Positions 1 through 40,535 of a DNA stretch of 40,535 bases are shown piece by piece. The stretch lies in NCBI GenBank assembly GCA_032185465.1, contig GCA_032185465.1_4549.1; one strand, 5' to 3'. The notes beneath the pieces are model-generated. The model was not told the origin of the DNA. It saw only the letters and a program-made list of their open reading frames with translations, and did not search any database. The DNA is from a phage. The translations under genes were made by a program, and so were the position numbers. How positions within the stretch are numbered: position 1 is the first letter of the stretch; the number at the start of each line of letters is the position of its first letter.

Positions 1-40
1 AAAAAACCCCTCAAGCACCCGAAGGCACCCAAGGGGTTTC
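1..40 (-). terminator. T-phi-like rho-independent late terminator after the capsid gene
   Basis: Minus strand reads GAAACCCCTTGGGTGCCTTCGGGTGCTTGAGGGGTTTTTT: GC-rich hairpin with G-U pairs followed by T6, directly after the capsid ORFs. Closely resembles the T7 T-phi terminator as I recall it. Confidence 0.85.
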
Positions 41-42
41 AA

Positions 43-333
43 TTAGTTTGTGAACGAAACGTTGAATGACCTAACGGTAGACCCGTCATATCCAACAGTT
101 ACAAGACCTGTCACAGCATCGGTGGCCTTGAAGTAGAGACTTGAAGTTCTACGAGAGTAGCTCACACCATCCGGCATGGTTACATCCAGCAGAGACCAGT
201 CGGTCACATCTGCCAGCTCAGGGAAGTCAACCTTAATACTGACACCCACTGAGGACTCCAAGGTTTCCAAGGTAGGACCCTCAGTAGAGAGAGTCCTGAA
301 GGTCATTAACCCGCTGCTGCTGGACTGAAAACC
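43..333 (-). CDS. minor capsid protein 10B C-terminal extension, reached by -1 frameshift from gene 10A
   Basis: ORF 43..306 is in the -1 frame relative to 10A and stays open back to a GGTTTTC heptamer (plus 327-333) seven codons before the 10A stop. T7 makes 10B by -1 frameshifting at the end of 10A. The frameshift itself is inferred. Confidence 0.55.
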   Translation of the reverse strand, partial: GFQSSSSGLMTFRTLSTEGPTLETLESSVGVSIKVDFPELADVTDWSLLDVTMPDGVSYSRRTSSLYFKATDAVTGLVTVGYDGSTVRSFNVSFTN

Positions 334-1355
334 AGTGCGCCAGCCGCTTCAGGACGCAGACCACCGTGACCCATAGCGTATTTACCAACAATCAGGTCGC
401 CCTGAGCATCGACGTCACGGTCACGTTCCAGCGCCAAGTCACGCAGCTTAACAGTACCCACAGCAGAACGGTGAGAGAACAGGCCCACAACGTTGTCCAG
501 AGCAACTTTAACATCACCAGTAGCGGTAGCTGGGAATGCGTGCTTCTGACCAGTCGCAATAGTGATGCCATCAGCACCACGAGTTTCACCAGCACCGCCC
601 TGAGTCAGGTGTGGAACTTCAACAACAACAAAGCCCATTACGTTACGGATGTTACCAGTCTCCGGGTCAATCAGCGCAGCATAGTTAGCAGCATTCGGCA
701 TCAGAGCAGCGAGGATTGCAGAGTAGTTGTCAGGCGTGGTGTAGAAGTAACGGTCGCCAGCAGGAACGTAGTTGGAGGTCAGCTTCGCACGAGCAATGGT
801 AAGTTGCCCAATGATTGCTTCACCCAGTTTAGCCGGGGTGTTGAGGTCAGCTTTCTTGCCTACTTCAAGTACGGACGCAGTGCCAAGACCAGCAATATTC
901 TCGTTGGATGCAGCTGGTAGGTTACACAGGATAGCCATTTCAGCCAGAACAGCACCATCAGCAGCGATAGCCAGAGCTTCACCCAACTGATTGGAATATT
1001 CGCCAGCCACGTCATAGTGGTTCATCGCGTCTTCAATGTCGAAAATCATCACATCGGCAGTCAGCAGACCATCAATGGTAATCACTTTCTCGGTATGTTT
1101 GATACCTTTACGCTTATCGGACAGTCGCTCACCCGGAGCCAGATACACACCAGAGGTGCGACCCATGACCGGGAACTGAGCAGACTTACCGTTCTGAATG
1201 GTACGGACAATATGCTTGTCAGCAGTTACAGAGCGGCGAGTGAATGCGGTCAGGACTTCACCAGCAAATACCTTCAGGAACAACGCCAGAGCGTCGGAAC
1301 TGGATTTGCCTTTACCTTGGTCTGTACCAATTTTCTGACCCGGAACGTTTGCCAT
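306..1355 (-). CDS. major capsid protein (T7 gp10A-like)
   Basis: 349 aa; near full-length similarity to recalled T7 gp10A (KHTEKVITIDGLLTADV, AILAALMPNAANYAALIDPE, HRSAVGTVKLRDLALER, KYAMGHGGLRPEAAG). ATG at 1355. Confidence 0.97.
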   Translation of the reverse strand: MANVPGQKIGTDQGKGKSSSDALALFLKVFAGEVLTAFTRRSVTADKHIVRTIQNGKSAQFPVMGRTSGVYLAPGERLSDKRKGIKHTEKVITIDGLLTADVMIFDIEDAMNHYDVAGEYSNQLGEALAIAADGAVLAEMAILCNLPAASNENIAGLGTASVLEVGKKADLNTPAKLGEAIIGQLTIARAKLTSNYVPAGDRYFYTTPDNYSAILAALMPNAANYAALIDPETGNIRNVMGFVVVEVPHLTQGGAGETRGADGITIATGQKHAFPATATGDVKVALDNVVGLFSHRSAVGTVKLRDLALERDRDVDAQGDLIVGKYAMGHGGLRPEAAGALVFSPAAAG

Positions 1356-1457
1356 ATGATAATTCTCCTATTCAATTGAAAGATAAAGTTTATTACTTAC
1401 TGTATGCCCAATCCGTATGGACTGAAGTAATAGGGAAACCTTGAGTCTTTCTCTTGG

Positions 1458-1480
1458 TCTCCCTATAGTGATAGTTTAGT
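1458..1480 (-). promoter_or_regulatory. phage RNAP promoter (phi10-like): ACTAAACTATCACTATAGGGAGA
   Basis: Minus-strand 23-mer with T7-type CACTATAGGGAGA initiation region, directly upstream of the capsid gene. Confidence 0.85.
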
Positions 1481-1481
1481 C

Positions 1482-2366
1482 CTACAGGCTTGAGGCAGCT
1501 ACCTTAGCGCGAACTTCCATCGTGTATTTAGCGTCACGCAGGTATCGCGGGTCACTCATAGCCTTAATCATGTCAGCCTTGGAGCTGAATGCTTCGGTCT
1601 GAGGAGCCTTAGGTGCGACCACAGGTTTAGCCTGAGTGGTGATGGTACGCTGAGGTTTAACACCCACAGCTTTACTCAGAGTCTTGCCAGCCAGATTCAG
1701 CAGAGCTTTGGTAGTCGCAATGTCCTTACGAACGATGGCAGCTTCCAATGCTTCACGAGTTGACGGGTCGTTGGACTCAAGGTGTGACAGGATGCGATTA
1801 AACTGTTCAGCACCACCAGCGTAGCGAACCACACCAGCGGCATACTGTTCAGCCAGAGCTTCCTGACCACGGACAAACGAATCTACGAAACGCTTGGTGT
1901 AACCTGCTTCCTGCAACTTAGCGTAGGATGCGTCAGACAGCTTACCGTCCTTGGCGTATTCAGCCTTGATAGCGGTAATTTCATCAGCAGTGACCTTGCC
2001 AGCTTCTACAGCAGAAGACACCATGTCGTCAAATGCAGCTTCGTTTTCATCCAGAGCGGTGACACTTTCAGTCAGCTCTTTCGGTGCATCACCTAGTTCG
2101 ATGAACTCAGGCTGCTCACCATCGGTCTCAGACTCTTCGTCATCGGACTCGTGGTCTTCTTCACCTTCAGTCTCGTCGACGTTATCGTCTTCTTCGGTAG
2201 CCTCTTCGGTTTCAGCTTCCAGTTGCTTGAAGGTAATAGCATCGTCGCCATCACGAACCGATACGTCCTGTTCAAGCATAGACTTCTGGTGTTCGTTCAG
2301 GTCCTCAACGGAACCAGTGATTGCATTAGAGCTAACGCCGAACTCGGCATAAACTGATTGAGACAT
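1482..2366 (-). CDS. capsid assembly (scaffolding) protein, gp9-like
   Basis: 294 aa, highly acidic; conserved C-terminal KAMSDPRY and AKLQEAGYTK..FVDSFVRGQEALAEQY blocks as in T7 gp9; between portal and capsid. Confidence 0.9.
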   Translation of the reverse strand: MSQSVYAEFGVSSNAITGSVEDLNEHQKSMLEQDVSVRDGDDAITFKQLEAETEEATEEDDNVDETEGEEDHESDDEESETDGEQPEFIELGDAPKELTESVTALDENEAAFDDMVSSAVEAGKVTADEITAIKAEYAKDGKLSDASYAKLQEAGYTKRFVDSFVRGQEALAEQYAAGVVRYAGGAEQFNRILSHLESNDPSTREALEAAIVRKDIATTKALLNLAGKTLSKAVGVKPQRTITTQAKPVVAPKAPQTEAFSSKADMIKAMSDPRYLRDAKYTMEVRAKVAASSL

Positions 2367-2444
2367 TGAGTCATTCTCCTTTAAGTTGATGATAGGAACC
2401 GACCGGGAGTCTCACCCGGCCTAATGCTTTGTGAATCTTGTCTA

Positions 2445-2467
2445 AGTTCCTATAGTGATAGTTTAGG
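2445..2467 (-). promoter_or_regulatory. phage RNAP promoter (phi9-like): CCTAAACTATCACTATAGGAACT
   Basis: Consensus -17..-1 match; between portal stop and scaffold start. Confidence 0.8.
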
Positions 2468-4031
2468 CTTGAGCCATGTCCTCACCAGCTCCCTGACCTA
2501 CAGCAGCACCCATGTTAGCACCAGCAGCACTAGCACCTTGGACAACTGCCTGTTGAGACGACTGCTCAGCCATGCGCTGAATCTTCTCGTCTTGCGTCAG
2601 GAGTAGGCCAGCGGTGTCGATACCCAGAGCGTTCAGGAGTCGCAGCTTAAGGGTCGGCAAATTGATGTCCGGGTCCTGAGATAGCGGCTGAAGACCAGTC
2701 ATCATGTTAACCGCCTGAGTCAGCTTCTCCAAGTCCTGACCACGGCCCAGAGCTTCCAGACCAGTTGAGACAGTAGGCTCTACCGCTTCTTTCGGAAGGT
2801 CAGGAATCATGCCAGCAGACTGAAGTTGGTTCATCAGCACACGGACGATAGGTAACTGAAGCTCTTGGGATTGTACTGAGTACACGCCACCTAAGGTCGC
2901 CTCCAGTTCGCCAGCAACATAACGAATCTCTTCAGCAGTGACTCTCTCGGCATTACGCTGAACAGCACTATTAAGAAGGAAGGCCCAGCCTAAACGTTGC
3001 TCGATAGCATCAGCCACCGACTTGGCAATCGTAAAGTCCTGACCCTTAGTCAGTTGCAGGAAGTTGATGTCCTCAACGCGACCAGCAACGAACTCACCTG
3101 TAGCCGCCTTGTTCAGACGACGAGGTTGCGTGATACCGTTCGGGTTAACGAGGCCCACCACCTTGGAGGCTACCTTAGCCATTTTGGTGATAGCTTCTGT
3201 AATCGTCTCCAGCGAGTTCAGGTCCCCCAGATACTCCTCGCAGTAAGAACGACCATAGTCTTCACCATCCAGTCGAACCATTCGTACCGGGATGTATGGA
3301 CATGCAGTCAGTGGGTAGGAACCCTCTGTCCCTGCTACCTCAATGCCTTCCACTTCCTCATAACGTAGATACTCGTCGTCTTGACGGTAGATGTGCGTAT
3401 ATACTTCCAGCTCTGTGTCAGGCTCATAGTCGTCTGCGTTGAGTTGTGACTTAACGTCTTCCGGTAGAGCACTAAACGCTACCTTGTCGAGAGTCACAAT
3501 CTGCAAGATATTACCGAAAGCATCACGTTGAACAACGTAGGACACTAAGCGGTACATTCGCATAGGACTGTAAGTACCTTGTTCAGGCTCTGGAATGTAG
3601 AGCAGACAGTTACCGGAGACGATAAGCTGCTTCAGAGCTTCGAACAATGGGACACGGAAACTGTTAGTCTCCATGTAGGCCATCAACACACGCTCGACCA
3701 TAGCCAGCCCTTCGTCAACACGAGCAGCAGCCTCTGAGTCCTGACTCAAGGTCTTGGCCTCATATTCGGAGACTGTCAGTCGCATCCACGGTGACTGAGG
3801 GAATAATGCCAACATCAGCTTTGCAGCCAAGTTGTTCAAACAGCGAGCACCTACAGCTTGCCACGGAGTTGTGTACTCAGTAGACGAGTTGTCGGACTCC
3901 TTAGGAAACAGTGACGGGATAGTGACAGCAGCACAGTTCTGAGCGCGTGTCTCATATGGCTGTCTACCGTTCTTCAGTCGGTCATAAACCGCTTTGGCTC
4001 CTTCAGCAGCGAACCCTTCACGTTCAGCCAT
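2463..4031 (-). CDS. portal (head-tail connector) protein, gp8-like
   Basis: 522 aa; strong similarity to recalled T7 gp8 (YETRAQNCA, PWQAVGARCLNNLA, YRLVSYVVQRDAFGN, RLDGEDYGRSY). Confidence 0.97.
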   Translation of the reverse strand: MAEREGFAAEGAKAVYDRLKNGRQPYETRAQNCAAVTIPSLFPKESDNSSTEYTTPWQAVGARCLNNLAAKLMLALFPQSPWMRLTVSEYEAKTLSQDSEAAARVDEGLAMVERVLMAYMETNSFRVPLFEALKQLIVSGNCLLYIPEPEQGTYSPMRMYRLVSYVVQRDAFGNILQIVTLDKVAFSALPEDVKSQLNADDYEPDTELEVYTHIYRQDDEYLRYEEVEGIEVAGTEGSYPLTACPYIPVRMVRLDGEDYGRSYCEEYLGDLNSLETITEAITKMAKVASKVVGLVNPNGITQPRRLNKAATGEFVAGRVEDINFLQLTKGQDFTIAKSVADAIEQRLGWAFLLNSAVQRNAERVTAEEIRYVAGELEATLGGVYSVQSQELQLPIVRVLMNQLQSAGMIPDLPKEAVEPTVSTGLEALGRGQDLEKLTQAVNMMTGLQPLSQDPDINLPTLKLRLLNALGIDTAGLLLTQDEKIQRMAEQSSQQAVVQGASAAGANMGAAVGQGAGEDMAQA

Positions 4032-4042
4032 TCGTCACCTCC

Positions 4043-4291
4043 TTAAATAGAAATACCGCCACCAGAGGTGCGAGAGACCTGAAGGCTACGCTTACCGGAA
4101 CGCTTCACTTTCTTCTCATCAGATGCGGTTGCTTCAGTATCCACATCCTCCACTTTGTCGTTCGGTACTTCCACTGGTGCTGCTGGGGTCTTAGCCTCAA
4201 CAACCTTAGGCGCGTCATCAGAGCCAAGACCAACGGTCCCTAACGTACTTTTCACCACTTTCTTGAAGGCCTTACTGATTGATTTACCCAC
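4043..4291 (-). CDS. gp7.3-like virion (tail assembly/adsorption) protein
   Basis: 82 aa, MGKSISKAFKK...SGGGISI matches recalled T7 gp7.3 ends. GTG start with AAGGAG 7 nt upstream. Confidence 0.8.
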   Translation of the reverse strand: MGKSISKAFKKVVKSTLGTVGLGSDDAPKVVEAKTPAAPVEVPNDKVEDVDTEATASDEKKVKRSGKRSLQVSRTSGGGISI

Positions 4292-4688
4292 GATTAATCT
4301 CCTTAGTTGTTACGATGTCTACCGACCCGGAAACATGCTTGACACGAGAATACCAGCCAAGACCCCAACGCTTGCACTCTTCGTCTATGATATGTCTGAC
4401 AGTCTCAAGAACCTTGCGGGAGGACTGCGAGTCACGACGAATAGCGACTATTGAAAGGTCAAGACCGGGAGTCGGTCGGTGCCAAGATGCGGTAGCCAGC
4501 ATGTAGAGATACGCTACTGGTTGACCTGAGGCATCGTAGATTGTGTATTCTTCACCGTCGAACTCGTCAGCCATACGGTAAGTATGAGCCTTGAAGTCCT
4601 CGAATGACTTGAAGTTAGACTGCCCGTCTTCCCAGAGGCGACAAGCGCACATATGGCGACCTTCGCGTGAGTTGAGATATGGTAGCAT
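4284..4688 (-). CDS. gp7-like virion protein (start uncertain)
   Basis: 134 aa ORF in the gene 7 position; internal ATG at 4652 with a better Shine-Dalgarno is an alternative start. Homology is from weak recollection plus position. Confidence 0.6.
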   Translation of the reverse strand: MLPYLNSREGRHMCACRLWEDGQSNFKSFEDFKAHTYRMADEFDGEEYTIYDASGQPVAYLYMLATASWHRPTPGLDLSIVAIRRDSQSSRKVLETVRHIIDEECKRWGLGWYSRVKHVSGSVDIVTTKEINRG

Positions 4689-4692
4689 TGTC

Positions 4693-4917
4693 TTACCCCA
4701 TGTTGACGCCAGAGGCTCGCATGGCGCGGCTAACTGACGATTTATCTTTAGGTGCAGACTCCTTCTTGACCTTCAGGTCTTTGATACCTTTGGTCTCGTT
4801 GGTGTCCACATCTGATTCAGCCCCGATGTCAACTGACGCAACTTCCTCACTCAGAGGTGCTGGTTCAGGTGCTTGGACCGAAGGCTTCGGAGTGCTAATC
4901 TTCGGACTGAAACACAT
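4693..4917 (-). CDS. gp6.7-like small virion protein
   Basis: 74 aa starting MCFSPKI..., as recalled for T7 gp6.7; correct position. Confidence 0.8.
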   Translation of the reverse strand: MCFSPKISTPKPSVQAPEPAPLSEEVASVDIGAESDVDTNETKGIKDLKVKKESAPKDKSSVSRAMRASGVNMG

Positions 4918-4931
4918 AGTCCCTCCTACAG

Positions 4932-5204
4932 TTAATCGAACTGAACGGTATCTTTCAGCTCACGACGCATAGCAATCGCAGAGTCGAGAGTGTCAGAGCA
5001 ATACTGGAGACCCTTGATGAATCCGGCAATGAACGCATCGCTGTAGCCCTGCTGCTTGAGGAGACTAATAGCTCCCGTCTTCTCAGCGTAGCTTGCGTTG
5101 AACAATACGTGCAGGAACTGGATAGCAGACTGGGAGATGTTCGGGACATCGAGTCTTTCTTCCTGTAACTGCTTAACAACGTTTTCAATAGCATTAATAG
5201 CCAT
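4932..5204 (-). CDS. hypothetical protein (gene 6.5 position)
   Basis: 90 aa ORF with ATG, directly downstream of the phi6.5-like promoter; no sequence recognised. Confidence 0.55.
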   Translation of the reverse strand: MAINAIENVVKQLQEERLDVPNISQSAIQFLHVLFNASYAEKTGAISLLKQQGYSDAFIAGFIKGLQYCSDTLDSAIAMRRELKDTVQFD

Positions 5205-5265
5205 CTTGAATCTCCTCTTTAAGTTAAGACTAAAGTCTATCTTATAGTCATATCTTAGGTCCTAA

Positions 5266-5288
5266 AGTCCCTATAGTGATAGTTTAGT
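5266..5288 (-). promoter_or_regulatory. phage RNAP promoter (phi6.5-like): ACTAAACTATCACTATAGGGACT
   Basis: Full consensus match on minus strand upstream of 4932..5204. Confidence 0.85.
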
Positions 5289-5340
5289 GTTTCACCTATG
5301 GATGACTGTTGGATTGATAGGATATGACTATCGGCTAGAC

Positions 5341-5433
5341 TCAGTGTTTAGGACGGTTGTTCGACCCGAACCACTTGTACATGCAGTAAAGGGCCAGAAG
5401 TCCGACCCAGTAAATTACATGGATGGTGTCCAT
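5341..5433 (-). CDS. small hydrophobic peptide, 30 aa (gene 6.3 position)
   Basis: MDTIHVIYWVGLLALYCMYKWFGSNNRPKH; ATG preceded by AAGGAGGT; overlaps the exonuclease 3' end. Below the ORF-track length cutoff. Confidence 0.4.
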   Translation of the reverse strand: MDTIHVIYWVGLLALYCMYKWFGSNNRPKH

Positions 5434-6335
5434 AGGATGACCTCCTTGGACTTAGGGTCGTAGTCGGAGGCTCGGCAAATACGAGCGACCTGAGCTTGGA
5501 CCAGAAGTTCCTCCTCGGTCATCCCAGCTTTAGCAGCCAGAGTCACCATGCAGTCCCACAGCGTCATGTCGTCACGCTTTGGATACTTCTTCCACTCAGT
5601 CTTAATCTGGCCTTTGTTCTTACCAGTCTTAAGCTCACGGCTCTCCTGTACGAAGTAGTACGGCTCGTCAAGGAACGCGCGTGTAGTATCCTCACCCATC
5701 CCCGGAATGCCACCGTAGCCATCTGTGGTGTCACCCTTGATGGTTTGCTCCATGTGCCAGTAGTCTGCCTCAGCAGTCGTATGACTCAGGATTTCACCAG
5801 TGGTTAACCAGAAGAACTCACAGTTCGGGATGGTCTTGAAGTCCTTATCACAGGACACCAGAACAGCATGGTCACAGCCTACAATCTGAGGTCTGGTCCC
5901 GATGATACCCATACAGTCATCACCTTCAAGCGTAGGACGCAGGAAGCTGTTGAACCGTGGGTCAGCCATCACTTCGGCTACGAACTTCTTGTAACCTACA
6001 GGCTTGCGGGAACCTTTACGGTTGGCCTTATAGGTTGGCAGAACGTCCTTACGCCAGTTGTAATCGTCGGTGAAGCACATCACAATCTTAGCGTCTTTCC
6101 ACGCCTTGCGCTTCTTAACGATTTCAGCGATGGTGTTCTCAAGGATACGACGAGCCTTGGCGTGGTCGCAGATAATGGTCCAGATGTCATCACCCCAGTC
6201 TGTCTCGTCCTCGGCAGCAGCCATAGATGAAAACACTAAGTAGTCACCATCTAACACAAGAGCTATTTTCTTTTCGCTCACAGGCATCCTCCATGTTGGT
6301 TCAGGAACTTGGTGCCAGCAGCGGTAATCTCCCAC
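5415..6335 (-). CDS. 5'-3' exonuclease, gp6-like
   Basis: Strong similarity to recalled T7 gp6 (DGDYLVF, CDHAKARRILE, NWRKDVLPTYKANRK, SCDKDFKTIPNC, TLWDC...AKAGMTEEE). Track start 6335 is GTG; ATG at 6287 is an alternative. Confidence 0.93.
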   Translation of the reverse strand: MGDYRCWHQVPEPTWRMPVSEKKIALVLDGDYLVFSSMAAAEDETDWGDDIWTIICDHAKARRILENTIAEIVKKRKAWKDAKIVMCFTDDYNWRKDVLPTYKANRKGSRKPVGYKKFVAEVMADPRFNSFLRPTLEGDDCMGIIGTRPQIVGCDHAVLVSCDKDFKTIPNCEFFWLTTGEILSHTTAEADYWHMEQTIKGDTTDGYGGIPGMGEDTTRAFLDEPYYFVQESRELKTGKNKGQIKTEWKKYPKRDDMTLWDCMVTLAAKAGMTEEELLVQAQVARICRASDYDPKSKEVILWTPSM

Positions 6336-6487
6336 GCACCGTTGTTACGCCCGTCCATAGACAGACAGCTCAGATGTCCACGACTCGCAGCCTCAGCCAC
6401 CAGTGCCGCATTGTTGCGCACGTAGTTGGACTGGAAGGTCTTCGGGCAGGACTTAAGGGCCGCTAGGACCCGTAAGTATTCACTCAT
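6278..6487 (-). CDS. gp5.7-like protein
   Basis: 69 aa, MSEYLRVLAALKSCPKTFQSNYVRNNAALVAEAASRGH..., near-colinear with recalled T7 gp5.7. Confidence 0.85.
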   Translation of the reverse strand: MSEYLRVLAALKSCPKTFQSNYVRNNAALVAEAASRGHLSCLSMDGRNNGAWEITAAGTKFLNQHGGCL

Positions 6488-6768
6488 TGCTTGACCTCGA
6501 ATCGCAGGTTAGATACTCCGAACTGGTCATAACCAAAGTCGTCTACCAGCTCCTCCTTGATGGTCTTCTTGAGGCCAATTTCAAGGGCAGACTCAGGGCC
6601 TGACTCGATTGCGGTTTTGACCAGAGCCAACTGAAGACCATCCAGCTTCTCACCCTCAGCGTAGGCTTTAGTCATCTCAGCCAGTTGGCGACACATGGTA
6701 TCTTCTTCCTTTGAGTTAACAACCATCTTCAGATCAAAACTCACACGAATACGTTTAGTAATAGCCAT
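6484..6768 (-). CDS. gp5.5-like protein
   Basis: Starts MAITKRIRVSFD at ATG 6768, which overlaps the polymerase stop (TAATG); matches recalled T7 gp5.5 N-terminus. Track ORF extends to 6786. Confidence 0.8.
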   Translation of the reverse strand: MAITKRIRVSFDLKMVVNSKEEDTMCRQLAEMTKAYAEGEKLDGLQLALVKTAIESGPESALEIGLKKTIKEELVDDFGYDQFGVSNLRFEVKQ

Positions 6769-6923
6769 TAGTGACACTCCTTCCACGTTGGTCCAATCTT
6801 ACCTTCGGTATCAAGGACACATTTAAAGTTATAGAACTCACCCACCTTACGCATAGCAAGTTGAGCAATTTCTACTGTACGTTCTGCTATTTCTTGGGTA
6901 CGACAAGCAATCTGTAACTCATC
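6768..6923 (-). CDS. DNA polymerase, exon 2 (C-terminal 51 aa)
   Basis: Translates DELQIACRTQEIAERTVEIAQLAMRKVGEFYNFKCVLDTEGKIGPTWKECH, colinear with the T7 DNA polymerase C-terminus (HDEIQVGCRTEEIAQ...LLDTEGKMGPNWAICH). In frame to stop at 6768-6770. Confidence 0.8.
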   Translation of the reverse strand, partial: DELQIACRTQEIAERTVEIAQLAMRKVGEFYNFKCVLDTEGKIGPTWKECH

Positions 6924-7521
6924 CTTTCTGTATTCTCCCATTACTGGAAGTGTCGGACTATATCATCAGTCTTTGAGGTGACTGTCTGGCGCTTCGGGTT
7001 ACGTGGGAATCTCACCCACGGCCCTACTCCTTTCGGATAGTCTCTACGCCTTCCACTCTCTAATCCACCCACAGGCGGCTGAGAACGACACATTGAATAT
7101 TTCGGCTAACTTCGTTCCAGTACACCCAGTCTCTACCCAGTAGTCTCGTGCTTCTAGCTTCCTAGCAGCGTATCGCTCTTTGTTGGTCTTGACTAAGTGT
7201 GAGTCCCGGTCTAATACTTGTAGATGTTCGACGTTGCAACAAGCTCTATTACGACACTTGTGGTCTACTTCGAAACCGTCAGGTATTGGACCATTAGCTT
7301 TAATCCATACAGTTCTATGATACATCTCAAGGACACCGTTAGTCCTCTTTCGGAAGTATCCATCCTGATTCAATTTATGTGACGTAGGGATTATGCAGCC
7401 AGTCTCAGTGGCCTCAAGAATTAACTTCTTGCCTCTCATACATCCTCCCTATGGCTTGGCTCGGTATTGTCCCATTAGGAGTTCACCGAGTTCACCAGAT
7501 TTAATGTGCACCATGATGTTA
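6924..7521 (-). mobile_element. putative group I intron in the DNA polymerase gene, carrying an HNH homing endonuclease ORF
   Basis: 598 bp separating ...AYMAWVH (followed by in-frame TAA) from DELQIAC..., i.e. splitting the conserved HDE motif. Exon 1 ends in T and the insert ends in G, as expected for group I splice sites. Intron secondary structure not verified. Confidence 0.6.
7044..7439 (-). CDS. HNH homing endonuclease (inside the polymerase insertion)
   Basis: 131 aa with HNH motif HRTVWIKANGPIPDGFEVDHKCRNRACCNVEHLQVL; ATG at 7439. Confidence 0.85.
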   Translation of the reverse strand: MRGKKLILEATETGCIIPTSHKLNQDGYFRKRTNGVLEMYHRTVWIKANGPIPDGFEVDHKCRNRACCNVEHLQVLDRDSHLVKTNKERYAARKLEARDYWVETGCTGTKLAEIFNVSFSAACGWIREWKA

Positions 7522-17443: not shown

Positions 17444-20125
17444 TTAAGCGAATGCAAAGTCTGAAGACAAGATGTCTTCGATATTCAGTTTACCTTTCTT
17501 CGGAAGCTCAGGCAACTTGTCGCGCTGACTTTCATGAAGCTGGTATTCAAACTGCTCGTAGAAGTCAAGCAGCACATCGTTATCGCGGTAAGTCTCTACC
17601 ATCGTCTCACGGACGCCACGGAACAGATACTCAGCGTCAGCCGGGATGGTCCCGAAGCTATCGTGAATCACTGCGAATGACATCACGCCATACTTTCGGT
17701 GAGTGTGGACTACAGTCTTGCGGAGGTGGCTACCATCTTGTGAGTGGACGAAGTTCGGGCTAATGCCTGACTCCTGCTTGTGCTTGTCCAGCTCTTTCTT
17801 CGTACCTTTGTTGACCGTAGGTTGAAGGTTGAAGGACCCTAAGAACATCAGGTTCAGACGAGTGGTATCCTTCTTGCGGTATTCCTGCCAGACCGGGAAC
17901 CCATCAGGTGTGACCCAGTGTACCGGAAGGCATGGCTTCAGGATTTCACCAGTCTTCTTGTCCTTCACTTCAGCAGCCAGCAGCTTGGCGGCACCTTGAA
18001 GCCACTTCATCGCGTCAACCGCAGCAACTACTGTCACACTCACAGCTTCCCAAATCATCTTAGCCATGAAGCGAGACGCTTGGCTTGGCTCGGTGAACAT
18101 TGCTCCCTTACCGGAGTCAATCGCTGGCATCACGGTGTCTTCGAACACTTGGTCGGCGAACCCATACTCTTTCGACCCGTAGGCCAGAGTCATGACCGAG
18201 CGCTTAGTGACCGAGCGAGACATACCGAATTGCAGCCACTGACGCGCAAGACTCTTGGTCCCAAGCTTCAGGCGTTCGCTGATTTCCCCAGTCTTCTTGT
18301 CCTCTACGGTCACCAGCTCGTCGTCCGTACCGCTCAGTAATAGCTCTTTCAACTGGTCTGACACACGGTCTGAGACTATACGGTAGATGTCCTGCACCTG
18401 ACCAGACGGCGTTAAGTTCACTGCATGTCCGCCTACGTGGTCCCTCAGCATCGCGCTGAAGTGCTGAATCCCCGAACACGAGCCGTCGAAGGCAATCGGA
18501 AGTGAGCAATTGTAGGTCAAGCCATGGTTCATCACCCCAGAATACTCGAAGCAAGCCGCTAGGAAGCAGAAGGGGCTGTCCATACTCCCCCACCACTCGA
18601 TGCTGTCCATCGGTGATTTGGCTGCTGCCAGAATGTTCTCGTGATTGTCTTCCACCCATTTGATACGCTCCTCAAAGGTTACCTTATCGACACCCGCGCA
18701 GTTGGCGGTGTGGACTTTAAGCCATTTGAAACCATCCGCCCCGATAGGCTTTCCGACCGCCAGAGTCAGTAGACCCTTCTGCATGTCGTTACCCTGAGGG
18801 TTGAACATCGGGACAGCGTAGACACGACCTCGCCAATCCATGTTGTACGGGAACCAGATGGCCTTAAACTGTGAGAACTTGTTGGCCTGTGATACGATGA
18901 AACTCATGGACAATCTGCGTGACTGTCTGGCCTTCTCGCGGCGATAGATACCAGCAGCAGCCTTCTTCCATGCCTTGAGTTCCTCCTCGGTTTCACCAGA
19001 ATAGTCCTCAGGCTTCAGCGGTTCCATCTGAGGGATGTCATCAATAGGCGTGTTGTTCAGCTTCTCGACCATGTTCACCACGTCCAGAACCTTCTTGTTA
19101 ACTTTCCAAGGTGTATTCTGAATGATGTTCACAGCGTCATAGACTTCAGGCATGTATACGTCTTCATAACGTGCTACCGCAGACTTAGACCCTAAGCGAA
19201 TCAATGGTAACGGTCTGCGACCTTTGGCCCAGTACCCACCACCTACGACACCAGTCCACGGCTTAGGTGGAACGACGCAAGGCTGGTAGACTGGAGCGAT
19301 ACCCGCAAGGCTGAATCCTCGTTGTGCCATCTTCTTGACCCAGAAGTCTGACAGGTGGACCATCTCTACGTCAGCCGCTGCATTACCAGCACCGTACCGC
19401 TTAAGCTCGACCAGTTGTGTTGACTGGATGACAATCTCGAGCATCTTGATGCCAACGTGGACAGCCTCTGTAGGACTCCAAGTCCCCCATGCATCTTCCA
19501 GTTGGCCTTGCTCCAGCATGGACGCCTCGACCGCTTGCATGTAGGCTTTCTTGTAGGATGCCCCAGCTCGCTTGTTCAGGTTCTCAGCTATCGCCTTCTT
19601 GAAGTGCTCCTTCTCTTTGTCACGGATGCGACCGAAGCGGATTTCGTCCTCAAGTGTGCGACCTATCGCGGAGGCCATCGGTGTAATCGGTATCCCTTCA
19701 GGCTTGACCAGCTTGGAGAGTATGACCTTCAGTATGATAACCGCAGCGGACTCACAGGAGATGCGCATAGAGCGGTCCTTTACGGCCTTCTCTTCAGTGC
19801 TCAACATGGTGAACGCTACGCTAGGACGCGAGGTTGACAGCTTCCCGTCTAGGCCTTCGTGCCACTCCCTGACGGCTTGCGCAATCTTAGGGACCAGAGT
19901 CTGCATCAAAGGCTTGGCGACCTGATTGTCTGCCAGTTCCCCGCGCTCAGTCTGCCGCTCAAGGTTCTTGATGAAACGTCGCTCGCCTTCTGTATATGCC
20001 TCATGCTCAAGCTGAAGCTGTTTGACTGCAAGGTCTTGCCCGTAGTGGTCAGCCAGCAGGTTAAACGGCTCAATGGCGTTCGACACATCAGAGAAGTCGT
20101 GTTTGTCAATAGAGATGACGCTCAT
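17444..20125 (-). CDS. T7-type single-subunit DNA-directed RNA polymerase, gp1-like
   Basis: 893 aa; near full-length colinearity with T7 RNAP (KARKSRR, WFPYNMDWRGRVYA, LPLAFDGSCSGIQHFSAMLRD, VTKRSVMTLAYGSKEFGF, PNFVHSQDGSHLRKTVV, HDSFGT, C-terminal FAFA). Confidence 0.98.
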   Translation of the reverse strand: MSVISIDKHDFSDVSNAIEPFNLLADHYGQDLAVKQLQLEHEAYTEGERRFIKNLERQTERGELADNQVAKPLMQTLVPKIAQAVREWHEGLDGKLSTSRPSVAFTMLSTEEKAVKDRSMRISCESAAVIILKVILSKLVKPEGIPITPMASAIGRTLEDEIRFGRIRDKEKEHFKKAIAENLNKRAGASYKKAYMQAVEASMLEQGQLEDAWGTWSPTEAVHVGIKMLEIVIQSTQLVELKRYGAGNAAADVEMVHLSDFWVKKMAQRGFSLAGIAPVYQPCVVPPKPWTGVVGGGYWAKGRRPLPLIRLGSKSAVARYEDVYMPEVYDAVNIIQNTPWKVNKKVLDVVNMVEKLNNTPIDDIPQMEPLKPEDYSGETEEELKAWKKAAAGIYRREKARQSRRLSMSFIVSQANKFSQFKAIWFPYNMDWRGRVYAVPMFNPQGNDMQKGLLTLAVGKPIGADGFKWLKVHTANCAGVDKVTFEERIKWVEDNHENILAAAKSPMDSIEWWGSMDSPFCFLAACFEYSGVMNHGLTYNCSLPIAFDGSCSGIQHFSAMLRDHVGGHAVNLTPSGQVQDIYRIVSDRVSDQLKELLLSGTDDELVTVEDKKTGEISERLKLGTKSLARQWLQFGMSRSVTKRSVMTLAYGSKEYGFADQVFEDTVMPAIDSGKGAMFTEPSQASRFMAKMIWEAVSVTVVAAVDAMKWLQGAAKLLAAEVKDKKTGEILKPCLPVHWVTPDGFPVWQEYRKKDTTRLNLMFLGSFNLQPTVNKGTKKELDKHKQESGISPNFVHSQDGSHLRKTVVHTHRKYGVMSFAVIHDSFGTIPADAEYLFRGVRETMVETYRDNDVLLDFYEQFEYQLHESQRDKLPELPKKGKLNIEDILSSDFAFA

Positions 20126-20194
20126 ACTTAAAGTCCTTGTTATTAGTCTTTCACTTAGAGTCTCTTTGGTCTTTCACTTGGAGTCTTAGACCTT

Positions 20195-20217
20195 GAGTCC
20201 TATAGTGATAGTTAAGT
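20195..20217 (-). promoter_or_regulatory. phage RNAP promoter immediately upstream of the RNAP gene: ACTTAACTATCACTATAGGACTC
   Basis: Near-consensus promoter whose +1 lies about 75 nt upstream of the RNAP ATG; the leader carries a direct repeat gtctttcactt(a/g)gagtct. Confidence 0.7.
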
Positions 20218-20222
20218 CAGAA

Positions 20223-20549
20223 TTACTTGCATATCAGCGGGTTAGCGTGGAGATGACTGAAGTCACCATGAGTCGTGTGCTTGATGGTTGACCGTTGGTC
20301 TATCGCCTTCCAGCCTGAGACTAAAAGTTTACCATCGTCAGTGATTGGTCGTCCACCATACACCAGACACATCAGTTCGGACTTATGGCCCTCAGCCCGG
20401 AGTCTTGCTTGCAGTACCCGGTCCCGCTCCTGCTGTTGACGTGCGGAGTGACTTGACGTTCCGTGACGATACCCGGTAGCCAGTAGGCTTAACATTTGCA
20501 TGTCTGCGTCCATAGAGTGTACCAGATTAATCCCGTATGACTTGTTCAT
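20223..20549 (-). CDS. hypothetical early protein, 108 aa
   Basis: ATG-initiated ORF in the gene 0.7 position; no kinase motifs and no recognised homology. Confidence 0.55.
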   Translation of the reverse strand: MNKSYGINLVHSMDADMQMLSLLATGYRHGTSSHSARQQQERDRVLQARLRAEGHKSELMCLVYGGRPITDDGKLLVSGWKAIDQRSTIKHTTHGDFSHLHANPLICK

Positions 20550-20923
20550 TACAGTTTGCTCCCAAGTGTTGCTGTATCCCAGACGTTCGCTAAGTTACGC
20601 ATGAATCGTCCGTTAGGTTGACGTACAGTCCAGCTACCCAGACGTACATATTTGAATTTGTAGACTTTACGCGCTTTGTTGATGTCTCTCACCAGCACGT
20701 AGGCGATAAGTCCATAGCCTATGGCTATCAATAGTGCGATACTCATAGTCATAAGCCCCATAACAGTTGAGTAAGGACCGGTAGTTTGCAGACTAGAGTA
20801 AACATTCCCCACGCTACGAAGCCTGAGATAGTCCAGATGATTGCAGTGCTCATAGTTAACTCCTATCAATGTAAGTGGTAATCTTTGAGGCCACCTATCA
20901 GTCGATGACCTCTCGTCTATCAC
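20549..20923 (-). CDS. hypothetical early protein with one predicted transmembrane segment (start uncertain)
   Basis: Track ORF starts at GTG 20923; internal ATGs at 20761/20752/20746 precede hydrophobic MSIALLIAIGYGLIAYVLV. Stop overlaps the next ATG (TAATG). Confidence 0.45.
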   Translation of the reverse strand: MIDERSSTDRWPQRLPLTLIGVNYEHCNHLDYLRLRSVGNVYSSLQTTGPYSTVMGLMTMSIALLIAIGYGLIAYVLVRDINKARKVYKFKYVRLGSWTVRQPNGRFMRNLANVWDTATLGSKL

Positions 20924-20985
20924 TCAGTACCATCACGTCAGTGTTATGGTCAAGCTATGATTTGGTTCTCTCCTGTTTATTTAGG

Positions 20986-21213
20986 TTACTCGCCGTCTCC
21001 TTCTGTAAGGCTATCGTCTATTAATTCAAATTTACCGTTTGAGTGTTGGATAGCCTCTTGTCCGCAATGGTCGCAAACCACCAGTTTATCGAACCCGTCA
21101 AACTCGTCACCTGCTACGCAAGAAAGTACGAATTTATGATTGGTGCATACTTCTTGCGTTTCACCGAAAATTGCTCGAAAACCTTTGGTTATGGCACCAG
21201 TGATTGTGTTCAT
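20986..21213 (-). CDS. hypothetical early protein, 75 aa, putative zinc ribbon (C-X7-C ... C-X2-C)
   Basis: ATG at 21213, preceded by the duplicated 70-bp leader element; four Cys arranged as a possible zinc ribbon. Confidence 0.55.
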   Translation of the reverse strand: MNTITGAITKGFRAIFGETQEVCTNHKFVLSCVAGDEFDGFDKLVVCDHCGQEAIQHSNGKFELIDDSLTEGDGE

Positions 21214-21218
21214 ATCTT

Positions 21219-21289
21219 CCCTCTCAGTTGTTAATGACTATCAGTCAGGGCCTTCAGATGTAGACTCAAAGACCCTGTAGTTAATCACT
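21219..21289 (-). repeat. 70-bp conserved leader element, copy 2 (putative RNase III hairpin upstream of second early gene)
   Basis: 69/70 identical to 22041-22110; RNA folds with stem CAGGGUCUU/AAGGCCCUG. Confidence 0.6.
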
Positions 21290-21525
21290 ATCGCTAGCAA
21301 GTATCGCGCTTCATCATCTCGTAGCACCCGTCGTAGAACGCTTGTTCGCTGCTATAAGTTATCTGGTGCATTGTTGGTTATCCTCATCGTGTAAGCTGTC
21401 GTGTATACGCTTGCGGCCCTCGTAGACCGCTTTCAGGTGACGCATAGTCGCATCGTGGTTTAACTGCCCGGTCTTGACCATAAGTCGGGCGTTGGTGACG
21501 TGGTGCTGGCATAAACCGTAAGTTA

Positions 21526-22032
21526 TCATCGCTCGCAGTCCTCAGCCGCAGGGTCGAACACTACGTTATCATTGATGTCTTCCACCTTCAGGTGGCGACC
21601 TGCCGCATAGTTAACCTTGGCACATGCAGTAGCAACCTCAAGAGCTACAGCTTGCACAATTATTGCGCCTGTTTTAGCGTCAACTACCCAATATTCATCC
21701 TCTTCGTCTGCCTCTTCATCCTCAAACCAGACTACATCCAAGCCATTAGACACATCGTTATAAAGCGCCTCATAGATGCGAGCTTGTAGGATACGCGTTA
21801 CGTCCTTGGTTTCAGGCATCATCCCAGAGTCTTCGAACTCGTGGTCTATACCATCAGCAGCCATCACCGTAAAAATCTCGTGGTAATAGTGCGGAACTTG
21901 ACCGTCTACGGCCTCATGCAGCGCATCGCTGTAGTCATCATCTTGAGTCAGGTGGTAGTACTGAATACGCTCGATAAATGCCTCAACGGTTGCAGCCAGC
22001 AGCTCATAGTATGCGTTAGCGTTACGTTCCAT
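21526..22032 (-). CDS. ocr: Ocr-like anti-restriction DNA-mimic protein (gp0.3) with about 50-aa C-terminal extension
   Basis: 168 aa; [45 protein letters not shown] colinear with T7 Ocr, acidic stretch follows; first gene after the host-type promoters. Confidence 0.85.
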
Positions 22033-22040
22033 AGTTATAT

Positions 22041-22110
22041 CCTCTCAGTTGTTAGTGACTATCAGTCAGGGCCTTCAGATGTAGACTCAAAGACCCTGTA
22101 GTTAATCACT
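22041..22110 (-). repeat. 70-bp conserved leader element, copy 1 (R0.3-like hairpin upstream of ocr)
   Basis: Same element as 21219-21289; the preceding GCTCTTTAACAATCTGG block (minus strand) is conserved with the T7 early leader as I recall it. Confidence 0.6.
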
Positions 22111-22226
22111 GTCGGCGCACATTAAGAGTTTATCCAGATTGTTAAAGAGCATTCCCTTCAGTCAGAGGACTTCAGGTAGACCGTTTCAGTGTTGGTCGTC
22201 ACCGTTGTTTCGTGTTGATGTGGTAC

Positions 22227-22256
22227 ATACTACTTTAAGTCGGTACATCTTGTCAA
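22227..22256 (-). promoter_or_regulatory. host sigma70-type early promoter (T7 A2/A3-like): TTGACA-18-TAGTAT
   Basis: Minus strand TTGACAAGATGTACCGACTTAAAGTAGTATGTACCACAT; the -10/+1 context GTACCACAT matches recalled T7 A3. Confidence 0.55.
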
Positions 22257-22368
22257 CTACTTTCTGTCATCTGCCTGTTGTTCGTATGACTTATCAGGCT
22301 GTCTACTTAACCGGGATGACCCGGCGTCTTCACTATCCGGTTGTTGCCGTGTCGTGTTGACGGAAGCT

Positions 22369-22397
22369 ATTAAGCCATAGTCTGGACCTGTAGTCAA
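22369..22397 (-). promoter_or_regulatory. candidate host sigma70-type early promoter (A1 position): TTGACT-17-CTTAAT
   Basis: Perfect -35, weak -10; followed by CCGGTTAAGTAGACAGCCTGATAAGTC, nearly identical to the recalled T7 post-A1 region. Confidence 0.4.
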
Positions 22398-22554
22398 TAG
22401 GTAATCTTAAATAATATTGATTAAGCTATCGTCGGCCCCATAGTGACTAAGAGGATATAGTCTTTGACTAACATGTTTAAGACCTTAAGTCTATAGCTTT
22501 GTGTCTATTAACTGTGGGTCTATGACCGTAGGTGTTGGTGTCTTATGGTTGATA

Positions 22555-22645
22555 CTGTAGGTTAGTTAGACTGTAGGTTGTAGGACTGTAGGTTGTAGGA
22601 CTGTAGGTTGTAGGACTGTAGGTTGTAGGACTGTAGGTTGTAGGA
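22555..22645. repeat. tandem array: 5 perfect copies of 15-bp unit ctgtaggttgtagga plus one degenerate copy
   Basis: Direct reading of 22555-22645; lies just inside the left genome end, like the short repeats next to the T7 terminal repeat. Confidence 0.9.
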
Positions 22646-22649
22646 CCTA

Positions 22650-22867
22650 TGGTTATACAGATAGAGACTCAGAGACAGACCCATAGCCCCTACCTATCGT
22701 CCTGACCTCCAGCCATAGCCTAGACCTATCGTTGACCTAACGTCTTGACCATCGGTCCAACCTTATGATAGACTGGCTGTGACTGCAAGGAGTAGTAACG
22801 GGTAGGGCCTTTGGTCTTGACTTAAAGAGGGCCTATGGGGGAGACTTGAGGTTATTGAACTGTGAGA
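22650..22867 (-). repeat. candidate genome left terminus and direct terminal repeat (concatemer junction near 22867)
   Basis: Minus strand from 22867 reads TCTCACAGTTCAATAACCTCAAGTCTCCCCCATAGGCCCTCTTTAAG, matching the conserved T7/T3 left-end sequence as I recall it. Repeat length and inner boundary are not determinable here. Confidence 0.4.
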
Positions 22868-23106
22868 TGTGGTCTCAAACTTTTGGTCCAAAACTCATCG
22901 TCACTACTGTAGGCCACAGCTACTGTAGGTCAAGGACCGTAGGTCAGGCGACACTAGGATAGACCAATAAGTAGGATGACCCTAAGTGAGCTTCTATTAA
23001 GGTGTTACCTAAAGTCCTTGACTACAGTAGCTAAGGTCAGTAGAGTGAGTCTTTATCCACGTACTGACCTTAGGTCTTCCGCTCATGAATCGTTACCATG
23101 ATTGCG

Positions 23107-23265
23107 TTAATTACACTGAGACACCAGAGAACATACGAGAGTCTCGACCCACCCGACCCACTTACTTCCAGCAGTAACGCCAGCAGCAAGTAGAACAGCA
23201 GCAAGAAACCTGTATGTAGCTCGATTGGTCGCCAGAGCTTTAAGTACAGCTTTGGTCTTTGCCAT
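23107..23265 (-). CDS. small hydrophobic protein, 52 aa (gene 19.5 position)
   Basis: MAKTKAVLKALATNRATYRFLAAVLLAAGVTAGSKWVGWVETLVCSLVSQCN; ATG with GGAGGT upstream, downstream of the phiOR-like promoter. Below the ORF-track cutoff. Confidence 0.45.
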   Translation of the reverse strand: MAKTKAVLKALATNRATYRFLAAVLLAAGVTAGSKWVGWVETLVCSLVSQCN

Positions 23266-23445
23266 ATGCTACATACCTCCTGTATCTATGGTCGGTGACT
23301 ATCTATATTGGAGGGATTATGATTAATATCACCCTCCTTCCATCGGTGCAAGCCTTAGGTAAGAACTCGGAGTCTGCCTCCTAAGGTCTTGCATAAAGTC
23401 TGCATATGTATATTCACTACAGTAATACTATAAGTAACCGGGGGT

Positions 23446-23468
23446 CTTCCCTATAGTGATAGTTAAGT
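23446..23468 (-). promoter_or_regulatory. phage RNAP promoter near the right genome end (phiOR-like): ACTTAACTATCACTATAGGGAAG
   Basis: Consensus match about 100 bp after the large terminase stop. Confidence 0.8.
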
Positions 23469-23562
23469 CCAAACTCCTTATAAAACAGTAGGTTAGACTG
23501 GTAGTAACTATAGGTTACTAACTGCGTATTCATGCAGCTTTCACCCATAGTTATTCATTCAG

Positions 23563-25329
23563 CTAGTGGAACGTAACGTAGGACCCTAGTCCCAGCTCGT
23601 CGTCCGTATCGTGAGTTACCCGGACCCCATTGTCCCAGAACTCAGTGTGGATGGACTCGAAGCCTTTCCGTGGGTTCTCCATCTGTTCCTCCAGCCACTC
23701 CTCAGTGACTTCACGTTCGCCTTTGTTGGCATCCTTAGCCATAGACTCAACGAAGAACTGCACACCGATAGCCAGCGCATCAAGTCGGTCATCGTGTGCC
23801 AATGCTCCACGTTCACGAGAGATACGTGTCATCTGGTAGAAGAGAGAGTAGATAGGATTACGAACACCATCCTTATCAGAGGCAGACTGGTAATCTTGGA
23901 CGATAGCAGCAGCGTTAACGATAAGTCGGTGAGACCCCATGATAGGCTCCAGAACGTCACAGATGCGGAGTTCCTTCTGACCCTTACTCTTCACTTCAGT
24001 TACAGCAGCAGGATGAATACGGGAAGCTACAGGCTTGAATAGCTCAAGGTACATACCATCACCGAAGTTACCCTCAATGACGTATTCGTTGACCTTCCAC
24101 TTACGACCAATCTTAGCCAAGGCTTCCAGCGTAGAGTCTTCATAGCCACCTCGCATACCGCCAACTTCCATAGCGAAGATGTAGCCGTTTAGCTGGTACA
24201 GTACCGCATAACCAGTTTCATCCTTACCACGACCACTAGGGTCAATGACTAGAATCTTCTGGGTGTATGAGCTGAAGGCAGAACCTACAGTCTGATACGT
24301 GTGGTATGAGTCACCCATGAGTCCAACGTTAGGAACGTCCTCACGCTTGTTCTGAGGGTTAGGAAGCCATTGGTATATCATTGGGCTAGACGCTTGGTCC
24401 AAGTCTGCTACGATAAGGTCACGGAGCTTCAGAGGGTACTTCTCGGCATCACTCAGGTTAGGGTTAAGCATGAACTGTAGAGCGAAGCCAGCTTTGCCAT
24501 AGGACAACTCACGTTCCTTCAGGTCCGTATCATCGAATCGTACTTCATCGGTAGGACGCCAGTAGAAGGACTCAGGGTCCTCTTCCAGCTCTGCCTGAAG
24601 CATAGGAGCCAGACGGTCGCCGTAAGACTGCCAGTCCTTCTTATCACGTGGATAACGAGCAGGCCAGATAGTAGTGGTGTATCCACGGCCTTCCAGCTCA
24701 CGATACAAGGTCATCTCATTCTGAGGAGTACCCAGATAGATGATTGTACCTCCCGGCTTCAGGATAGCGTCGAACTCTTTCACAAGCTCTGACAGACGGT
24801 CTCGTGCGGCCTGAGTCGCTGAGTTGTTCGGAACCTCCACGTCATCAGCAATCAGGATGTCAGCACGACTACCAGTCAGCTGACCAGTGATACCAACGGA
24901 CTTAACCGAAGGTGAGTGGTCTGGCTTAGCTGGCCCAACGTCAAAGCTGATAACAGCATCTCGCTGCCCCTGCTTAGGTTTGAGTTCCTGAAGCTGAGGC
25001 ATGAGGTCGATGATTCGCTTGATGAAGATGGAGTTCGCATCGGCTCGTTCCTTTGAGGCCGACACAATCATGAACTTCAAGTCTGGGTTGTTCCATAGCT
25101 TCCAGACCACAAAGCCACAGGTCAGAAACGACTTGCCAATACCACGGAAAGCCTGAAGGATGAAGCGGCGATTATCACCAGCAGCCAGCTTCTTACACAT
25201 ATCTATCTGGCAGCGGGTTGGAACCGGAAGGCTTAGTGCTTTCCAGAGAACGAAGATGAAGAACACGAAGTCGTCCCTCATCCTTTGGGTCATTTCTGCC
25301 TGTCTTTCAGCAGGTGTTTTCTTAGACAT
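23563..25329 (-). CDS. terminase large subunit, gp19-like
   Basis: 588 aa; near full-length colinearity with T7 gp19 ([116 protein letters not shown]). Confidence 0.98.
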
Positions 25330-25759
25330 AGAGTCCCTCCAGCATTAGGTCCCGGACAGCGATAGCCTCCTCTAGAGTGGGACGTGTTGTGCGCATATAG
25401 ACATTCCCGCGTTTAACCTGAATCCTATAACCATTCTGGTGACGGGTAACGCACTTCACTCCAGTCTTAGAGTCATAATGGCTACCAGTATTCCAAGTGT
25501 TTTCGGCGGCAGTAACGAGCCGTAAGTTACTTAAGGTATTATTGATGGGGTTCCTGTCGATGTGGTCTATTTGCATACCATGCGGTATAGGACCATTGGT
25601 TAGTTCCCATATCACACGGTGTGCCCGCTTACTGCCTAGACTTCGTGTCTGTACTATCCAATATCCCATCCGACTTAATGTCCCCACAGGCTTTCCAGTC
25701 CTAACGGAGACCAGACCGGAGGGACTCGCCGGGTCCACTTTGTAGTAATCACTTAACAC
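25322..25759 (-). CDS. HNH homing endonuclease with C-terminal AP2-like DNA-binding domain
   Basis: 145 aa; [41 protein letters not shown] then [30 protein letters not shown] start; overlaps the Rz stop and the terminase start. No T7 gene lies between 18.5 and 19. Confidence 0.85.
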
Positions 25760-26186
25760 CTTGGAGCCTCCTTATTGTGTCCTGAAGCGCCTTCTCCTTA
25801 AGGTCTGCCTCCTGAGTTATTCGGATAAGACTTTTAGAAGTTTCTGGGTGTAGTTCGACTCTACCATTAGGGAAGCATCGACTGATATCCGACTCGGTGA
25901 GACCTGAGGTGTTGACTTTGACGCGCAGCCGCTTATTGTCAGACTGAAGGTCAGCAATAATCCTATCAGTGCTGCCTTCCAACGAGGACATTTCGTCCTG
26001 AAACCGTTTGGACACTTTGTTGACTTCAGCTTGGACAGCAAGCCTTGTATCTTCCGATGCCTTAAGATTCGAGGTGTATTCTGCATTGACCTTAGCCTCC
26101 CACTTATTGTTAGCGGTGTGGTAGCCACCAGCAAACATCACTGCTGCAAGTAACCACGGAGCCGCTCTCTTTAAAAATTCGAGCAT
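25749..26186 (-). CDS. i-spanin (Rz, gp18.5-like)
   Basis: 145 aa; N-terminal membrane anchor then coiled-coil-like charged region; after small terminase, with embedded Rz1. Confidence 0.85.
   Translation of the reverse strand: MLEFLKRAAPWLLAAVMFAGGYHTANNKWEAKVNAEYTSNLKASEDTRLAVQAEVNKVSKRFQDEMSSLEGSTDRIIADLQSDNKRLRVKVNTSGLTESDISRCFPNGRVELHPETSKSLIRITQEADLKEKALQDTIRRLQGVK
25817..26086 (-). CDS. o-spanin (Rz1, gp18.7-like) embedded out of frame in Rz
   Basis: PRWKAALIGLLLTFSLTISGCAS... with lipobox LTISGC and C-terminal SLMVE motif, colinear with recalled T7 gp18.7. Start set to ATG 26086; track ORF extends to 26134. Confidence 0.8.
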   Translation of the reverse strand: MQNTPRILRHRKIQGLLSKLKSTKCPNGFRTKCPRWKAALIGLLLTFSLTISGCASKSTPQVSPSRISVDASLMVESNYTQKLLKVLSE

Positions 26187-26244
26187 AGTTGCCCTCCCGG
26201 TTTATCAGATTTCACGTAGAGTTGCCTCCACTAGTTAGTGTTAA

Positions 26245-26285
26245 CCATAAAGGCCACTACATATAGTAATGACCTTGAGTCTAAC
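26245..26285 (-). promoter_or_regulatory. conserved RNA hairpin, putative RNase III site (R18.5 position)
   Basis: Third copy of the aaaggccac...tgaccttgagtct motif, in the 100-bp gap between small terminase and Rz. Confidence 0.5.
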
Positions 26286-26287
26286 AC

Positions 26288-26551
26288 TTATTGAACACCA
26301 TACCCGGTGTCATTATCCTCAGTCGCTGAAAGCACCTTATCGTACTCTGCGTTCAGGGCCTCCATATCAGCCAGCGTCTTCTCGTCCACAGACACCTTGC
26401 TTAACACAAAGTTGTGACGAGCCAGTAGCTTCTCAATGGCGTTGTAAAGCTGAGGTGAACGCTTAGTGTCATCCCGCAGGTCTTGCAGCATGAGTCGAGC
26501 ACGTTCAGTATCTAGCATTAAGAGGAACTTCTCTAAGCCCATCTGCGTCAT
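26288..26551 (-). CDS. terminase small subunit, gp18-like
   Basis: 87 aa; FLLMLDTERARLMLQDL..RSPQLYNAIEKLLARH colinear with recalled T7 gp18. Confidence 0.9.
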   Translation of the reverse strand: MTQMGLEKFLLMLDTERARLMLQDLRDDTKRSPQLYNAIEKLLARHNFVLSKVSVDEKTLADMEALNAEYDKVLSATEDNDTGYGVQ

Positions 26552-26742
26552 GTTTTACCACCTCCTTTAATCGTTTTGTAGACTAGCACACCAATCTGGA
26601 CAACGGTGTACGCGATAGCTGCAACGTAGAACCATTCGTTTAGTGTAAGTCCGAAGAAGAACCGACTGGCACCATCAGCCGCAGCGGTCCCGACGATAGG
26701 AGAGGCTTTAAGGACCTCATTCTTGAAGTCTAACTCAATCAT
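26548..26742 (-). CDS. holin, gp17.5-like
   Basis: 64 aa; ASPIVGTAAADGASRFFFGLTLNEWFYVAAIAYTVVQIG nearly identical in pattern to T7 gp17.5. Confidence 0.9.
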   Translation of the reverse strand: MIELDFKNEVLKASPIVGTAAADGASRFFFGLTLNEWFYVAAIAYTVVQIGVLVYKTIKGGGKT

Positions 26743-26873
26743 AAAACCTCCAGTTTAAAGCGGGTCGTCCGTGACCCAAAGTTGTTACATACGTTGGTTA
26801 GCGTGTAGTTAGTCTCTACCCTCGTCAGTGTGTTCAACGATTTCATTGTGCGAAAATGCCGTACCAGTATTAC

Positions 26874-29405
26874 TCACTTAGACATAACAGCTAATGCTTC
26901 CTGCATACGCTTAATAGTACGCCGCATCAACGCAGCCTCTAATATCAGTACTTCCTCGTAACGAATACCGTAGCGGGAACCTGCTGGTGTAATCAGTTTA
27001 CGAGAGCCATCGGCATCTTCCTCGTATACATCATCCCAACTGTCGAAGCACAGGAAGCCATAGCGATGTGCATCTATACCGTGACGTTCGAAGGCCTCCT
27101 TAGCTCGCTGTGCGATGATGCCGAAGTGCCATCTAGCTGAGTCTGCACCCTTCTCCTCAATTCGGTCCAAGTACTGAAACTGCACAAAGTCAACTTCAGA
27201 CCAAGCATCCAGTAAAGCATCTGAGATATTAAGGGGCTCTGTTTTATCCCTAGCATCTGAGACAACAGTGAATGCTGCTTGAGTAAAACCGCCAGACCAT
27301 GTTCGACTTGCGGAACCTAATGCGTATGTATTAGTACTATCTGGGGTCATTGCATTAGAACCTAACTGCAAATAACCTGTGCTACTGGTAGGAAGACGCA
27401 CGTTACCGTTGGTGAGTGATACTGTCCGAGAAGTACCATCAGAAGTAAATAGGCGAACTTGAGAAGAAGTACCCCCGCCTACAGCTAATGACACAGCACC
27501 ATCCCCAAGCATTCTGTACTTATCAGCCGAGGTAAGAACGCCTGACGGAAGTGACATGGACTTAATCCACCATTCGAACCTACCGGACATACTGCCTATG
27601 TACTGTCCTAATGCAGGAGCGTGCACTACGTTGCTATTACTAGTGCCGTCAATAGTAGCTGCATCGGTAATAGTACTAGCAGAGCTGAGAAGGTCATTTC
27701 TACTACCAGGGTGCTTTACCTCTACGAAGTTACGGGTAGAGCCGGATTCGAAAGTAATAACACCTGTAGCACTGTAGCTAGGAAATACAGACGCATAGTT
27801 GTTATTAGCTGTACCTATAAAGCGCGCAATTGTAGCAGTCTGCCCTTGTCCTAAAGAGTTAGTACCATCACATCCTGACATAAGCACATTATTTATGACG
27901 TTATCAGACCCCTCTACGGTAACACCATGAGCCTGTCTAGCATCAGAAGTTGAGTAATCTACTAGCACGTCTGAGATTAAGTTCGTACTTCCTTTGCCTG
28001 CAACAACCGCTGCATACTTAGGGTTATTAGCCATCACACCCTTGATAAGGTTATTAGAAGGAGCTATTGGCCCTTCAGTGCCGTTGTAAGTTACATGCTG
28101 GCAATCTGCCCCTATAACATTACTTACTATGTTATAACTGGCTGTACCTTTCAGCTCTACGGCTCCGAAATTAGGGTAGTTCTTAGCAATGACGTTATCT
28201 ATGAGGGAGTTAACTGAGGAGTTAGCAAGTACGCATCCGGCTGCCTTATTAGTAGCATAGCCGGAGTAGCTACCTCGAATGCCTTTAATCATAAGCCCAT
28301 TAGGTTGCGCACCATTAGGGTATGCTATTAAACTGAAACCAGTACCTTTAACGTTTGAGAAGTTAACGTCACTTACAGTAACATCACTGCCACCAGCAAG
28401 AGATACCTGCTGTCCCTGAGTAGTATCAGTCGCCTTATTACTTTCTACCGTAATATTACTTAAGCGACCTGCACGTAGATTGTTAAATACTAAGTAGTTA
28501 CCTGTACTGGAACGGTGACTTAGAACGCCACTACCCCTACCGTCTAAGTTACAGTAATTACTATTAATACCAGAACTAGAGAATACACCGTCTGATGCTA
28601 CGACAGCTTTTTGAGAATTTAGTGAAGCAGCTATATTCTCCGTACTATCTGTTACACCATCCCCTTTAGCACCCCAGCCTCGAACATCACCCTCATCACG
28701 CCATCTTGCCATCTGCAATTCCGGGTAGAGTATTGCACCTTCCGGGTTTGAAATCTGACTTCTTAAAGCAGCATCACCAACACTAACCCACGCACCTAAT
28801 CCAATCCCACCGGAAGTTTCAGGAGTTGAACCAGCAGGAACGTTCTTTGGAAGCGTACCATCCCAGCGGTAATAATCACCATCCTCTTCCCATAGCAGGA
28901 CCTCGCTCCATGTTGTAACGTTGTAGCCTTTCTCGAAGGAGCGACGGGTAATATAGCCAATTAGACCAGCTTCCCTGATACTCTCAGCGATTCGGCGTGC
29001 TTCGTCCTCGCTATCCTTAGCGTTGCCAGCAGAGCTACCAGCAGCATCGGCATATTCCTTCGCTAAGTCAACCGTTTGGTCTCGACCTTCTTCTGCAATA
29101 TGGATAGCCTGAAGCTCTGAATTGGTCAGGTCACTAGCTGTCAACACTGAGCCATTCCTGAAGTCTACCACTAAGTCAGTTCCAGTCTGACGGTGAATAC
29201 GAACGATGTCGAAACCTGATTGGTCAACCAACATCTCAATCATCGTTGGGTTAAGGAATCGGTAATCTCGACCAACTTCCAGTACACGGTTCAGGGTAGG
29301 GTTAGAGCTATTCACCAGCGTAACAACAACAAACGTTCTGGCTAGGTAGTCGAACTCAATCCTGTACTGAGTGTTTCCTGAAGGGAATTGTGTAATCGTG
29401 GACAT
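26874..29405 (-). CDS. tailspike: T7 gp17-type N-terminal adaptor, central enzymatic (beta-helix-like) domain, C-terminal self-cleaving chaperone
   Basis: 843 aa; N-terminal 150 aa colinear with T7 gp17 (FDYLARTFVVVTL, VDFRNGSVLTASDL, AIHIAEEGRD). Central region is Gly/Ser/Asn/Thr-rich as in depolymerase beta-helices. C-terminus has the SDARDK auto-cleavage motif of the peptidase S74 chaperone. Confidence 0.93.
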   Translation of the reverse strand: MSTITQFPSGNTQYRIEFDYLARTFVVVTLVNSSNPTLNRVLEVGRDYRFLNPTMIEMLVDQSGFDIVRIHRQTGTDLVVDFRNGSVLTASDLTNSELQAIHIAEEGRDQTVDLAKEYADAAGSSAGNAKDSEDEARRIAESIREAGLIGYITRRSFEKGYNVTTWSEVLLWEEDGDYYRWDGTLPKNVPAGSTPETSGGIGLGAWVSVGDAALRSQISNPEGAILYPELQMARWRDEGDVRGWGAKGDGVTDSTENIAASLNSQKAVVASDGVFSSSGINSNYCNLDGRGSGVLSHRSSTGNYLVFNNLRAGRLSNITVESNKATDTTQGQQVSLAGGSDVTVSDVNFSNVKGTGFSLIAYPNGAQPNGLMIKGIRGSYSGYATNKAAGCVLANSSVNSLIDNVIAKNYPNFGAVELKGTASYNIVSNVIGADCQHVTYNGTEGPIAPSNNLIKGVMANNPKYAAVVAGKGSTNLISDVLVDYSTSDARQAHGVTVEGSDNVINNVLMSGCDGTNSLGQGQTATIARFIGTANNNYASVFPSYSATGVITFESGSTRNFVEVKHPGSRNDLLSSASTITDAATIDGTSNSNVVHAPALGQYIGSMSGRFEWWIKSMSLPSGVLTSADKYRMLGDGAVSLAVGGGTSSQVRLFTSDGTSRTVSLTNGNVRLPTSSTGYLQLGSNAMTPDSTNTYALGSASRTWSGGFTQAAFTVVSDARDKTEPLNISDALLDAWSEVDFVQFQYLDRIEEKGADSARWHFGIIAQRAKEAFERHGIDAHRYGFLCFDSWDDVYEEDADGSRKLITPAGSRYGIRYEEVLILEAALMRRTIKRMQEALAVMSK

Positions 29406-29451
29406 TATGCCTCCTTTGTTATTTAAACGGAGACCTATGGTAGCGCCTCCC

Positions 29452-29474
29452 GTTTCCTATAGTGATAGTTTAGT
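29452..29474 (-). promoter_or_regulatory. phage RNAP promoter (phi17-like): ACTAAACTATCACTATAGGAAAC
   Basis: Consensus match overlapping the gp16 stop, upstream of the tailspike gene. Confidence 0.8.
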
Positions 29475-32400
29475 CCTTGATGTGGATACCTTGCTCCTCA
29501 AACGTTCCCAGTAGCAACTTCTGAGTAATCGGGTCGTTCGGAACCAGTTCACGGAACGTATTATACATCCCGGTCATGTAGTCACGCTCGTTGACACGAG
29601 TATCAGCCTTGAGGTAGCCAGCCAAGTTGTATGCCGAAGCGCCAACGTTAGCAGCATAGCCGAAAGCCGGGACCTGCTCCAAGAAGTTACCAACGACATT
29701 CATCACAGGGTCACTTGTAGCCGCACCATATGAGATGGCACGTTCGGGTTTCTCTGTAGGTGAACGCGGGAGGATAGACGAACGGAGCATCTTAGTGTCC
29801 TCATACCCAGCGATGCCACCTAGAATGTTAGCTACCCCAAGTGGTCCACCCAGATGTGAACTACGGGACAGGGCCGCATAGCCAATCATCGTTGGGTCCA
29901 GAGCTTGCTTGAGATAATCTCGGTCTCGACCGTCCTGCATAGCGTAAGCCTTGACGTGCGCCTGAGCCATGTAGTAGATACCAGCCAGACCCATAGACAT
30001 CACAGTAGACAGTGCAGCGTCCATCGCTCGGTTGTTCTTCGTGGCGTTATAGAATGTTCGCATGGTTCGACCATTGATGGACTTGATGACGAAGTTCTTA
30101 AACTGAAGGACAGTCTTAGCGAGAGGACCATAAGCCTTGGCGTTCATGTTGGACAGCTTATGAGGACGGAGTAACGTTTCATCTGCGATGGTGTCACCCA
30201 TACGCCACAGGTCCATAGCCCTTGGGTCCTGACTGAACGCCTTCTTATCCTTGATGGTGTACTTCCCGTCTGGACCACGAGTCACTGACTCACGGATGAG
30301 GGACTTAATGCCCTTCCACTGCTCGTCAGAGATACCAGCGGTCTTAAGCCAGCGGTCATCGAACTTACGCTTACTACCAGTCAGGCTATGCTCCACGATG
30401 TCAGACAGGAAGCCTTGACGTCCAGCATCTAACAGGTAGTTGGTCGTACCGTTGAGGACTTTAGTGAACGGAGAGCGTACTGCAAGTTCGCCAGTGTAAT
30501 ACTTGGCAGTCCCCAGAGCTGTAGCTGTACCACGACCGAGGTCACTGTAAGATCGCAGACGGTCAATGACATCCTGTTTAGACGGACGGATTGAGTCATC
30601 AAGTTCCTTACCGAAGAGAACATTGTGAAGGTCCTTAATCTCTGAGGCTCCGACCTTCTTGTTACGGAAGGCTAGGTCACGGAACATCGGGACTCCATGA
30701 AGCATTGCACGAACGTTACCGCGAGCCAGCATACCACCAATCTCCGTTAAGTTCTGAACACCCATATAGGCATTCTTAGCGAAGAACGCTAGGTCTGTCA
30801 TTGTGCGCATCACGGCAGCGAAGGCTGCATCGTCAGCCCCATCACGTCGAGCACGACCAGTTAGAATCTTCAGGGTGTCACGCAAGGTAGATACTTCACC
30901 TTTCAACTTACCGTCATCCCCAGCCTTGTTCATCATGGTCTCAACCAAGTCCTTCATGTCCTTCGTGGTTTTGCCTGTACCAGCCATGATAGCAATATCG
31001 CCATTAACTCGACGGTTGTAGGCCGGGACAATCTTGTCCATGTCCCACTCACGAAGGTTGTTGACACTGAAGGTCTGACCGTTAGGTAGGACGATTGACA
31101 TATCGCTATCGAACAGGTTACGAGCCTCAAGGAAGCTGTTGTTCTCCAGACCAACCAGACCGTTGATGTTCTCTTCCATTACGGATGAACGTTCGAACTG
31201 CTCGGTGTGGGAGATGCCGTAAGCCTTATCGTTGGCGTACTTATCGACCGCAGCCGCAAGTCCTTCTGGAGTCAACGTAGGGTCAGACTCTAAGAGTGCC
31301 TCGTCCACGCGTTTCTTGACTTCAGGTCGAGACGCATAGCTAGTCAACCATGACTTCTTGATGGCCTCCTGCAACGCCTCTGGACTCCCAAGCTCCTTGG
31401 TGTACAGCTCCTTCATCTGTTTGCTATACACATGAGGGACGTATGTTCCCTTGAAGCGGCTACCCGGAAAGATAGACTGAGCGTCTGGACGACCAAACAT
31501 AGCTGGGTTCTCCATCATCTCACGCTTGGCGTCAAACTGGTTCTTCAGCAGGTCATAGACTTTAAGTTCTCCCGGAGTCAGTTCAGCCTTCAGGTTTCCG
31601 CTGCCATCTTCGATAGCCATAGACACGCGCTGGTAGATGTCCTGACGGAATGCTCCAGAGTCTCGCCAGAATGCTGTCTGTAAGTACGGGTCCTTGAGCG
31701 CCTCAGTAACCGCATCGTCGATGTCGTTGTAGAACCGATGGTCCACAGCACGAAGTCTCTCGAATACGTCTGACGCAGTGGTCCCGATTTTACCTGAGGC
31801 CCCAGACTGCATACCAGTCGGTGAACGTACTAAGTCAGCAGCTACTCCACGAATCTCAGGGTTCTCAGACCGAAGCAGCTTCAGGCCAATCTCGGTAAGT
31901 CCACCAAGGTTTACACCAGCAGCGGCACGTTCTGGCTCAATCACTTCGTCAAAGACTTGACGTGTCTTAGGGTTCAGAGGGTTCTCACCAATCAGGATTG
32001 AACCATCTTCAAGTCGTACACTACCCGGCTCATTCGGAACGTCAGCGAACTTAACGCCTTGATGACTAAAGGTCTGCTCACCTTCCTGAATAGGTAGACG
32101 AGACAGGTCCTGACCATCAACGTTACGAGCAGTCTCACGAGCTTCCAGACGTGTAGCTGGACCAGCAAACTCATTAGTGTTGCGGCCTAAGGCTCTGCCT
32201 AACCCATCAGCGATGGCAGTCATACCACCACCAAAGAGAGCACCACCAAGGATAGCTTCAGACACATGAGCATCACCACCCGCCACTGAGGTACGGGCCA
32301 TCTCTGATACACCAGCAAGTGCTCCAGATTGAGCAGCCACGGTGAACATCTTGTTGACCAGCTTCGCACCTTTGCCAACCTGTCCAGCGATAGGAACGTA

Positions 32401-33357
32401 GGTCAGCGGGTCTACACCAGCACCAATCACACCAGCTGCTAACTGAGCACCAGTCCCAGCCTTGGCCTTCTCTTGGTCCAACTTCTGGTTCTCAAGCGCT
32501 AAGTTAATAAGCTCGGTCAGGTTCTGAGGGGAGCCACCAGTAATGACACCGTAATACTGAGGAAGAACCCCAGCGTTACGAATCTGGTCCAGCTCCTCGC
32601 GAGTCCACTTATGGTTGTTCCAGCGGGTCGGGTTGAACACATCGCCAATGACATCAAGTGAGTCCTCGGTCTGACCAGCGCGGATAGCCACGCCGACCAT
32701 AGAGTTCTTCACTTCAGCTTCTGTAGCCGAGCCGAAACCGAACCACGTAGAGCGATCCTCTCGTTCCTGCATGGTCTCGCCAGTAGACTTATAGAACATC
32801 TCACCGAACGATTCGTTGGGAGCTTCAGGTGCTTGACCCTCAATGTTTAGACCAGCAGCGGTCGGAAGGTTCTCACCCAGAGCTACTTTAGGTTTAGCCT
32901 TGAGTCCTTCCGTGAGTGCGTCAAATACGTTAGCGCTTACTGGTGGAGTCTTTGGGCTGATACCGTTGAGTGCTCTTGCGACTCCCTGCTGATAGACTTC
33001 AGGATTGTACCGGGAGCCTGTCTCATGGAAGCTAATAGCTTGCGCCAGAGCAGACAGGGTGTCCGGGTTCGATAGGTCGAGACTTTGGGTAGCTGGAATA
33101 CCAGTTGCAGCCACCACTGAGTCGATATAAGCCTTAGTGTCGTTCTCGTTAGGAGGTGCCCATCGGTTGATAATCTTCTCGATGGAGTCATAGCCTTGGC
33201 GACCGTAGGACAGCAGGTTTTTACCTAAAGCTCGGACGCCAGACTCTGGACTATCGAAGATAACGAAATCGCCATCATCACCTATAGCACCTTCCCATTG
33301 GTCTTTGGACTTACGGATGTTCCCGGGGTTTGAGTTCCTTACTCCACGTGTCGCCAT
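29470..33357 (-). CDS. internal virion protein D, gp16-like (ejection protein)
   Basis: 1295 aa; long colinear blocks with recalled T7 gp16 (GGSPENL, RLEARETARN, VRSPTGMQSGASGK, RREMMENPA, GTYVPHVY, EARNLFDSD, VNGDIAIMG, KILTGRARR, AMDLWR, LRPHK). N-terminal about 140 aa does not show the T7 SLT catalytic motif. Confidence 0.95.
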   Translation of the reverse strand: MATRGVRNSNPGNIRKSKDQWEGAIGDDGDFVIFDSPESGVRALGKNLLSYGRQGYDSIEKIINRWAPPNENDTKAYIDSVVAATGIPATQSLDLSNPDTLSALAQAISFHETGSRYNPEVYQQGVARALNGISPKTPPVSANVFDALTEGLKAKPKVALGENLPTAAGLNIEGQAPEAPNESFGEMFYKSTGETMQEREDRSTWFGFGSATEAEVKNSMVGVAIRAGQTEDSLDVIGDVFNPTRWNNHKWTREELDQIRNAGVLPQYYGVITGGSPQNLTELINLALENQKLDQEKAKAGTGAQLAAGVIGAGVDPLTYVPIAGQVGKGAKLVNKMFTVAAQSGALAGVSEMARTSVAGGDAHVSEAILGGALFGGGMTAIADGLGRALGRNTNEFAGPATRLEARETARNVDGQDLSRLPIQEGEQTFSHQGVKFADVPNEPGSVRLEDGSILIGENPLNPKTRQVFDEVIEPERAAAGVNLGGLTEIGLKLLRSENPEIRGVAADLVRSPTGMQSGASGKIGTTASDVFERLRAVDHRFYNDIDDAVTEALKDPYLQTAFWRDSGAFRQDIYQRVSMAIEDGSGNLKAELTPGELKVYDLLKNQFDAKREMMENPAMFGRPDAQSIFPGSRFKGTYVPHVYSKQMKELYTKELGSPEALQEAIKKSWLTSYASRPEVKKRVDEALLESDPTLTPEGLAAAVDKYANDKAYGISHTEQFERSSVMEENINGLVGLENNSFLEARNLFDSDMSIVLPNGQTFSVNNLREWDMDKIVPAYNRRVNGDIAIMAGTGKTTKDMKDLVETMMNKAGDDGKLKGEVSTLRDTLKILTGRARRDGADDAAFAAVMRTMTDLAFFAKNAYMGVQNLTEIGGMLARGNVRAMLHGVPMFRDLAFRNKKVGASEIKDLHNVLFGKELDDSIRPSKQDVIDRLRSYSDLGRGTATALGTAKYYTGELAVRSPFTKVLNGTTNYLLDAGRQGFLSDIVEHSLTGSKRKFDDRWLKTAGISDEQWKGIKSLIRESVTRGPDGKYTIKDKKAFSQDPRAMDLWRMGDTIADETLLRPHKLSNMNAKAYGPLAKTVLQFKNFVIKSINGRTMRTFYNATKNNRAMDAALSTVMSMGLAGIYYMAQAHVKAYAMQDGRDRDYLKQALDPTMIGYAALSRSSHLGGPLGVANILGGIAGYEDTKMLRSSILPRSPTEKPERAISYGAATSDPVMNVVGNFLEQVPAFGYAANVGASAYNLAGYLKADTRVNERDYMTGMYNTFRELVPNDPITQKLLLGTFEEQGIHIKD

Positions 33358-33788
33358 GTCTTTCTCCTCAAGATATTTCTAATAGAAACCGTACTCACTC
33401 CATAGCGTTCAGCCAAGAGTGAAACCTTTAGGTCGCTGGACCTTATGTCTCTAACAATGTCTTCCGTTAGTTTAGACACTCCGATTGAGCATCCGGCAGC
33501 TTGCCGACCTCTGGACACCTTATCTTTAATGTTGTCAGCTTGTGTGCCGACTTCAAGATGCTCAGGGTTTACACATGACGGGTTGTCACACTTATGGCGA
33601 ACAACATATCCATCCGGTATTGGACCATGAGCTAGCTCGTAGGCCAGCCTATGCGCTCCGTGTTTAACTCTATTTATCATAATACGACCATATCCGTTCT
33701 TCTCAACACTTCCTATGAAGCGAATACAGCCAGAGTCTTCAGCTACTGACAGTTCTGCCAGTCTCTCACTGGCTGTCCCGTTCTTCAT
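33339..33788 (-). CDS. HNH homing endonuclease between gp15 and gp16
   Basis: 149 aa; HRLAYELAHGPIPDGYVVRHKCDNPSCVNPEHLEVGTQADN; ATG 2 nt after gp15 stop; 3' end overlaps gp16 start. Same family as the intron-encoded HNH. Confidence 0.85.
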   Translation of the reverse strand: MKNGTASERLAELSVAEDSGCIRFIGSVEKNGYGRIMINRVKHGAHRLAYELAHGPIPDGYVVRHKCDNPSCVNPEHLEVGTQADNIKDKVSRGRQAAGCSIGVSKLTEDIVRDIRSSDLKVSLLAERYGVSTVSIRNILRRKTWRHVE

Positions 33789-33790
33789 GT

Positions 33791-36073
33791 TTACTCCTTA
33801 CCTATTAGTGCATTTGCGATACCCTCCAGTGAGACGTCATTGTACATCCCACCGCGCTTCTCGATGTTGGCCTCTCGGTCAGCTCGACGTTTGTCACCAG
33901 CAGCTTTAGTCCCGACGATACGCGCTCGCTTGTTAGCGTCACGTTCTGCCTGAGCATATGCAGCATCTTGTGCCTTCTGCTGTTGTTCGCGGTATAGTTT
34001 ACCTACAAGTTCTTTATCGTATCGAATACGAATAGTCCCTGTAGCGTCTTGGAGGAAGATAGAGCCGTTCTGTTCAACAACGGACAACTGAGAGTTCACT
34101 ACCCAAGGGTTGGCCTTAATGAGCTGCTTACGAGCGGTGTCGATAATGTCTCGACCCACCTGCCACGACTCTGGGTTATCCCCGACCATAAGCTGGTGCT
34201 TGGACACCATGCCGATGGACTTACCGTCAGAACCTTCAGACTGGAACGTTACGGTGTTCTCATTCAGCCAGCGTTGAGTCTGCTGAGTTGCAGCGTCAGC
34301 GTTACCTGTACGATAGTACCATGAGTCCCAGACCTTACGAGCACTTGCGTCCAGAGACGTAGGAAGACGCGAAAGGTCCTTATTCCGAGAGTCATTCTTC
34401 AACTCCTGCCACGCCTTGTCTGACTCCATGCGCATCTCACGGCTTTGACTTGCAGCTTGCTTATCAGCTTCAATCATCGTCTGAGGGTCCAGACCCATCT
34501 TGTCCATCTGGTCGAACGTAGAGAACAACTGAGCTTGGTCAGGATACAGAGCAGAAAAACTTGAAGGGTCCTGAGTGTAGGCACGACGAAGAGATTCGAA
34601 GCGTTGCATCTTGTCTGGGTCGTACTGCCCACGGATGACCGCAGCTTGCCACTCACCAGCAGCGTCCTGAGTCAGCGTCTGGAAGGCATTACGGAACGGA
34701 CCGTTGTTAGTGTCAGCTCTTAATAATGCAACCTTCTGTGCGTCCTTAGCAGCCTCAGGGATGTCCATCTGGTCAATCTGCTGTAGCTTAGCAGACGCAT
34801 AGTTGTTCATGTCTGAACGCTTGAACTCTCCTGTGGCTTCAGAGACCGGAAGGTCCTCATAGTTGGTGGACACGTTGTCTCCAGCCAGACGTCGCTGATA
34901 CACTTGGTCAATGACCAGTTGCTTGTTCTGGGTCTGGATTAACTTCGTGTTCTCCTTCGCCTGTTCAGCAGACTTACGCTTTACCGCTTCCAGTAAGCTG
35001 GCTTCGGCATTAATAAGCATCTGACGCTGAGGTGTGAGTTCTTCACCCGGTTGAAGCAGGTTGTTCTGCTCCTTGAGTTTTTGAATCTGGGCCAGACCGA
35101 TGGTTGGGTCGTCCTGAAGAATCGCAGACTGAACGCCTAACGCTAAGTCTTCCTGATACTTAGCCACCAGCTTGTACTCAGTTCCTTGTGCCTCAACAAT
35201 AGCAGCGTTGAAGACATCAGGTCCTACAATCTCTTCGACTGTAGCATCCACGCCGTTAAGGGTGATTCGCTCGCCTCGTACTTGCTGTAGGAAGTTTGAG
35301 CCGCCTGACTTCTGGATTGCGTCACGTACCGTCTGGGTAATGACATCACGCGCCCGCTGGTCCGAGGGGATAGCAGCAGTAGTCAGTCCATCACGAAGGT
35401 AGGCCATGAATGTCTTGCCAGACTCAGGTGAACGCATCAGGTCGCCATCGTTCAGGAATGAGTTCATCTCAATACGGGTGTTCAACATTGCTGTCTCTTC
35501 AGACTGCTTGCTGAAATACTTATTGAAAGACCCATAGATAGCGATGTTGCGGTCTGTGATGTTATCGTTGAACCCACGCTGGAAGAACTCGTCTGTAGGG
35601 TTAATACCCGCCTCTTCAGCATAGGACTTAGCGGCGTCCTGAAGTCGCTGGTGGCGATACTCTTCCATGTCCTGACGTGTACGGAACTCACCGTTCTGAA
35701 TCTTAACGTTAATCTCGTCGTCTACAGCAAAGGCAGCATTACGACCAGTCTTGACTCGAAGTGCTTCCATAGCGTAAGGGTCATCCTGATACAGCAATGT
35801 GCCGTTCTGGATAGCCTCACGTCTTTGCTGAGGTGTCAGTTTACGGATAATCTCGTTAGACCGCTCGTCAGCTCTGGTCTTCTCCTCGTCCTTGAACTGC
35901 TTGTACAATCCAGTCCCAGACTCAACGAAGTTGGTTAACGCACGAGCCAGACCGGAGTCCCCAGTCGGAGCCTGAACGTTGGCTGCTTGATAGTTGACGG
36001 CGATAGTTTTACCCGGCGCTCTGCCGCGACCCATAGTCCGATTAGCCAGAGCTGATTCAATATTACTAGCCAT
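33791..36073 (-). CDS. internal virion protein C, gp15-like
   Basis: 760 aa; ADERSNEIIRKLTPQQRREAIQNGTLLYQDDPYAMEALRVKTGRNAA and following blocks colinear with T7 gp15. Confidence 0.95.
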   Translation of the reverse strand: MASNIESALANRTMGRGRAPGKTIAVNYQAANVQAPTGDSGLARALTNFVESGTGLYKQFKDEEKTRADERSNEIIRKLTPQQRREAIQNGTLLYQDDPYAMEALRVKTGRNAAFAVDDEINVKIQNGEFRTRQDMEEYRHQRLQDAAKSYAEEAGINPTDEFFQRGFNDNITDRNIAIYGSFNKYFSKQSEETAMLNTRIEMNSFLNDGDLMRSPESGKTFMAYLRDGLTTAAIPSDQRARDVITQTVRDAIQKSGGSNFLQQVRGERITLNGVDATVEEIVGPDVFNAAIVEAQGTEYKLVAKYQEDLALGVQSAILQDDPTIGLAQIQKLKEQNNLLQPGEELTPQRQMLINAEASLLEAVKRKSAEQAKENTKLIQTQNKQLVIDQVYQRRLAGDNVSTNYEDLPVSEATGEFKRSDMNNYASAKLQQIDQMDIPEAAKDAQKVALLRADTNNGPFRNAFQTLTQDAAGEWQAAVIRGQYDPDKMQRFESLRRAYTQDPSSFSALYPDQAQLFSTFDQMDKMGLDPQTMIEADKQAASQSREMRMESDKAWQELKNDSRNKDLSRLPTSLDASARKVWDSWYYRTGNADAATQQTQRWLNENTVTFQSEGSDGKSIGMVSKHQLMVGDNPESWQVGRDIIDTARKQLIKANPWVVNSQLSVVEQNGSIFLQDATGTIRIRYDKELVGKLYREQQQKAQDAAYAQAERDANKRARIVGTKAAGDKRRADREANIEKRGGMYNDVSLEGIANALIGKE

Positions 36074-36084
36074 TAGTCCTCCTC

Positions 36085-36639
36085 TTAGCTATGACCTGTA
36101 GGTGTACCTTTAGCAGCACTAATTGGTGCAGCACCGCCAGAGCTGGACGCTCCAGAGATTGACTTACCAGCGGCGTAACCTTGCATCCCGGCGGTAGCAA
36201 CATTAAGTGCATGAGCCAGTGGGCTGGTCTTGATGATTTTACCCTGACCACGGATAGCAGACTTGGTGTTCTCAATGTTGGCGATACGGTTCCCGAAGAT
36301 AGCCGCATAGTCACGGTTGTAGCTTTCGGTAATCCCGGCTCTCTCCTTGACTGTGTCTCCCGCGACTTGACGTTCAATCCTGTCAATAGAGTTACCTTCC
36401 AGACCGGACTCAGCCACCGCAGCTCGGACCATACCCTGATTGCGGATACCGTTGAGCGTGGTCTCTGTCAGTTCAGCCATCTGCTGCTCCTTCAGGTCGC
36501 GCTCCTGCATCTTCAGGTTGGCGTCAGAGTAGTTCATCTGCTTAACCATTTCCTGAGACTGTCGGTTCTGAGCGTCAATTGCTGCACCTTCAGCCTTGGC
36601 CTGTTGGGATGCGGACATAGTGGCACCAGCTACAGACAT
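36085..36639 (-). CDS. internal virion protein B, gp14-like
   Basis: 184 aa; SYNRDYAAIF and C-terminal AAKGTPTGHS match recalled T7 gp14. Confidence 0.85.
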   Translation of the reverse strand: MSVAGATMSASQQAKAEGAAIDAQNRQSQEMVKQMNYSDANLKMQERDLKEQQMAELTETTLNGIRNQGMVRAAVAESGLEGNSIDRIERQVAGDTVKERAGITESYNRDYAAIFGNRIANIENTKSAIRGQGKIIKTSPLAHALNVATAGMQGYAAGKSISGASSSGGAAPISAAKGTPTGHS

Positions 36640-36675
36640 AATACCTAAACCGATTGAAATTGGTTCGCAAATTTC

Positions 36676-37062
36676 CTAATCCCCCTTCCGGCTTGTAGCC
36701 AGATACTCAGCAGCCTTACCATCGAAATCTTCGCATGTAGAGTGGTAGTTTCTACGGGTCAGCTTTAGGTTGCAGGTATGACATAGGATTCCTCGGACTT
36801 TCCCGGAGGTGTGACAGTGGTCAACGCATAATCCTCGGCTAGTTCCTAATGTCTTGCAGATTGCGCAGACCCCGCCCTGCTCTTTTAGGATGGAATCATA
36901 TTCTATCTGCGTAATGTGATACTTCTCGTATCCCTTGTTCTTGTGGCTCCGTCCATTATGACACAGCTTACAGGCAGAGCGTACACCACACTTAGAGTCT
37001 TTCCGTGGAGAGAACGCTTCTAGTGGCTTTTCAATTTTACAGACGGTACAGACCTTAGTCAC
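36676..37062 (-). CDS. endonuclease VII-type (HNH-like) nuclease inserted between gp13 and gp14
   Basis: [36 protein letters not shown] resembles the T4 endonuclease VII core. No ATG in the ORF; likely GTG 37062 overlapping the upstream stop (GTGA) with AAGGAGGA 5 nt upstream. Track start is GTG 37125. Confidence 0.75.
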
Positions 37063-37520
37063 GTGTCCTCCTTGGTGATTGTGAATAGAATGAATACTTC
37101 TCCAGTCACTGGACTTCTGGTCCACTTATCGTCGTGGAACTTAGCGCCTATTGACTTGAGAAACCGGATGTGAGACGTATTTCCTTCCCAGACGTAGTTC
37201 CATAGTACCGGATAGTCCTCCAGCATCTTGTCACGATACTCCATGATTCTCTCACGGAACTCTCGCTTACCTTTAGGCTGGAGACGCTCTGTCATTCTGG
37301 TAGTCAGGAACCAAACGTTGTCACCGTGGTTGCCACCATAGGCATATATCTCTCCAAGAGCGTTAGTCAAAACCACAGATGAAGACGTTAGGTGTGCTTG
37401 TAACCTTTCAGTGAGACCTTCAAGGGTCCCATAGTTGGCTTTACACTCCTCTAAGTCGTCATCTGTAAGTTGTGCAGCAGCGTACCAAACGTCTACATCT
37501 GTAGCCTTGCGAATATACAT
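37059..37520 (-). CDS. hypothetical protein in the gene 13 position (possible internal virion/assembly protein)
   Basis: 153 aa, ATG with AAGGAG upstream, directly after the phi13-like promoter. Assignment is positional only. Confidence 0.5.
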
Positions 37521-37549
37521 AAAGTCTCCTTATAACCTTAAGGGCCTAT

Positions 37550-37572
37550 AGTCCCTATAGTGATAGTTAAGG
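37550..37572 (-). promoter_or_regulatory. phage RNAP promoter (phi13-like): CCTTAACTATCACTATAGGGACT
   Basis: Consensus match between gp12 stop and the next gene; flanked by a perfect 12-bp inverted repeat. Confidence 0.85.
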
Positions 37573-37596
37573 TAAATCTATAGGCCCTTCAATAAG

Positions 37597-39954
37597 TTAG
37601 ACTGAACGAGCTTTCTTAGCGTATGACGCCTCCCAGCCACAGCCAACGATGGACACTGGGGTAGGATAATCTGACTCTAAGGTTAGACTCGTGGTTAATG
37701 CGTTACCATTCATAGCGAAGCGATACTGCCCGTCACCAATGTTAGTAGTCCCTATGGCTTGCTGACCAAGGGTGTACCCATTAAAGGTGTTAACGAACTC
37801 TCGCTCACCGTTTCTGACAATGAGTCTCAGAGCGCCAGTGTCCTTGTAGTTGACCCAAGCCCGACGAAGCTGTAGACGACCAGTGTCTTCAGACTGAGTG
37901 CCACTATCATCTTCAATCTTAATCAGGAACCGTGAGAACTTGTAGGACATCAGATAGGTCCGCCCGATGAACACTGTACGTCCTGACCAATCGCCGTTGA
38001 GGGTAATCACAGTAGAGATACTGGTCAAGTCCCCAAGGTCCAAATAAGCACCCTGACTGTCAATCAGATAGTACCGACCGGGAGACGGAGCATTACCACC
38101 ATAAGCAGAACCAATGTCAACCGTAGTCTTATAGGTGTCAGCGTTGTATGAGCCAATTGGTATTACCATAGACACCTTGGAGTCAACGTGGAGTCTATAT
38201 GGCTCTAACGGAAAGTCAGTTGCCTCCTTGATGAACTTAAGGTGCTCAAGGTCCACGCCGCCTTGGTGCTGACGAACAATGAACATGGTAGAGCCAATCG
38301 ACGCAGACGCCAGAATCTTATCAGCTTTAGGGAACTCCCAGTGCGACCAAGAGGCTTGAAGCTGTACGCCGTCCTTAAACAAGAACTTGTAGAGGTAGAT
38401 TCGGTTGTATGCACCTGTAGAGTTGACGCAGATGTAGTTCTCAGTCCCTGTCCCCTGAATGTCAAACACCCCGTTAGGGATGTAGGACAATACGTGACCG
38501 GTTGTATCATCAGCATCCTTCACATCAGACACATCAGCTACAGCGAAGTATCGCTTAATGCTGGTGAATGACCCACGAGGAGCTGAGAAGAAGACTGAGC
38601 GTCCTACAGCGAACGGTCTGGCATTATCTCCTAAAGCAAACTCTGAGCCTACATCAAGCTGGATAGACTTCGAGGTAAGGACCCCAGAGCTTGTCATCAC
38701 GAACTGCACCTCATCCGACCAAAGTAGTAGCTGCTCGCTAAACGGAACGGCATACTTAAGGATTGAGATTCGAGGGTGACTTACAGCTACATCAATAGGA
38801 TCAGCATCACTCAGTGTCGCCACACTCTTAGGGAAGAACGCAAAGTAGCTGGCTGAACGGCTCATGATTACGTTCTCACCCGACAAGAACCCTAGCCTGT
38901 TCCTGTAGAAGAACACATCATTAATCGCAGCATCCACGAAGCTAGGCATAGGGTTTGTGTCATCGTTACCAGCACCACGCTTGGACCAATCCAGAGTCTT
39001 GAACTCAAAGGAGCCGTCAGACTGTCTTACCAGAGCATGTGGCATTGTGGTGTTGTCGAACCCAGTGACAACTCCCGGCTCAACTGTCTCCTTCCACGTC
39101 TTAGTGTTGGAGTCATACATCACGTAGTATTCATCGGCGCTACTGTTTGTTTCACCTTGAATCTTAATGATATACCCATTAGGAGCGGCAAGAGGTAGTT
39201 TAGAGATTGTCTGCACAGTGTCTAGGACTGGGCTTATTAGCTGGTTAGCGTAGCCATCCTCCGTCTCCACTGAGTTAATGTCGGTCCCTGAAGGAGCTGT
39301 GATTAGCAGGAAGCCAGACCCAAGGTCAAACGTGAAGGTAGGGTAAGCAGCAACAAGAAGGACTCTCAGAGCTGCCCCAATGGCTTGAGCGTCCACCTTA
39401 GGTGGGTCATTCTCGGCATCATTACCTGCTGGTAGCTTATGCGAGACCTTAACGCCACCGTTGATTCCCACTTTAAGGGTTCGACCATACTGCCCACCAC
39501 GCAGGTTAATTAAAGCTCGTGCTTTGCGGTTATAACCAGAGTGTGACTTCTCGCTTCCACCTTTGACGACAACCTTACGGTTAACGACGAACGTATAGTC
39601 TGCCACGGTAACGACACGGATGTCATCTCGTGGGTTGGAGGACTTAACGTAGTCTACCGCACCGGACACTGAGTATTGATTACCGCTCAAGTCAACTACC
39701 TGAATGTTGGACCCATTGAACACTATATAGTACTGCTCCTGCTCGTCACGATTAATCAGGTGGAACTTAGGGTTGCTCCCAACGTCGATGTTAAGACGTC
39801 GCTTGAAGACTGTAGGTGGACGCTTCTGGAGGCCATCACTCTCTGATGACCAGCAGTTAACCTGTGACTCGCCTTGGTCTGAGAACCTCAGTATGTCAGG
39901 CTGTTGGCTAATGCCACCCTTAAGGTTCTTGATTGATTGAGTAATTAGTGGCAT
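37597..39954 (-). CDS. tail tubular protein B, gp12-like
   Basis: 785 aa; N-terminus SIKNLKGGISQQPDILR and many blocks (NRLGFLSGEN, PIDVAVS, LKYAVPFSEQLL, RAWVNY, IVGCGWE) colinear with T7 gp12. Confidence 0.97.
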   Translation of the reverse strand: MPLITQSIKNLKGGISQQPDILRFSDQGESQVNCWSSESDGLQKRPPTVFKRRLNIDVGSNPKFHLINRDEQEQYYIVFNGSNIQVVDLSGNQYSVSGAVDYVKSSNPRDDIRVVTVADYTFVVNRKVVVKGGSEKSHSGYNRKARALINLRGGQYGRTLKVGINGGVKVSHKLPAGNDAENDPPKVDAQAIGAALRVLLVAAYPTFTFDLGSGFLLITAPSGTDINSVETEDGYANQLISPVLDTVQTISKLPLAAPNGYIIKIQGETNSSADEYYVMYDSNTKTWKETVEPGVVTGFDNTTMPHALVRQSDGSFEFKTLDWSKRGAGNDDTNPMPSFVDAAINDVFFYRNRLGFLSGENVIMSRSASYFAFFPKSVATLSDADPIDVAVSHPRISILKYAVPFSEQLLLWSDEVQFVMTSSGVLTSKSIQLDVGSEFALGDNARPFAVGRSVFFSAPRGSFTSIKRYFAVADVSDVKDADDTTGHVLSYIPNGVFDIQGTGTENYICVNSTGAYNRIYLYKFLFKDGVQLQASWSHWEFPKADKILASASIGSTMFIVRQHQGGVDLEHLKFIKEATDFPLEPYRLHVDSKVSMVIPIGSYNADTYKTTVDIGSAYGGNAPSPGRYYLIDSQGAYLDLGDLTSISTVITLNGDWSGRTVFIGRTYLMSYKFSRFLIKIEDDSGTQSEDTGRLQLRRAWVNYKDTGALRLIVRNGEREFVNTFNGYTLGQQAIGTTNIGDGQYRFAMNGNALTTSLTLESDYPTPVSIVGCGWEASYAKKARSV

Positions 39955-40520
39955 TAGTCTCTCCCAATGTCGGACATCATGTTGTAGCGACCAGTATCCA
40001 TCTCGTATTCCATGACCTGCTGATAGAGTTCTGCTTCCTGCTCACGAAGGTACAGTTCAGACTCTGGGCTACCGAAGAACTTAGCGTTGAACTCACGGCT
40101 AGCTTTAGTGACGATGTAGTCCCTGAAGACCACAGGCATCTCTGAGAATGGCTTCATCTCCACAAGCTCTACCGTGATAGGGTCGGTGAAAGTGGTCGAC
40201 TGAGTGGACAGGTCGTACAGGTATCCACCCATGTTGCTGTAGTAGCTGGTGGCCCCAGCGGTCATTACACGAAGGTATGACGGCAAGAATCGAATCCTAT
40301 TGTCTTGGACATCAGGTGTCAGGACAGCAGCTTCGTTGATGTTAAAGTTCCAGCCTTTAGCTTGGACCTGACGATTGACACGATGCAGGATACGTTGAGC
40401 GTTCGAGACGTCAGCGTTCCCCTCGTCAAGCTGTAGGACTGCTGGTTCACCTATAGCAGCTAACATATCGTTGATGGCATCTAAGTCATCGTTAGCGTTC
40501 AGTGGAATGTATTGAGCCAT
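39954..40520 (-). CDS. tail tubular protein A, gp11-like
   Basis: 188 aa; AINDMLAAIGEPAV, ILHRVNRQVQAKGWNFN, FRDYIVTKASREFNAKFFG, MEYEMD colinear with T7 gp11. AAGGAGG upstream near the window end. Confidence 0.95.
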   Translation of the reverse strand: MAQYIPLNANDDLDAINDMLAAIGEPAVLQLDEGNADVSNAQRILHRVNRQVQAKGWNFNINEAAVLTPDVQDNRIRFLPSYLRVMTAGATSYYSNMGGYLYDLSTQSTTFTDPITVELVEMKPFSEMPVVFRDYIVTKASREFNAKFFGSPESELYLREQEAELYQQVMEYEMDTGRYNMMSDIGRD

Positions 40521-40535
40521 AGGCCCTCCTTAAGC

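Follow-up and report, generated by a model that had tools for sequence, protein, structure and literature searches.

In bacteriophage T7 the capsid gene 10 yields two proteins, 10A and, by a -1 frameshift at the sequence GGTTTTC, a longer product 10B which makes up about 10% (PMC1635266). The frameshift goes back to the work of Condron, Atkins and Gesteland (1991), as summarized in PMC5009743 and PMC1635266. In the review by Atkins et al. the T7 site is listed as a variant of the X_XXY_YYZ type of slippery sequence in which X_XX is G_GU (PMC5009743). The same review reports that the sequence CCCC in the transcription terminator, more than 200 nt downstream, affects frameshifting at the T7 site, and calls this effect unexplained. 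The extension which T7 obtains in this way is a low-complexity charged tail of 56 residues, giving a 10B protein of 398 aa.

Phage T3 also makes a 10B protein by -1 frameshifting, and there the extension is Ig-like (Fraser et al., 2006, as described in PMC5009743 and PMC13320782); it has been remarked that the extension of T7 "curiously" is not (PMC5009743). Among the Ig-like decorations known from phages several are appended via programmed frameshifting (PMC5009743). In K1F, the type phage of Kayfunavirus, gene 10b is described as a -1 frameshift product, and fusions of it with GFP and with foreign Ig-like adhesins have been displayed on a subset of the capsid subunits (PMC6277420; PMC13370021).

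The window analysed here is a stretch of 40,535 nucleotides of phage DNA (contig GCA_032185465.1_4549.1). It represents a Kayfunavirus, a K1F-like relative of T7, with the genome in reverse orientation, and it is a circular permutation of that genome with the cut placed after the terminator of gene 10 and before gene 11 begins. The minus strand of the first 1.4 kb is 99% identical to Escherichia phage LS3, the nearest relative, and the same 1.4 kb shares 91-96% identity with many further phages of Kayfunavirus. Upstream of gene 10A there are a phage promoter of the T7 type and a strong ribosome-binding site; the product of the gene matches the Pfam family PF21703 (Gp10A-like, E 8.7e-106), and its homologues in LS3, Peacock and other phages are labelled "major capsid protein". 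The features discussed in the following are collected in Table 1.

Table 1. Features at the end of gene 10 in the window, with the basis for each assignment
Feature	Coordinates	Strand	Basis
Gene 10A, major capsid protein, 349 aa, 36.4 kDa	306..1355	minus	ORF list, Pfam, annotation of relatives
Overlap, -1 frame open while 10A is still read, 13 codons	306..348	minus	Frame translations
Slippery heptamer G_GTT_TTC, codons Val342-Phe343, putative -1 shift site	333..327	minus	
10B-specific coding sequence, 94 codons (QSSSSGLMTFR...SFTN) + TAA 45..43	43..327	minus	-1 frame
Linker, extension residues 1-20, predicted disordered	268..327	minus	AlphaFold2 pLDDT ~48
10A stop codon TAA	308..306	minus	
87-codon ORF, ATG start	43..306	minus	ORF list
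ATG overlapping the 10A stop (TAATG), read as internal Met of 10B	304..306	minus	ATG not conserved; no SD
Candidate stimulator hairpin AGGACUCUC-N6-GAGGGUCCU, 29 nt 3' of heptamer	274..297	minus	Folding; not supported
Ig-like seven-strand beta-sandwich, extension residues 21-94 (74 residues)	46..267	minus	Predicted structure
T-phi-type transcription terminator, 17-bp hairpin (40..3), UUCG loop, U-run	1..40	minus	dG -25.2 kcal/mol, z -5.2; terminator scan

On the minus strand gene 10A ends with CTG GTT TTC AGT CCA GCA GCA GCG GGT TAA, that is, six sense codons follow the TTC of the heptamer before the stop. The distance between the two start positions (1355-306 = 1049 = 2 mod 3) places the 87-codon ORF in the -1 frame of 10A. 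This frame is open from 348 to 46, over 101 codons, and is bounded by TGA at 351..349 and TAA at 45..43; when the region is shuffled by mononucleotides, an open frame of 100 codons arises in 1.1% of the cases. The overlap with 10A is the only stretch where a -1 shift yields a long product, and GGTTTTC is the sole slippery motif in it able to do so. A shift at the heptamer would give a 10B protein of 437 aa (343 + 94) and 46.0 kDa, which is 9.6 kDa above 10A, and the 94 new residues would take the place of the last 6 residues of 10A. The predicted junction peptide spanning the shift site is YAMGHGGLRPEAAGALVFQSSSSGLMTFR.

An earlier sequence-only reading had proposed a programmed 10A/10B frameshift like that of T7. 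It pointed to the ORF at 43..306, to a GGTTTTC heptamer seven codons before the 10A stop and to a -1 frame open from that heptamer onwards. We could reproduce both the coordinates and the frame of the ORF; the heptamer was found in register; and the -1 frame proved to be open already from 348, upstream of the heptamer. The extension had been put at about 93 aa and described as longer than in T7. A long extension was indeed found, 94 residues by exact count and not 93, and the comparison was right (94 residues against 56).

The comparison with T7 which that reading made also holds in detail, since the heptamer, its register and its homologous position are the same in the two phages. In both it lies in a conserved ...GHGGLRPEAAGA(L/V)VF motif, also given as ...AAGA(L/V)VF; the motif reads GHGGLRPEAAGAVVF in T7 and GHGGLRPEAAGALVF in the window. 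The T7 capsid gene ends with GTG GTT TTC AAA GTG GAG TAA TG, so the TAATG is common to T7 and the window, and in both the -1 frame ends just before a T-phi terminator which carries CCCC. The spacing differs: the 10A stop comes six codons after the TTC in the window and three in T7, and the shift site is 290 nt from the terminator in the window and 179 nt in T7. The extension itself also differs; in the window it consists of a linker and a predicted Ig-like domain, whereas the T7 tail is not Ig-like. What follows the shift site in the window is an unrelated module, with a predicted Ig-like fold, and not a lengthened T7 tail, a point which the earlier reading missed.

The junction was compared in about 70 loci, taken from annotated phage records and from viral contigs found by a profile search with the extension. 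The profile was needed to obtain most of the contigs: with a single sequence the viral-contig scan gave only 2 loci, with the extension profile 58. NGTTTTC is found in register in all of the roughly 70 relatives surveyed except T3. Nearly all have GGTTTTC; the JA10 group has CGTTTTC and one locus AGTTTTC. Ahead of the heptamer the -1 frame is already open in all surveyed loci, again except T3, and the 10A stop lies 16, 19, 22 or 25 nt past the start of the heptamer depending on the locus.

The Val codon of the heptamer is GTT in 67 of 67 distinct sequences, whereas the 7 other columns with an invariant Val in the last 180 codons use 2-4 codons each. The Phe codon is likewise TTC in 67 of 67, but only the invariance of GTT is informative because TTC is the generally preferred Phe codon anyway. 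GTT is the only Val codon which creates UUU in the -1 frame. As judged from these alignments, the slip-competent GTT is conserved at the nucleotide level beyond what the amino acid requires.

A second line of evidence comes from the extension. Compared with Peacock, the substitutions in it are distributed 12/12/35 over the three codon positions of the -1 frame, i.e., with a bias for the third position. The dN/dS ratio in the -1 frame is 0.15-0.36, and the other two frames contain 6-7 stops. These substitution patterns indicate that the extension is under purifying selection, and in the -1 frame only. The capsid body is more constrained (dN/dS <= 0.095); the body is outpaced by the extension about 3.5-fold in rate of evolution, and synonymous divergence is higher in the extension by a factor of two to four. 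In PE3-1 the extension has 1 difference from the window in 264 nt, whereas the capsid body is 6.3% different. A near-identical extension on a diverged body points to exchange of the module by recombination.

The structure predicted for the folded part of the extension is a two-sheet beta-sandwich which is Ig-like in the broad sense (E-set-like), and the prediction is a confident one. Its structural neighbours include the C-terminal Ig domain of lambda gpV and a Hoc-like protein, and the closest viral model is that of a 76-residue ORF called "minor capsid protein" in Pectobacterium phage PP81. Sequence comparisons reach less far. None of the extensions of the window, KP32 and CR8 has a Pfam match at E <= 10. 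In a sequence search against solved structures the extension alone gave chance-level matches only (best E 0.027) and the extension profile gave none. An exhaustive profile search also reached proteins outside the T7-like phages, with weak matches to the tandem repeats of large proteins of the Big_2, Big_3_5, Big_1/invasin and BACON kinds.

The module is present in 454 phage records, mainly of Kayfunavirus, Przondovirus (KP32-like), Caroctavirus (CR8) and Ningirsuvirus (JA10), and 24 residues are invariant across groups of extensions which are only 37-46% identical. Its PHROG family, 7473, is listed with "unknown function", and our search of the literature found no published fold or function for this module. 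The Ig-like assignment of this family, which follows from the predicted structure, is a by-product of the analysis.

T3 is the closest described parallel with regard to the product. There, as is proposed for the window, some ribosomes shift by -1 shortly before the capsid gene ends, and a minority of the subunits thereby gains a single Ig-like domain about 90 residues long. However, the T3 shift site is C_CCA_AAG and not G_GTT_TTC, the T3 terminator is not adjacent to the 10B stop as it is in the window, and the T3 extension belongs to a Pfam family (Big_2, PF02368, E 4.5e-10), whereas the module of the window has none. Homology between the two domains is not supported: the single BLASTP match was short and out of register, and the hhalign probability was 0.2%. 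The situation in K1F is the reverse. It has the same heptamer as the window and a terminator of identical sequence, but between them lies a short T7-type tail of 48 residues (...EETLTPQQKAARTRAANRADKLAESNN; ending ...TRAANRADKLAESNN) and not the Ig-like module. As K1F belongs to Kayfunavirus, the module must have been exchanged within the genus. Taken together, the sequence comparisons point to three mutually unrelated extension modules in one slot: the tail of T7 and K1F, the Big_2 domain of T3 and the module of the window. The window would thus combine a T7-type site with a third kind of cargo, which according to the structure prediction is Ig-like.

Surface-exposed Ig-like beta-sandwiches are also found in T4 Hoc, in the C-terminal domain of lambda gpV and in the capsid frameshift product of Lactobacillus phage A2. 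These have other carrier proteins and other shift sites, and a sequence relationship to the window was not detectable.

Annotation of the nearer relatives varies. Escherichia phage Peacock (MK903279) is 91% identical to the window, 78% in the extension, and its record has a joined -1 frameshift CDS at the same junction. Citrobacter phage CR8 (HG818824), with an extension 46-49% identical, also has a joined -1 frameshift CDS at the same junction, with the tttt run marked. The CR8 GenBank record carries the remark "matches in mass spectrometry analysis", which is the only experimental hint for this family of extensions; the genome announcement of CR8 and CR44b does not mention the frameshift. 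LS3 is annotated with a separate "hypothetical protein" rather than a fusion.

The heptamer is non-canonical in its first three nucleotides (G_GU) and should therefore be weak on its own, and we looked for stimulatory elements around it. The canonical arrangement of the dnaX, IS and retroviral sites, an X_XXY_YYZ heptamer with a structure 5-9 nt downstream, does not describe the window, where X_XX is G_GT and the nearest hairpin is 29 nt away. A Shine-Dalgarno-like stimulator upstream, of the dnaX type, was rejected as a conserved element: in the aligned junctions, read by eye, the G-rich Ala-Gly-Ala codons vary among the relatives (AGGAGC, GGTGC, GGCGC) and form no consistent motif. The 134 nt after the heptamer fold no better than shuffled sequences (z = -0.96). 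With RNAalifold the consensus fold of 16 Kayfunavirus-type sequences shows almost no covariation (term -0.78). The hairpin at 297..274 is paired in 90% of the cells in 16 relatives, but compensatory changes are lacking and it does not exceed the shuffles. As a stimulator it is not supported, though the variation among these relatives is too small to refute it.

The KP32-type phages present a different picture. They have an 18-bp hairpin 19 nt past the heptamer with two compensatory pairs. The number of cells in which both partners have changed is 24, compared to 9.8 +/- 2.1 in shuffles (0 of 500 shuffles reach this value), and 98.9% of the cells are paired, compared to 35-52% when the partners are slid.

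The other candidate is the terminator. In the window its hairpin begins 2 nt past the 10B stop and its CCCC is at 36..33. A terminator bearing CCCC follows 6-14 nt after the -1-frame stop in nearly all GGTTTTC loci, whichever module is present, and the distance from site to terminator in these loci ranges from 152 to 325 nt. A partner for CCCC was sought by eye as a run of G near the site: there is GGGGG in T7 and GCGGGTT in the window, and nothing comparable in K1F, KP32 and CR8. That the downstream terminator acts as a distal stimulator in the window phage is speculative. We also considered a wider reading, in which nature has already exchanged the inserts between the two elements that would matter for the distal stimulator of T7 gene 10: the G_GTT_TTC site and the CCCC-bearing hairpin are retained together across three unrelated modules. 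Provided that the terminator acts here as reported for T7, site and terminator alone would hold the stimulatory information, and the RNA between them could be replaced completely. In this reading the RNA coding for the linker may also stimulate at an unusually long spacing, through the 18-bp hairpin in KP32-type phages and a weaker one in the window, and in the clade of the window re-initiation at the TAATG might yield some free Ig-like protein. As a whole this combination seems rather unlikely to us.

The model which in our opinion very probably describes the locus is that one gene 10 mRNA gives both 10A and a frameshifted 10B with an Ig-like domain on the virion. The majority of the ribosomes would decode G_GUU_UUC in frame and terminate to give the 349-aa 10A. 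A minority would slip back one nucleotide on the heptamer; the tRNA-Phe would re-pair from UUC to UUU and the tRNA-Val, imperfectly, from GUU to GGU. The slipped ribosomes would then decode CAG UCC AGC ... and stay in the -1 frame until they meet the TAA at 45..43. In the resulting 437-aa 10B, residues 1-343 of 10A would be joined through a flexible linker some 20 residues long to the 74-residue Ig-like beta-sandwich. Since 10B would co-assemble with 10A, a fraction of the subunits would show the Ig-like domain outside the head. The analysis itself shows the site and the frames with their conservation, the selection on the -1 frame as coding sequence, the want of a conserved start of its own and the predicted fold. 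That the shift occurs, that it does so at a level of about 10%, and that 10B is incorporated and exposed on the surface, we infer by analogy with T7, K1F and CR8; most likely a minority of the capsid subunits carries the Ig-like domain on the virion surface. The domain would probably be a weak adhesion module for glycans or surfaces, although an adhesive function is speculative.

An ORF which starts with an ATG at the stop codon of the gene before it could of course also be a gene of its own. According to this alternative, re-initiation at the TAATG, where ATG and stop share one base, would give a free Ig-like protein of 9.4 kDa which could decorate the capsid or have a role elsewhere. The window shares the overlap with LS3 and PE3-1, a distinct "hypothetical protein" or "minor capsid protein" ORF is what most GenBank records show, and Vibrio phage Peru-2 encodes an Ig-like minor capsid protein separately (PMC13320782). 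However, among the about 70 loci only T7 and the small clade which the window forms with LS3 and PE3-1 have an ATG at the 10A stop, and in T7 the same TAATG accompanies a 10B which is known to be a frameshift fusion (PMC1635266). In Peacock, U8, NS1, EcpYZU01, Kc166A and other Kayfunavirus loci the ATG is replaced by ACG, and in KP32-, CR8- and JA10-type loci it is absent, with the peptide conserved through its position. The earliest codon at which the -1 frame could be started lies anywhere between 8 and 33 in the relatives, often inside the folded domain, and many loci are without any ATG. A Shine-Dalgarno sequence was not found before the ATG of the window: the anti-SD pairing energy is -2.8 kcal/mol, compared to a background median of -2.9 and a median of -7.6 for the real long ORFs of the window. 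With the ATG unconserved and no ribosome-binding site, the 87-codon ORF is best read as the fused extension and not as an independent, translationally coupled gene. A separate gene would also leave the invariance of GTT and the always open -1 frame upstream unexplained. We therefore find it improbable, although the TAATG in the clade of the window would also permit some termination-reinitiation. The frameshift put forward by the sequence-only reading is in turn favored by the T7-homologous site, its conservation, the invariant GTT and the non-conserved ATG.

The same fusion protein could in principle be made without any ribosomal event, namely if the phage RNA polymerase inserted an extra U in the U4 run and so brought the extension in frame in a subset of the mRNAs. 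The heptamer does contain a run of four T, and slippage there would give the same protein sequence as a ribosomal frameshift at this site. Efficient transcriptional slippage requires homopolymer runs much longer than four, and the T7 event at the identical sequence is classed as ribosomal. The classification is that of the review by Atkins et al. (PMC5009743), and we consider slippage at the window site very improbable. Still less credit can be given to the idea that the downstream ORF is a non-functional remnant, or a chance frame between the capsid gene and the terminator. The 10B protein of T7 is dispensable, the extension is the fast-evolving part of the protein, and in one relative (L029) the C-terminal half of the domain has been lost together with the terminator. 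But an open frame of this length is expected by chance only about once in a hundred cases, and the dN/dS values with the strong third-position bias, the 24 invariant residues, the confidently predicted beta-sandwich and the 454 records from several genera are not what a remnant would leave. Judged by the signal of selection, a non-functional ORF appears to be effectively refuted.

It should be noted that the T7-type gene 10 frameshift of the window, the reading we prefer, is real but ordinary, an arrangement already known, and that the basic picture, known since 1991, is unchanged. What the locus adds concerns the cargo and the two elements flanking it. The pairing of site and terminator across unrelated inserts offers a comparative handle on the long-range effect in T7. 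A natural, exchangeable and probably surface-exposed Ig-like cassette in the stretch from shift site to terminator suggests a slot in which insertions are tolerated, and phages of Kayfunavirus, Przondovirus and related genera serve in therapy and display work. The cassette may also help to determine how well such phages adhere to mucus or surfaces.

There is finally a consequence for annotation. Most of the records inspected either give the module as a shortened ORF of its own, named "hypothetical protein", or label it "minor capsid protein" with no sign of the fusion. The wandering start codon and the lack of a Shine-Dalgarno sequence explain why gene finders call truncated ORFs of 54-87 aa here, and many of these calls are without the first strand of the domain. 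Re-annotation as the frameshift-derived C-terminus of 10B with a predicted Ig-like fold would correct a widely mis-annotated ORF.

The hairpin found in the linker-coding stretch of the KP32-type loci (L006, L013, L014 and L033-L073 of the comparison) is a candidate for a frameshift stimulator, with a spacing to the shift heptamer that is unusually long. It is paired in 98.9% of the cells of alignment A4, and the compensatory pairs are AU<->GC and CG<->UA exchanges. These pairs need coupled non-synonymous changes, Thr to Val or Ala together with Ser to Pro. The number of double-change cells observed was reached in none of 500 shuffles.

The shift site and the terminator that follows the 10B stop codon both have variants. 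In the viral contig IMGVR_UViG_2974609768_000001 (L032, 599..915) AGTTTTC takes the place of GGTTTTC, and the extension, of 103 residues, has a longer linker and is followed by a terminator of the same type with CCCC. In the three JA10-type loci (L007, L068, L074) the two elements depart jointly from the common form: the shift site reads CGTTTTC and the terminator stem carries CCC, not CCCC.

The extension module itself appears, from nucleotide comparisons, to be moved between phages by recombination. Phage PE3-1 (L008/L017) differs from the window (43..1355) at only 1 of 264 nt in the extension versus 6.3% in the capsid body. In the other relatives the synonymous divergence of the extension is 2-4 times that of the body. 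The contig IMGVR_UViG_2974604219_000001 (L029, locus 860..990) has a deletion: half of the Ig-like domain, on its C-terminal side, is gone, the terminator is missing completely, and the gene 11 ribosome binding site is fused to what remains of the extension. This is either a natural knock-out, in which case the Ig-like domain would be dispensable, or an assembly error.

The window presents the phage genome in circularly permuted form, cut precisely at the boundary that separates the T-phi-type terminator from gene 11. Upstream of gene 10 there is a promoter for the phage RNA polymerase, the counterpart of phi10 in T7; a search of the window found an exact match to CACTATAGGRAG at this promoter only.

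Features of the gene 10 region and of the KP32-type linker
Feature	Position	Strand	Remarks
18-bp RNA hairpin	19 nt 3' of heptamer; columns 27-69, alignment A4		Within linker-coding stretch, Przondovirus-type phages
Window ends showing permutation	1..40 and 40400..40535	minus	Terminator at one end, gene 11 start at the other
Gene 11 ribosome binding site and start, GGAGGGCCTATG	final window bases	minus	MAQYIPLNAND...
Phage-RNA-polymerase promoter, ACTAAACTATCACTATAGGGAGAC	1457..1480	minus	Upstream of gene 10

The extension in OR786095.1 (hit H42), named 'Staphylococcus phage MBBL139', is 92.6% identical to that of the window; this phage therefore belongs to Kayfunavirus, and doubt falls on its host label. 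A KP32-type module (protein P0037) is encoded on a contig of 562 nt that is assigned to Flammeovirga agarivorans and is probably phage contamination. The capsid gene of phage 03_vB_Eclo_IJM (L012, OP272492) is annotated as four CDSs and further genes are fragmented as well, a picture that suggests sequencing errors. In phage U8 (L003, MT862763) the 349-aa 10A protein is labelled 'minor capsid protein 10B'.

Follow-up and report, generated by a model that had tools for sequence, protein, structure and literature searches.

Promoters and RNA polymerase of the K1F type in a T7-group phage genome

Genome organization and the repeated 23-bp element

The window, that is, the whole stretch of DNA analysed here, is 40,535 bp long, compared with 39,704 bp for the genome of phage K1F (DQ111067). 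When half of the window (20 kb) was used as a megablast query, the best matches were K1F-like coliphages and records named as Kayfunavirus; their identity was 92-95%, and about 90% of the query was covered. A tblastn comparison of all K1F proteins with the window gave a gene order collinear with that of K1F, on the minus strand. Read on this strand, gene 11 came first and the capsid gene last, with the breakpoint between genes 10 and 11, and the physical genome ends would lie near 22,600 of the window. Judged from these matches, the window is a reverse-complemented and circularly permuted K1F-like (Kayfunavirus) genome. The RNA polymerase (RNAP) gene and 11 copies of a promoter element were located as follows:

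17444..20125, minus strand: gene 1, single-subunit T7-like RNA polymerase, 893 aa
17786..17890, minus strand: region coding for the specificity loop, WQEYRKKDTTRLNLMFLGSFNLQPTVNKGTKKELD; window residues 746-780, equivalent to T7 residues 736-770
20195..20217, minus strand: promoter ACTTAACTATCACTATAGGACTC; +1 at 20200, 75 nt upstream of the RNAP gene start
16875..16897, minus strand: phi1.1-like promoter CCTAAACTATCACTATAGGATTA; +1 at 16880, with an RNase III-like hairpin directly after it
15112..15134, minus strand: promoter variant CCTAAGCTATCACTATAGGACAA with G at -12, between the ligase gene and gene 1.6; +1 at 15117
13810..13832, minus strand: weaker promoter variant CCTAAACTATCACTGTAGGACAG with G at -3, upstream of gene 2.5 (SSB)
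11659..11681, minus strand: weaker promoter variant GCTAAACTATCACCTTAGGGATG with changes at -4 and -3, upstream of the primase/helicase gene
5266..5288, minus strand: phi6.5-like consensus promoter ACTAAACTATCACTATAGGGACT; +1 at 5271
2445..2467, minus strand: phi9-like consensus promoter, overlapping the end of the portal gene and upstream of the scaffold gene
1458..1480, minus strand: phi10-like consensus promoter ACTAAACTATCACTATAGGGAGA, 108 nt upstream of the major capsid gene
37550..37572, minus strand: phi13-like consensus promoter, between genes 12 and 13
29452..29474, minus strand: phi17-like consensus promoter, overlapping the end of gene 16 and upstream of tail-fibre gene 17
23446..23468, minus strand: phiOR-like consensus promoter, downstream of terminase gene 19 and near the right genome end

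The 15-mer AACTATCACTATAGG was searched for on both strands of the 40,535-base window with up to two mismatches, and dinucleotide-preserving shuffles served as the control. Eleven matches were found, compared with a shuffle mean of 0.07 and a shuffle maximum of 1. All 11 were on the minus strand, which is the coding strand of every K1F-matching gene. A preliminary description of this DNA had listed nine copies and had left their strand unstated. Its nine intervals were all right, and each of them, read on the minus strand, spans exactly positions -17 to +6 of a T7-style 23-bp promoter. Two weaker members of the family were absent from that list, namely the copies at 13810-13832 (motif ACTGTAGG) and 11659-11681 (motif CACCTTAGG), and both variants are kept in K1F and in Citrobacter phage CR44b. 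The consensus (A/C)CT(A/T)AACTATCACTATAGG(G/A), which had been given for all nine, is fitted perfectly by eight copies. The ninth, at 15112-15134, reads CCTAAGCTATCAC..., with G in place of A at -12, and the same variant is present in K1F and CR44b.

Position by position, -16 C, -15 T, -13 A and the whole of -11 to -5 are invariant in the 11 copies. The bases at -12 to -8 are ACTAT in 10 copies and GCTAT in one, and those at -17 to -13 follow the pattern (A/C/G)CT(A/T)A. The core CACTATAGG at -7 to +2, with its G start, is exact in nine of the 11 copies, and the other two depart from it at -3, or at -4 and -3. As had been noted earlier, the -7 to +1 core is that of T7, CACTATAG, and ACTA stands at -12 to -9 where the T7 promoter (TAATACGACTCACTATAGGGAGA) has CGAC. 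The difference from T7 is not confined to these four positions, however, because -16 C and -15 T are invariant and unlike T7, so that -17 to -15 read (A/C/G)CT compared with TAA in T7. ACTAT at -12 to -8 also differs from the consensus sequences of T3, K11 and SP6 as well as that of T7, and the element is thus distinct from all four, as first proposed.

Every copy lies in an intergenic gap or overlaps a gene end, 34-258 nt upstream of the next open reading frame (ORF). Copies were found upstream of genes 1, 1.1, 1.6, 2.5, 4, 6.5, 9, 10, 13 and 17, and one downstream of gene 19. These positions match those of phi1.1, 1.6, 2.5, 4, 6.5, 9, 10, 13, 17 and OR in T7. The 23-bp architecture, the GG(G/A) start and the positions in the gene order are shared with T7, and the number of promoters differs, with 11 in the window and 17 in T7. 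The perfect-consensus copies precede structural genes, and the three variant copies are in the DNA-metabolism region. T7 has weaker class II and stronger class III promoters, and by analogy the layout of variant and perfect copies matches this pattern. The promoter of the capsid gene starts with GGGAGA, like T7 phi10.

The repeats might instead be dispersed elements of another kind, for example signals for recombination or packaging, sites of RNA processing or mobile-element remnants, and it fits this reading that several copies reach into the 3' ends of coding genes and that RNase III-like hairpins adjoin some of them. The hairpins, however, are separate elements downstream of +1. The -7 to +2 core is the T7 promoter core, all copies are co-oriented with transcription and placed upstream of genes at T7 promoter positions, and transcription in vitro from a near-identical sequence has been demonstrated, with its +1 mapped (PMC12272871). 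We therefore regard a function other than that of promoters as very improbable.

The copy directly upstream of gene 1, at 20195-20217 on the minus strand, is near-consensus. Its counterpart in K1F, with the motif at 2478-2492, and the promoter annotated at 1814-1836 in CR44b have the identical sequence. In the T7, T3 and K11 records, the interval from the preceding gene to gene 1 has no phage promoter annotated, so that the window has an extra promoter compared with these records. The location of this promoter, 75 nt before the RNAP gene, suggests that the polymerase feeds back positively on its own synthesis.

RNA polymerase and its specificity loop

The product of gene 1 carries the Pfam domains RNA_pol and RPOL_N and matched T7 RNAP structures over its full length. 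Its identity to T7 RNAP is 64%, and the earlier view of a polymerase that is T7-like overall was correct: both enzymes are single-subunit and belong to the same fold family. Compared with K1F gp1, the window RNAP is 95% identical; all 42 substitutions lie before residue 662, and the two proteins are identical from residue 662 to the C-terminus.

The specificity loop, TTRLNLMFLGSFNLQPTV, is identical to the loops of K1F and CR44b and has the K1F-type residues S754, N756 and V761 (T7 numbering). In an alignment with T7, T3, K11, SP6 and K1F, the loop differed from that of T7 by Q744T, Q754S, R756N and I761V (T7 numbering). The expectation that the loop residues should differ from T7 in step with the promoter was thereby borne out, and the loop was unlike those of all four of the T7, T3, K11 and SP6 polymerases. 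R746, N748 and Q758 of T7 are kept in the window RNAP. A 67-aa region containing the loop was at least 99% identical in 136 phage records and at least 95% identical in 205, after which there was a gap to T7 at 78%.

In T7 RNAP, base-specific hydrogen bonds are made by R746, N748, R756 and Q758 (PMC11880802). Because R756 makes a base-specific contact (PMC11880802), we infer that R756N is paired with the change from C to A at -9. The kept R746 and Q758 would go with the unchanged bases at -7 and -8. N748 is also kept, although -11 and -10 are CT in the window and GA in T7, and a rule of one residue for one base therefore fails to explain the whole element. The N-terminal AT-rich-recognition loop also differs, reading KAK--RGKRPTAF in T7 and DGKLSTSRPSVAF in K1F and the window RNAP, and this altered loop may go with the different bases at -17 to -13. 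Among PDB structures, T7 RNAP was represented and a K1F-type RNAP-promoter complex was not.

Relation to described K1F-type systems

All 11 promoters recur in K1F at corresponding sites, and the three variant copies are among them. Nine of the 11 23-mers are identical between K1F and the window, and the differences, of strain level, fall only at -17 or after +2, namely at -17 (gene 4), +6 (gene 9) and +3 to +6 (phiOR-like). The tail-fibre gene differs between the two genomes, which has no bearing on the promoters. Phage CR44b (HG818823), whose host is Citrobacter rodentium, unlike the K1F-like coliphages, has exactly 11 features of 23 bp annotated as 'predicted promoter', in matching syntenic positions. 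Of these, nine are identical to the window 23-mers, with single-base differences at -17 and +6.

The same sequence recurs more widely. The 18-mer CTWAACTATCACTATAGG was found as an exact match several times in each of about 25 T7-sized IMG/VR contigs, and eight CTWAACTATCACTATAGG repeats in another Kayfunavirus were read as promoters (PMC13298934). Purified Ro45lw RNAP transcribes in vitro from ACTTAACTATCACTATAGGGA, with G as +1 determined by deep sequencing (PMC12272871, JBC 2025). When the Ro45lw 23-mer was trimmed, only the 3' CT was removable without loss, and the 5' end was not removable (PMC12272871). Compared at promoter level, ACTTAACTATCACTATAGGGA is identical at -17 to +4 to the phiOR-like copy of the window and at -17 to +2 to the copy upstream of gene 1; Ro45lw was not among the best 60 matches of the window RNAP gene.

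The K1F specificity has also been used in engineering. Temme et al. (2012) mined RNAP loop subfamilies together with PHIRE-predicted promoters, transferred the K1F loop (Q744-I761) to T7 RNAP and exchanged -12 to -7 of the T7 promoter (PMC3458549). The resulting T7(K1F) gave 17-fold induction on its promoter and was orthogonal in a 4x4 test in vivo against T7, T3 and N4 (PMC3458549). Table 2 of PMC11880802 (NAR 2025) lists this K1F graft with 754S, 756N and 761V and with the cognate element ACTAT, and the ACTAT assignment used here for the Temme graft was taken from that table. The engineered pair therefore shares with the window ACTAT at -12 to -8 and the residues 754S, 756N and 761V. The engineered promoter keeps the T7 bases TAATA at -17 to -13, where the natural copies in the window have (A/C/G)CT(A/T)A, and Q744T is in the natural window loop but not in the table entry for the K1F graft. 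The K1F loop with M750R was reused as a sigma-like fragment (PMC4299498), and native K1F RNAP with PK1F is a routinely used expression system, orthogonal to MmP1 and VP4 (PMC12218169). The orthogonality of the Temme set was called limited, with a smallest cognate to non-cognate ratio of 8 and residual cross-activity (PMC11880802). We found no published orthogonality test of a K1F-type pair against SP6 or K11.

That residual cross-activity would fit a reading in which the window promoters are interchangeable with those of T7, the difference at -12 to -9 is neutral drift and T7 RNAP is equally active on them. The initiation core identical to that of T7, the 64% identity of the polymerases and the kept R746, N748 and Q758 point the same way. 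On the other hand, -12 to -8 are invariant in 10 of the 11 copies and -11 to -8 in all 11, which argues for selection. In addition, R756N falls at a base-contacting residue, and the T7(K1F) and T7 pairs were reported to be orthogonal in vivo (PMC3458549). Free exchange with T7 is thus highly unlikely.

The converse reading, an undescribed specificity class orthogonal to all characterised phage RNAPs, draws on an ACTAT element and a loop unlike those of T7, T3, K11 and SP6, but we give it practically no credence, with the loop identical to those of K1F and CR44b, its 67-aa region at least 99% identical in 136 deposited phage genomes, the same promoters present in K1F and annotated in CR44b, the exact string already published as a promoter (PMC12272871, PMC13298934), and the K1F loop/ACTAT pair published and in use (PMC3458549, PMC11880802, PMC12218169). 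The K1F-type promoter/polymerase pair is already known: it has a published description, is annotated in public genome records and serves as an orthogonal expression tool. The novelty implied in the preliminary description did not hold, since the K1F/Kayfunavirus promoter class had already been described.

Transcription scheme and further features of the genome

The 11 copies are almost certainly the middle and late promoters of a K1F-like phage of the T7 group (Kayfunavirus), read by its own RNAP. In the window itself, this assignment draws on the copy number compared with chance, the strand, the positions, the synteny, the loop sequence and the identity with K1F and CR44b. Near-identical parts supply the experimental side, namely transcription from the promoter with +1 at G (PMC12272871) and the test in which the K1F loop and promoter were orthogonal to T7, T3 and N4 variants (PMC3458549).

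By analogy with T7, the early region including gene 1 would be transcribed by the host RNA polymerase. The gene 1 RNAP would then bind the 23-bp promoters and start at the first G of ...TATAGG. On the model of T7 structure and genetics, the shared core CACTATAG at -7 to +1 would serve melting and initiation, and ACTAT at -12 to -8 would be read in the major groove by the beta-hairpin specificity loop, with N756 in place of R756 meeting A in place of C at -9. The invariant C-16 and T-15, together with the remodelled N-terminal AT-rich-recognition loop, probably add discrimination.

Two remaining details are put forward tentatively, and we hold them to be possible though somewhat less than even in likelihood: that the loop reads C-11 and T-10 with N748 kept, or that the gene 1 promoter gives positive feedback on RNAP. 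The reading of C-11 and T-10 may involve S754 or contacts with the opposite strand. If true, either detail would modestly refine a known system and would not amount to a novel type. As a synthetic-biology part, the K1F promoter/RNAP pair has been in the literature since 2012, and it is present in hundreds of deposited Kayfunavirus genomes; its occurrence here has little weight as a discovery. The value of the result is in annotation: the window is placed in Kayfunavirus, it receives a transcription map of 11 promoters, two more than before, and the cognate polymerase is identified.

In the early region, a scan with sigma-70 and terminator consensus sequences gave six promoter-like sites, compared with 5.7 expected in shuffles, and zero terminators. 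Since the sigma-70 scan did no better than the shuffles, it carries no information on host promoters.

Matches to the 15-mer with four mismatches (six on the minus strand and two on the plus strand) were considered as further weak promoters and rejected, because they look like background, except for the copy at 5241-5255 on the minus strand. This degenerate promoter-like copy, AGATATGACTATAAG, has four mismatches, including those at -7 and +1, and so has neither C-7 nor G+1. The phi6.5-like promoter stands 29 nt upstream of it, and what follows the degenerate copy, GACTTTAG, repeats what follows the real promoter. The copy looks like a decayed tandem duplication and is probably non-functional.

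Two pairs of direct repeats on the minus strand form stable hairpins with an internal bulge. The members of the first pair, 16826-16877 and 26233-26284, are 85% identical, with z values of -3.3 and -3.8, respectively. Those of the second, 21220-21293 and 22041-22114, are 97% identical, with z values of -1.8 and -2.0, respectively. One hairpin directly follows the phi1.1-like promoter, another precedes gene 18.5, and the other two flank gene 0.3. From their position and shape, the hairpins would be RNase III processing sites as in T7.

Near the putative genome ends, at 22554-22672, there is a tandem array of about 6-8 copies of the 15-bp unit GACTGTAGGTTGTAG (plus strand). The reverse complement of GACTGTAGGTTGTAG is a rotation of AACCTACAGTCCTAC, the genome-end repeat reported in Kayfunavirus Sparklingdew, a phage with the same promoter-repeat consensus as the window.

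Extra ORFs were found where CR44b has annotated homing endonucleases, for instance at 33339-33788, between genes 15 and 16, and at 25322-25759, ahead of the terminase gene. Directly adjoining the end of the capsid gene (306-1355) is an 87-aa ORF at 43-306 on the minus strand. In CR44b the -1 frameshift product 10B is annotated at this place, and the ORF may be the 10B extension frame.

The tail-fibre/tailspike gene 17 (26874-29405, minus strand) encodes 843 aa, and its match to the K1F endosialidase (94% identity) is limited to the first 263 residues. The remainder is unlike K1F, and the protein has the Pfam domain Tail_spike_N and a C-terminal Peptidase_S74 chaperone domain. Since the gene 17 product differs from that of K1F beyond residue 263, this phage probably has a different capsule or receptor target than K1F.

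Follow-up and report, generated by a model that had tools for sequence, protein, structure and literature searches.

The DNA polymerase gene (gene 5) of a K1F-like Kayfunavirus coliphage is interrupted by a 598-nt insert that is, with a probability of roughly 95%, a group I intron of the IA2 type, self-splicing and mobile. The whole stretch of DNA analyzed here (the window, 40,535 nucleotides) is the complete, circularly permuted genome of this member of Autographiviridae, whose genes lie on the minus strand. Such an insert is nothing new: it is annotated in K1F and its relatives, and the class to which it belongs is established experimentally in phages PhiI and W31. Our analysis adds a base-resolved fold with covariation, a co-conversion pattern, and the mis-annotation of the exons in many database records.

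Interruption of the Polymerase Gene

The original prediction placed the end of the polymerase open reading frame directly after ...AYMAWVH, within the HDE motif of the active site, and the coordinates hold to the base: the last codon of exon 1 is CAT at 7524-7522, and TAA follows directly on the minus strand at 7521-7519 (Table 1). Exon 2 opens with GAT GAG (Asp-Glu) at 6923 and runs to a stop at 6768, giving the product DELQIACRTQEIAE...GKIGPTWKECH. The distance at which the C terminus was said to resume, 598 bp, is exact, but the claim that it resumes in frame does not stand; 598 is 3 × 199 + 1, and the exon frames therefore meet only once the insert is removed. As had also been noted, exon 1 ends in T (7522) and the insert in G (6924). 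At the other end of the gene, homology to CLB_P1 and IME177 makes ATG 9537 (MFDLKS...) the most likely start codon and disfavors GTG 9573, an upstream start suggested by a mechanical ORF call.

The conceptually spliced protein has 723 amino acids, is 55% identical to T7 gp5, and aligns to it without gaps across ...FAYMAWVHDEIQVGCRT... and FAYMAWVHDE(L/I)Q. We searched for the boundaries with a query of 356 nt of the spliced junction, which gave one uninterrupted match at 91-94% identity in many intronless Kayfunavirus genomes (Peacock, PSK1, SEA1f, yong1, and others) and two matches, 598 nt apart, in intron-bearing genomes. In the intronless alleles of Peacock, SEA1f, and yong1 as well as in T7, ...TGGGTnCAy is followed without interruption by GAyGAr.... 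As the bases flanking each boundary differ, the junction cannot slide, and since T7 gp5 and the intronless alleles read through, the intron boundaries are fixed to the base and are no chance arrangement. The predicted spliced RNA reads ...UGGGUGCAU joined to GAUGAGUUA... (also written as ...TGGGTGCAT joined to GATGAGTTACAG...), with ...AYMAWVHDELQIACR as the spanning peptide, and the insertion point separates His from Asp in the HDE triad of polymerase motif C.

That both coding halves belong to one protein, and nothing more, would fit a solution at the level of protein or translation, whether an intein, reading through the stop codon, or bypassing of the insert by ribosomes. The TAA right after the His codon and the 3n+1 length of the insert, which puts exon 2 in a different genomic frame, exclude an intein or read-through, and a Pfam search found no Hint/intein domain in the insert, whose HNH_3 domain reads in its own frame. 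Ribosomes bypass 50 nt in T4 gene 60, and an insert of 598 nt greatly exceeds the distances known to be bypassed. We give these explanations no weight and retain an RNA-level solution, a group I intron.

Table 1. Gene 5 and its intron in the window, with the paired elements of the predicted ribozyme
Feature	Coordinates	Strand	Basis or remarks
Gene 5 exon 1 (family A DNA polymerase), ends ...AYMAWVH	7522..9537	minus	672 codons; Pfam DNA_pol_A, E 2.7e-27
Very probable group I intron, IA2-type architecture, 598 nt	6924..7521	minus	Rfam RF00028; intronless alleles; covariation
Ribozyme 5' half	7440..7521	minus	P1 guide, P10 guide, 5' strands of P3-P6a; pair counts
Putative HNH homing endonuclease ORF, 131 aa, in P6a loop	7044..7439	minus	Pfam HNH_3; T3 gp5.3 homology; dN/dS
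Ribozyme 3' half	6924..7043	minus	P7 to omega-G; pair counts
Gene 5 exon 2, DELQIACRT...TWKECH	6768..6923	minus	51 codons + stop; T7 gp5 alignment
P1, exon GUGCAU with internal guide GUGCAC	7527-7522 with 7511-7506	minus	U7522.G7511 wobble at 5' splice site
P10, guide UCAU with exon 2 AUGA	7516-7513 with 6922-6919	minus	
P3	7499-7493 with 6991-6985	minus	
P4	7490-7484 with 7466-7460	minus	
P5	7480-7477 with 7473-7470	minus	
P6	7459-7458 with 7050-7049	minus	
P6a	7454-7451 with 7056-7053	minus	ORF in its loop
P7, GACUAU with AUAGUC	7042-7037 with 6961-6956	minus	P3/P7 pseudoknot
P7.1, CCGAAAGG	7036-7029	minus	Invariant in set
P7.2	7024-6996	minus	3 pairs with compensatory changes
P8	6983-6968	minus	
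P9, GUAA loop	6950-6935	minus	
omega-G	6924	minus	

Ribozyme Fold and Covariation

A search of the minus strand with Rfam, a check named in the original prediction, matched RF00028 at 7531..6934 along the entire model (positions 1-253) with 35.8 bits, below the gathering score of 50, which is a curated cut-off and no biological defining feature. The E-value was 3e-7 when the region alone was searched and 1.2e-5 for the entire window, and RF00028 was the sole non-tRNA Rfam match within the window. The ORF was aligned as one long insertion, and the low score is likely due to these 396 nt inserted in P6a.

We derived a fold by hand on the window sequence and verified its coordinates (Table 1). 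All core helices are intact, and the presence of P7.1 and P7.2 gives the intron an IA2 architecture, as reported for PhiI and W31. A P2 helix is absent from the window intron, and the relatives in WAG25P1 and RCIP0053 bear an added hairpin at that position. The terminal G6924 (omega-G) was invariant in 14 of the 14 introns examined, and the P1 pairing was kept in all 11 homologues of the alignment described below.

Covariation was assessed in an alignment of 11 distinct homologous mini-introns, stripped of their ORFs and extended by 9-10 nt of each exon, and counted over 59 pairs in P1, P3, P4, P5, P6/P6a, P7, P7.1, P7.2, P8, P9, and P10. Standard pairs were formed in 98.8% of the 642 cells, 22 of the 59 pairs had changed on both sides, and none of 500 shuffles reached any of the observed measures. 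When the 3' partners were slid by 1-3 columns, pairing fell to 35-46% and at most 6 compensatory pairs remained; because the fold was drawn on the window sequence, the proportion of paired cells is inflated in this comparison, but the compensatory counts are not. The compensatory changes are located in P1, P3 (5 of 7 pairs), P5, P6, P6a, P7.2, P8, P9, and P10, while P7, P7.1, and the greater part of P4 do not vary in the set and are thus uninformative, neither supported nor contradicted. Changes also track the flanking exons: a G-C pair of P1 becomes A-U where exon 1 reads AUGCAU (Vp_R1, ECBP2), and an A-U pair of P10 becomes G-C where exon 2 starts GAC. P10 spans 4 bp in the window, and in relatives it can reach 8 bp. 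With the U.G pair in P1, the terminal G, a P3-P9 core with covariation, and an HNH ORF in P6a, the insert bears out the proposal of a group I intron, and the fold described here answers the question of whether a group I core can be detected.

The fold also bears on the idea that the gene is in pieces, that is, that a free-standing HNH gene splits the polymerase and two polypeptides assemble without RNA splicing (compare the mobE-split nrdA of phage Aeh1). The products would be a protein of 684 or 672 aa and a 57-aa "gp5.4" starting from ATG 6941. An ATG-initiated ORF is present in the window at 6941..6768, and exon 2 has a CDS of its own in several GenBank records, among them K1F AM084414 and CLB_P1, where it is named gp5.4. 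However, a simple insertion of an endonuclease gene has no need of a ribozyme fold with 22 compensatory pairs in the noncoding flanks of the ORF, and the split separates H from D in the catalytic HDE. ATG 6941 itself lies inside the 3' strand of P9, has no Shine-Dalgarno sequence upstream, and is missing from the 13a-type intron, which reads AAUAGG there. Finally, according to PMC3428280, Bonocora and Shub (2004) reported in vitro as well as in vivo splicing for the homologous same-site introns of PhiI and W31. We therefore consider a gene in pieces very improbable and keep to the spliced intron. The gp5.4 candidate (6768-6941, minus strand; 57 aa, MGEYRKDELQ...) consists of exon 2 preceded by six intron-derived codons; as its ATG lies in the 3' strand of P9, we rejected it as a gene and regard it as an annotation artefact.

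The HNH Open Reading Frame

An HNH ORF had been predicted inside the insert at 7044..7439, and one of 131 aa was found exactly there; its Pfam match to HNH_3 (57.6 bits, cut-off 24.8, E 9e-16) is the only one in the insert. The ORF start is preceded by a Shine-Dalgarno sequence, GGGAGG, and the motif ..VDHKC.NR.CCN.EHL.....H..K.N is conserved among 8 homologues. The last codons, W-K-A-stop, double as the 3' strands of P6a and P6. At the protein level, the ORF is 76% identical to that of the 13a intron, 56-69% to more distant intron ORFs, and 45% to the T3-5.3-like gene product of IME177. The dN/dS ratio was 0.06 between the K1F and 13a lineages, where synonymous sites are near saturation, and 0.17 against CHRF_10037, and between the K1F and 13a types the ribozyme halves are 85-94% and the ORF 71% identical. 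The low dN/dS of the ORF and the conservation of the ribozyme halves indicate that protein and RNA are both under selection.

T3 gp5.3 (F-TslI) shares a homologous HNH core with the ORF (51% identity over 95 aa) and adjoins the same target gene, but it is free-standing and outside any ribozyme, and such free-standing forms are without the conserved C-terminal tail of ~30 aa (..TGTKLAEIF.VSFSAAC.WIREWK) of the intron ORFs. T7 gp5.3 was rejected as a homologue, as it is unrelated (14% identity) and only the T3-type 5.3 is homologous. A PDB sequence search with the ORF returned nothing meaningful, and no solved structure was detectable by sequence. From homology to I-TslI and T3 gp5.3, we infer that the ORF encodes an HNH homing endonuclease with a corresponding activity and target. 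Bonocora and Shub are said to have found in 2009 that T3 gp5.3 cuts intronless polymerase genes at the position of I-TslI. I-TslI itself is reported to be a nickase whose core site measures 9 bp (Bonocora and Shub 2009, as cited in PMC8136825).

The intron could alternatively be decayed or host dependent, with a relic fold that no longer self-splices efficiently or an inactive HNH ORF, leaving the element immobile. The first position of P10 in the K1F type is indeed a G-G mismatch, which weakens the helix to the 4 remaining pairs. Against decay stand the intact core helices, the full-length ORF with its intact HNH motif and dN/dS of 0.06-0.17, and the near identity of the intron across diverged backbones. 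Moreover, many isolated, plaque-forming phages carry this intron type, and T7-like phages require gene 5. We judge decay to be extremely unlikely and favor a mobile intron that is still able to splice.

Relatives and Distribution

With blastn, we found the intron in 77 phage records. Introns of the K1F type, at least 96% identical to ours, occur in K1F, CLB_P1, Ro45lw, PR_Kaz2018, CHX131, and NS1; that of CHRF_10037 is 85% identical, and a 601-nt type with ~80% identity occurs in Teseptimavirus and Yersinia phages (13a, WX2, AH67C600_Q5, and several Bas phages). The introns of K1F, CLB_P1, Ro45lw, PR_Kaz2018, and CHX131 agree with the window in length (598 nt), insertion point, and the 131-aa HNH ORF and are 99.2-99.7% identical to it, the 3-5 point differences all being within the ORF; the window backbone, on the other hand, is closest to IME177.

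The window intron resembles those of PhiI and W31 (I-TslI) by description: these lie in gene 5 between H and DE of the motif, at site 881 (numbered as in E. coli Pol I), are of the IA2 type with P7.1 and P7.2, and carry the HNH ORF in P6a (PMC3428280). The 13a-type intron served as a stand-in for the PhiI and W31 sequences, and the 601-nt intron of 13a, WX2, and AH67C600_Q5 is probably of the PhiI/W31 lineage. In comparison with the 13a type, the window intron has a shorter P1 loop and a weaker P10, and the stop after exon 1 is an immediate UAA, whereas that of the 13a type comes after 8 codons. Group I introns with HNH genes also occur in the family A polymerases of SPO1, SP82, and Bastille (I-HmuI, I-HmuII, I-BasI) and of Pf-WMP3 (I-PfoP3I), but at sites 674-676 rather than 881 in the E. 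coli numbering (PMC3428280), and blastn with the window intron gave no detectable match to these four.

The suggestion that the insert belongs to a class known from T7-like phages is thus confirmed by the site 881 shared with PhiI and W31 and by 99.2% identity to the K1F intron. By contrast, the insertion site and the endonuclease, which the original prediction held to be worth documenting, are both already on record. GenBank entries DQ111067 (K1F, 2005) and KC109329 (CLB_P1) and that of 13a join the polymerase CDS across the insert, with the ORF annotated as a homing endonuclease, and the CDS is likewise joined in the Ro45lw record. The K1F insert has been called a putative group I intron (PMC4925675), and the site and ORF of the PhiI and W31 introns are those given above. 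Papers that cite the work on this intron class include PMC3428280, PMC8136825, PMC10448857, and PMC4925675.

Two Kayfunavirus phages, BUCT788 and PDP351P3, carry the 601-nt 13a-type intron together with a T7-like start of exon 2, GATGAGATTCAAGTAG, which suggests that the intron passed from one genus to another and that exon sequence was co-converted along with it. Farther relatives of the intron, likewise inserted between H and DE, were seen in Aeromonas phage PT2 (Studiervirinae), Vibrio phage Vp_R1 (Grimontviridae), ECBP2 and SU7 (Gordonclarkvirinae), and the podophages Edwardsiella WAG25P1 and Klebsiella RCIP0053; among the records of PT2, Vp_R1, ECBP2, WAG25P1, and RCIP0053, most list the exons as separate "DNA polymerase" or "hypothetical" CDSs. 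In Salmonella phage Arash (OQ632216), a stretch at ~1376-1592 has no endonuclease ORF and shares ~74% identity with the ribozyme's 3' half. It splits a family A polymerase elsewhere, near motif B (between ...AKSVTF and GLLYG...), with the halves annotated as "DNA polymerase nu" and "theta," and probably represents a related group I intron that lacks an ORF.

Signature of Mobility

Both intron-bearing and intronless alleles of gene 5 occur within Kayfunavirus. Over the backbone, the window shows 92-96% identity to CLB_P1 and ~95% to IME177, the latter across 93% of the first 25 kb. The intron is 99.2-99.7% identical to those of K1F, CLB_P1, and Ro45lw, in comparison with 94.1-96.3% in the adjacent 356 nt of exon, and finding nearly the same intron in diverged backbones suggests that its transfer was recent. 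From -50 to +156 around the insertion site, intron included, the window and CLB_P1 differ at 4 of 804 positions, and outside this tract their identity is 88-96%. Relative to IME177, the upstream part of exon 1 is 97.6-98.6% identical, above the value for CLB_P1; the last 200 nt of exon 1 drop to 83%, 58%, and 77% in successive bins, and exon 2 has no match. These patterns in the alignments point to the intron and short exon tracts having been copied into an IME177-like backbone by recent homing with co-conversion.

IME177 (MZ398247) has a single intronless polymerase CDS of 2172 nt at 16548-18719 (minus strand) and, directly after it, a free-standing T3-gp5.3-like HNH gene of 108 aa at 16212-16538 (minus strand). 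In the window, the intron is present and the free-standing copy absent, which parallels the pair of PhiI (intronic) and T3 (free-standing). Bonocora and Shub are said to have proposed intronic and free-standing states of the endonuclease in the origin of mobile introns. A more specific course of events, in which a very recent homing event overwrote the 3' end of an IME177-like intronless polymerase gene with a K1F/CLB_P1-type patch (about -50 to +156) and thereby removed a free-standing T3-5.3-type HNH gene, seems to us doubtful.

Other Features of the Genome

Besides the intron ORF, the genome has three free-standing genes of homing-endonuclease type, all on the minus strand and in segments absent from CLB_P1 and IME177: an HNH_3 gene between gp15 and gp16 (33339-33788), an Endonuclease_7 gene between gp13 and gp14 (36676-37125), and an HNH_3 gene between an Rz-like gene and the large terminase (25322-25759). 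Genes of this type thus number at least four with the intron ORF. Just upstream of the primase/helicase gene 4, a tRNA-like gene lies at 11535-11613 (minus strand); ARAGORN calls it a 79-nt tRNA-Thr with anticodon CGT, and it reaches 36.7 bits against an Rfam tRNA cut-off of 29. Tracts aligning to 11533-11677 were found in neither CLB_P1 nor IME177, and the element is 97-100% identical in many other Kayfunavirus, annotated as tRNA-Thr, tRNA-OTHER, or tRNA-Pseudo. Elements like this are unusual in T7-like phages.

Discussion

By homology to PhiI and W31, we infer that the intron splices in this phage, and the fold allows the steps to be laid out at base resolution. Gene 5 would be transcribed as a single pre-mRNA, in which the guide GUGCAC would pair with the exon 1 end GUGCAU to form P1, with U.G at the splice site, and the P3-P9 core with P7.1 and P7.2 would fold. 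An external guanosine would then attack after U7522 and the freed 3'-OH of exon 1 after G6924, with P10 holding exon 2, so that CAU is joined to GAU and the catalytic HDE of motif C is restored. On unspliced RNA, ribosomes would be expected to halt at UAA 7521-7519, before they enter the ribozyme core. In a mixed infection, the HNH product would be expected to cut or nick polymerase alleles without the intron, either exactly where it inserts or close by, and repair off intron-bearing genomes would bring in the intron along with short stretches of the adjoining exons, the process known as homing.

The window provides one more copy of a well-characterized selfish element, and the mechanism is not new. 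For annotation, the polymerase should be described as one protein of 723 aa joined at 7522/6923, and gp5.4 should not be listed as a gene. The exons are still listed as separate proteins in the records of BUCT788, CHRF_10037, WX2, AH67C600_Q5, ECBP2, Vp_R1, WAG25P1, and RCIP0053.

For the biology of these phages, the locus illustrates co-conversion cleanly, as well as the contrast between an intron-borne and a free-standing endonuclease at one target site. The same-site intron in polymerase genes of Grimontviridae and Gordonclarkvirinae would imply transfer between phage families. If intronic and free-standing endonucleases with the same target do systematically displace each other in Kayfunavirus, the genus would hold a natural record of their competition.

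Follow-up and report, generated by a model that had tools for sequence, protein, structure and literature searches.

A consensus phage promoter and a constrained 75-nt leader directly before the RNA polymerase gene of a Kayfunavirus genome

A T7 autogene, in which the polymerase transcribes its own gene, is said to have been made by Dubendorff and Studier in 1991. Relocation of gene 1 behind a T7 promoter in engineered T7 (Endy et al., 2000) has been discussed as auto-amplification, and the fitness of such phages was not consistently predicted by the model (PMC3737178). Natural T7-like phages with a phage promoter before the RNA polymerase (RNAP) gene have been described in two distant genera. 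Pseudomonas phage LUZ100 carries a phage-specific promoter, also named phi1, upstream of its RNAP gene; ONT-cappable-seq located the transcript 5' end there, and the authors explicitly proposed positive feedback (PMC10134795). In Vibrio phage phiA318, the promoter phi-A8 lies upstream of the kinase and RNAP genes and was read as autoregulation (PMC4099482). A transcript-mapping study of a Kayfunavirus did not surface in the literature search, which was promoter-directed or very broad.

In T7, T3, K11, BA14 and Kvp1, gene 1 is preceded by an R1 hairpin, and no phage promoter is annotated directly before R1 or directly before gene 1 in these records. Curated record annotation was used for the promoters of these other genera because a promoter-core regular expression missed the Kvp1-type promoters. 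The original prediction had held that T7 has no T7 promoter upstream of gene 1. This was incorrect, as phiOL at nt 405 is one. T3, K11 and BA14 also have phiOL upstream of gene 1, far upstream of the host promoters (curated records); none is annotated in the Kvp1 record. The phiOL of T7 and the promoter described here (phi1) are both phage promoters upstream of gene 1 that point towards it, but phiOL lies about 2.7 kb away, before the host promoters, whereas phi1 is directly in front. PhiOL is usually linked to replication or packaging in T7, and no phiOL-type site was found in the genome analysed here by weight-matrix scan.

The DNA stretch analysed, hereafter the window (40,535 nt; GCA_032185465.1, contig GCA_032185465.1_4549.1), is a complete T7-like Kayfunavirus genome, circularly permuted and reverse-complemented, since every long open reading frame (ORF) lies on the minus strand and RNAP, ocr, terminase and ligase were confirmed by Pfam. 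Positions 19000-21500 were matched by 239 phage records (megablast), the best being 98% identical Kayfunavirus phages (K1F-like, Studiervirinae) of E. coli, Salmonella, Citrobacter and Enterobacter. The hits also include Kayfunavirus-type genomes under the names 'Enterococcus phage EFA-1', 'Enterococcus phage IME_EF3' and 'Staphylococcus phage MBBL139'. Since these Gram-positive labels stand on phages more than 94% identical to enterobacterial ones, a wrongly assigned host or contamination is likely. In PQ039555.1 (Enterobacter phage vB_Ecl_MII_004), most long genes, among them those for RNAP, DNA polymerase, terminase and the internal core proteins, are annotated as many short fragments (125 features in 39 kb), a pattern typical of uncorrected indel sequencing errors.

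Gene 1 (17444..20125, minus strand; ATG at 20123-20125) encodes a single-subunit RNA polymerase of 893 aa (Pfam RNA_pol, E=4e-105, and RPOL_N) that is 95% identical to the K1F RNAP. Its Shine-Dalgarno sequence AAGGA, read from the sequence at 20134..20138 (-), is invariant in all relatives. The preceding early ORF (20223..20549, minus strand; 108 aa, gp0.38-like, no Pfam match) has its stop codon 5 nt ahead of the promoter, which is intergenic. Pfam also placed ocr at 21526-22032, the large terminase at 23563-25329 and DNA ligase at 15217-16317, all on the minus strand. The best sigma-70-like promoter, TTGACA-18-TAGTAT at 22227..22256 (-), lies upstream of ocr and is the likely source of early host-RNAP transcripts running into gene 1. 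A TE-like intrinsic terminator at 15180..15207 (-), 3' of the ligase gene, marks the end of the early unit. The EcoDS1 record has host promoters and TE at the equivalent places, and the window shares its whole curated layout of host promoters, early genes, gene 1, ligase and TE. No terminator-like site was found on the minus strand between the host-type promoter at 22227-22256 and TE at 15180-15207, and none was seen between the phi1 start (+1) at 20200 and the gene 1 start at 20125. A cognate promoter thus lies upstream of gene 1 on the same strand with no terminator between them, which is the arrangement of an autogene.

The promoter phi1 (ACTTAACTATCACTATAGGACTC, -17 to +6) was located at 20195..20217 (-) by exact consensus match and weight matrix. 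The 19-mer ACTTAACTATCACTATAGG was matched at 20199-20217 (-) with 0 mismatches over 19 nt. Nine further minus-strand sites come within 3 mismatches of it, where 100 shuffles gave none, and a search with the 13-mer core gave an 11th promoter site in the window. In a weight matrix of the 11 sites, phi1 scored 34.8 bits, 8th in a range of 28.9-37.8 bits; over the whole window, the best non-promoter site reached 12.6 bits, against at least 28.9 for the 11 promoters, all on the same strand. That 12.6-bit site is itself a degenerate second promoter-like copy (CCTAAGATATGACTATAAGATAG, 5237-5259, minus strand) within the leader of a strong promoter with +1 at 5271. The near-consensus promoter originally predicted about 75 nt before the RNAP ATG is therefore an exact 19-nt match, with its +1 placed at 20200. 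This +1 was set by analogy with the T7 start context TATA|GG, and with transcription taken to start, as there, on the G that follows TATA, the 5' untranslated region would be 75 nt. Read along the minus strand, the order is ...GCAAGTAATTCTG ACTTAACTATCACTATA|GGACTC AAGGTCTA AGACTCCAAGTGAAAGAC CAAAG AGACTCTAAGTGAAAGAC TAATAACAAGGACTTTAAGT ATG. The start GGACTC groups phi1 with the GGAC/GGAT early and middle promoters at 15117, 13815 and 16880, unlike the late promoters at 1463, 5271 and 37555, which have GGGA-type starts. T7 class II promoters are of moderate strength and open to inhibition by lysozyme. By this analogy phi1 is expected to belong with the weaker, class-II-like promoters, with moderate strength and lysozyme sensitivity, and its later damping by lysozyme would be likely because the GGACTC start is class-II-like.

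The promoter is not new, as it is already annotated in close relatives. EcoDS1 (NC_011042) annotates the homologous site directly before gene 1 as 'promoter phi' (2244-2266), and CR44b (HG818823) as 'predicted promoter' (1814-1836). Both have the same 23-bp promoter, leader and spacing to the RNAP ATG, and are about 96-97% identical to the window there; their records mark the promoter only and leave the leader repeat unannotated. The analysis of the leader is what goes past existing annotation. The Sparklingdew paper lists a repeat, CTWAACTATCACTATAGG, where the gene ahead of the polymerase gene ends (PMC13298934). In Escherichia phage PE3-1 (NC_024379.1, 134-156), the same 23 nt are labelled 'host RNAP promoter', which is probably a mislabel because EcoDS1 and CR44b call the homologous site a phage promoter.

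A 381-nt query spanning promoter, leader and gene start was covered by 221 phage records, and the leader itself was present in 185; at least 185-221 public genomes keep the promoter. The promoter was found at the same place in K1F, EcoDS1, CR44b and PE3-1, in 20/20 IMG/VR relatives found via the polymerase and in 23/25 IMG/VR contigs found via the start region. Across 16 genomes with the same type of leader as the window (type 1, below), nucleotide diversity was 0.007 in the promoter; the adjoining RNAP gene gave 0.012 at first and second codon positions and 0.161 at third ones. Where the polymerase of a relative has a T3-like specificity loop, ACCCTCAC stands before gene 1 in place of CTATCAC. 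The Enterobacter phages vB_Ecl_MII_004 and EcpYZU01 carry TTAAACCCTCACTATAGG promoters genome-wide and the same type before gene 1. The specificity loop of EcpYZU01 RNAP is T3-like (TRLDLMFLGTFRLQPT, D748/R756 in T7 numbering), and that of the window and K1F is TRLNLMFLGSFNLQPT (N748/N756). The -12 to -7 block CTATCA is thus paired with the N748/N756 loop, and ACCCTC with D748/R756. The gene 1 site is under selection as a promoter because this block changes in step with its polymerase, and such co-variation is the strongest point for promoter function. Indirect experimental support comes from T7 RNAP fitted with the K1F loop, which gave 17-fold, orthogonal activation of a K1F-consensus promoter (PMC3458549). 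Phi1 is almost certainly a functional promoter of the phage RNAP.

The 75-nt leader (20126..20200, minus strand) would form the 5' end of the phi1 gene 1 transcript and also lies within the host-RNAP read-through RNA. Two copies of a 17-nt repeat had been pointed out in it, and they were found as described. The unit AGACTC(C/T)AAGTGAAAGAC occurs at 20169-20186 and 20146-20163 (-), with no other copies in the window, and repeat search extended the pair to 21 nt at 90% identity and a spacing of 23. Copy 1 (AGACTCCAAGTGAAAGACCAA, +15 to +35) lies at 20166..20186 (-), and copy 2 (AGACTCTAAGTGAAAGACTAA, +38 to +58) at 20143..20163 (-). A third, degenerate copy (GACTCAAGGTCTAAGACT, 78% identity) at 20182..20199 (-) lies at the transcript 5' end and includes ACTCAAGGTC, a motif common to T7-type RNase III sites. 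The transcript 5' end AGGACTCAAGGTCTAAG also resembles the ribosome-binding region AGGACTTTAAGTATGAG (repeat search). Apart from a period-15 array at about 22568, no other repeat in the window matches at 17 of 18 positions within 60 nt, and no near-adjacent repeat of such quality arose when the window was simulated 100 times with a Markov model. Tandem Repeats Finder reported no repeat on 20000-20400, because two imperfect copies fall below its score threshold. Nowhere else in the genome is GACT as dense as in the leader, which has 5 copies in 78 nt where 0.53 would be expected; it is the sole such 78-nt stretch.

The period-15 array consists of about six tandem 15-bp units GACTGTAGGTTGTAG at 22554-22657 (+ strand coordinates), with the host-type promoter at 22256 on one side and the right-end promoter (+1 at 23451) on the other; ACTGTAGGT motifs related to it occur here and there over 22500-23520. 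T7-group genomes have an array of short repeats flanking the terminal repeat and concatemer junction, and this is probably the same element. Three further ideas about the gene 1 leader were dropped. Inverted defective promoter copies acting as polymerase decoys were sought on the opposite strand with weight matrices of the binding domain (-17 to -5 and -12 to -5), and the repeats were not among the top background sites. Mini-ORFs from GTG in the repeat copies have 8 and 3 codons and no convincing ribosome-binding site, and their frames are lost in other leader types. K1F does not keep the GACTC/GAGTC restriction-type sites of the leader.

The leader is under strong constraint, as judged by comparison among relatives. 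In the 16 type-1 genomes it has a diversity of 0.014, close to the 0.012 of first and second codon positions in the RNAP gene and far below the 0.161 of third positions. Identity of at least 95% over the leader was found in 170/185 public records (92%), compared with 26% of 239 records when the 2.5 kb around it are taken. As a control, the phi1.1 leader was compared in the same genomes; conservation there is confined to the promoter and RNase III hairpin, and the stretch from these to the ribosome-binding site is free to vary, indels included. Four leader types were distinguished among the relatives. All four keep about five A(A/G)GAC motifs, the 5' sequence GGAC(T/C)C..AAG(G)TC and the start region AAGGACTT(T/A)AAGTATG; the exact two-copy repeat is restricted to type 1. 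The two variable spots of the type-1 repeats have matching positions in the two copies, AGACT-NN-AAGTG (+20/+21 and +43). In type 3, repeat copy 1 is without GTGA, as is the corresponding upstream AAGTGAAAGAC-type element of LET1; the downstream element is kept in both.

Two hairpins were predicted by folding. The local hairpin CUC-AA-GGUCU...AGACC-AAA-GAG (20162..20197, minus strand), whose loop and 3' arm are formed by copy 1, is available to both transcript forms, and the phi1-initiated leader was no more stable than its shuffles (z about 0). The extended hairpin (20148..20211, minus strand) is possible only in host-RNAP read-through RNA. Its outer 5' arm is the promoter from -11 to +2 and its outer 3' arm is repeat copy 2, in which AGUGA pairs with UCACU of the promoter core. 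This hairpin has about 21 pairs with internal loops and a predicted -17.2 kcal/mol (z=-2.1) in the window; the K1F equivalent gave z=-3.0. In type-2 relatives, the arms that correspond to these make up a perfect 11-nt inverted repeat, TATCACTAAAG / CTTTAGTGATA. The A at -2 of the type-2 promoter is off the TATAGG consensus of its own genome, yet completes the 11-nt pairing, and the comparison suggests selection for the hairpin. The promoter-pairing arm is absent in EcpYZU01, and the type-4 leader is without the 11-nt inverted repeat of type 2. RNAalifold found 0 compensatory pairs in the leader because the alignment columns are invariant, with both arms nearly unchanged. A helix from the phi1 5' end, proposed by RNAalifold, would mask the ribosome-binding site in one transcript form; this was not supported, as the modelled unpaired probability of -14 to +3 was 0.46-0.57 in both forms across six leader variants. 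The hairpin, as modelled, is a weak part of the explanation, and by itself it would leave the constraint on all 75 nt unexplained.

Rfam 15 gave 0 matches on 19900-20500 at E ≤ 10. Over the whole window at the gathering score, its only match was a tRNA-like element at 11538-11613 (-), between a promoter +1 at 11664 and the primase/helicase ATG at 11520. This element scored 36.7 bits (gathering score 29), has an anticodon-arm region of 21 nt, not 17, and was called tRNA-Thr(CGT) of 79 nt by ARAGORN. About the first 25 nt of it were found downstream of the corresponding promoter in Enterobacter phage BHUENT8, at about 13450. Those reports on relatives that were checked (e.g. Hafnia phage Ca) state that no tRNA was found.

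The reading that we consider probable, as a whole, is that phi1 is a working promoter of the phage's own RNAP, that gene 1 is self-amplifying, and that the leader is a conserved functional unit of degenerate A(A/G)GACT-YY-AAG copies, the two good ones being the repeat first noticed. Early in infection, host RNAP would start from the sigma-70-type promoters near 22250 and transcribe ocr, the small early genes and then gene 1. Once present, the phage polymerase would also start at 20200 and transcribe gene 1 and what lies downstream of it. This would make gene 1 early and middle at once, its expression self-amplifying and freed from the host polymerase, and phi1 would be the first phage promoter of the genome. 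In the RNA, copy 1 would close the small hairpin and copy 2 would pair with the promoter core only in host read-through RNA; the two transcript forms would differ in 5' structure because this pairing exists only there. Our best guess for the leader repeat is a structural role, through this pairing of copy 2 with promoter sequence in early read-through RNA; processing by RNase III and binding of a factor are the competing possibilities. What the sequences show is which promoter this is, that it is conserved, that it co-varies with polymerase specificity and that the leader is constrained; that transcription starts at 20200, that the feedback operates and that the hairpin has a role are inferences.

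It is reasonable to infer, by analogy, that gene 1 is positively autoregulated. The circuit would follow the logic of the T7 autogene and of relocated gene 1, which are engineered whereas the window is natural, and host-RNAP transcription would still trigger it because gene 1 keeps its early position. LUZ100 and phiA318 have promoter sequences unrelated to phi1. The LUZ100 promoter is coupled to a MarR-like repressor and an integrase, both absent in the window, and in phiA318 a kinase gene stands between the promoter and the RNAP gene, unlike here. The benefit of phi1 is not self-evident, because T7, T3, K11, BA14 and Kvp1 manage without such a promoter.

Several other readings of the locus were weighed. 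The leader and the outer arm in the promoter could be the gene 1 RNase III site (the R1 equivalent), at which the mRNA would be cut from the early polycistron and for which both repeat copies would supply 3' hairpin arms. Such a site would be compatible with promoter function, and we consider it unlikely. It would fit the T3 record, where R1 is annotated at exactly the same position, 20 nt before gene 1, and the homologous hairpins at this position in T7, Kvp1 and BA14; T7/T3 R1 and the phi1 leader share the place just before gene 1, and a hairpin is possible in both. T3 phi1.1 and phi1.3 are immediately followed by RNase III sites, and the leader begins GACTCAAGGTC, the 5' half of the canonical sites at 16874, 9595 and 26281. 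The same GACTCAAGGTC stands right after the promoter in T7 phi1.1A/R1.1, at window site 16880 and in the phi1 leader, and the read-through hairpin has its 21 or so pairs with internal loops. The canonical hairpin, however, is ACUCAAGGUC-loop-GGCCUUUAUGAUU; the leader shares the 5' half only, its 3' half GGCCUUUAUGAUU is missing, and its upper stem has 5 pairs rather than about 10. A covariance model was built from 14 T7-group RNase III sites (5 annotated in T3; T7 R1 and R1.1; Kvp1 R1; BA14 R1; 3 from the window; 2 from relatives) and run with filters off. It recovered the three canonical window sites at 50-57 bits (9554-9598, 16831-16877 and 26238-26284) and was blank on the leader even at E ≤ 10. 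Because the model misses the leader while finding the canonical sites, the leader lies outside the canonical family, and a T7-type RNase III site was rejected for it; a non-canonical substrate is possible. The repeat that was suggested as a possible regulatory or processing element is real and under strong constraint, but it fails the covariance-model test for a canonical T7-type RNase III site. The model also reported one untrained candidate site, AUAGACGAGAGGUCAUCG...GGUGGCCUCAAAGAUUACC at 20875-20920 (-) (23.9 bits, E=0.0012). It occupies the 5' end of the ORF at 20549-20923, which suggests that the true start of this ORF is further downstream.

Alternatively, the repeat units could be tandem sites for a trans-acting factor, a phage early or a host protein, or ribosome standby sites, and would then tune polymerase synthesis, for instance by limiting the self-amplifying loop. 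This appears distinctly unlikely, even though the whole leader is constrained like non-synonymous positions, unlike the control phi1.1 leader, the variable type-1 spots coincide in the two copies, the A(A/G)GAC motifs persist in all four types despite their divergence, and the units resemble the true ribosome-binding region AAGGACTTTAAGTATG. The loss of GTGA from the upstream element in type 3 and LET1 means that two equivalent sites are not universal, the modelled accessibility of the ribosome-binding region is equal in both transcript forms, and no candidate factor was identified. A mainly DNA-level role of phi1 in replication-origin priming or transcription-driven genome entry, rather than in polymerase dosage, is very improbable. 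The T7 primary origin is a phage promoter with a downstream A+T-rich stretch next to gene 1, the T3 annotation gives the same elements by gene 1, Kayfunaviruses lack the phiOL and phi1.05 that other genera have near the same end, and the leader is A-rich. Its A+T content, however, is only about 62%, and it runs straight into the gene 1 ribosome-binding site, so that any phi1 transcript would encode the polymerase; a promoter upstream of gene 1 would also add little to entry, because gene 1 must enter before the phage polymerase exists. There is likewise little chance that a 23-nt tandem duplication left the direct repeat behind as a neutral trace, which has since travelled with the promoter and ribosome-binding site. 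A simple tandem duplication would account for the 23-nt spacing, leader types 2, 3 and 4 have not kept the exact repeat, and Tandem Repeats Finder makes no call. But leader diversity is 12-fold under that of neighbouring synonymous sites in the same 16 genomes, near-identity over the leader is far commoner than over the surrounding 2.5 kb, and the control leader does tolerate spacer indels.

In a small curated set, T7, T3, K11, BA14 and Kvp1 have the 0.7 kinase and are without phi1; EcoDS1 and the window have phi1 and are without both 0.7 kinase and phiOL. Over six genomes, this pattern of phi1 versus 0.7 kinase and phiOL hints at alternative ways for the phage to take transcription over from its host. 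Synthetic biology uses K1F-type pairs of polymerase and promoter as orthogonal parts, and the window would offer a natural autogene with a strongly constrained leader, which could show how a self-amplifying single-subunit polymerase stays in check. More tentatively, and rather against the odds, the 75-nt leader may act in cis, as a regulatory element not described before, to set how much polymerase this natural autogene makes; it could take the form of an operator for a phage or host factor, or of a 5'-structure switch set by the transcribing polymerase, host or phage. If this is true, the operator or switch would be the brake that a self-amplifying polymerase gene needs.

Follow-up and report, generated by a model that had tools for sequence, protein, structure and literature searches.

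The early region of the phage analyzed here raises the question of whether a missing T7 gp0.7-type protein kinase has been replaced by a set of small proteins. An earlier note on this DNA had described only three ORFs between ocr and the phage RNA polymerase gene, all of them unrecognised, and had suggested that they are carried instead of the kinase. It is a reasonable general expectation that early genes of this kind act in host takeover or anti-defence.

The window, i.e. the whole stretch of 40,535 nucleotides that was analyzed, is a circularly permuted Kayfunavirus genome which shares its gene order and 97–98% nucleotide identity with LM33_P1-type records. Its early-region genes lie on the minus strand, as do all features of this region given below. 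The region is indeed flanked by ocr (21526–22032) on one side and gene 1 (17444–20125) on the other, the latter an 893-aa ORF for the phage RNA polymerase that bears this annotation in every related record, and the ORFs of 75 aa (20986–21213) and 108 aa (20223–20549) are present as described. The actual number of ORFs between the flanking genes is however six or seven; those of 56 aa (21359–21529), 25 aa (21294–21371) and 34 aa (20749–20853) had been overlooked. The complete order is ocr, a gp0.4 homologue, a broken 41-aa gene, the 75-aa gene, a 34-aa peptide, gp0.37, gp0.38, a phage promoter and gene 1. Comparison with orthologues gave pN/pS values of 0.29 for the 56-aa, 0.20 for the 25/41-aa, 0.38 for the 67-aa and 0.29 for the 108-aa ORF; these ORFs are more than chance reading frames. 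Nor are the early ORFs unrecognised, being already annotated as gp0.35, gp0.37 and gp0.38 of K1F and as members of the PHROG families 5058, 2385, 7066 and 32657. Profile and structure searches, which had been proposed for these ORFs, resulted in the PHROG matches and the homology to gp0.4, whereas scans of all small ORFs with Pfam, NCBIfam and PADLOC gave nothing meaningful and searches against PDB sequences and with Foldseek gave no match.

The absence of a gp0.7-type kinase from the window was confirmed. In tblastn searches against the whole window, T7 gp0.7 and the 244-aa Kayfunavirus kinase produced noise only (best E values of 0.37 and 1.8, respectively). None of the window ORFs matched the kinase PHROGs 2828, 15752 and 18305, against which T7 gp0.7 and the kinase of the related locus L013 scored 1.6e-169 and 4.5e-114 as positive controls. 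The silence of Pfam is uninformative in this respect because the copy used misses T7 gp0.7 itself. Finally, no ORF of about 240 aa or more exists between gene 0.3 and gene 1, where the largest comprises 108 aa.

That the small ORFs stand in for the kinase is not supported by close relatives, which carry the kinase as well as gp0.37 (67 aa) and gp0.38 (108 aa). A kinase of about 244 aa, which consists of the kinase domain only, is located upstream of gp0.37 and gp0.38 in six related loci (IMG/VR L013, L014, L019–L021 and L023), and Enterobacter phage B1 contains the kinase, gp0.37 and gp0.38 in the same layout (PMC12785254, Table 1). These kinase-bearing relatives have the gp0.37-gp0.38-gene 1 block and the 41-aa gene in common with the window (PMC12785254), and their gp0.38 is 73–88% identical to that of the window. 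They differ from it in having a SAM lyase in place of ocr and, at the site of the 75-aa cassette, a gp0.7-type kinase domain of 243/244 aa. Among 27 related loci, the presence of the kinase is independent of gp0.37 and gp0.38. Since the kinase co-occurs with both in close relatives, we regard gp0.37 and gp0.38 as a constant backbone and the kinase as an optional cassette. With a probability of roughly three in four, the region is an ordinary Kayfunavirus early operon in which this optional cassette is not carried and for which the small ORFs are not substitutes. In this phage group, the kinase-only 244-aa cassette sits upstream of gp0.37/gp0.38, and it is absent from the lineage of the window. 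Shut-off of host transcription is probably left to a gp2 homologue, which was found at 13837–13989 in a syntenic position (E 6e-10).

One lead on the kinase, from the gp0.38-bearing Kayfunavirus JSS1, was rejected. JSS1_004 is a gp0.7 homologue with 54% similarity (PMC12345140), but the phage dealt with in that study is a different one, plated on Cerro 87. The record of Kayfunavirus JSS1 (KX689784) contains gp0.38 and no kinase gene.

We propose that the region constitutes the class I (early, host-RNA-polymerase-transcribed) operon of a Kayfunavirus, built as a mosaic of small gene cassettes. These are parted by hairpins of the RNase III type, which are homologous to R0.3 and R0.5 of T7 and probably double as recombination joints. 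By homology to T7, the region is presumably transcribed early and its hairpins are predicted to be cleaved by RNase III. Upstream of ocr, a consensus scan yielded a sigma-70-like early promoter candidate (TTGACA-18-TAGTAT, 22227–22256) with 10/12 matches, a weak candidate when taken alone; three host promoters are annotated at the equivalent position in EcoDS1. The ocr gene (gp0.3) encodes the long 168-aa form (PF08684, 3e-29; phrog_2568, 6e-52), which is 80% identical to K1F gp0.3. Its leader together with an R0.3-like RNase III-type hairpin (22041–22114) folds as an interrupted hairpin and recurs ahead of the 75-aa gene (21220–21293) as the second copy of a 74-nt direct repeat, D2, whose copies are 97% identical. 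A third RNase III-type hairpin (20872–20926), identified by folding and compensatory pairs, is orthologous to T7 R0.5 and nearly identical in its lower stem to the R0.5 hairpins of K1F and T7. One consensus structure of 18 pairs, 7 of them with compensatory changes, fits the three hairpins of the window as well as T7 R0.3 and R0.5, and all three are located between ORFs, which is the layout of T7-type RNase III sites. An Rfam search over 20000–23600 gave no match; Rfam holds no model for T7-type RNase III sites. No intrinsic terminator was found in the region. Between gp0.38 and gene 1 lies a phage RNA polymerase promoter core (TTAACTATCACTATAGG, 20199–20215), which occurs in 11 copies in the window versus 0.1 expected by chance and whose equivalent is annotated as a phi promoter in EcoDS1.

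The arrangement is shared with K1F (AM084414, NC_007456), LM33_P1 (NC_031937) and EcoDS1 (EU734172), which lack a kinase and have the same families in the same order, i.e. gp0.3 ocr, gp0.35, gp0.37/"0.6", gp0.38, phi promoter and gene 1. LM33_P1 also has the 75-aa and 34-aa genes, with 100% amino-acid identity to those of the window. The differences concern single elements. LM33_P1 and K1F possess gp0.2 upstream of ocr, which the window lacks, whereas the window retains a truncated 41-aa gene, unlike the early regions of these three phages. Ahead of the 75-aa gene, the window has the full duplicate of the ocr-leader hairpin and LM33_P1 a different hairpin; K1F has no 75-aa gene and, where the window has the 34-aa ORF, carries gp0.36 (55 aa). 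In comparison with the class I region of T7 (0.3, 0.4, 0.5, 0.6A/B and 0.7, with R0.3, R0.5 and R1), ocr and gp0.4 are found in the same order, the RNase III-type hairpins are homologous, a small membrane protein follows R0.5 and the operon ends at gene 1. The window however lacks both the gp0.7 kinase/shut-off protein and a gp0.6 homologue, its gp0.37, gp0.38 and 75-aa protein have no T7 counterpart, and it has a phage promoter directly upstream of gene 1 where the T7 record shows none between 0.7 and 1.

Homology to the T7 0.4–0.7 products, which would have spoken against the novelty of the ORFs, exists for one of the overlooked ORFs and was not detected between the three named ones and T7 gp0.5, 0.6 or 0.7. 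The 56-aa ORF (21359–21529), whose start overlaps the ocr stop (ATGA), corresponds to K1F gp0.35 (phrog_5058, 6.6e-28). Comparison with T7 gp0.4 gave an hhalign probability of 87% (E 4.2e-6) and 37% identity over 41 aa by blastp, and phrog_5058 and the T7 gp0.4 family phrog_7202 cross-match reciprocally (5.6e-5 and 9e-5). Both this similarity and its synteny directly after ocr place the ORF in the gp0.4 family. In K1F, L022, L024 and L009, the stop codon of the gp0.4 homologue lies in the stem of the R0.5 hairpin, like in T7; in the window, the 3' end of the gene has been altered by recombination. T7 gp0.4 binds FtsZ and inhibits host cell division, and by analogy the 56-aa protein probably does the same.

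The 25-aa ORF (21294–21371) is the 5' remnant of a conserved 41-aa gene, intact orthologues of which are present in 14 loci. Homology to EPr2 breaks at 21294–21295, and the 3' remnant (HSLTITLT*, 20924–20959) matches the final part of this gene in EPr2. Between the two lies a 335-nt cassette (20960–21294) which is absent from EPr2, the alignment resuming on either side of it, and which consists of the second hairpin copy, the 75-aa gene and Kagunavirus-derived flanks. The 41-aa gene is thus split because this cassette has been inserted.

The 75-aa product (20986–21213; phrog_32657) is an acidic Cys/His protein (pI 4.5, net charge -9) and a putative zinc ribbon. Of the Cys pattern given for it earlier, the C-X2-C motif holds, whereas the first spacing is C-X8-C and not C-X7-C. 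C23, H26, C32, C47 and C50 are invariant in all six family members, and the invariant His results in a C-X2-H ... C-X2-C arrangement. A low-confidence AlphaFold2 model from 6 sequences (mean pLDDT 54.7) predicts four short strands flanking the Cys/His motifs. The family is a small one, with only 6 clusters among 5.8 billion proteins, and 57 phage records, of Kayfunavirus as well as Kagunavirus, contain the gene. In the latter genus (Guernseyvirinae), gp58 of XY1 and its relatives in Golestan, phiEc3, K1ind1, Bas73 and Bas75 are 74–93% identical to the 75-aa ORF at the amino-acid level, and the region is 87% identical to XY1 gp58 over 275 nt at the nucleotide level. This homology extends over the RBS of XY1 gp59 and ends where the next XY1 gene has its start codon. 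In vB_EcoS_XY1 and these relatives, the gene is likewise the first of an operon, and a DicA-like repressor gene points away from it in the opposite direction. The phage family and the regulatory context are unrelated to those in Kayfunavirus, where the gene is fused to an RNase III leader of the ocr type and the Kagunavirus RBS downstream of it has been left without its gene. Sequence comparison indicates that the gene has been passed across phage families, between a Kagunavirus siphovirus and a Kayfunavirus podovirus. Transfer from the siphovirus to the podovirus is suggested only by the carried-over downstream RBS and the distribution among phages. A second, different insertion site is found in vB_Eco_1RS. 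Most likely, the 75-aa protein is an E. coli-specific accessory factor with a counter-defence or host-modulating function, and most likely it would bind a host protein via a small acidic zinc-ribbon fold.

The 124-aa ORF (20549–20923) of the earlier note does not hold as a gene. The frame has its GTG start and about 18 initial codons on the conserved R0.5-type RNA hairpin, it is closed by TAA in K1F, and orthologues begin at residues 58–64 of the frame; for these reasons we consider it an artefact, the real protein being 64–67 aa long. This protein is gp0.37 ("0.6"; 20549–20761; phrog_2385, 6.5e-32), a membrane-anchored, basic protein with a Kyte-Doolittle maximum of 2.35 at residues 3–21 and a net charge of +8.5. 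It is 91% identical to K1F gp0.6, is present in 218 phage records and likely starts at the ATG at 20752, overlapping the stop of the 34-aa ORF. The latter (20749–20853) encodes a hydrophobic peptide (Kyte-Doolittle 19-residue maximum 1.82) preceded by a strong RBS (TAGGAG, 7 nt upstream), which is 100% identical in LM33_P1-type loci and 91% identical in L018. Neither the 34-aa nor the 67-aa ORF matched T7 gp0.5 or gp0.6A by blastp, and their PHROGs differ, so that the likeness to T7 gp0.5/gp0.6 is one of position and membrane character only.

Whether the smallest ORFs, of 25 and 34 aa, are all functional genes has to be considered in this context. That some of them are not is a possibility we take seriously, at somewhat less than even odds. 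The 25-aa ORF was shown above to be what is left of the 5' part of a 41-aa gene. The 34-aa ORF had no family match in the PHROG search and has two variant orthologues only, whose 2 synonymous and 3 non-synonymous differences are too few for a firm pN/pS. Its strong Shine-Dalgarno sequence, its hydrophobic helix and the overlap of its stop with the gp0.37 start codon argue however for a real gene, and after the R0.5 hairpin it is placed exactly like the small membrane proteins T7 gp0.5 and K1F gp0.36.

The last early gene encodes gp0.38 of K1F and EcoDS1 (108 aa, 20223–20549; phrog_7066, 7.1e-46), its start overlapping the gp0.37 stop (TAATG). Both gp0.37 and gp0.38 are assigned to their families by profile matches and by their adjacency in most related loci examined, and both AM084414 and EcoDS1 list them under the names 0.37 and 0.38. 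The gp0.38 protein is under purifying selection, with a pN/pS of 0.29 overall and 0.12 in codons 76–108. It occurs in 224 phage records, and a profile HMM search of 1.84 billion proteins gave only 14 clusters at 50% identity, none with an annotated domain. Homologues adjoin gene 1 in Pseudomonas T7-like phages, always beside the RNA polymerase gene; the ORF upstream of them matches phrog_61 and phrog_2297, not a kinase, in the phages examined. It is a basic protein with a charged helix, modeled by AlphaFold2 from a 19-sequence alignment at low confidence (pLDDT 56.0). Foldseek searches against the PDB with the low-confidence models of the 75-aa protein and gp0.38 gave no significant match (best E 3.4 and 0.8) and are uninformative at this model confidence; PDB sequence profile searches with the two alignments gave no match either. 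Most likely gp0.38, possibly together with gp0.37, would target a host component conserved in enterobacteria and Pseudomonas. We found no discussion of gp0.36, 0.37 or 0.38 in the literature, and the accessory-gene preprint of Silas et al. does not mention T7-like phages, Autographiviridae, K1F or zinc.

That three novel small proteins have replaced the kinase and assumed its host-shut-off or anti-defence role is improbable. The ORFs do occupy the 0.5–0.7 position of the T7 map and have no known function and, as gp0.7 kinases are broad anti-defence factors (PMC12345140), absence of the kinase might need compensation. However, gp0.37 and gp0.38 occur alongside the kinase in the six loci and phage B1, the 75-aa gene is a recent insertion in one clade only, and gp0.38 is found in Pseudomonas phages, too. 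Because the Kayfunavirus kinase is an optional cassette coexisting with gp0.37 and gp0.38, we rule out the idea of a replacement. We also reject as very unlikely that gp0.38 corresponds, as a separate and highly diverged protein, to the C-terminal domain by which T7 gp0.7 shuts off transcription. In favour of this reading, the Kayfunavirus kinase (244 aa) lacks such a domain, and gp0.38, which is basic and has a charged helix, is encoded by the last early gene, at the place taken in T7 by the 3' end of 0.7; over 22 residues it also faintly resembles the beginning of the basic segment of T7 gp0.7 (E 0.85). However, hhalign probabilities were just 0.5% for full-length gp0.7 and 0.7% for a profile built from C-terminal domains (residues ~240–359), and the gene upstream is not a kinase in the Pseudomonas phages examined.

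As a discovery, the kinase-less early operon carries little weight, since database records of K1F, EcoDS1, LM33_P1 and over 200 further phages already show the arrangement and its ORFs belong to existing PHROG families. What is gained is a corrected ORF map, with a gp0.4 homologue and a split 41-aa gene added and the 124-aa protein struck out. As a tentative joint reading, the 75-aa protein might be a mobile, E. coli-specific counter-defence or host-modulating factor, traded between unrelated virulent Kagunavirus and Kayfunavirus phages that share encapsulated or ExPEC hosts and taken up on two or more occasions, each time at another site, into the operon that is expressed first. In the same tentative reading, gp0.37-gp0.38 might form a conserved host-takeover module which, in kinase-less and kinase-bearing T7-like phages, would act on a target that enterobacteria and Pseudomonas have in common. 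Candidates for functional study are the 75-aa protein, acquired by horizontal transfer, and gp0.38, which is widely conserved. LM33_P1-type phages are therapeutic candidates against ExPEC, and the function of their early accessory genes is therefore of some applied value.

The long ORFs of the window all lie on its minus strand and, downstream of the terminase gene (23563-25329, minus strand) and a non-coding, repeat-rich stretch, ocr is followed by a series of small ORFs and the 893-aa RNA polymerase gene; the window is a circularly permuted T7-like genome. The interval of about 2 kb from ocr to the polymerase gene is 97-98% identical to that of Kayfunavirus LM33_P1-type phages and matches 243 phage records, whose annotations give the identical gene order and no kinase. 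Our analysis confirmed that a gp0.7 kinase is absent: tblastn searches of the window with T7 gp0.7 and a 244-aa Kayfunavirus kinase gave best E-values of 0.37 and 1.8, respectively, and no window ORF matched the kinase PHROGs, which pick up both T7 gp0.7 and the kinase of the related phages. The negative Pfam result for kinases carries no weight, because the Pfam version used misses gp0.7 itself. The absence is thus real, yet already known for this phage lineage, and an ordinary finding. In addition, a homologue of the host RNA polymerase inhibitor gp2 was found at 13837-13989 using an approximate query sequence, indicating that host shut-off does not depend on gp0.7.

The 244-aa protein, present in six related IMG/VR loci, gives a match to the kinase domain of gp0.7 (31% identity to T7; phrog_15752, 4.5e-114), and its gene lies between a conserved 41-aa gene and gp0.37, followed by gp0.38 and gene 1. 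A corresponding order has been listed for Enterobacter phage B1, in which a 41-aa ORF is followed by a 243-aa protein kinase, ORFs of 53, 64 and 108 aa and the RNA polymerase (PMC12785254, Table 1). The suggestion of the earlier note that small ORFs are carried instead of the kinase does not hold, since gp0.37 and gp0.38 coexist with it in all of these phages and therefore form the constant part of the region. Upstream of them lies a slot that different lineages fill with different cassettes, the kinase being an optional one. Kinase-bearing relatives also encode a DUF7300 protein and a 115-aa helix-turn-helix protein in their early region, and carry an S-adenosylmethionine lyase (PF23780, 5.5e-40) in place of ocr (positions 801-2002 of the IMG/VR locus L013).

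A 'protein kinase' or 'Phage protein kinase' feature is found under the matched interval in LT594300, MZ398247 and MH400309; in the RefSeq copies of two of those genomes (LM33_P1 and Vec13) this label is replaced by 'ocr-like anti-restriction'. Judged from the feature lists, the kinase label of the three records appears to be placed on the ocr gene and to be a misannotation, which could mislead searches for gp0.7. The name JSS1 stands for two different phages (PMC12345140 versus GenBank KX689784): the one in the anti-Dnd kinase papers was plated on strain Cerro 87 and has the gp0.7 homologue JSS1_004 (PMC12345140), whereas Escherichia phage JSS1 (Kayfunavirus PE3-1 species, KX689784) has no kinase gene.

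The ocr gene itself (21526-22032, minus strand; PF08684, 3e-29; phrog_2568) is of the long form with 168 aa, of which the Pfam domain spans residues 8-94 only and the C-terminal 55 or so have no Pfam match; in related phages, ocr is either of this length (169 aa in K1F) or matches at residues 1-103/110 only, e.g. in Escherichia phage JSS1. LM33_P1 and K1F have gp0.2 (81-84 aa) downstream of the early promoters and upstream of ocr, with a copy of the leader hairpin on either side; this gene is missing from the window (22033-22256, compared with 783-1037 of the LM33_P1 locus).

Six ORFs, all on the minus strand, were listed between ocr and the polymerase gene rather than only three, each showing, by direct sequence reading, either a Shine-Dalgarno sequence or an overlap of stop and start codons in the form of ATGA or TAATG; they are described below in the order of transcription. 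These are catalogued hypothetical genes, and the earlier inventory was incomplete and partly wrong. By sequence comparison, the 56-aa ORF (21359-21529) corresponds to K1F gp0.35 and is homologous to T7 gp0.4, as PHROG cross-hits in both directions, blastp (37% over 41 residues) and hhalign (probability 87%, E 4e-6) agree; both genes directly follow ocr, and the stop codon lies inside the R0.5 stem in T7 gp0.4 and likewise in the 56-aa orthologues of relatives. The 25-aa ORF (21294-21371) is the 5' remnant of the 41-aa gene, and the 75-aa ORF (20986-21213) encodes a Cys/His protein on an acquired cassette. The 34-aa ORF (20749-20853) is followed by an ORF of 64-67 aa (20549 to 20752 or 20761), which is K1F gp0.37, alias gp0.6 (91% identity, phrog_2385), whose N-terminus forms a membrane helix and whose tail is strongly basic, and by the 108-aa ORF (20223-20549), gp0.38 of K1F and EcoDS1 (phrog_7066). 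No resemblance to T7 gp0.5, 0.6 or 0.7 was found for the 56-, 67-, 108- and 75-aa ORFs. In the related locus L018 (1403-1805) the 34-aa ORF is directly followed by gp0.38 and gp0.37 is missing, so that the two are separable. Compared with distinct orthologues in related loci, pN/pS was 0.29 for the 56-aa, 0.20 for the 25/41-aa, 0.38 for the 67-aa and 0.29 for the 108-aa ORF, as against 0.35 for ocr; variant orthologues of the 34-aa ORF were too few for a judgement.

The 124-aa ORF proposed earlier is an artefact: the GTG and the codons right after it belong to a hairpin (about 20872-20926), the lower stem of which is nearly the same as in the T7 RNase III site R0.5 and its K1F equivalent. In K1F a TAA closes the same frame just ahead of the next gene, orthologues of the real protein begin at residues 58-64 of this frame, and the K1F annotation gives 65 aa; the 34-aa ORF uses another frame and has its own strong ribosome-binding site downstream of the hairpin. 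A single consensus structure, with compensatory changes at 7 of its 18 pairs, fits the three window hairpins as well as T7 R0.3 and R0.5; among related loci it is the upper stems that vary, the lower stem and internal loop being constant. Copies in LM33_P1 precede gp0.2, ocr and the 75-aa gene, and the left junction of the 75-aa cassette in the window lies inside such a hairpin. By analogy with T7, these hairpins would be cleaved by RNase III, and they also serve as joints for recombination.

Relative to Providencia phage EPr2, the window contains a 335-nt insertion (20960-21294) which splits the 41-aa gene (MYQITYSSEQAFYDGCYEMMKRGACYVANHHSLTITLTGGY), leaving the 25-aa ORF on the 5' side and HSLTITLT* downstream. 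Over its 5' 74 nt the insertion repeats the leader hairpin of ocr (97% identity). The remainder begins 20 nt ahead of the start codon, extends 27 nt beyond the stop and shares 87% identity with gp58 of Kagunavirus vB_EcoS_XY1, the leading gene of an operon that diverges from a gene for a DicA-like repressor. Since this homology includes the ribosome-binding site that serves the following XY1 gene and stops at the start codon of the latter, it points to a transfer from siphovirus to podovirus. In Kayfunavirus vB_Eco_1RS, a 76%-identical version is located elsewhere, with gp0.37 on one side and gp0.38 on the other, suggesting that the gene has been captured repeatedly. The family comprises 6 clusters among 5.8 billion proteins and was found in 57 phage records, almost all from E. 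coli phages, Kayfunavirus or Kagunavirus. The protein is acidic (pI 4.5, net charge -9) with C23, H26, C32, C47 and C50 invariant. A host-specific accessory or counter-defence role would suit a protein that is small, acidic, early, horizontally mobile and essentially confined to E. coli phages.

Two non-coding stretches deserve mention. Between gp0.38 and the RNA polymerase gene, a stretch of 100 nt (20126-20222, minus strand) is 96-100% identical in 19 of 26 related loci, although synonymous sites nearby differ by about 20%; it contains a phage-promoter core (20199-20215) and two copies of a 21-nt unit (20143-20163 and 20166-20186) at a spacing of 23 nt. With a phage promoter immediately ahead of gene 1, where the T7 record lists none, the polymerase would be able to increase its own production. 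In the region that separates the early promoters from the terminase gene, at 22554-22672, a 15-nt unit (GACTGTAGGTTGTAG, plus strand) occurs six times in tandem, resembling the short repeat arrays adjoining the T7 terminal repeats and yielding a spurious 40-aa 'YNLQS' repeat ORF (22562-22684).

Neither gp0.38 nor the 75-aa protein matched any family, solved structure or fold, and their models were unreliable. The C-terminal third of gp0.38 is its most constrained part (pN/pS 0.12); as synonymous change there is still 0.22, it is the protein that is conserved, and the neighbouring promoter does not account for the constraint. In K1F, two single-base indels at the start of gp0.38 distinguish NC_007456 from AM084414 (positions 2200-2300); the gene is broken and unannotated in the former and intact (86 aa) in the latter. 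An exhaustive profile search for gp0.38 gave only 14 clusters at 50% identity, the most divergent leading to Pseudomonas T7-like phages (Pijolavirus, Pifdecavirus), where the homologue is the last or second-last gene ahead of the RNA polymerase gene. As this position is kept across hosts as distant as Escherichia and Pseudomonas, gp0.38 more likely targets conserved host machinery than a strain-specific defence system, and the remaining interest of the region lies in the functions of gp0.38 and the 75-aa protein.

Follow-up and report, generated by a model that had tools for sequence, protein, structure and literature searches.

The first early gene of the window, ocr, and a gene for a 75-aa protein that follows it are each preceded by a copy of the same 74-nt element. 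Both copies are very probably RNase III processing sites of the R0.3 type, each followed by a leader that carries an RBS. Copy 1 is the native site, copy 2 heads an accessory gene cassette that seems to have been imported, and the near-identity of the two is best explained by recombination between paralogous hairpins. Strand and position, fold, covariation and homology to reference sites all place the element among the long-known RNase III sites of the T7 group.

The window is the whole stretch of phage DNA that was analyzed (40,535 nt; contig GCA_032185465.1_4549.1). Its 2-kb early region matched 423 phage records, the best of which are Kayfunaviruses (K1F-like, T7 group; 93-96% identity), and position 1 of K1F aligns near window position 22867. 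These matches mark the window as a permuted, reverse-oriented Kayfunavirus genome of the K1F type. The early genes are on the minus strand, with both copies of the repeat on the same, coding strand. The ORF list contains no kinase-sized ORF (gene 0.7 equivalent) between ocr and the RNAP gene. In order of transcription, the features that concern us are:

22227..22256, minus strand: candidate host-RNAP early promoter, sigma-70-like, TTGACA-18-TAGTAT (10/12, by consensus match only), about 115 nt upstream of copy 1
22041..22114, minus strand: repeat copy 1, paired region 22054-22110; tail CACUAACAACUGAGAGG with SD GAGG at 22041-22044 for ocr
21526..22032, minus strand: ocr (gene 0.3 homologue, 168 aa), first early gene; Pfam PF08684, 101.9 bits
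21359-21529, minus strand: 0.4-like ORF, 56 aa, on the predicted ocr mRNA
21294-21371, minus strand: 25-aa ORF, on the predicted ocr mRNA
21220..21293, minus strand: repeat copy 2, type-A upper stem (see below), paired region 21232-21290; tail with SD GAGG at 21220-21223 for the 75-aa gene
20986..21213, minus strand: accessory gene for a 75-aa protein with Cys at positions 23, 32, 47 and 50; phrog_32657, a group of unknown function
20960..20985, minus strand: 3' end of the putatively imported cassette, an apparent siphovirus intergenic vestige that retains the RBS of the following siphovirus gene and, in mutated form, its start codon (AACAGGAGAGAACCAAATC; siphovirus XY1 has AACAGGAGAGAAACAAATG)

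The PHROG matches for the segment with ocr and the 56-aa 0.4-like ORF are phrog_2568 and phrog_5058. The 75-aa protein had no match in Pfam, PADLOC or PDB sequences.

A repeat search delimited the element as a direct repeat of 74 nt (21220-21293 vs. 22041-22114; 72/74 identical, 97%) with a spacing of 821 nt. A sensitive blastn search with the element across the whole 40.5-kb window returned no further copies, and other matches were ≤13 nt. The sequence-only reading had reported a near-perfect 70-bp duplication, and the 70-nt core is indeed 69/70 identical (blastn against the window, E 7e-34). Its coordinates were right to within one base, the start at 21219 being off by one, with the repeat ending at 21220. 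Both copies lie downstream of the stop codon of the preceding ORF and 6-8 nt upstream of an ATG; the claim that each ends a few nt before a start codon was likewise borne out (8 nt to the ocr ATG at 22032, 6 nt to the ATG of the 75-aa ORF at 21213), as was the naming of the gene at 22032 as ocr, given the Pfam match above. RNA folding also returned the hairpin that had been proposed, with more to it than the 9-bp stem first described: the structure is two-tiered, with an internal loop and an upper stem.

Folded as minus-strand RNA, each copy has a lower stem of 8-9 bp, an asymmetric internal loop with an isolated C-G pair, and an upper stem of 10-12 bp, with an energy of -22 to -23 kcal/mol (z of -2.8 to -2.9 relative to dinucleotide shuffles). 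The two substitutions that separate the copies preserve the fold: in one of them G-U replaces a G-C pair, while copy 2 owes its ninth lower-stem pair to the second. The upper stem comprises 10 regular pairs plus 2 past a one-base bulge (9 bp in T7 R0.3), near the roughly 11 bp of helix between scissile bond and apical loop that a minimal RNase III substrate is said to need. Substrates of RNase III are recognized as irregular hairpins of about two helical turns, with proximal-box and distal-box determinants in the case of the E. coli enzyme (PMC1540722).

The lower stem, a bulge, the isolated C-G pair, a 2-nt/3-nt loop and the upper stem all recur in T7 R0.3, and the resemblance extends to the sequence itself. 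The motifs AACU..AGGG / CCCU....GAU..UCACUAAYAACUG..GAGG are common to the copies and T7 R0.3, including the tail CACUAAYAACUG..GAGG, and the arrangement between the two stems (in dot-bracket notation, '.(..(((...)))...).') is common to the copies, T7 R0.3 and T3 R0.3, and is found in T3 R0.5 too. In the T3 RefSeq record (NC_003298), the equivalent hairpins are labelled 'RNase III recognition site R0.3/R0.5/R1'; for T7, NC_001604 and V01146 list promoters and CDS and no RNase III features. At a permissive threshold over 17000-24500, Rfam, which is without a family for T7 RNase III sites, gave chance-level matches only.

We aligned 12 sites: the 2 of the window, 3 from K1F, one each from PM129, ST1749 and LM33_P1, and R0.3 and R0.5 of T7 and T3. 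The consensus structure pairs 97.3% of cells, vs. 26-46% in slid controls. Compensatory double changes occur in 8 of 19 pairs, and the observed score was reached by 0 of 500 shuffles, for sites that are related and a structure that was derived from the same sequences. The three types of upper stem described below (A, B and C) are unrelated in sequence, and all of them pair.

A covariance model was built from this alignment, so that its training was on R0.3/R0.5-type sites only. Over the first 7 kb of T7 (sense strand, E ≤ 1) it gave exactly five matches (851-906, 1426-1484, 3099-3154, 5846-5901 and 6411-6458), at what we take to be the positions of R0.3, R0.5, R1, R1.1 and R1.3; the last three of these sites were outside the training set. 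The annotated T3 R1 site was recovered as well. Since the T7 early precursor RNA is processed at five sites (PMC4858673), these results indicate that the model is a fair detector of T7-group RNase III sites. Applied to the window, it found six sites, all on the transcribed (minus) strand and located between genes or beside phage promoters, with the two copies of the repeat scoring highest:

22048-22113, minus strand: repeat copy 1, 67.6 bits, E 1.5e-14
21227-21292, minus strand: repeat copy 2, 66.2 bits
26231-26291, minus strand: R18.5-like by position, 51.1 bits
20868-20927, minus strand: R0.5-like, third early hairpin, 50.7 bits, E 2.2e-10
16824-16884, minus strand: R1.1-like by position, 39.7 bits
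9550-9600, minus strand: R4.7-like by position, 38.0 bits

A search of the literature for RNase III data on K1F or Kayfunavirus found nothing relevant.

The third early hairpin bears on which T7 site each copy represents. The site at 20868-20927, which was also compared in sequence with T3 R0.5, resembles T7 R0.5 and the third site of K1F in the motif GAGTGATAGAC...GATTAYCACTT (as RNA, GAGUGAUAGAC...GAUUAYCACUU); its lower stem contains an A.C mismatch that is common to LM33, ST1749, PRF-SP1 and MopsHU1. This common motif identifies 20868-20927 as the counterpart of T7 R0.5. Copy 2 has arms, loop and tail of the R0.3 type and is positioned one gene (or cassette) upstream of the R0.5-like site, so equating it with R0.5 would be wrong. 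The correspondence to R0.3 and R0.5 that had been drawn from position was thus correct in that the hairpins are of the RNase III type and copy 1 is a sequence-level homologue of T7/T3 R0.3, and needs amending for copy 2, which appears to be an extra R0.3-type site.

From the fold and the alignment to T7, a processing scheme can be proposed. Host RNA polymerase would produce one polycistronic early RNA (minus strand) from promoters left of 22.2 kb. Each hairpin would stack to about two helical turns and be bound by host RNase III, and the asymmetric internal loop would limit cutting to one phosphodiester on its 3' side. By alignment to the T7 sites, we predict cuts at U22064|G22063 in copy 1, U21243|G21242 in copy 2 and A20884|G20883 in the third site. 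The T7 coordinates used for this purpose are 890, 1468, 3138, 5887 and 6448, where Dunn and Studier reportedly placed the cuts in 1983. All five fall at one structural position in the five early sites, 4 nt beyond the CCU at the end of the upper stem, a uniformity that supports these coordinates. The RNA upstream of each cut would be left with a stable 3' hairpin protecting it from 3' exonucleases, and the mRNA downstream would begin with a standard leader of 29-31 nt (GAUAGUCAYUAACAACUGAGAGG..AUG). The expected products are an 821-nt ocr mRNA (22063..21243), which would also carry the 56-aa 0.4-like ORF and the 25-aa ORF, along with a monocistronic mRNA of 359 nt (21242..20884) that encodes the 75-aa protein. 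The early polycistronic RNA of T7, made by the host polymerase, is cut co-transcriptionally by RNase III (PMC4858673, PMC1540722, PMC6938266), and internal loops are known to restrict the enzyme to a single cut that leaves a protective 3' hairpin (PMC1540722). RNase III is dispensable for T7 growth (PMC4858673, PMC6938266), which suggests that the fitness value of the sites is modest.

To place the two copies, we compared nine Kayfunavirus-type early regions. All have hairpins of one family with the same arms (AGUGAUUAACUACAGG ... CCUGACUGAUAGUCAYUAAC) and interchangeable upper stems:

Type A: upper stem starts GGGUCUUUGAG...; occupies the first position downstream of the host promoters in all genomes examined
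Type B: upper stem starts GGUCGUUAG...; found upstream of ocr and behind extra cassettes in K1F, LM33_P1, ST1749 and PM129
Type C: upper stem starts GGUCAUCAAUG...; found upstream of the 75-aa gene in LM33_P1 and ST1749
Hairpin arm: 13-nt CCTGACTGATAG

Type C is a chimera: it matches the R0.5-like site in its 5' flank, its 5' arm and the two strands of its upper stem, and its 3' loop, 3' arm and tail are of the R0.3 type. A type-A site directly before ocr, as in the window, is present in Bia, Pkp-1, PRF-SP1 and MopsHU1. The first three have the 5' flank, hairpin and tail of copy 1 (or a 1-nt variant of the tail), and MopsHU1 has the hairpin with a different tail; the copy 1 junction is 99.5% identical to that of EcoIv41_Bia. 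This arrangement in four simpler relatives identifies copy 1, by homology, as the native R0.3 site before ocr. K1F, LM33_P1, ST1749 and PM129 have 1-2 extra small genes behind site 1, encoding proteins of 81 aa (phrog_10124) and 92 aa (phrog_9817), with a type-B hairpin after each extra gene. The number of R0.3-type sites among the genomes runs from 1 to 4 (2 in the window, up to four in PM129), roughly one per cassette. Our first inference, that site 1 had recombined with the ocr site and the window had thereby lost the 81-aa gene, was dropped after type A was seen directly before ocr in the four simpler relatives; the short arrangement may be the ancestral one.

These comparisons also bear on whether the element acts chiefly on translation, as the sequence-only reading had suggested in proposing a shared translational control element. 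The leader would then be a common operator or an RBS-masking structure through which the two genes are co-regulated at translation, with RNase III incidental. Both copies do have the same tail and an SD a few nt before an ATG, several T7 mRNAs reportedly need processing by RNase III to be translated optimally (PMC4858673), and the modelled accessibility of the ocr RBS rises from 0.48 to 0.65 on cleavage. However, the SD is outside the hairpin and largely unpaired in the MFE and centroid folds of both copies, and the modelled accessibility of the RBS of the 75-aa gene is essentially unchanged by cleavage (0.68 to 0.64). An SD-masking switch was rejected on these figures, the modelled effect being small for ocr and absent for the 75-aa gene. 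Furthermore, in most relatives type C precedes the 75-aa gene and type B precedes ocr, so an identical upper stem is not required at these genes, and the features that all sites conserve are the pairing and a loop that matches the T7 cut sites. Beyond the common SD tail there is little in favor of translational control as the main role, and we regard it as improbable.

The reading of both copies as R0.3-type processing sites leaves the question of how copy 2 came to precede the 75-aa gene. This gene is absent from K1F, Bia, Pkp-1, PRF-SP1 and MopsHU1. By tblastn, its product is 100% identical in LM33_P1/ST1749 and has 90-93% amino acid identity to proteins of 44-45 kb siphoviruses of the genus Kagunavirus. 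At the nucleotide level, the homology with siphovirus XY1 starts at the SD and ends ~27 nt past the stop codon (blastn, window 21233..20960 vs. XY1 1724..1998, 87%), where XY1 gp59 starts at locus position 1997; the XY1 locus compared has no hairpin. The vestigial downstream RBS and mutated start codon at 20960..20985 suggest transfer of the gene from a Kagunavirus-like siphovirus to a podovirus, the direction being read from that one RBS.

The junction at copy 2 (unique 5' flank, type-A hairpin and gene) occurs in only nine database records, those of the PM129 group and LI10P1, at 95-97% identity and with 60 nt of the unique 5' flank included. Other Kayfunaviruses with the 75-aa gene match from the 3' arm onward only, and most have a different upper stem there. 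In IMG/VR, six contigs contain the type-A core, each of them once within the stretch stored; duplication is uncommon. None of the matches listed combines both junctions of the window. The flanks of copy 2 differ in their closest relatives:

Left of copy 2: closest relative PM129, 98-100%
From CCUGACUGAUAG of copy 2 rightwards, 1.15 kb: closest relatives LM33_P1/ST1749, 99.5-100%
Same right-hand region: PM129, 87-96%

A PM129-like left side joined to an LM33/ST1749-like right side places a crossover inside the copy 2 hairpin, within CCUGACUGAUAG, where the 3' arm begins, and marks the window as a mosaic. The type-A upper stem of copy 2 would be explained if paralogous hairpins with common lower-stem arms recombine with one another, and the copies would be near-identical for this reason.

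A simpler course of events would be a recent duplication within one genome, in which copying or gene conversion brought the hairpin of site 1 to the second site and different phages exchanged nothing. The copies differ at only 2 of 74 positions, the arms common to all of the hairpins would permit short-patch conversion inside a single genome, and the arrangement of type A before the 75-aa gene must have arisen once, possibly in this way in an ancestor of the PM129 group. However, the presence of the copy 2 junction and its unique flank in nine other records means that it predates the genome of the window, and the sequence to the right of the junction, which is of the LM33/ST1749 type and much less similar to PM129, requires a crossover between genomes at the hairpin. 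We think it unlikely that duplication within one genome accounts for copy 2. The recent duplication that had been put forward was right in spirit, and the mechanism is better described as an exchange, by recombination or gene conversion, between paralogous hairpins from different genomes, with the parental type switching inside copy 2. A stable GC-containing intergenic hairpin before two genes could also be a transcription signal (early terminator, attenuator or promoter), but this is highly improbable, as there is no U-run after the stem, scans found no terminator-like or promoter-like pattern inside either copy and 0 terminator-like sites in 20100-22900, the phage-promoter-like sites are outside both copies, and the homologues in T7 and T3 are RNase III sites, not terminators.

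Recombination at the R0.3-type hairpins may not be confined to copy 2. Among the homology-breakpoint ends in all ordered pairs of the nine early regions, 128 of 384 (33%) are in hairpins, or 49 of 168 unique ends (29%), vs. 10% expected by length. This is an approximately threefold enrichment, with ~70% of junctions elsewhere, and the pairwise comparisons are non-independent, such that a nominal p-value is not meaningful. The clear cases are copy 2 and the chimeric type-C site. The data lend modest quantitative support to the hairpins as favored, non-exclusive recombination junctions. More tentatively, and with the odds somewhat against it in our judgment, the R0.3-type hairpin-leader units could be portable adaptors in K1F-like phages: their conserved arms would be preferred crossover points at which cassettes of small early genes, including genes taken from unrelated siphoviruses, are inserted, deleted and exchanged, and each newcomer would be provided with its own processed, stabilized and translatable mRNA. 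If this is true, the units would be an RNA-processing analogue of the PeSL system of T4, and the 74-nt direct repeats that flank ocr should yield ocr-deletion variants at a measurable rate.

For annotation, the 74-nt repeat is best entered as two putative RNase III sites of the R0.3 type, with the R0.5 equivalent at 20868-20927; on this assignment, the early transcript should yield three processed mRNAs with defined ends. For the engineering of K1F-type phages against K1 and ExPEC E. coli, the hairpin-leader would offer a natural, compact insulator and expression adaptor for early genes, and near-identical copies on either side of ocr are a potential source of genetic instability. In evolutionary terms, the locus would provide a clean example of a small gene, common to podovirus and siphovirus genera, that was plugged in behind a resident processing site, and adds modest quantitative support for regulatory hairpins as favored recombination junctions in the T7 group.

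The kind of feature described here is ordinary and long known; the particular feature of this locus is a second copy that heads an apparently imported accessory gene. Like R0.3 of T7 and T3, copy 1 is the first site after the host promoters and is immediately upstream of gene 0.3/ocr, and the hairpins are two-tiered, their asymmetric internal loop containing a single isolated C-G pair. The predicted distance from cut to AUG is also similar to that of T7 R0.3 (29-31 nt vs. 34 nt). Differences from R0.3 of T7 and T3 are in the 3' side of the loop (GACU|GA here, UUAU|GA there), a longer lower stem (8-9 bp vs. about 5 bp), a longer upper stem, and an apical loop of 7 nt instead of a GNRA-type tetraloop. 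There are two predicted sites in the window and up to four in relatives (PM129), vs. one each in T7 and T3. R0.5 of T7 and T3 belongs to the same hairpin family, and the likeness to it in the window is at 20868-20927, while copy 2 is of the R0.3 type.

The promoter-early stem-loops (PeSL), through which T4-type phages shuffle accessory genes as modules, are likewise short, repeated, structured motifs that flank small, non-essential early genes (PMC2839356, PMC4122927). Insertion, deletion and replacement junctions between close relatives occur at the PeSL, and in our comparison about 30% of the homology breakpoints are in hairpins (about threefold enrichment), explicit cases being copy 2 and the chimeric type-C site. 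However, PeSL are units of promoter plus terminator, whereas the elements in the window appear to be RNA-processing sites with neither; and mini-circle formation has been demonstrated experimentally for PeSL, whereas our case is one of sequence comparison, with most breakpoints outside hairpins. The 75-aa gene also invites comparison with morons, as it is an add-on that is missing from simpler relatives and present in the unrelated genus Kagunavirus at ~92% amino acid identity. Classical morons bring their own promoter and terminator, whereas the 75-aa gene would use a resident RNase III hairpin and leader and the early transcript of the phage. In this respect it appears to behave like a moron that has borrowed a resident processing site.

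The 75-aa gene is carried by both Kayfunavirus podoviruses and Kagunavirus siphoviruses, with 87% nucleotide and ~92% amino-acid identity in sequence comparison. The homologous stretch and a neighboring small segment lie at the following positions:

20960-21233, minus strand: homology stretch of the 75-aa gene, matching 1724-1998 of siphovirus vB_EcoS_XY1 (locus L006)
21294-21388, minus strand: 95-nt segment with a 25-aa ORF and its own SD, with the 0.4-like gene on one side and copy 2 (the hairpin leader preceding the 75-aa gene) on the other

Behind the podovirus copy of the 75-aa gene there are still remnants of the following siphovirus gene, namely a vestigial RBS and a start codon that has mutated, which suggests that the 75-aa gene was captured by a podovirus from a siphovirus. 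The encoded protein contains four cysteines (positions 23, 32, 47 and 50) and matched no family of known function. PM129 carries the 95-nt segment at 98.9% identity, and Pkp-1 and MopsHU1 carry it at about 86%; in the latter two, a 41-aa gene is annotated at the corresponding position. The segment is missing from K1F, LM33_P1, ST1749 and Bia. Its 25-aa ORF may represent a truncated small gene.

From ocr to the RNA polymerase gene (20126-22032, minus strand) there is no ORF big enough for a gene 0.7-type protein kinase, the biggest ORF between the two genes being 124 aa. RNase III is stimulated by the T7 kinase, which the window phage probably lacks. Several GenBank relatives have ‘protein kinase’ or ‘N4-like RNA polymerase’ labels on ocr or its neighbors; these look like annotation errors.

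Upstream of the RNA polymerase gene and near the genome end, three further elements were recorded:

20198-20215, minus strand: phage-promoter-like motif, exact match to TTAACTATCACTATAGGA
20143-20186: two tandem repeats of 21-23 nt, TTAGTCTTTCACTTAGAGTCT / TTGGTCTTTCACTTGGAGTCT as read on the plus strand
22554-22672: tandem array of six 15-nt units, GACTGTAGGTTGTAG as read on the plus strand

The start codon of the RNA polymerase gene (20125) lies ~73 nt downstream of the promoter-like motif, which is one of 10 such sites in the window, all on the minus strand (chance expectation, 0.04). A candidate phage promoter ahead of the phage’s own polymerase gene would mean positive feedback; in the T7 record, gene 1 has no annotated T7 promoter upstream. 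The two tandem repeats are placed between this motif and the start codon, where a search with the RNase III-site covariance model turned up no R1-type hairpin. The six-unit array is close to the point at which the left genome end of K1F aligns (about 22867), and is probably a short-repeat array of the kind adjoining terminal repeats in T7-group genomes.

The lower stem of the R0.5-like hairpin (20868-20927, minus strand) contains an A.C mismatch, with GAUUACCAC in place of GAUUAUCAC; the mismatch is common to LM33_P1, ST1749, PRF-SP1 and MopsHU1, and absent in K1F, Bia, PM129 and T7. The covariance model also predicted three further sites:

26231-26291, minus strand: RNase III-site match, 51.1 bits
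16824-16884, minus strand: RNase III-site match, 39.7 bits
9550-9600, minus strand: RNase III-site match, 38.0 bits

Judged by distance from the genome’s left end, these predicted sites would correspond roughly to T7 R18.5, R1.1 and R4.7, respectively. A phage-promoter-like sequence adjoins the predicted site at 16824-16884, much as R1.1 adjoins phi1.1A in T7.

Follow-up and report, generated by a model that had tools for sequence, protein, structure and literature searches.

The ends of several T7-like phages have been described, and those of Kayfunavirus are the closest to the region considered here. In K1F, the 178 bp at the left end also close the right end, and the annotated terminal repeats of EcoDS1 (178 bp), SH3 (184 bp) and SH4 (191 bp) start at the same base as that of K1F. 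Run-off sequencing on virion DNA served to map the repeats of SH3, SH4 and SH5, in a study that cites the K1F repeat as 179 bp (PMC4925675). Mt1B1_P3 and Milel carry exact repeats of 202 bp, and the exact two-ended repeats of K1F, Mt1B1_P3 and Milel, which range from 178 to 202 bp, stop at a homologous position. The K1F record (NC_007456) opens with TCTCACAGTTCAAGAACCTCAAGTCT, and TCTCACAG opens the genomes of T7, K11, K1F, EcoDS1, SH3, SH4, Mt1B1_P3 and Milel; T3 and phiYeO3-12 carry TCTCATAG where the others have TCTCACAG. At the other side of the repeat lies the motif ATCTGT(T/A). We compared 12 genomes from five Studiervirinae genera (T7, T3, phiYeO3-12, K11, gh-1 and seven Kayfunavirus genomes, including the one analysed here), with boundaries that were either annotated or derived, and the repeat boundary lies no more than about 4 nt from this motif in all 12, falling exactly before it in eight. 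The motif reads ATCTGTT in T7, T3, phiYeO3-12 and K11, and ATCTGTA in all Kayfunavirus genomes examined. The complex of RNA polymerase (RNAP) and lysozyme that pauses at the junction signal interacts with gp18/gp19, which starts maturation and packaging (PMC3276506). Circular assemblies are also expected to collapse exact terminal repeats to one copy (PMC5000459).

Here, we relate to these systems the region at 22555-22867 of a phage DNA of 40,535 nucleotides (contig GCA_032185465.1_4549.1 of GenBank assembly GCA_032185465.1); we refer to this whole stretch as the window, and all positions are counted from its first letter. Our comparison makes it very probable that the region is a K1F-like concatemer junction within a circularly closed assembly, in which one collapsed repeat of about 205 bp is followed by a short-repeat array. 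The mature virion DNA would be linear, with a direct repeat of about 205 bp at both ends, and the assembler would have merged the two copies, such that the record reads like the replicative concatemer.

Identity of the genome and form of the record

Judged by its sequence, the window is a complete Kayfunavirus genome (K1F-like, T7 family, Studiervirinae) in reverse-complemented and circularly closed form. It shares 90-96% DNA identity with many Kayfunavirus genomes, and all of its long open reading frames (ORFs) lie on the minus strand. The break point of the record lies between the capsid gene (306-1355) and the gene for tail tubular protein A (39954-40520), that is, between genes 10 and 11. 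When the last and first bases are joined, they form one unbroken alignment in 133 relatives (99.4% identity to ZCEC02), and because the joined ends are continuous in these relatives, the window is the whole circularised genome, opened at an arbitrary point. The opening (1-40 / 40500-40535) falls exactly in the T-run of a Tphi-like terminator hairpin between these two genes.

Two proteins expected of T7-like phages with direct terminal repeats (DTRs) are both encoded, namely a T7-type large terminase subunit, gp19 (23563..25329, minus strand; Pfam PF22530, Terminase-T7 RNaseH-like domain, E = 5e-38), and a single-subunit RNAP (17444-20125; Pfam PF00940, E = 4e-105). Next to the terminase gene, the stretch at 25322-25759 (minus strand) is probably a homing endonuclease insertion; the phiYIO1-1 genome likewise carries an HNH gene close to the right end. 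Immediately in front of the polymerase gene is a phage-type promoter (20195-20217, minus strand) that agrees at 23 of 23 positions with one annotated in EcoDS1. T7 has no phage promoter before gene 1, and a phage promoter in this position suggests that Kayfunavirus polymerases may autoregulate the transcription of their own gene. tRNA genes are unusual in T7-like phages, and the window has a tRNA-Thr(CGT)-like gene at 11535-11613 (minus strand), found by both Rfam (36.7 bits) and ARAGORN; a phage promoter lies on one side of it and the primase/helicase gene on the other. At least 10 Kayfunavirus records contain this gene at 100% identity, and their annotations of it vary: tRNA-Thr, tRNA-OTHER, pseudo or none at all.

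Extent and boundaries of the terminal repeat

Read downward from 22867, the minus strand begins TCTCACAGTTCAA, which is the exact opening of K1F, EcoDS1, SH3, SH4 and other records with a two-ended repeat. An earlier note on this DNA, made from the letters alone, had quoted the minus strand from this position as TCTCACAGTTCAATAACCTCAAGTCTCCCCCATAGGCCC, which is indeed what is found there, and had pointed to a likeness to the left ends of T7 and T3. That likeness is real, since T7 opens with TCTCACAGTGTACGGACCTAAAGTTCCCCCATAGG, T3 with TCTCATAGTTCAAGAACCCAAAGTACCCCC and K1F with TCTCACAGTTCAAGAACCTCAAGTCTCCCCATAGG. From 22867, 25 of the first 26 bases match both K1F and EcoDS1, the first nine all match T7, and the conserved TCTCA(C/T)AG... 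start of T7-like DTR genomes is present. We therefore predict by homology that TCTCACAG (22860..22867, minus strand) forms the first eight bases of the mature genome, its left terminus.

A terminus of T7 type could, in principle, be vestigial or coincidental, with a different packaging site or headful packaging placing the physical ends elsewhere. What speaks for such a reading is that TCTCACAG alone, as a signal, does not rise above chance, with two matches in the window against 2.6 expected. The terminal 39-mer, by comparison, occurs once in the window against 0 expected, and it is near-identical to the sequence from base 1 onward in K1F and in eight other Kayfunavirus left ends. Moreover, identity to phages with mapped two-ended repeats amounts to 82-97% over about 205 bp and both flanks, the terminase is of T7 type, and the ends of SH3 and SH4 were mapped experimentally at the matching sequence, all of which argues against ends that lie elsewhere. 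We consider that reading exceedingly improbable, and we return to physical ends at the junction described here.

The collapsed direct terminal repeat, as delimited by homology, extends over about 205 bp (22663..22867, minus strand), with a right boundary placed to within about -1 to +4 bp, and virion DNA would carry this segment at each of its two ends. Within the window, the segment of 204-205 bp is found in one copy; a search for a second copy, at the ends of the window or elsewhere in it, found none. The earlier note had suspected a circularised or concatemer-collapsed assembly in which the terminal repeat stands once, and both the single copy and the contiguity of the window's ends in relatives agree with it. 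Since the repeat of about 205 bp is present once, virion DNA of about 40,740 bp is expected (40,535 + 205). The true genome would start with TCTCACAG (22867) and end in ...GAGTCTCT (22663), and run-off sequencing of virion DNA would be predicted to give the ends ...CTGTGAGA and ...GAGTCTCT.

Both flanks of the repeat are informative. The 80 nt that precede 22867 resemble the unique sequence in front of the right-hand repeat of K1F, Mt1B1_P3 and Milel; downstream, the sequence corresponds to their left ends. These two matches uphold the earlier proposal that the genome ends map inside the window. K1F, Mt1B1_P3, Milel and phiYIO1-1 carry this 80-nt stretch in almost identical form, and the phiYIO1-1 record, in which the repeat also stands once, ends with it. 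The arrangement is the one expected of DTR ends, with the right-end unique region after gene 19.5, then the repeat, then the early region with its host promoters and gene 0.3. A scan of IMG/VR revealed seven further genomes with this sequence at base 1 and again 179-196 bp from the far end; in four of the seven the repeat stops exactly before ATCTGTA, and the 179-191-bp repeats of such IMG/VR isolate genomes share the homologous stop position with K1F, Mt1B1_P3 and Milel. Measured from the A of ATCTGTA, the right boundaries deposited for relatives vary between -1 and +4 nt (K1F at 178, CR44b at +1, SH3 at +4), and it is this scatter that sets the uncertainty of about -1 to +4 nt on the right boundary in the window. 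Relative to K1F, SH3 and ZG49, alignment reveals a 24-nt insertion within the repeat (22777..22800, minus strand) that is common to Mt1B1_P3, Milel and phiYIO1-1, and because of this insertion the repeat measures 205 bp instead of about 180 bp. Also inside the repeat, on the plus strand at 22745-22774, is a leftward sigma-70-like site (TTGACC-18-TAGACT, with a TG upstream) whose position is comparable to that of A0, the leftward promoter annotated within the T3 repeat.

These coordinates bear on the record itself. For comparability with curated Kayfunavirus genomes, it should be reverse-complemented, re-opened at 22867 and given the repeat of about 205 bp at its right end, to a length of about 40.74 kb.

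The junction motif and its surroundings

ATCTGTA (22656..22662, minus strand) adjoins the right end of the repeat and is a predicted concatemer-junction pause motif of class II-like form. It occurs once on the sense strand of the whole 40.5-kb genome, and the 23 nt around it are identical to EcoDS1. The EcoDS1 record labels CTATCTGT as 'concatemeric junction', a label also used in those of K11 and PE3-1. In position, ATCTGTA corresponds to a class II signal, lying in sense orientation immediately to the right of the repeat and downstream of a phiOR equivalent. In sequence, it departs from the strict class II heptamer of T7, which on the non-template strand is ATCTGTT preceded by A, C or T, with pausing or termination 6-8 nt downstream, since the window has T-ATCTGTA, a match at six of seven positions with A at position 7. 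Any base change in the heptamer has been reported to abolish termination by T7 RNAP; for this reason, that ATCTGTA is a pause site for the K1F-type RNAP is something we infer, from its position, orientation and conservation.

The departure at position 7 also lends some weight to another view, in which the ends lie as predicted and ATCTGTA is a cleavage or recognition sequence of the terminase, with no polymerase pause and with packaging initiated independently of transcription. The motif abuts the cut site, so that recognition by a nuclease could explain its conservation, and the T7 form, ATCTGTT, is found at two other places on the sense strand. Against this view, five genera retain the six shared bases along with their orientation and their place just past the repeat, the phiOR upstream is identical to that of EcoDS1 and points across the motif, and the 40.5-kb transcribed strand has ATCTGTA at this one site. 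We regard a terminase recognition sequence as possible but unlikely, and a polymerase pause as the better account.

By analogy with T7 and T3, maturation with such a pause may proceed as follows. On the minus strand, the order is the terminase gene, phiOR, gene 19.5, SRR-like repeats, the repeat from 22867 to 22663, ATCTGTA, an SRL-like array, the host promoters and gene 0.3. Phage RNAP starting at phiOR would cross the junction and pause, together with phage lysozyme, at ATCTGT(T/A) just past the repeat, and the paused complex would engage the terminase gp18/gp19. The terminase would then cut the concatemer to yield the ends, and DNA synthesis would duplicate the single repeat, leaving a copy at both ends.

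The features that flank the junction can be recognized. The predicted phiOR-equivalent promoter for phage RNAP (23446..23468, minus strand) is oriented across the junction, matches phiOR of EcoDS1 at 23 of 23 positions and has 0 mismatches to the promoter consensus of the window itself. Gene 19.5 (23107..23265, minus strand; 52 aa) is the last gene before the right end and has the position of the annotated gp19.5 in EcoDS1, PE3-1 and T7. It is followed by a non-coding, SRR-like right-end unique region of 239 bp between gene 19.5 and the repeat (22868..23106, minus strand). Just after gene 19.5 and some 185 bp before the terminal repeat, two 12-nt arms separated by a 19-nt loop form a perfect inverted repeat (23031-23042 / 23062-23073) that is kept in K1F and may act as an RNA hairpin or in DNA processing. 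We looked for a counterpart in T7, where the inverted repeats of this region are weak and non-homologous, and we make no claim of a hairpin intermediate.

Beyond the array, two early promoters for host RNAP are predicted. The first, A1-like (22361..22397, minus strand), shares 34 of 37 bases with the 'host RNAP promoter' at 469-505 of EcoDS1, and the second, A2-like (22226..22256, minus strand), was found by a sigma-70 scan (TTGACA-18-TAGTAT, 10 of 12 positions) and is identical at 28 of 31 bases to the EcoDS1 host promoter at 609-647. Thus the junction motif, phiOR and two host promoters have 90-100% identity to curated EcoDS1 features. A third host promoter homologous to EcoDS1 764-800 was not found in the window, and an Rfam scan of the junction region gave no matches. 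Between the array and the host promoters, no phiOL was found at up to 3 mismatches to the promoter consensus of the window, and EcoDS1 annotates none; a 'TTAGTCACTATGGGG' stretch near 22445 bears a weak resemblance to phiOL, which we do not claim it to be. Gene 0.3, encoding the Ocr DNA mimic (21526..22032, minus strand; Pfam PF08684 ocr, E = 3e-29), is the first gene after the left end. Its 5' leader (22041-22114) and that of a 75-aa ORF (20986-21213) form a direct repeat of 74 nt (the second copy at 21220-21293) with 97% identity; the fold of this repeat is a long hairpin with interruptions (-27.4 kcal/mol, z = -2.9) that resembles the RNase III site R0.3 annotated in T3.

The earlier note had also counted six tandem copies of a 15-bp unit at 22555-22645, and this count is essentially exact. 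Tandem Repeats Finder (TRF) places an SRL-like array of 6.1 copies of TCCTACAACCTACAG at 22554..22646 (minus strand; period 15, 96% matches, score 163); on that strand, five of the units are perfect TCCTACAACCTACAG copies and one is a variant of 16 bp. It starts about 220 nt beyond TCTCACAG, just past the terminal repeat. Tandem arrays of 14-16-bp units directly follow the junction motif in every Kayfunavirus examined, and both unit and copy number vary among close relatives: the 6.1 copies of 15 bp in the window compare with 7.1 copies of the same 15-bp unit in ZG49, 5.2 of 15 bp in SH3, 4.8 of 16 bp in Mt1B1_P3 and 6.2 of 16 bp, with a CCATAGG core, in PE3-1, and K1F has degenerate copies only. 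At the same position, T7 has arrays of 13-bp period with the core CCTAAAG, which we take to be the SRL region of the T7 sequence paper of Dunn and Studier, SRR being the region on the opposite side of the repeat. The window would be expected to hold 1.8 copies of the core CCTACAGT and holds 14. Eight of the 14 flank the repeat, six on the right, in the array, and two on the left (22906-22913 and 22922-22929), where there are variants as well. Because CCTACAGT copies lie between gene 19.5 and the repeat, this stretch would be the SRR-like counterpart, and short direct repeats with a conserved heptamer core, as in SRL and SRR, are thus found on both sides of the repeat.

Assemblers can err at short perfect tandem repeats beside a collapsed terminal repeat, which raises the prospect that the perfect array is an artefact of assembly or sequencing, its copy number wrongly collapsed or expanded. 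We think this very unlikely, given that ZG49 has the identical unit in 7.1 copies, that related units, in 5-6 copies, occupy the equivalent position in SH3, Mt1B1_P3 and PE3-1, and that an array of 93 bp is shorter than typical reads. As a genuine element, the array is family-typical, fast-evolving, slippage-prone and SRL-like, with nothing special about it, and its structure is one that would expand and contract by slippage. To our knowledge, the function of such short-repeat arrays is not firmly established in T7 or in any T7-like phage, and a search on SRL/SRR function and on T3 pacB found nothing relevant among the papers covered. The arrays on the two flanks most likely serve as spacer or protein-binding context for end formation. 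A more elaborate proposal, which we hold to be rather improbable, is that ATCTGTA is a Kayfunavirus-specific class II signal that co-evolved with the K1F-type RNAP, and that the 14-16-bp arrays, with their CCTACAG or CCATAGG cores, tune pausing or terminase loading, copy number affecting the efficiency of packaging.

Two spurious ORFs run through the array and the terminal repeat (22562-22684, 40 aa, and 22763-22891, 42 aa; both minus strand). The 40-aa ORF is the array translated as (SYNLQ)n, and the 'hypothetical protein' annotations of relatives overlie the same non-coding region. ORFs across 22554-22891, such as that of the tandem array, should stay unannotated.

Relation to known junctions

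The value of these assignments is practical and not conceptual, and they open no new biological question. They illustrate that T7-like termini can be placed within a few bases by sequence, from the TCTCACAG start together with the ATCTGT(T/A) boundary.

With T3 and phiYeO3-12, the window shares the opening TCTCA(C/T)AGTTCAAGAACC, nearly identical over the first 18 nt, as well as ATCTGT after the repeat and a leftward sigma-70-like site within it, comparable to A0 of T3. T3 differs in its TCTCATAG, in reading ATCTGTT and in the other content of its repeat, and the repeats of T3 and phiYeO3-12 are 231-232 bp long. The likeness to T7 encompasses the TCTCACAGT start and the CCCCCATAGG block near it, a repeat that stops directly before ATCTGT, arrays on either flank whose short direct repeats are built on a CCTA-AG heptamer core, and the placement of phiOR upstream of gene 19.5, with host promoters and gene 0.3 downstream. 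However, the terminal repeat of T7 is 160 bp and is followed by ATCTGTT, whereas that of the window is about 205 bp and is followed by ATCTGTA; the T7 core is CCTAAAG with a period of about 13, that of the window CCTACAG with a period of 15; no phiOL is recognizable in the window at up to 3 mismatches; and the interior of the repeat cannot be aligned to T7.

The correspondence is closest with the Kayfunavirus phages K1F, EcoDS1, SH3/SH4/SH5 and CR44b, which have in common with the window the first 26 or more bases (barring base 14), the last bases GAGTCTCT, the CTATCTGTA junction motif, the flanking right-end unique sequence and the layout of phiOR, gene 19.5, host promoters and ocr. The window differs from them in a repeat of about 205 bp against 178-191 bp and at two points of sequence: base 14 is T in place of G, and the C-run is longer by one C. 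Unlike the curated Kayfunavirus records, its record is circularly permuted and reverse-complemented and holds the repeat once. Differences from EcoDS1 and K1F are trivial, consisting of the 24-nt insertion, two point differences near the start and the copy number of the array. Altogether, the flagged region is an ordinary T7-like concatemer junction, of a class that is already well described and whose Kayfunavirus version is curated in EcoDS1 and K1F.

Follow-up and report, generated by a model that had tools for sequence, protein, structure and literature searches.

What is a gene for an HNH nuclease doing between the spanin and large terminase genes of a T7-like phage, and how does it fit there given that it overlaps both? 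The window, the whole stretch of 40,535 nt analyzed here, is a Kayfunavirus genome (K1F-like, Studiervirinae; T7 family) in reverse-complemented orientation. Its list of open reading frames places a gene of 145 aa, with a GTG start and a TAA stop, at 25322..25759, exactly where the original prediction had it, and adds the strand, minus, which that prediction did not give. On the same strand, the upstream neighbor is the gene for the Rz-like i-spanin (T7 gene 18.5 equivalent; 25749..26186; PHROG 1327, E 4.7e-56), preceded by those for the small terminase (26288..26551) and a type II holin (26548..26742), and the downstream neighbor encodes the 588-aa large terminase (T7 gene 19 equivalent; 23563..25329; PF22530, E 5e-38; PHROG 38, E 1e-130). 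Both overlaps that had been claimed are there: the Rz stop TGA (25749-25751) lies within the first 11 nt of the gene, all 11 of which are common to Rz and the HNH gene, and the 3' end of the gene runs over the first 8 nt of the terminase gene, including the terminase ATG (25327-25329), in the sequence ATGTCTAA. It is also correct that T7 has no gene at this position, its genes 18.5 and 19 being just 21 nt apart. We suggest that the gene is probably a free-standing homing endonuclease gene (HEG) of the I-HmuI-like HNH_3 family, its product combining an HNH (His-Me finger) module with a small C-terminal AP2-like domain, and that it has settled in the translation-initiation region of the Kayfunavirus terminase.

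Nuclease core and C-terminal domain

The catalytic part of the protein was readily recognized. Pfam HNH_3 (PF13392) matched aa 44-87 with a score of 69.7 bits (E 1.6e-19), above the cutoff of 24.8, and PHROG 99, annotated as "HNH endonuclease," matched nearly the full length (aa 2-144, E 8.8e-40). The only solved relative detectable by sequence is I-HmuI (PDB 1U3E), the HNH nicking homing endonuclease of Bacillus phage SPO1, which is 22% identical to the HEG protein. Together, the Pfam match and the alignment with I-HmuI delimit the HNH_3 core at 25499..25630 (minus strand) with residues H47, D65, H66, N78, and N87, and the last four of these align with D74, H75, N87, and N96 of I-HmuI at identical spacing. 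Absence of the catalytic residues would have spoken against the original prediction, but in an alignment of 21 homologues H47, D65, H66, and N87 are invariant, as is N90, and N78 is nearly so, being conserved in at least 90% of sequences along with N73 and N74. An AlphaFold2 model built on this alignment was confident (mean pLDDT 88) and has the beta-beta-alpha-metal fold of HNH_3 or I-HmuI-like His-Me finger endonucleases, preceded by a beta-strand region (aa 1-43; 25631..25759, minus strand), the counterpart of the sheet at the N-terminus of I-HmuI that contacts DNA. The gene product thus has both the catalytic residues and the fold of I-HmuI.

The C-terminal domain was harder to place. The protein had been described as an HNH nuclease with an AP2-type DNA-binding domain, and while the first half of that description is borne out by the HNH_3 score, Pfam AP2 (PF00847) gave no match to the HEG protein at E<=1 or at E<=10, so the AP2 assignment rests on fold and on homologues. 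In the model, aa 100-142 (25334..25462, minus strand) form three beta strands (104-107, 110-117, and 120-126) and one helix (129-140), which is the AP2 topology, and the three-stranded antiparallel sheet packs on the single C-terminal helix as in the AP2/ERF fold. Pfam AP2 does match 9 of the 21 homologues, all of them remoter ones (31-44% identity), and their C-terminal regions align with that of the HEG protein; hhalign of the C-terminal sub-alignment against these AP2-positive homologues was in register, if weak (E 0.009, probability 5%). The predicted fold suggests that this presumed sequence-recognition domain is AP2-like, related to the AP2 domain found in HNH-AP2 endonucleases but shortened and divergent.

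The gene is far beyond what chance would produce, as its HNH_3 score, its PHROG 99 match, its conservation in 14 records, and its substitution pattern all indicate. Values of dN/dS were 0.05-0.12 among four copies of the same allele and 0.20-0.28 between the two alleles described below, indicating that the gene is under purifying selection. Its GC content (0.491, compared with 0.499 for the genome) and its GC3 were no different from those of the genome, and thus composition gives no sign of a recent foreign origin.

Alleles, empty sites, and the divergent block

A tblastn search of the HEG protein against 50,697 phage records revealed two divergent forms of the gene. Allele A, the form in the window, was found in 14 records at 95-98% aa identity, in the same place among the matches listed; its carriers include CR44b, the Salmonella phages CHRF_30030, ST10, ST16, and ST56, as well as vB_EcoP-101118UKE1, TH16, and Hafnia phage yong1. 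Allele B, which is 64-68% identical to allele A (~66%), was found in about 41 records, likewise between Rz and terminase among the matches listed, including vB_EcoP-101120B2, the PRF-SP, STP-SP, and CRW-SP Salmonella phages, CR8, NS1, and RDN8.1. It starts with ATG at the codon equivalent to the GTG of allele A, and the last ~60 nt of the gene are nearly identical between the alleles, which elsewhere share 66% identity. More distant homologues occupy other places as well: in other T7-like phages, those 44-50% identical adjoin DNA ligase, and homologues with 51% identity lie just upstream of the terminase in one distant contig (L022) and in an Aeromonas phage. A scan of IMG/VR with the terminase returned mostly distant T7-like contigs, with seven close relatives being informative.

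Presence of the gene in all related phages at this position would have counted against mobility, but it is sporadic among closely related genomes, between conserved genes. The HEG is absent from K1F, ZG49, IME177, pO2, and GA2A, and only remnants of it persist in R1, Penshu1, KM02, and Ro45lw. The HEG-less genomes present two kinds of empty site. In K1F and ZG49, the Rz stop overlaps a probable TTG start of the terminase as TTGA, and in IME177, pO2, and GA2A, Rz and terminase overlap by 11 nt (GTGGCGAATAA). A GTGGCG motif that IME177-type and K1F-type genomes share, at their empty junctions or close by, was considered as a possible GC-rich target of the AP2 type and set aside, as it is too short to mean anything.

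The surroundings of the gene carry their own signature. Over window positions 1-25000, which stop short of the HEG, no database genome is closer than that of IME177 (95.4% identity), a phage without the HEG. We compared positions 23000-27000 with relatives and scored identity in 100-nt bins across 23500-26900, where it is mostly 90-100% apart from a patch centered on the HEG. This patch spans 25100-25900 against K1F and ZG49 (54-76% identity), 25400-25900 against genomes with allele B (about 55-66%), and 25700-26100 against IME177 (65-91%). A mosaic boundary at the gene is also seen in the IMG/VR contig L008, which has an allele A HEG (96% aa identity) and a 99% identical terminase but an Rz that is 76% identical. 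Among the genomes sampled, alleles A and B both occur with a single version of the terminase 5' end, and the K1F-type terminase 5' end is HEG-less in every case. Such linkage, together with the divergent patch, is the pattern that would be expected from homing with co-conversion of flanks. It also agrees with a published generalization, by which nuclease genes mark exchange boundaries and HEGs have a hot spot upstream of terminase genes (PMC10448857).

The patchy presence between two conserved genes, the second divergent allele, the related genes at other sites, and the local patch of divergence are the grounds on which we consider the gene a free-standing HEG, and these comparisons of genomes favor the original view of a mobile endonuclease that entered the packaging module.

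A cassette that appears to spare its neighbors

How the gene sits between two genes that it overlaps becomes clearer from the translation signals. A Shine-Dalgarno sequence, AAGGAGG (25767..25773, minus strand), lies 7 nt upstream of the HEG GTG, inside the 3' end of Rz. Junction comparison showed the same AAGGAGG inside the 3' end of Rz in the HEG-less IME177, pO2, and GA2A, where it is followed by the GTG of the terminase (4 nt later in the IME177 type). Judged by these junctions, the insert is placed between the native ribosome-binding site of the terminase and the terminase coding sequence. The large terminase of the window has another Shine-Dalgarno sequence, GGAGGG (25335..25340, minus strand), which falls within the final codons of the HEG and is separated from the terminase ATG by 5 nt. 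The cassette thus appears built to spare its neighbors: it uses the AAGGAGG that serves the terminase in HEG-less genomes, its first 11 nt supply the Rz stop, and its last 20 nt supply the terminase with a new GGAGGG and ATG. That the cassette carries replacements for its neighbors' ends explains both the near-identity of the 3' ends of alleles A and B and the sparing of both ends in natural deletions.

Those deletions are of two kinds. In R1, Penshu1, and KM02, the remnant consists of the first 23 nt of the HEG (GTGTTAAGTGATTACTACAAAGT) and its last ~31 nt (GGACCTAATGCTGGAGGGACTCTATGTCTAA), joined at GGACC. The intact gene contains this pentanucleotide twice, upstream at 25732..25736 and downstream at 25348..25352 (both minus strand), marking the left and right ends of the 384-nt deletion, and the two copies are spaced 384 nt apart. 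To judge from alignment, junctions, and repeat spacing, the deletion in these three phages is internal and microhomology-mediated. Ro45lw has another junction, in which 19 nt of the HEG 5' end are joined to ~52 nt of its 3' end, and this difference implies a second, independent deletion. In all four phages, the first 19-24 nt of the HEG and its last ~30-52 nt have escaped deletion, and the GGAGGG of the terminase is kept in every one of them. As the gene has been lost at least twice, and the carriers of these deletions were isolated as plaque formers, the HEG is dispensable. When we looked for repeats at a 397-bp spacing, the size of a deletion described in Hafnia phage Ca, we found only a 4-nt TGGA pair, which is at most suggestive.

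The original prediction took the GTG start and tight overlaps to suggest translational coupling. The overlaps stand and make coupling possible, but nothing else points to it. RNA folding around both start codons predicted no more structure than shuffled controls have (z +0.95 and -0.12), and so provides no evidence for sequestration of a ribosome-binding site or for obligatory coupling. Since HEG and terminase each have a strong Shine-Dalgarno sequence of their own and no sequestered start, coupling need not be invoked.

Probable homing, its rivals, and known systems

The HEG of the window is thus intact, dispensable, and patchy, with two divergent alleles at one site within a locally divergent block. 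If it is mobile, then in a mixed infection its product, most likely a monomeric enzyme with one active site, would recognize a HEG-less relative either at the intact junction of Rz and terminase or close by, in the 5' end of the terminase gene, and would nick or cut there. The AP2-like domain and the N-terminal sheet would give it an extended, degenerate recognition site, and by analogy with I-HmuI and other HNH_3 enzymes it would most likely nick one strand, the nick becoming a break upon replication. The HEG-carrying genome would then be the template for repair, so that the gene and its flanks are copied into the cut genome, while the carrier itself is proposed to be immune because the insertion splits the site. 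A search of the literature returned no cleavage, nicking, or homing experiment on the HEG protein or any close homologue.

Other readings of the locus start from the same features. A GTG start and overlap with both neighbors could be those of a chance ORF or annotation artifact that is not expressed, but a strong HNH_3 match, conserved catalytic residues, a dN/dS well below 1, a strong AAGGAGG 7 nt from the start, and an ATG at the equivalent codon of allele B leave that idea a negligible probability. The position of the gene, immediately upstream of the large terminase gene and overlapping it, would also suit a non-mobile packaging component that stimulates terminase cutting of concatemers, like HK97 gp74 or the HNH protein of GVE2. 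The authors of the Hafnia phage Ca study raised this role for its HEG, and in their report (PMC8861465) HEG-deleted genomes dominate small plaques. We rejected this explanation as very improbable, because the HEG is patchy, naturally deleted, and absent in many relatives, the large terminase is of the T7 type (PF22530) and not Terminase_1, and T7 does without any such gene.

A subtler alternative is that a former HEG has become entrenched or domesticated. It may home inefficiently and persist because losing it is costly, for either of two reasons: the Rz stop and the ribosome-binding site and start of the terminase lie in its ends, or the nuclease helps the phage to keep out related competitors. 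Strong purifying selection, the sparing of both ends in all natural deletions, the near-identity of the last ~60 nt between alleles that are otherwise 66% identical, the taking over of the native terminase Shine-Dalgarno sequence with its replacement inside the HEG, and the small plaques associated with deleted genomes of Hafnia phage Ca (PMC8861465) are all consistent with it. Yet R1, Penshu1, KM02, and Ro45lw are isolated phages that carry deletions, and in IME177, pO2, and GA2A a direct overlap of Rz and terminase suffices. A purely selfish insert would have conserved ends just as well, through selection on its neighbors, and the plaque-size link is an association, so we think entrenchment unlikely. 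Its central claim, that expression of the terminase, and possibly of Rz, now depends on HEG sequence or translation, we likewise regard as doubtful. If true, it would account for the end-sparing deletions, the frozen 3' end, and the small plaques of the Hafnia phage Ca deletions, and the HEG would persist partly by an expression "addiction" of its essential neighbor, beyond homing alone. As deleted genomes dominate small plaques and complete ones large plaques, the cassette may have an effect on its host, one that purely selfish behavior would not lead us to expect.

Returning to the free-standing HEG as the favored reading, the gene itself is already known. In CR44b it is gene 3.8A, annotated as "predicted homing endonuclease" (YP_009007189; NC_023576), the same gene in the same place. 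ORF48 of Hafnia phage Ca was described in 2022 with its GTG start and both overlaps, and that report also describes a spontaneous 397-bp deletion of the HEG that predominates in small plaques, with the complete genome in large ones (PMC8861465). Our additions are small: fold-level support for an AP2-like domain, two alleles at one site, two independent end-sparing deletions, and the swap of ribosome-binding sites. The finding matters little beyond annotation, for which we suggest the label HNH (I-HmuI-like) homing endonuclease with an AP2-like C-terminal domain, equivalent to CR44b 3.8A. Still, the Kayfunavirus Rz/terminase junction could serve as a convenient natural system for the gain-and-loss cycle of phage HEGs, with its two alleles, at least two independent microhomology deletions sparing both ends, two kinds of empty site, and tight patch of divergence. 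The plaque-size polymorphism of Hafnia phage Ca may have a simpler reading, as HEG deletion variants with altered expression of neighbors, and for phage therapy or engineering the locus should be considered a recombination hot spot with a dispensable HEG.

Compared with known systems, the window HEG is closest to the other allele A copies. Those in CR44b, Hafnia phage Ca/vB_HpaA_yong1 (ORF48), CHRF_30030, ST10, ST16, ST56, and vB_EcoP-101118UKE1 share the 145-aa length, the GTG start, and both overlaps at 95-98% aa identity, differing from it by point changes only (P10Q, I72S, A134S, and a few others). In the GenBank record of yong1, the HEG is frameshifted by a +1 T near codon 19, and CR44b carries an additional HNH gene, 3.8B, which lies downstream of the terminase and has no counterpart in the window. 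HK97 gp74 and the GVE2 HNH protein are likewise small HNH proteins encoded directly upstream of a large terminase gene, but the window HEG lacks the marks expected of the HK97 gp74 type, which are conservation beside the terminase in all relatives and pairing with a Terminase_1-type large terminase. I-HmuI uses a C-terminal helix-turn-helix for DNA recognition and is encoded within an intron, in contrast to the free-standing HEG of the window with its AP2-like domain. HNH-AP2 homing endonucleases have reportedly been found in phages, cyanobacteria, and ciliates (Magnani et al., 2004, cited in PMC10448857). The combination of HNH and AP2 is a recognized HEG architecture, and HEGs of this kind tend to adjoin essential genes, terminase genes included (PMC10448857). 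These enzymes, including the "IPA-HNH" HEGs of ICP1, have the same layout as the window HEG, with an N-terminal HNH and a C-terminal AP2-type domain. The C-terminal domain of the window HEG is shortened and, unlike that of its HNH-AP2 homologues, too divergent for Pfam AP2, whereas the HNH domain of ICP1 IPA-HNH is too divergent for the HNH_3 model, of which the window HEG is a canonical member.

Reuse of the pre-terminase site

Homologues of the homing endonuclease gene (HEG) were detected at 51% identity in the IMG/VR contig L022 (IMGVR_UViG_3300030238_000004, 2089-2517) and in Aeromonas phage PT2 (OM716005), in each case directly upstream of the terminase start or overlapping it. The terminases of both are much more distant from that of the window (68% identity for L022), so the site just before the terminase is, judging by these sequences, reused across genera. 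A Kayfunavirus-type Rz-HEG-terminase region was also found in OR786095 ("Staphylococcus phage MBBL139", labelled a Staphylococcus aureus phage), with 65% identity in the HEG and 95% in the 5' end of the terminase, and the host label of this record looks doubtful.

In another IMG/VR contig, L008 (IMGVR_UViG_3300045988_000036, 1644-4264), the HEG is the same allele as in the window (96% amino acid identity) and the terminase is 99% identical, but Rz is only 76% identical; this drop implies that the HEG's 5' edge is a recombination breakpoint.

Possibly altered or decaying copies

In Hafnia phage vB_HpaA_yong1 (MK610268), one extra T near HEG codon 19 (about 475-480 of its compared locus, L092; CCGTTTAGG vs CCGTTAGG) shifts the reading frame. 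The "homing endonuclease" annotated in MK610268 is only a 138-nt 3' fragment, whereas the paper on the same phage gives a 143-aa ORF (PMC8861465); the frameshift would be either a sequencing error or the mark of a pseudogenised copy. Enterobacter phages 01, 02, and 03_vB_Eclo_IJM (OP272490-OP272492), along with PQ039555, yielded a homologue of allele B, the roughly 66%-identical version of the gene, at the HEG site only as two to four tblastn pieces. This fragmented recovery suggests that these copies are frameshifted or decaying, and that they may represent a further stage of a cycle of gain and loss.

Genome layout and further HNH genes

The window looks like a complete Kayfunavirus genome of 40.5 kb, reverse-complemented and circularly permuted, and its nearest database genome over window 1-25000 is IME177, which lacks the HEG (95.4% identity). 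Just below the terminase lies the genome end, with early genes carrying on at lower coordinates. Citrobacter phage CR44b has a second HNH gene just downstream of its terminase, 3.8B (842..1258 of locus L002, minus strand, 138 aa; only about 34% identical to the HEG of the window), whereas the window has no counterpart there, only a 43-aa ORF at 23417..23548.

A third HNH_3 gene of the window (33339..33788, minus strand, 149 aa; HNH_3 E 1e-17) is likely a further free-standing homing endonuclease, and its product also matched the zf-His_Me_endon zinc loop below threshold (E 5e-05; 23.9 bits, where 27 are required). The gene is flanked by two large ORFs, one of 760 aa at 33791..36073 and one of 1295 aa at 29470..33357, which are probably the equivalents of the gp15 and gp16 internal virion proteins; it shares 19 nt with the beginning of the 1295-aa ORF.

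Finally, a group I intron appears to split the DNA polymerase gene. The candidate (window 6934-7531, minus strand) matched Rfam RF00028 over the full-length model with 35.8 bits (E 4.7e-07), not reaching the gathering score of 50, and contains an HNH_3 ORF (7044..7439, minus strand, 131 aa; HNH_3 E 9.4e-16). The polymerase ORF (7519..9573) has the C-terminal end ...AYMAWVH. A similar arrangement has been described for K1F gp5.3 (PMC4925675).

Follow-up and report, generated by a model that had tools for sequence, protein, structure and literature searches.

Gene Organization and Genome Context

A single open reading frame (ORF) with an ATG start, coding for 843 amino acids plus a stop codon, was found to occupy exactly positions 26874–29405 on the minus strand of the window, the term used here for the whole 40,535 bp stretch of phage DNA that was analyzed (contig GCA_032185465.1_4549.1). 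The strand had not been given in the initial annotation of this locus, which was made from the sequence alone. The product has a predicted precursor mass of 90.2 kDa. The ORF is real, and the domain and composition signals which it carries are not chance patterns. A ribosome-binding site, AAGGAGG (29410–29416, minus strand), lies 4 nt before the start codon, and directly upstream of the gene a phage RNA-polymerase promoter is present at 29452–29469 (minus strand) as an exact copy of ACTATCACTATAGGAAAC. This promoter overlaps the end of gene 16 and is the counterpart of T7 phi17. Across the window, ten matches to the promoter were identified, each of them on the minus strand, compared with none expected from shuffled sequences (with up to three mismatches allowed).

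The gene occupies the gene 17 position, between a gp16 homologue and a T7-type holin, within a gene order (gp15, gp16, tailspike, holin, gp18, Rz, and terminase) that is that of T7 and K1F. The remainder of the window is 92–95% identical to Kayfunavirus genomes, and the full-length tailspike gene was found at a nucleotide identity of at least 95% in 16 sequenced genomes of this genus. The predicted protein matched PHROG 14895 (“tail spike protein”) over aa 209–843 with 1288 bits, while an NCBIfam search with the 843 aa sequence returned no family match. Most GenBank copies of the gene are labeled merely as “hypothetical protein,” a label which the identity described here corrects.

N-terminal Modules

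The first module of the protein (aa 1–150; 28956–29405, minus strand) is a tail anchor of the T7 gp17 type on the basis of Pfam and PDB matches. The Pfam domain Phage_T7_tail (PF03906) was detected at aa 10–115 (E = 2e-15, 57 bits against a cut-off of 25.2), and N-terminal chains of T7 gp17 in the PDB (7boz, 8dsp, and 8e4g) matched aa 6–116. The initial annotation had described the N-terminal 150 residues as gp17-like; this was borne out for the portion covered by these matches, but detectable similarity ends near residue 116, and past it a helix is predicted at about aa 120–150. The modeled part of PDB entry 9vvr (131 residues, from the tail of phage E1004) is 100% identical to the anchor over 130 aligned columns, and the module is ~90% conserved over dozens of Kayfunavirus spikes possessing differing enzymes. 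When compared with T7 gp17 (553 aa), similarity was found to end at residue 116–122, with no homology to the shaft and tip of that fiber. As the protein beyond this point consists of a lyase and a chaperone, it is to be regarded as a tailspike and not as a T7-type fiber, in agreement with what had been proposed.

Between the anchor and the enzyme a Tail_spike_N domain (TSP1/gp66-type N-terminal domain; PF18668) was identified at aa 156–211 (28773–28940, minus strand), with an E-value of 3e-19 and 69 bits against a cut-off of 25. Its PDB matches include TSP1 (4oj5), TSP3 (6nw9 and 5w6f), and TSP4 (5w6h) of phage CBA120. Almost every Kayfunavirus gp17 homologue was found to possess the domain, including P0045, a protein of 1064 aa with endosialidase Pfam domains. 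It constitutes a fourth module, which the initial annotation had missed. An LEA_4 Pfam match within the tailspike was weak and below its cut-off, and was set aside as an artifact of low-complexity helix.

Central Body, a Probable K5 Lyase

The body of the protein (aa 245–715; 27261–28673, minus strand) was assigned as a K5 (heparosan) lyase from its match to PDB 2x3h, its identity to KflA, and AlphaFold/Foldseek analysis. It is laid out as a right-handed parallel beta-helix (~aa 240–565) followed by an intertwined trimeric stalk (~aa 566–715). The K5 lyase structure 2x3h matched aa 242–716 with an E-value of 2e-283, and aa 245–715 were identical to KflA of phage K5 (Y10025) at 446 of 471 positions (94.7%). 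The central region had been noted as rich in Gly, Ser, Asn, and Thr, and these residues do make up 43% of aa 245–715, compared with 28–30% of the N-terminal parts and 15% of the C-terminal domain.

An AlphaFold monomer model was built from an alignment of 34 sequences. Its mean pLDDT was 61.9, and usable output was confined to the beta-helix and portions of the chaperone, the intertwined trimeric stalk not being reproduced by the monomer. Values of pLDDT reached 80–93 over ~aa 240–550, with regular beta-strand rungs at aa 249–563, while they were below 50 at aa 1–154 and 566–724, as is expected for the regions of an obligate trimer; the folds of the anchor and the stalk rest for this reason on homology to solved structures. 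A Foldseek comparison of the confident part of the model, of the kind proposed in the initial annotation, gave 2x3h as its best match (E = 2e-43; target-based TM 0.68); ranked below it were other tailspikes of the beta-helix type as well as alginate epimerase/lyases and polygalacturonases. The proposal of a central right-handed beta-helix depolymerase was thus confirmed by both sequence identity to a crystallized enzyme and predicted structure. A Pfam match to Pect-lyase_RHGA_epim fell below its cut-off and was discarded as a weak echo of the beta-helix.

KflA is a trimeric beta-helical lyase in which a triple-stranded beta-helix or beta-prism follows the central helix (PMC8822698), and its substrate, lyase mechanism, and processing are covered in several publications (PMC5380687; PMC7885116; PMC8822698). 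Alignment to KflA also places a putative beta-elimination site in the segment aa 417–440 (28086–28157, minus strand), which contains E417, K419, and Y440. With an offset of +211 these residues correspond to E206, K208, and Y229 of KflA, and none of the three varies among 15 lyase-module proteins, the most distant of which are ~50% identical. The primary papers on KflA include those of Clarke et al. in 2000 and Thompson et al. in 2010, and the latter reportedly proposed E206, K208, and Y229 as its beta-elimination residues. We take this assignment to be a lead toward E417, K419, and Y440 as the catalytic site of the tailspike. A full-text search of the literature for KflA together with these residues found nothing relevant.

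C-terminal Chaperone and Predicted Self-cleavage

The C-terminal module (aa 716–843; 26877–27260, minus strand) is an intramolecular chaperone domain (Peptidase_S74/CIMCD) according to Pfam and PDB matches. The motif SDARDK (aa 716–721; 27243–27260, minus strand) occurs once in the tailspike, at the exact start of the Peptidase_S74 match (PF13884, aa 716–776; E = 5e-14, 52.7 bits against a cut-off of 22), and the initial annotation, which had pointed to this motif as the mark of an S74-type chaperone, proved correct. Matches in the PDB comprised 3gud (E = 1.4e-23), 3gw6 (E = 1.7e-20), and 4uw8 (E = 9.5e-10). The domain aligns with the chaperones of GA-1, endoNF, and T5 pb1 with the serine and the lysine in register, and within this alignment SDARDK corresponds to SDERHK at the very start of the GA-1 neck-appendage chaperone chain (3gud, residue 1) and to the S911A-mutated site of endoNF (3gw6). 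S716, D717, R719, and K721 were invariant in 15 homologues, and S716 and K721 align with the Ser911/Lys916 catalytic dyad of the endosialidase. This dyad has been described for endoNF (PMC8326128), and the equivalent in T5 pb1 is Ser1264/Lys1269 (PMC4690869). Furthermore, the chain sequence of 2x3h stops at the residue aligned with S716.

SDARDK is thus the predicted site of autoproteolysis, S716 being the predicted nucleophile and the first residue of the released chaperone and K721 the predicted general base. The chaperone would comprise 128 aa (14.8 kDa), and the mature subunit without it is predicted to have a mass of 75.4 kDa. The K5 lyases belong to the four families for which the auto-cleaving chaperone was first defined (PMC8326128), and a review tabulates the K5 lyase of phage K1-5 at 67 kDa with a mature form of 52 kDa (PMC5380687).

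Proposed Function and Host

Taken together, we consider the product of this gene, with a probability of roughly 0.93, to be the tailspike of a K1F-like Kayfunavirus which joins a gp17-type anchor, a Tail_spike_N domain, a KflA-type K5 lyase, and a self-cleaving chaperone. From its sequence, the tailspike can be expected with high probability to degrade the K5 (heparosan) capsule of E. coli and to release the chaperone that assists its own folding. Its mode of attack is predicted by homology to be beta-elimination, that of a lyase, and not hydrolysis. We infer lyase activity, the K5 specificity of this particular allele, cleavage of the chaperone, and host range from homologues. A specificity for K5 heparosan would follow from the near-identity to KflA, and this specificity in turn suggests a K5-encapsulated E. 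coli as host, which agrees with the capsulated, enterobacterial-type host anticipated in the initial annotation. That annotation had left the target as either a capsule or an O-antigen and had held the specificity of the enzyme to be unreadable from the sequence. The capsule was upheld, as K5 heparosan, while an O-antigen-specific spike was rejected given the near-identity to a K5 lyase, and the specificity turned out to be readable by comparison with KflA. For phage vB_EcoM_SHAK7854, which is 97% identical, no host capsule type was found in the portion of the published host-range text that could be consulted.

The protein would act as the single receptor-binding protein of this K1F-like, T7-family podovirus, its late transcription being driven from its own phage-polymerase promoter. 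As in T7 gp17, residues 1 to ~150 are likely to anchor the trimer in the tail where gp11 and gp12 meet, with the Tail_spike_N domain (aa 156–211) probably serving as a small link from the anchor to the enzyme. The lyase body (aa 245–715) would cleave the K5 polymer by beta-elimination, as a result of which the phage could tunnel through the capsule to the outer membrane. The chaperone (aa 716–843) would drive the folding and trimerization of the intertwined C-terminal stalk and would then remove itself by autoproteolysis catalyzed by Ser716/Lys721, leaving a mature spike that is expected to be kinetically stable, at ~75 kDa per subunit.

Substitutions and Alternative Interpretations

Compared with KflA, the enzyme body carries 25 substitutions over 471 positions, with variant sites including a patch at aa 365–369 and positions 395, 412, 568, 580–581, and 613, the last of which corresponds to R402W in KflA numbering. 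It is conceivable, though improbable, that such allelic patches alter the substrate preference, for example toward a tolerance of modified heparosan or low-sulfated host heparan sulfate, or that the Tail_spike_N domain is a latent docking site. Were the preference altered, the virion-borne lyase could tether the phage to unsulfated heparan domains on the gut or urinary mucosa, an idea that resembles the locational targeting proposed for phage ES17. The partner of a latent docking site would be a second receptor-binding protein, and none was found to be encoded within the window.

It is also improbable that the protein has a KflA-like fold with a shifted or lost activity, in which case it would leave K5 uncut while binding heparosan, glycans resembling heparan, or some other acidic capsule, or would cut a related polysaccharide. 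The 25 substitutions, with some of them clustered at aa 365–369, 395, and 412, would allow for this, as would the precedent of the podophage ES17, whose fiber was reported to bind heparan sulfate with no depolymerase activity detected and has a structure distantly like that of the K5 lyase (PMC7885116). However, the resemblance of ES17 to KflA is remote, in contrast to that of the tailspike described here, and 94.7% identity is far above the level at which the specificity of tailspikes usually changes. Moreover, E417, K419, and Y440 are retained together with the surrounding strands even in proteins at 50% identity, and the aa 365–369 patch is also present in P0035, a cluster of 635 aa proteins which start with the KflA-type N-terminal peptide; the patch therefore represents an allele in circulation rather than a copy that has degenerated.

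A non-enzymatic fiber or adhesin, in which the beta-helix is structural only and the C-terminal domain stays attached, appears very unlikely. Beta-helix adhesins without activity do exist, and PfbA was among the distant fold matches, but the tailspike is a near-identical counterpart of an enzyme whose lyase activity has been demonstrated, has kept the proposed active-site residues, and carries an intact and invariant Ser-Lys dyad; the place of the K5 lyases among the founding families of the auto-cleaving chaperone (PMC8326128) and the reduction in mass of the K1-5 enzyme upon maturation (PMC5380687) also argue against a domain that stays attached. Finally, a K1-specific endosialidase tailspike like K1F gp17, which might be suspected from the ~95% identity of the N-terminal ~220 aa to P0045 and from a chaperone family named after endosialidases, was refuted by domain and PDB searches and is given practically no weight, as no endosialidase Pfam domain was found in the tailspike at E-values up to 1 (P0045 has PF12217, PF12218, PF12219, and PF12195), the whole of aa 242–716 matched the K5 lyase, and similarity to endoNF was limited to aa 683–839 (the chaperone with the strands immediately preceding it).

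The reading of this protein as a K5 lyase tailspike assigns a probable capsule type, E. coli K5, to the host of the phage. K5 is a common capsule of uropathogenic E. coli strains, and K5 lyases have been used to dissect how heparan sulfate is organized into domains and tested as anti-capsule therapeutics. The protein is one more natural allele of this enzyme, a small addition to the catalog, and the gene offers a clean textbook case of the exchange of receptor-binding modules. Its value is practical only, and it makes no open question testable.

Comparison with Known Tailspikes

The type of protein, its structure, and near-identical genes have already been published or deposited, and in this respect the tailspike is ordinary and known. 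Full-length similarity was found to the 843 aa tail spike of E. coli phage E1004 (PDB 9vvr_A, 1794 bits), to which the tailspike is ~95% identical. The PDB entry, released 2025-11-12 as “Structure of the bacteriophage E1004 tail,” has only ~131 N-terminal residues modeled; a full-text search of the literature for this entry found nothing, and one for the phage turned up a single citing preprint. The E1004 spike and its Kayfunavirus orthologues (among them vB_EcoP-R1, vB_EcoP-101120B2, vB_EcoM_SHAK7854, and OX461104) share the length, the four modules, and the genomic position of the tailspike at ~95–99% protein identity (up to 99.4% at the nucleotide level), and differ from it by allelic substitutions only, located mostly in the beta-helix. 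Compared with vB_EcoP-R1, identity is 93% in the enzyme body but 99% in both anchor and chaperone.

With respect to KflA of coliphage K5/K5A (Y10025; 2x3h), the tailspike shares not only the enzyme body but also the chaperone (94.5% identity) and the same putative catalytic E/K/Y residues, with the cleavage motif being SDARCK in KflA and SDARDK in the tailspike. The two differ in how they begin. KflA, at 632 aa, has a short N-terminal peptide (MAKLTKP...), whereas the tailspike carries ~244 aa of covalent gp17-type anchor and Tail_spike_N. In SP6/K1-5-type phages, the KflA-type peptide docks onto a separate adapter protein (PMC6872550).

The lyase-plus-chaperone cassette is also shared with the Gamaleyavirus (N4-like) “K5 lyase” proteins of UE-S5a/b, UE-M3, and UE-M6 and, at ~50–55% identity, with ElmA-like E. 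coli prophage tail proteins of 778/820 aa. UE-S5b matches the tailspike at 93% identity in the enzyme body and at 99% in the chaperone, but sequence is shared only from ~aa 185–205 onward, its N-terminal attachment module being unrelated, and the prophage forms likewise have their own, unrelated N-termini. Both groups of relatives have kept E417, K419, Y440, S716, and K721. Vectrevirus phages (K5A type) as well as Gamaleyavirus and E. coli prophages carry the cassette after N-termini of other kinds, with at least five different attachment modules preceding it in different phage families, a distribution that is a classic instance of receptor-binding-module shuffling.

Coliphage K1F is the type species of Kayfunavirus, and its gp17 (endoNF) has a comparable architecture, consisting of a gp17-type anchor, a Tail_spike_N domain, a capsule depolymerase, and an S74 chaperone with a Ser-Lys dyad. 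The N-terminal module of the tailspike is ~95% identical to that of P0045, a protein with this K1F architecture. However, the K1F enzyme is a sialidase beta-propeller plus beta-barrel which hydrolyzes polysialic acid (K1), whereas the tailspike described here carries in its place a beta-helix predicted to be a lyase of heparosan (K5).

Domain organization and predicted specificity of the tailspike

The tailspike gene was found to be a single ORF of 843 aa with an ATG start at 26874–29405 on the minus strand, exactly where the initial annotation had placed it, and a ribosome-binding site (AAGGAGG) was read 4 nt upstream. Three Pfam domains scored above their curated cut-offs: Phage_T7_tail (aa 10–115), corresponding to the T7 gp17-like N-terminus already proposed, Tail_spike_N (PF18668, aa 156–211), which had been missed, and Peptidase_S74 (aa 716–776). 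The previously noted richness in Gly, Ser, Asn and Thr was also evident, these residues making up 43% of aa 245–715 versus 28–30% of the N-terminal parts and 15% of the C-terminal domain.

A PDB sequence search matched aa 242–716 to KflA, the K5 (heparosan) lyase tailspike of coliphage K5/K5A (2x3h, E=2e-283). Compared with the GenBank KflA entry (Y10025), the enzyme body (aa 245–715) is identical at 446 of 471 positions (94.7%) and the chaperone (aa 716–843) at 121 of 128. KflA lacks the first ~244 residues of the tailspike and begins instead with a short docking peptide. The same search gave an end-to-end match (1794 bits) to the 843-aa 'tail spike protein' of PDB 9vvr, listed in the Foldseek output as 'Structure of the bacteriophage E1004 tail' (released 2025-11-12); this entry models just ~131 N-terminal spike residues, which are 100% identical to the query across 130 aligned columns.

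An AlphaFold2 monomer model (input alignment of 34 sequences) has a regular stack of beta-strands at ~aa 240–565 (pLDDT 80–93), and is poor at the anchor (aa 1–154) and stalk (aa 566–724), both obligate-trimer regions. The top structural match of the model was again 2x3h (E=2e-43), followed by the CBA120 and HK620 tailspikes, alginate epimerase/lyases, mannuronan C-5 epimerases and polygalacturonases, all of which are right-handed parallel beta-helices. The central domain is thus modelled as the beta-helical depolymerase originally proposed, and not as a non-enzymatic fibre. This agrees with the published account of KflA (PMC8822698), a trimeric lyase of beta-helical fold whose central helix is followed by a triple-stranded beta-helix or beta-prism.

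By near-identity to KflA, the tailspike is predicted to be a lyase with specificity for K5 heparosan. A capsulated enterobacterial host, as suggested initially, is supported; the statement that specificity could not be read from the sequence was the only one found to be incorrect. The KflA residues E206, K208 and Y229 were reportedly proposed as catalytic by Thompson et al. in 2010. With an alignment offset of +211 they fall on E417, K419 and Y440, where the residue types fit and which we take to be their counterparts. These three residues do not vary among 15 module-bearing proteins, a set that takes in relatives from E. coli prophages (778 and 820 aa, ~50% identity). It is strongly inferred that this allele would encode an active K5 lyase.

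The 25 substitutions in the enzyme body relative to KflA could be taken to indicate a binding-only or re-targeted variant, but this is unlikely given the 94.7% identity, the invariance of the key residues and the distribution of the most conspicuous variant patch. This patch, YPNGAQPNGL (aa 362–371; 28293–28322, minus strand), reads YPNDAPPDGL in KflA and in both further Kayfunavirus copies that were compared (vB_EcoP-R1 and the database homologue P0017), and is identical in a 635-aa protein cluster (P0035). As P0035 starts with a KflA-type N-terminal peptide, the patch appears to be a circulating functional allele. Its sharing with P0035 and difference from the other copies suggests recombination between lyase alleles inside the enzyme domain.

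C-terminal chaperone and predicted cleavage

Three intramolecular chaperone domains of known structure align with the last 128 residues of the tailspike: 3gud (GA-1 neck appendage, E=1.4e-23, chain starting SDERHK), 3gw6 (K1F endosialidase, S911A mutant) and 4uw8 (T5 pb1). SDARDK occurs once in the tailspike, at aa 716–721, and its S716 and K721 line up exactly with the catalytic Ser and Lys of the solved chaperones. Across the 15 aligned sequences S716, D717, R719 and K721 do not vary. The domain is therefore predicted to be of the self-cleaving S74 type first proposed. The Ser-Lys dyad, S911/K916 in the K1F endosialidase endoNF, needs correct trimer folding, and K5 lyases are among the four original families with this chaperone domain (PMC8326128; PMC4690869). 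Cleavage before S716 would convert a 90.2 kDa precursor to a 75.4 kDa mature chain and a 14.8 kDa fragment (predicted masses). Consistent with this, in two homologues, the 2x3h chain stops at the serine aligned with S716 and the K1-5 K5 lyase is tabulated with a 67 to 52 kDa mature form (PMC5380687).

The chaperone 3gw6 was also among the structural matches of the model. An endosialidase was rejected, as the tailspike has no endosialidase domain and its likeness to endoNF is limited to the chaperone region. A T7-type fibre was rejected as similarity to T7 gp17 ends at residue ~116.

Genome context and transcription

The ORF survey of the window revealed the T7 gene order, with all large ORFs on the minus strand (including capsid, portal, DNA polymerase, RNA polymerase and terminase) and a late block of gp11-gp12-gp13-gp14-gp15-gp16-tailspike-holin-gp18-Rz. 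The first 25 kb is 92–95% identical to many genomes of Kayfunavirus, the K1F-like genus of the Studiervirinae (Autographiviridae). On these grounds the window is assigned as a complete Kayfunavirus genome, circularly permuted and reverse-complemented, in which the tailspike ORF is the gene-17 equivalent. A stretch at ~22.0–23.5 kb with no ORFs of at least 120 aa and a locally reversed GC skew (+0.11 at 22001–23000) is probably the joined genome ends.

An exact ACTATCACTATAGGAAAC motif lies upstream of the tailspike at 29452–29469 (minus strand). It is predicted to be a promoter of the phage's own RNA polymerase because the ACTATCACTATAGG-type motif has 10 matches in the window (1458, 2445, 5266, 13810, 15112, 16875, 20195, 23446, 29452 and 37550), all on the coding minus strand, with none in shuffles. 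Between this promoter and the ribosome-binding site, an imperfect hairpin (AACGGGAG...CTCCGTTT, 29424–29450, minus strand) sits at the predicted transcript's 5' end and could, by analogy with T7 late mRNAs, serve as a stem for RNase III-type processing or for stabilisation.

The Rz gene (25749–26186, minus strand) contains an out-of-frame ORF (25817–26134, minus strand) with ...KAALIGLLLTFSLTISGCASKSTPQVSP..., a lipoprotein signal and lipobox; this is predicted to be the Rz1 (o-spanin) gene that T7-like phages typically carry nested within Rz. Between Rz and the large terminase gene, overlapping each by a few bases, is a 145-aa HNH_3 homing-endonuclease ORF with a GTG start (25322–25759, minus strand; Pfam E=1.6e-19). 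The insertion is present in 14 of 84 phage records matching that stretch, such as Citrobacter phage CR44b ('3.8A homing endonuclease'), and missing from vB_EcoP-R1, and is therefore a presence/absence polymorphism.

Distribution and module exchange

The full-length tailspike gene was found in 16 phage records at a nucleotide identity of at least 95%, the closest being Kayfunavirus OX461104 (99.4%). The N-terminal ~220 aa (anchor and Tail_spike_N) are shared at ~90% identity by dozens of Kayfunavirus spikes whose distal parts are entirely different; among these spikes is a 1064-aa protein (P0045) with endosialidase domains. Conversely, the lyase and chaperone cassette occurs in proteins of 632–640 aa with the KflA-type peptide (Vectrevirus and K5A type), in 784-aa Gamaleyavirus proteins annotated 'K5 lyase', in phage proteins of 755/756 and 1012 aa, and in the 778- and 820-aa prophage proteins. 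The junction varies by lineage (~aa 185–205 for Gamaleyavirus, ~aa 245 for KflA). This arrangement of one cassette behind differing N-termini points to horizontal exchange of receptor-binding modules, a process which is well documented (PMC6872550).

In the homologues P0018, P0019 and P0031 (755–756 aa) and P0033 (1012 aa) the cassette is 84–92% identical and follows two further N-terminal modules, one starting MATTPTNKPIPSEDPRDLKF... and having Tail_spike_N, the other of ~400 aa with no Pfam domain.

Most database copies of the gene are labelled only 'hypothetical protein', and the practical value of the assignment is limited to host-capsule prediction and better annotation. Public databases and papers already contain the protein type, a crystal structure, a cryo-EM tail structure whose spike is ~95% identical, and many near-identical genes.
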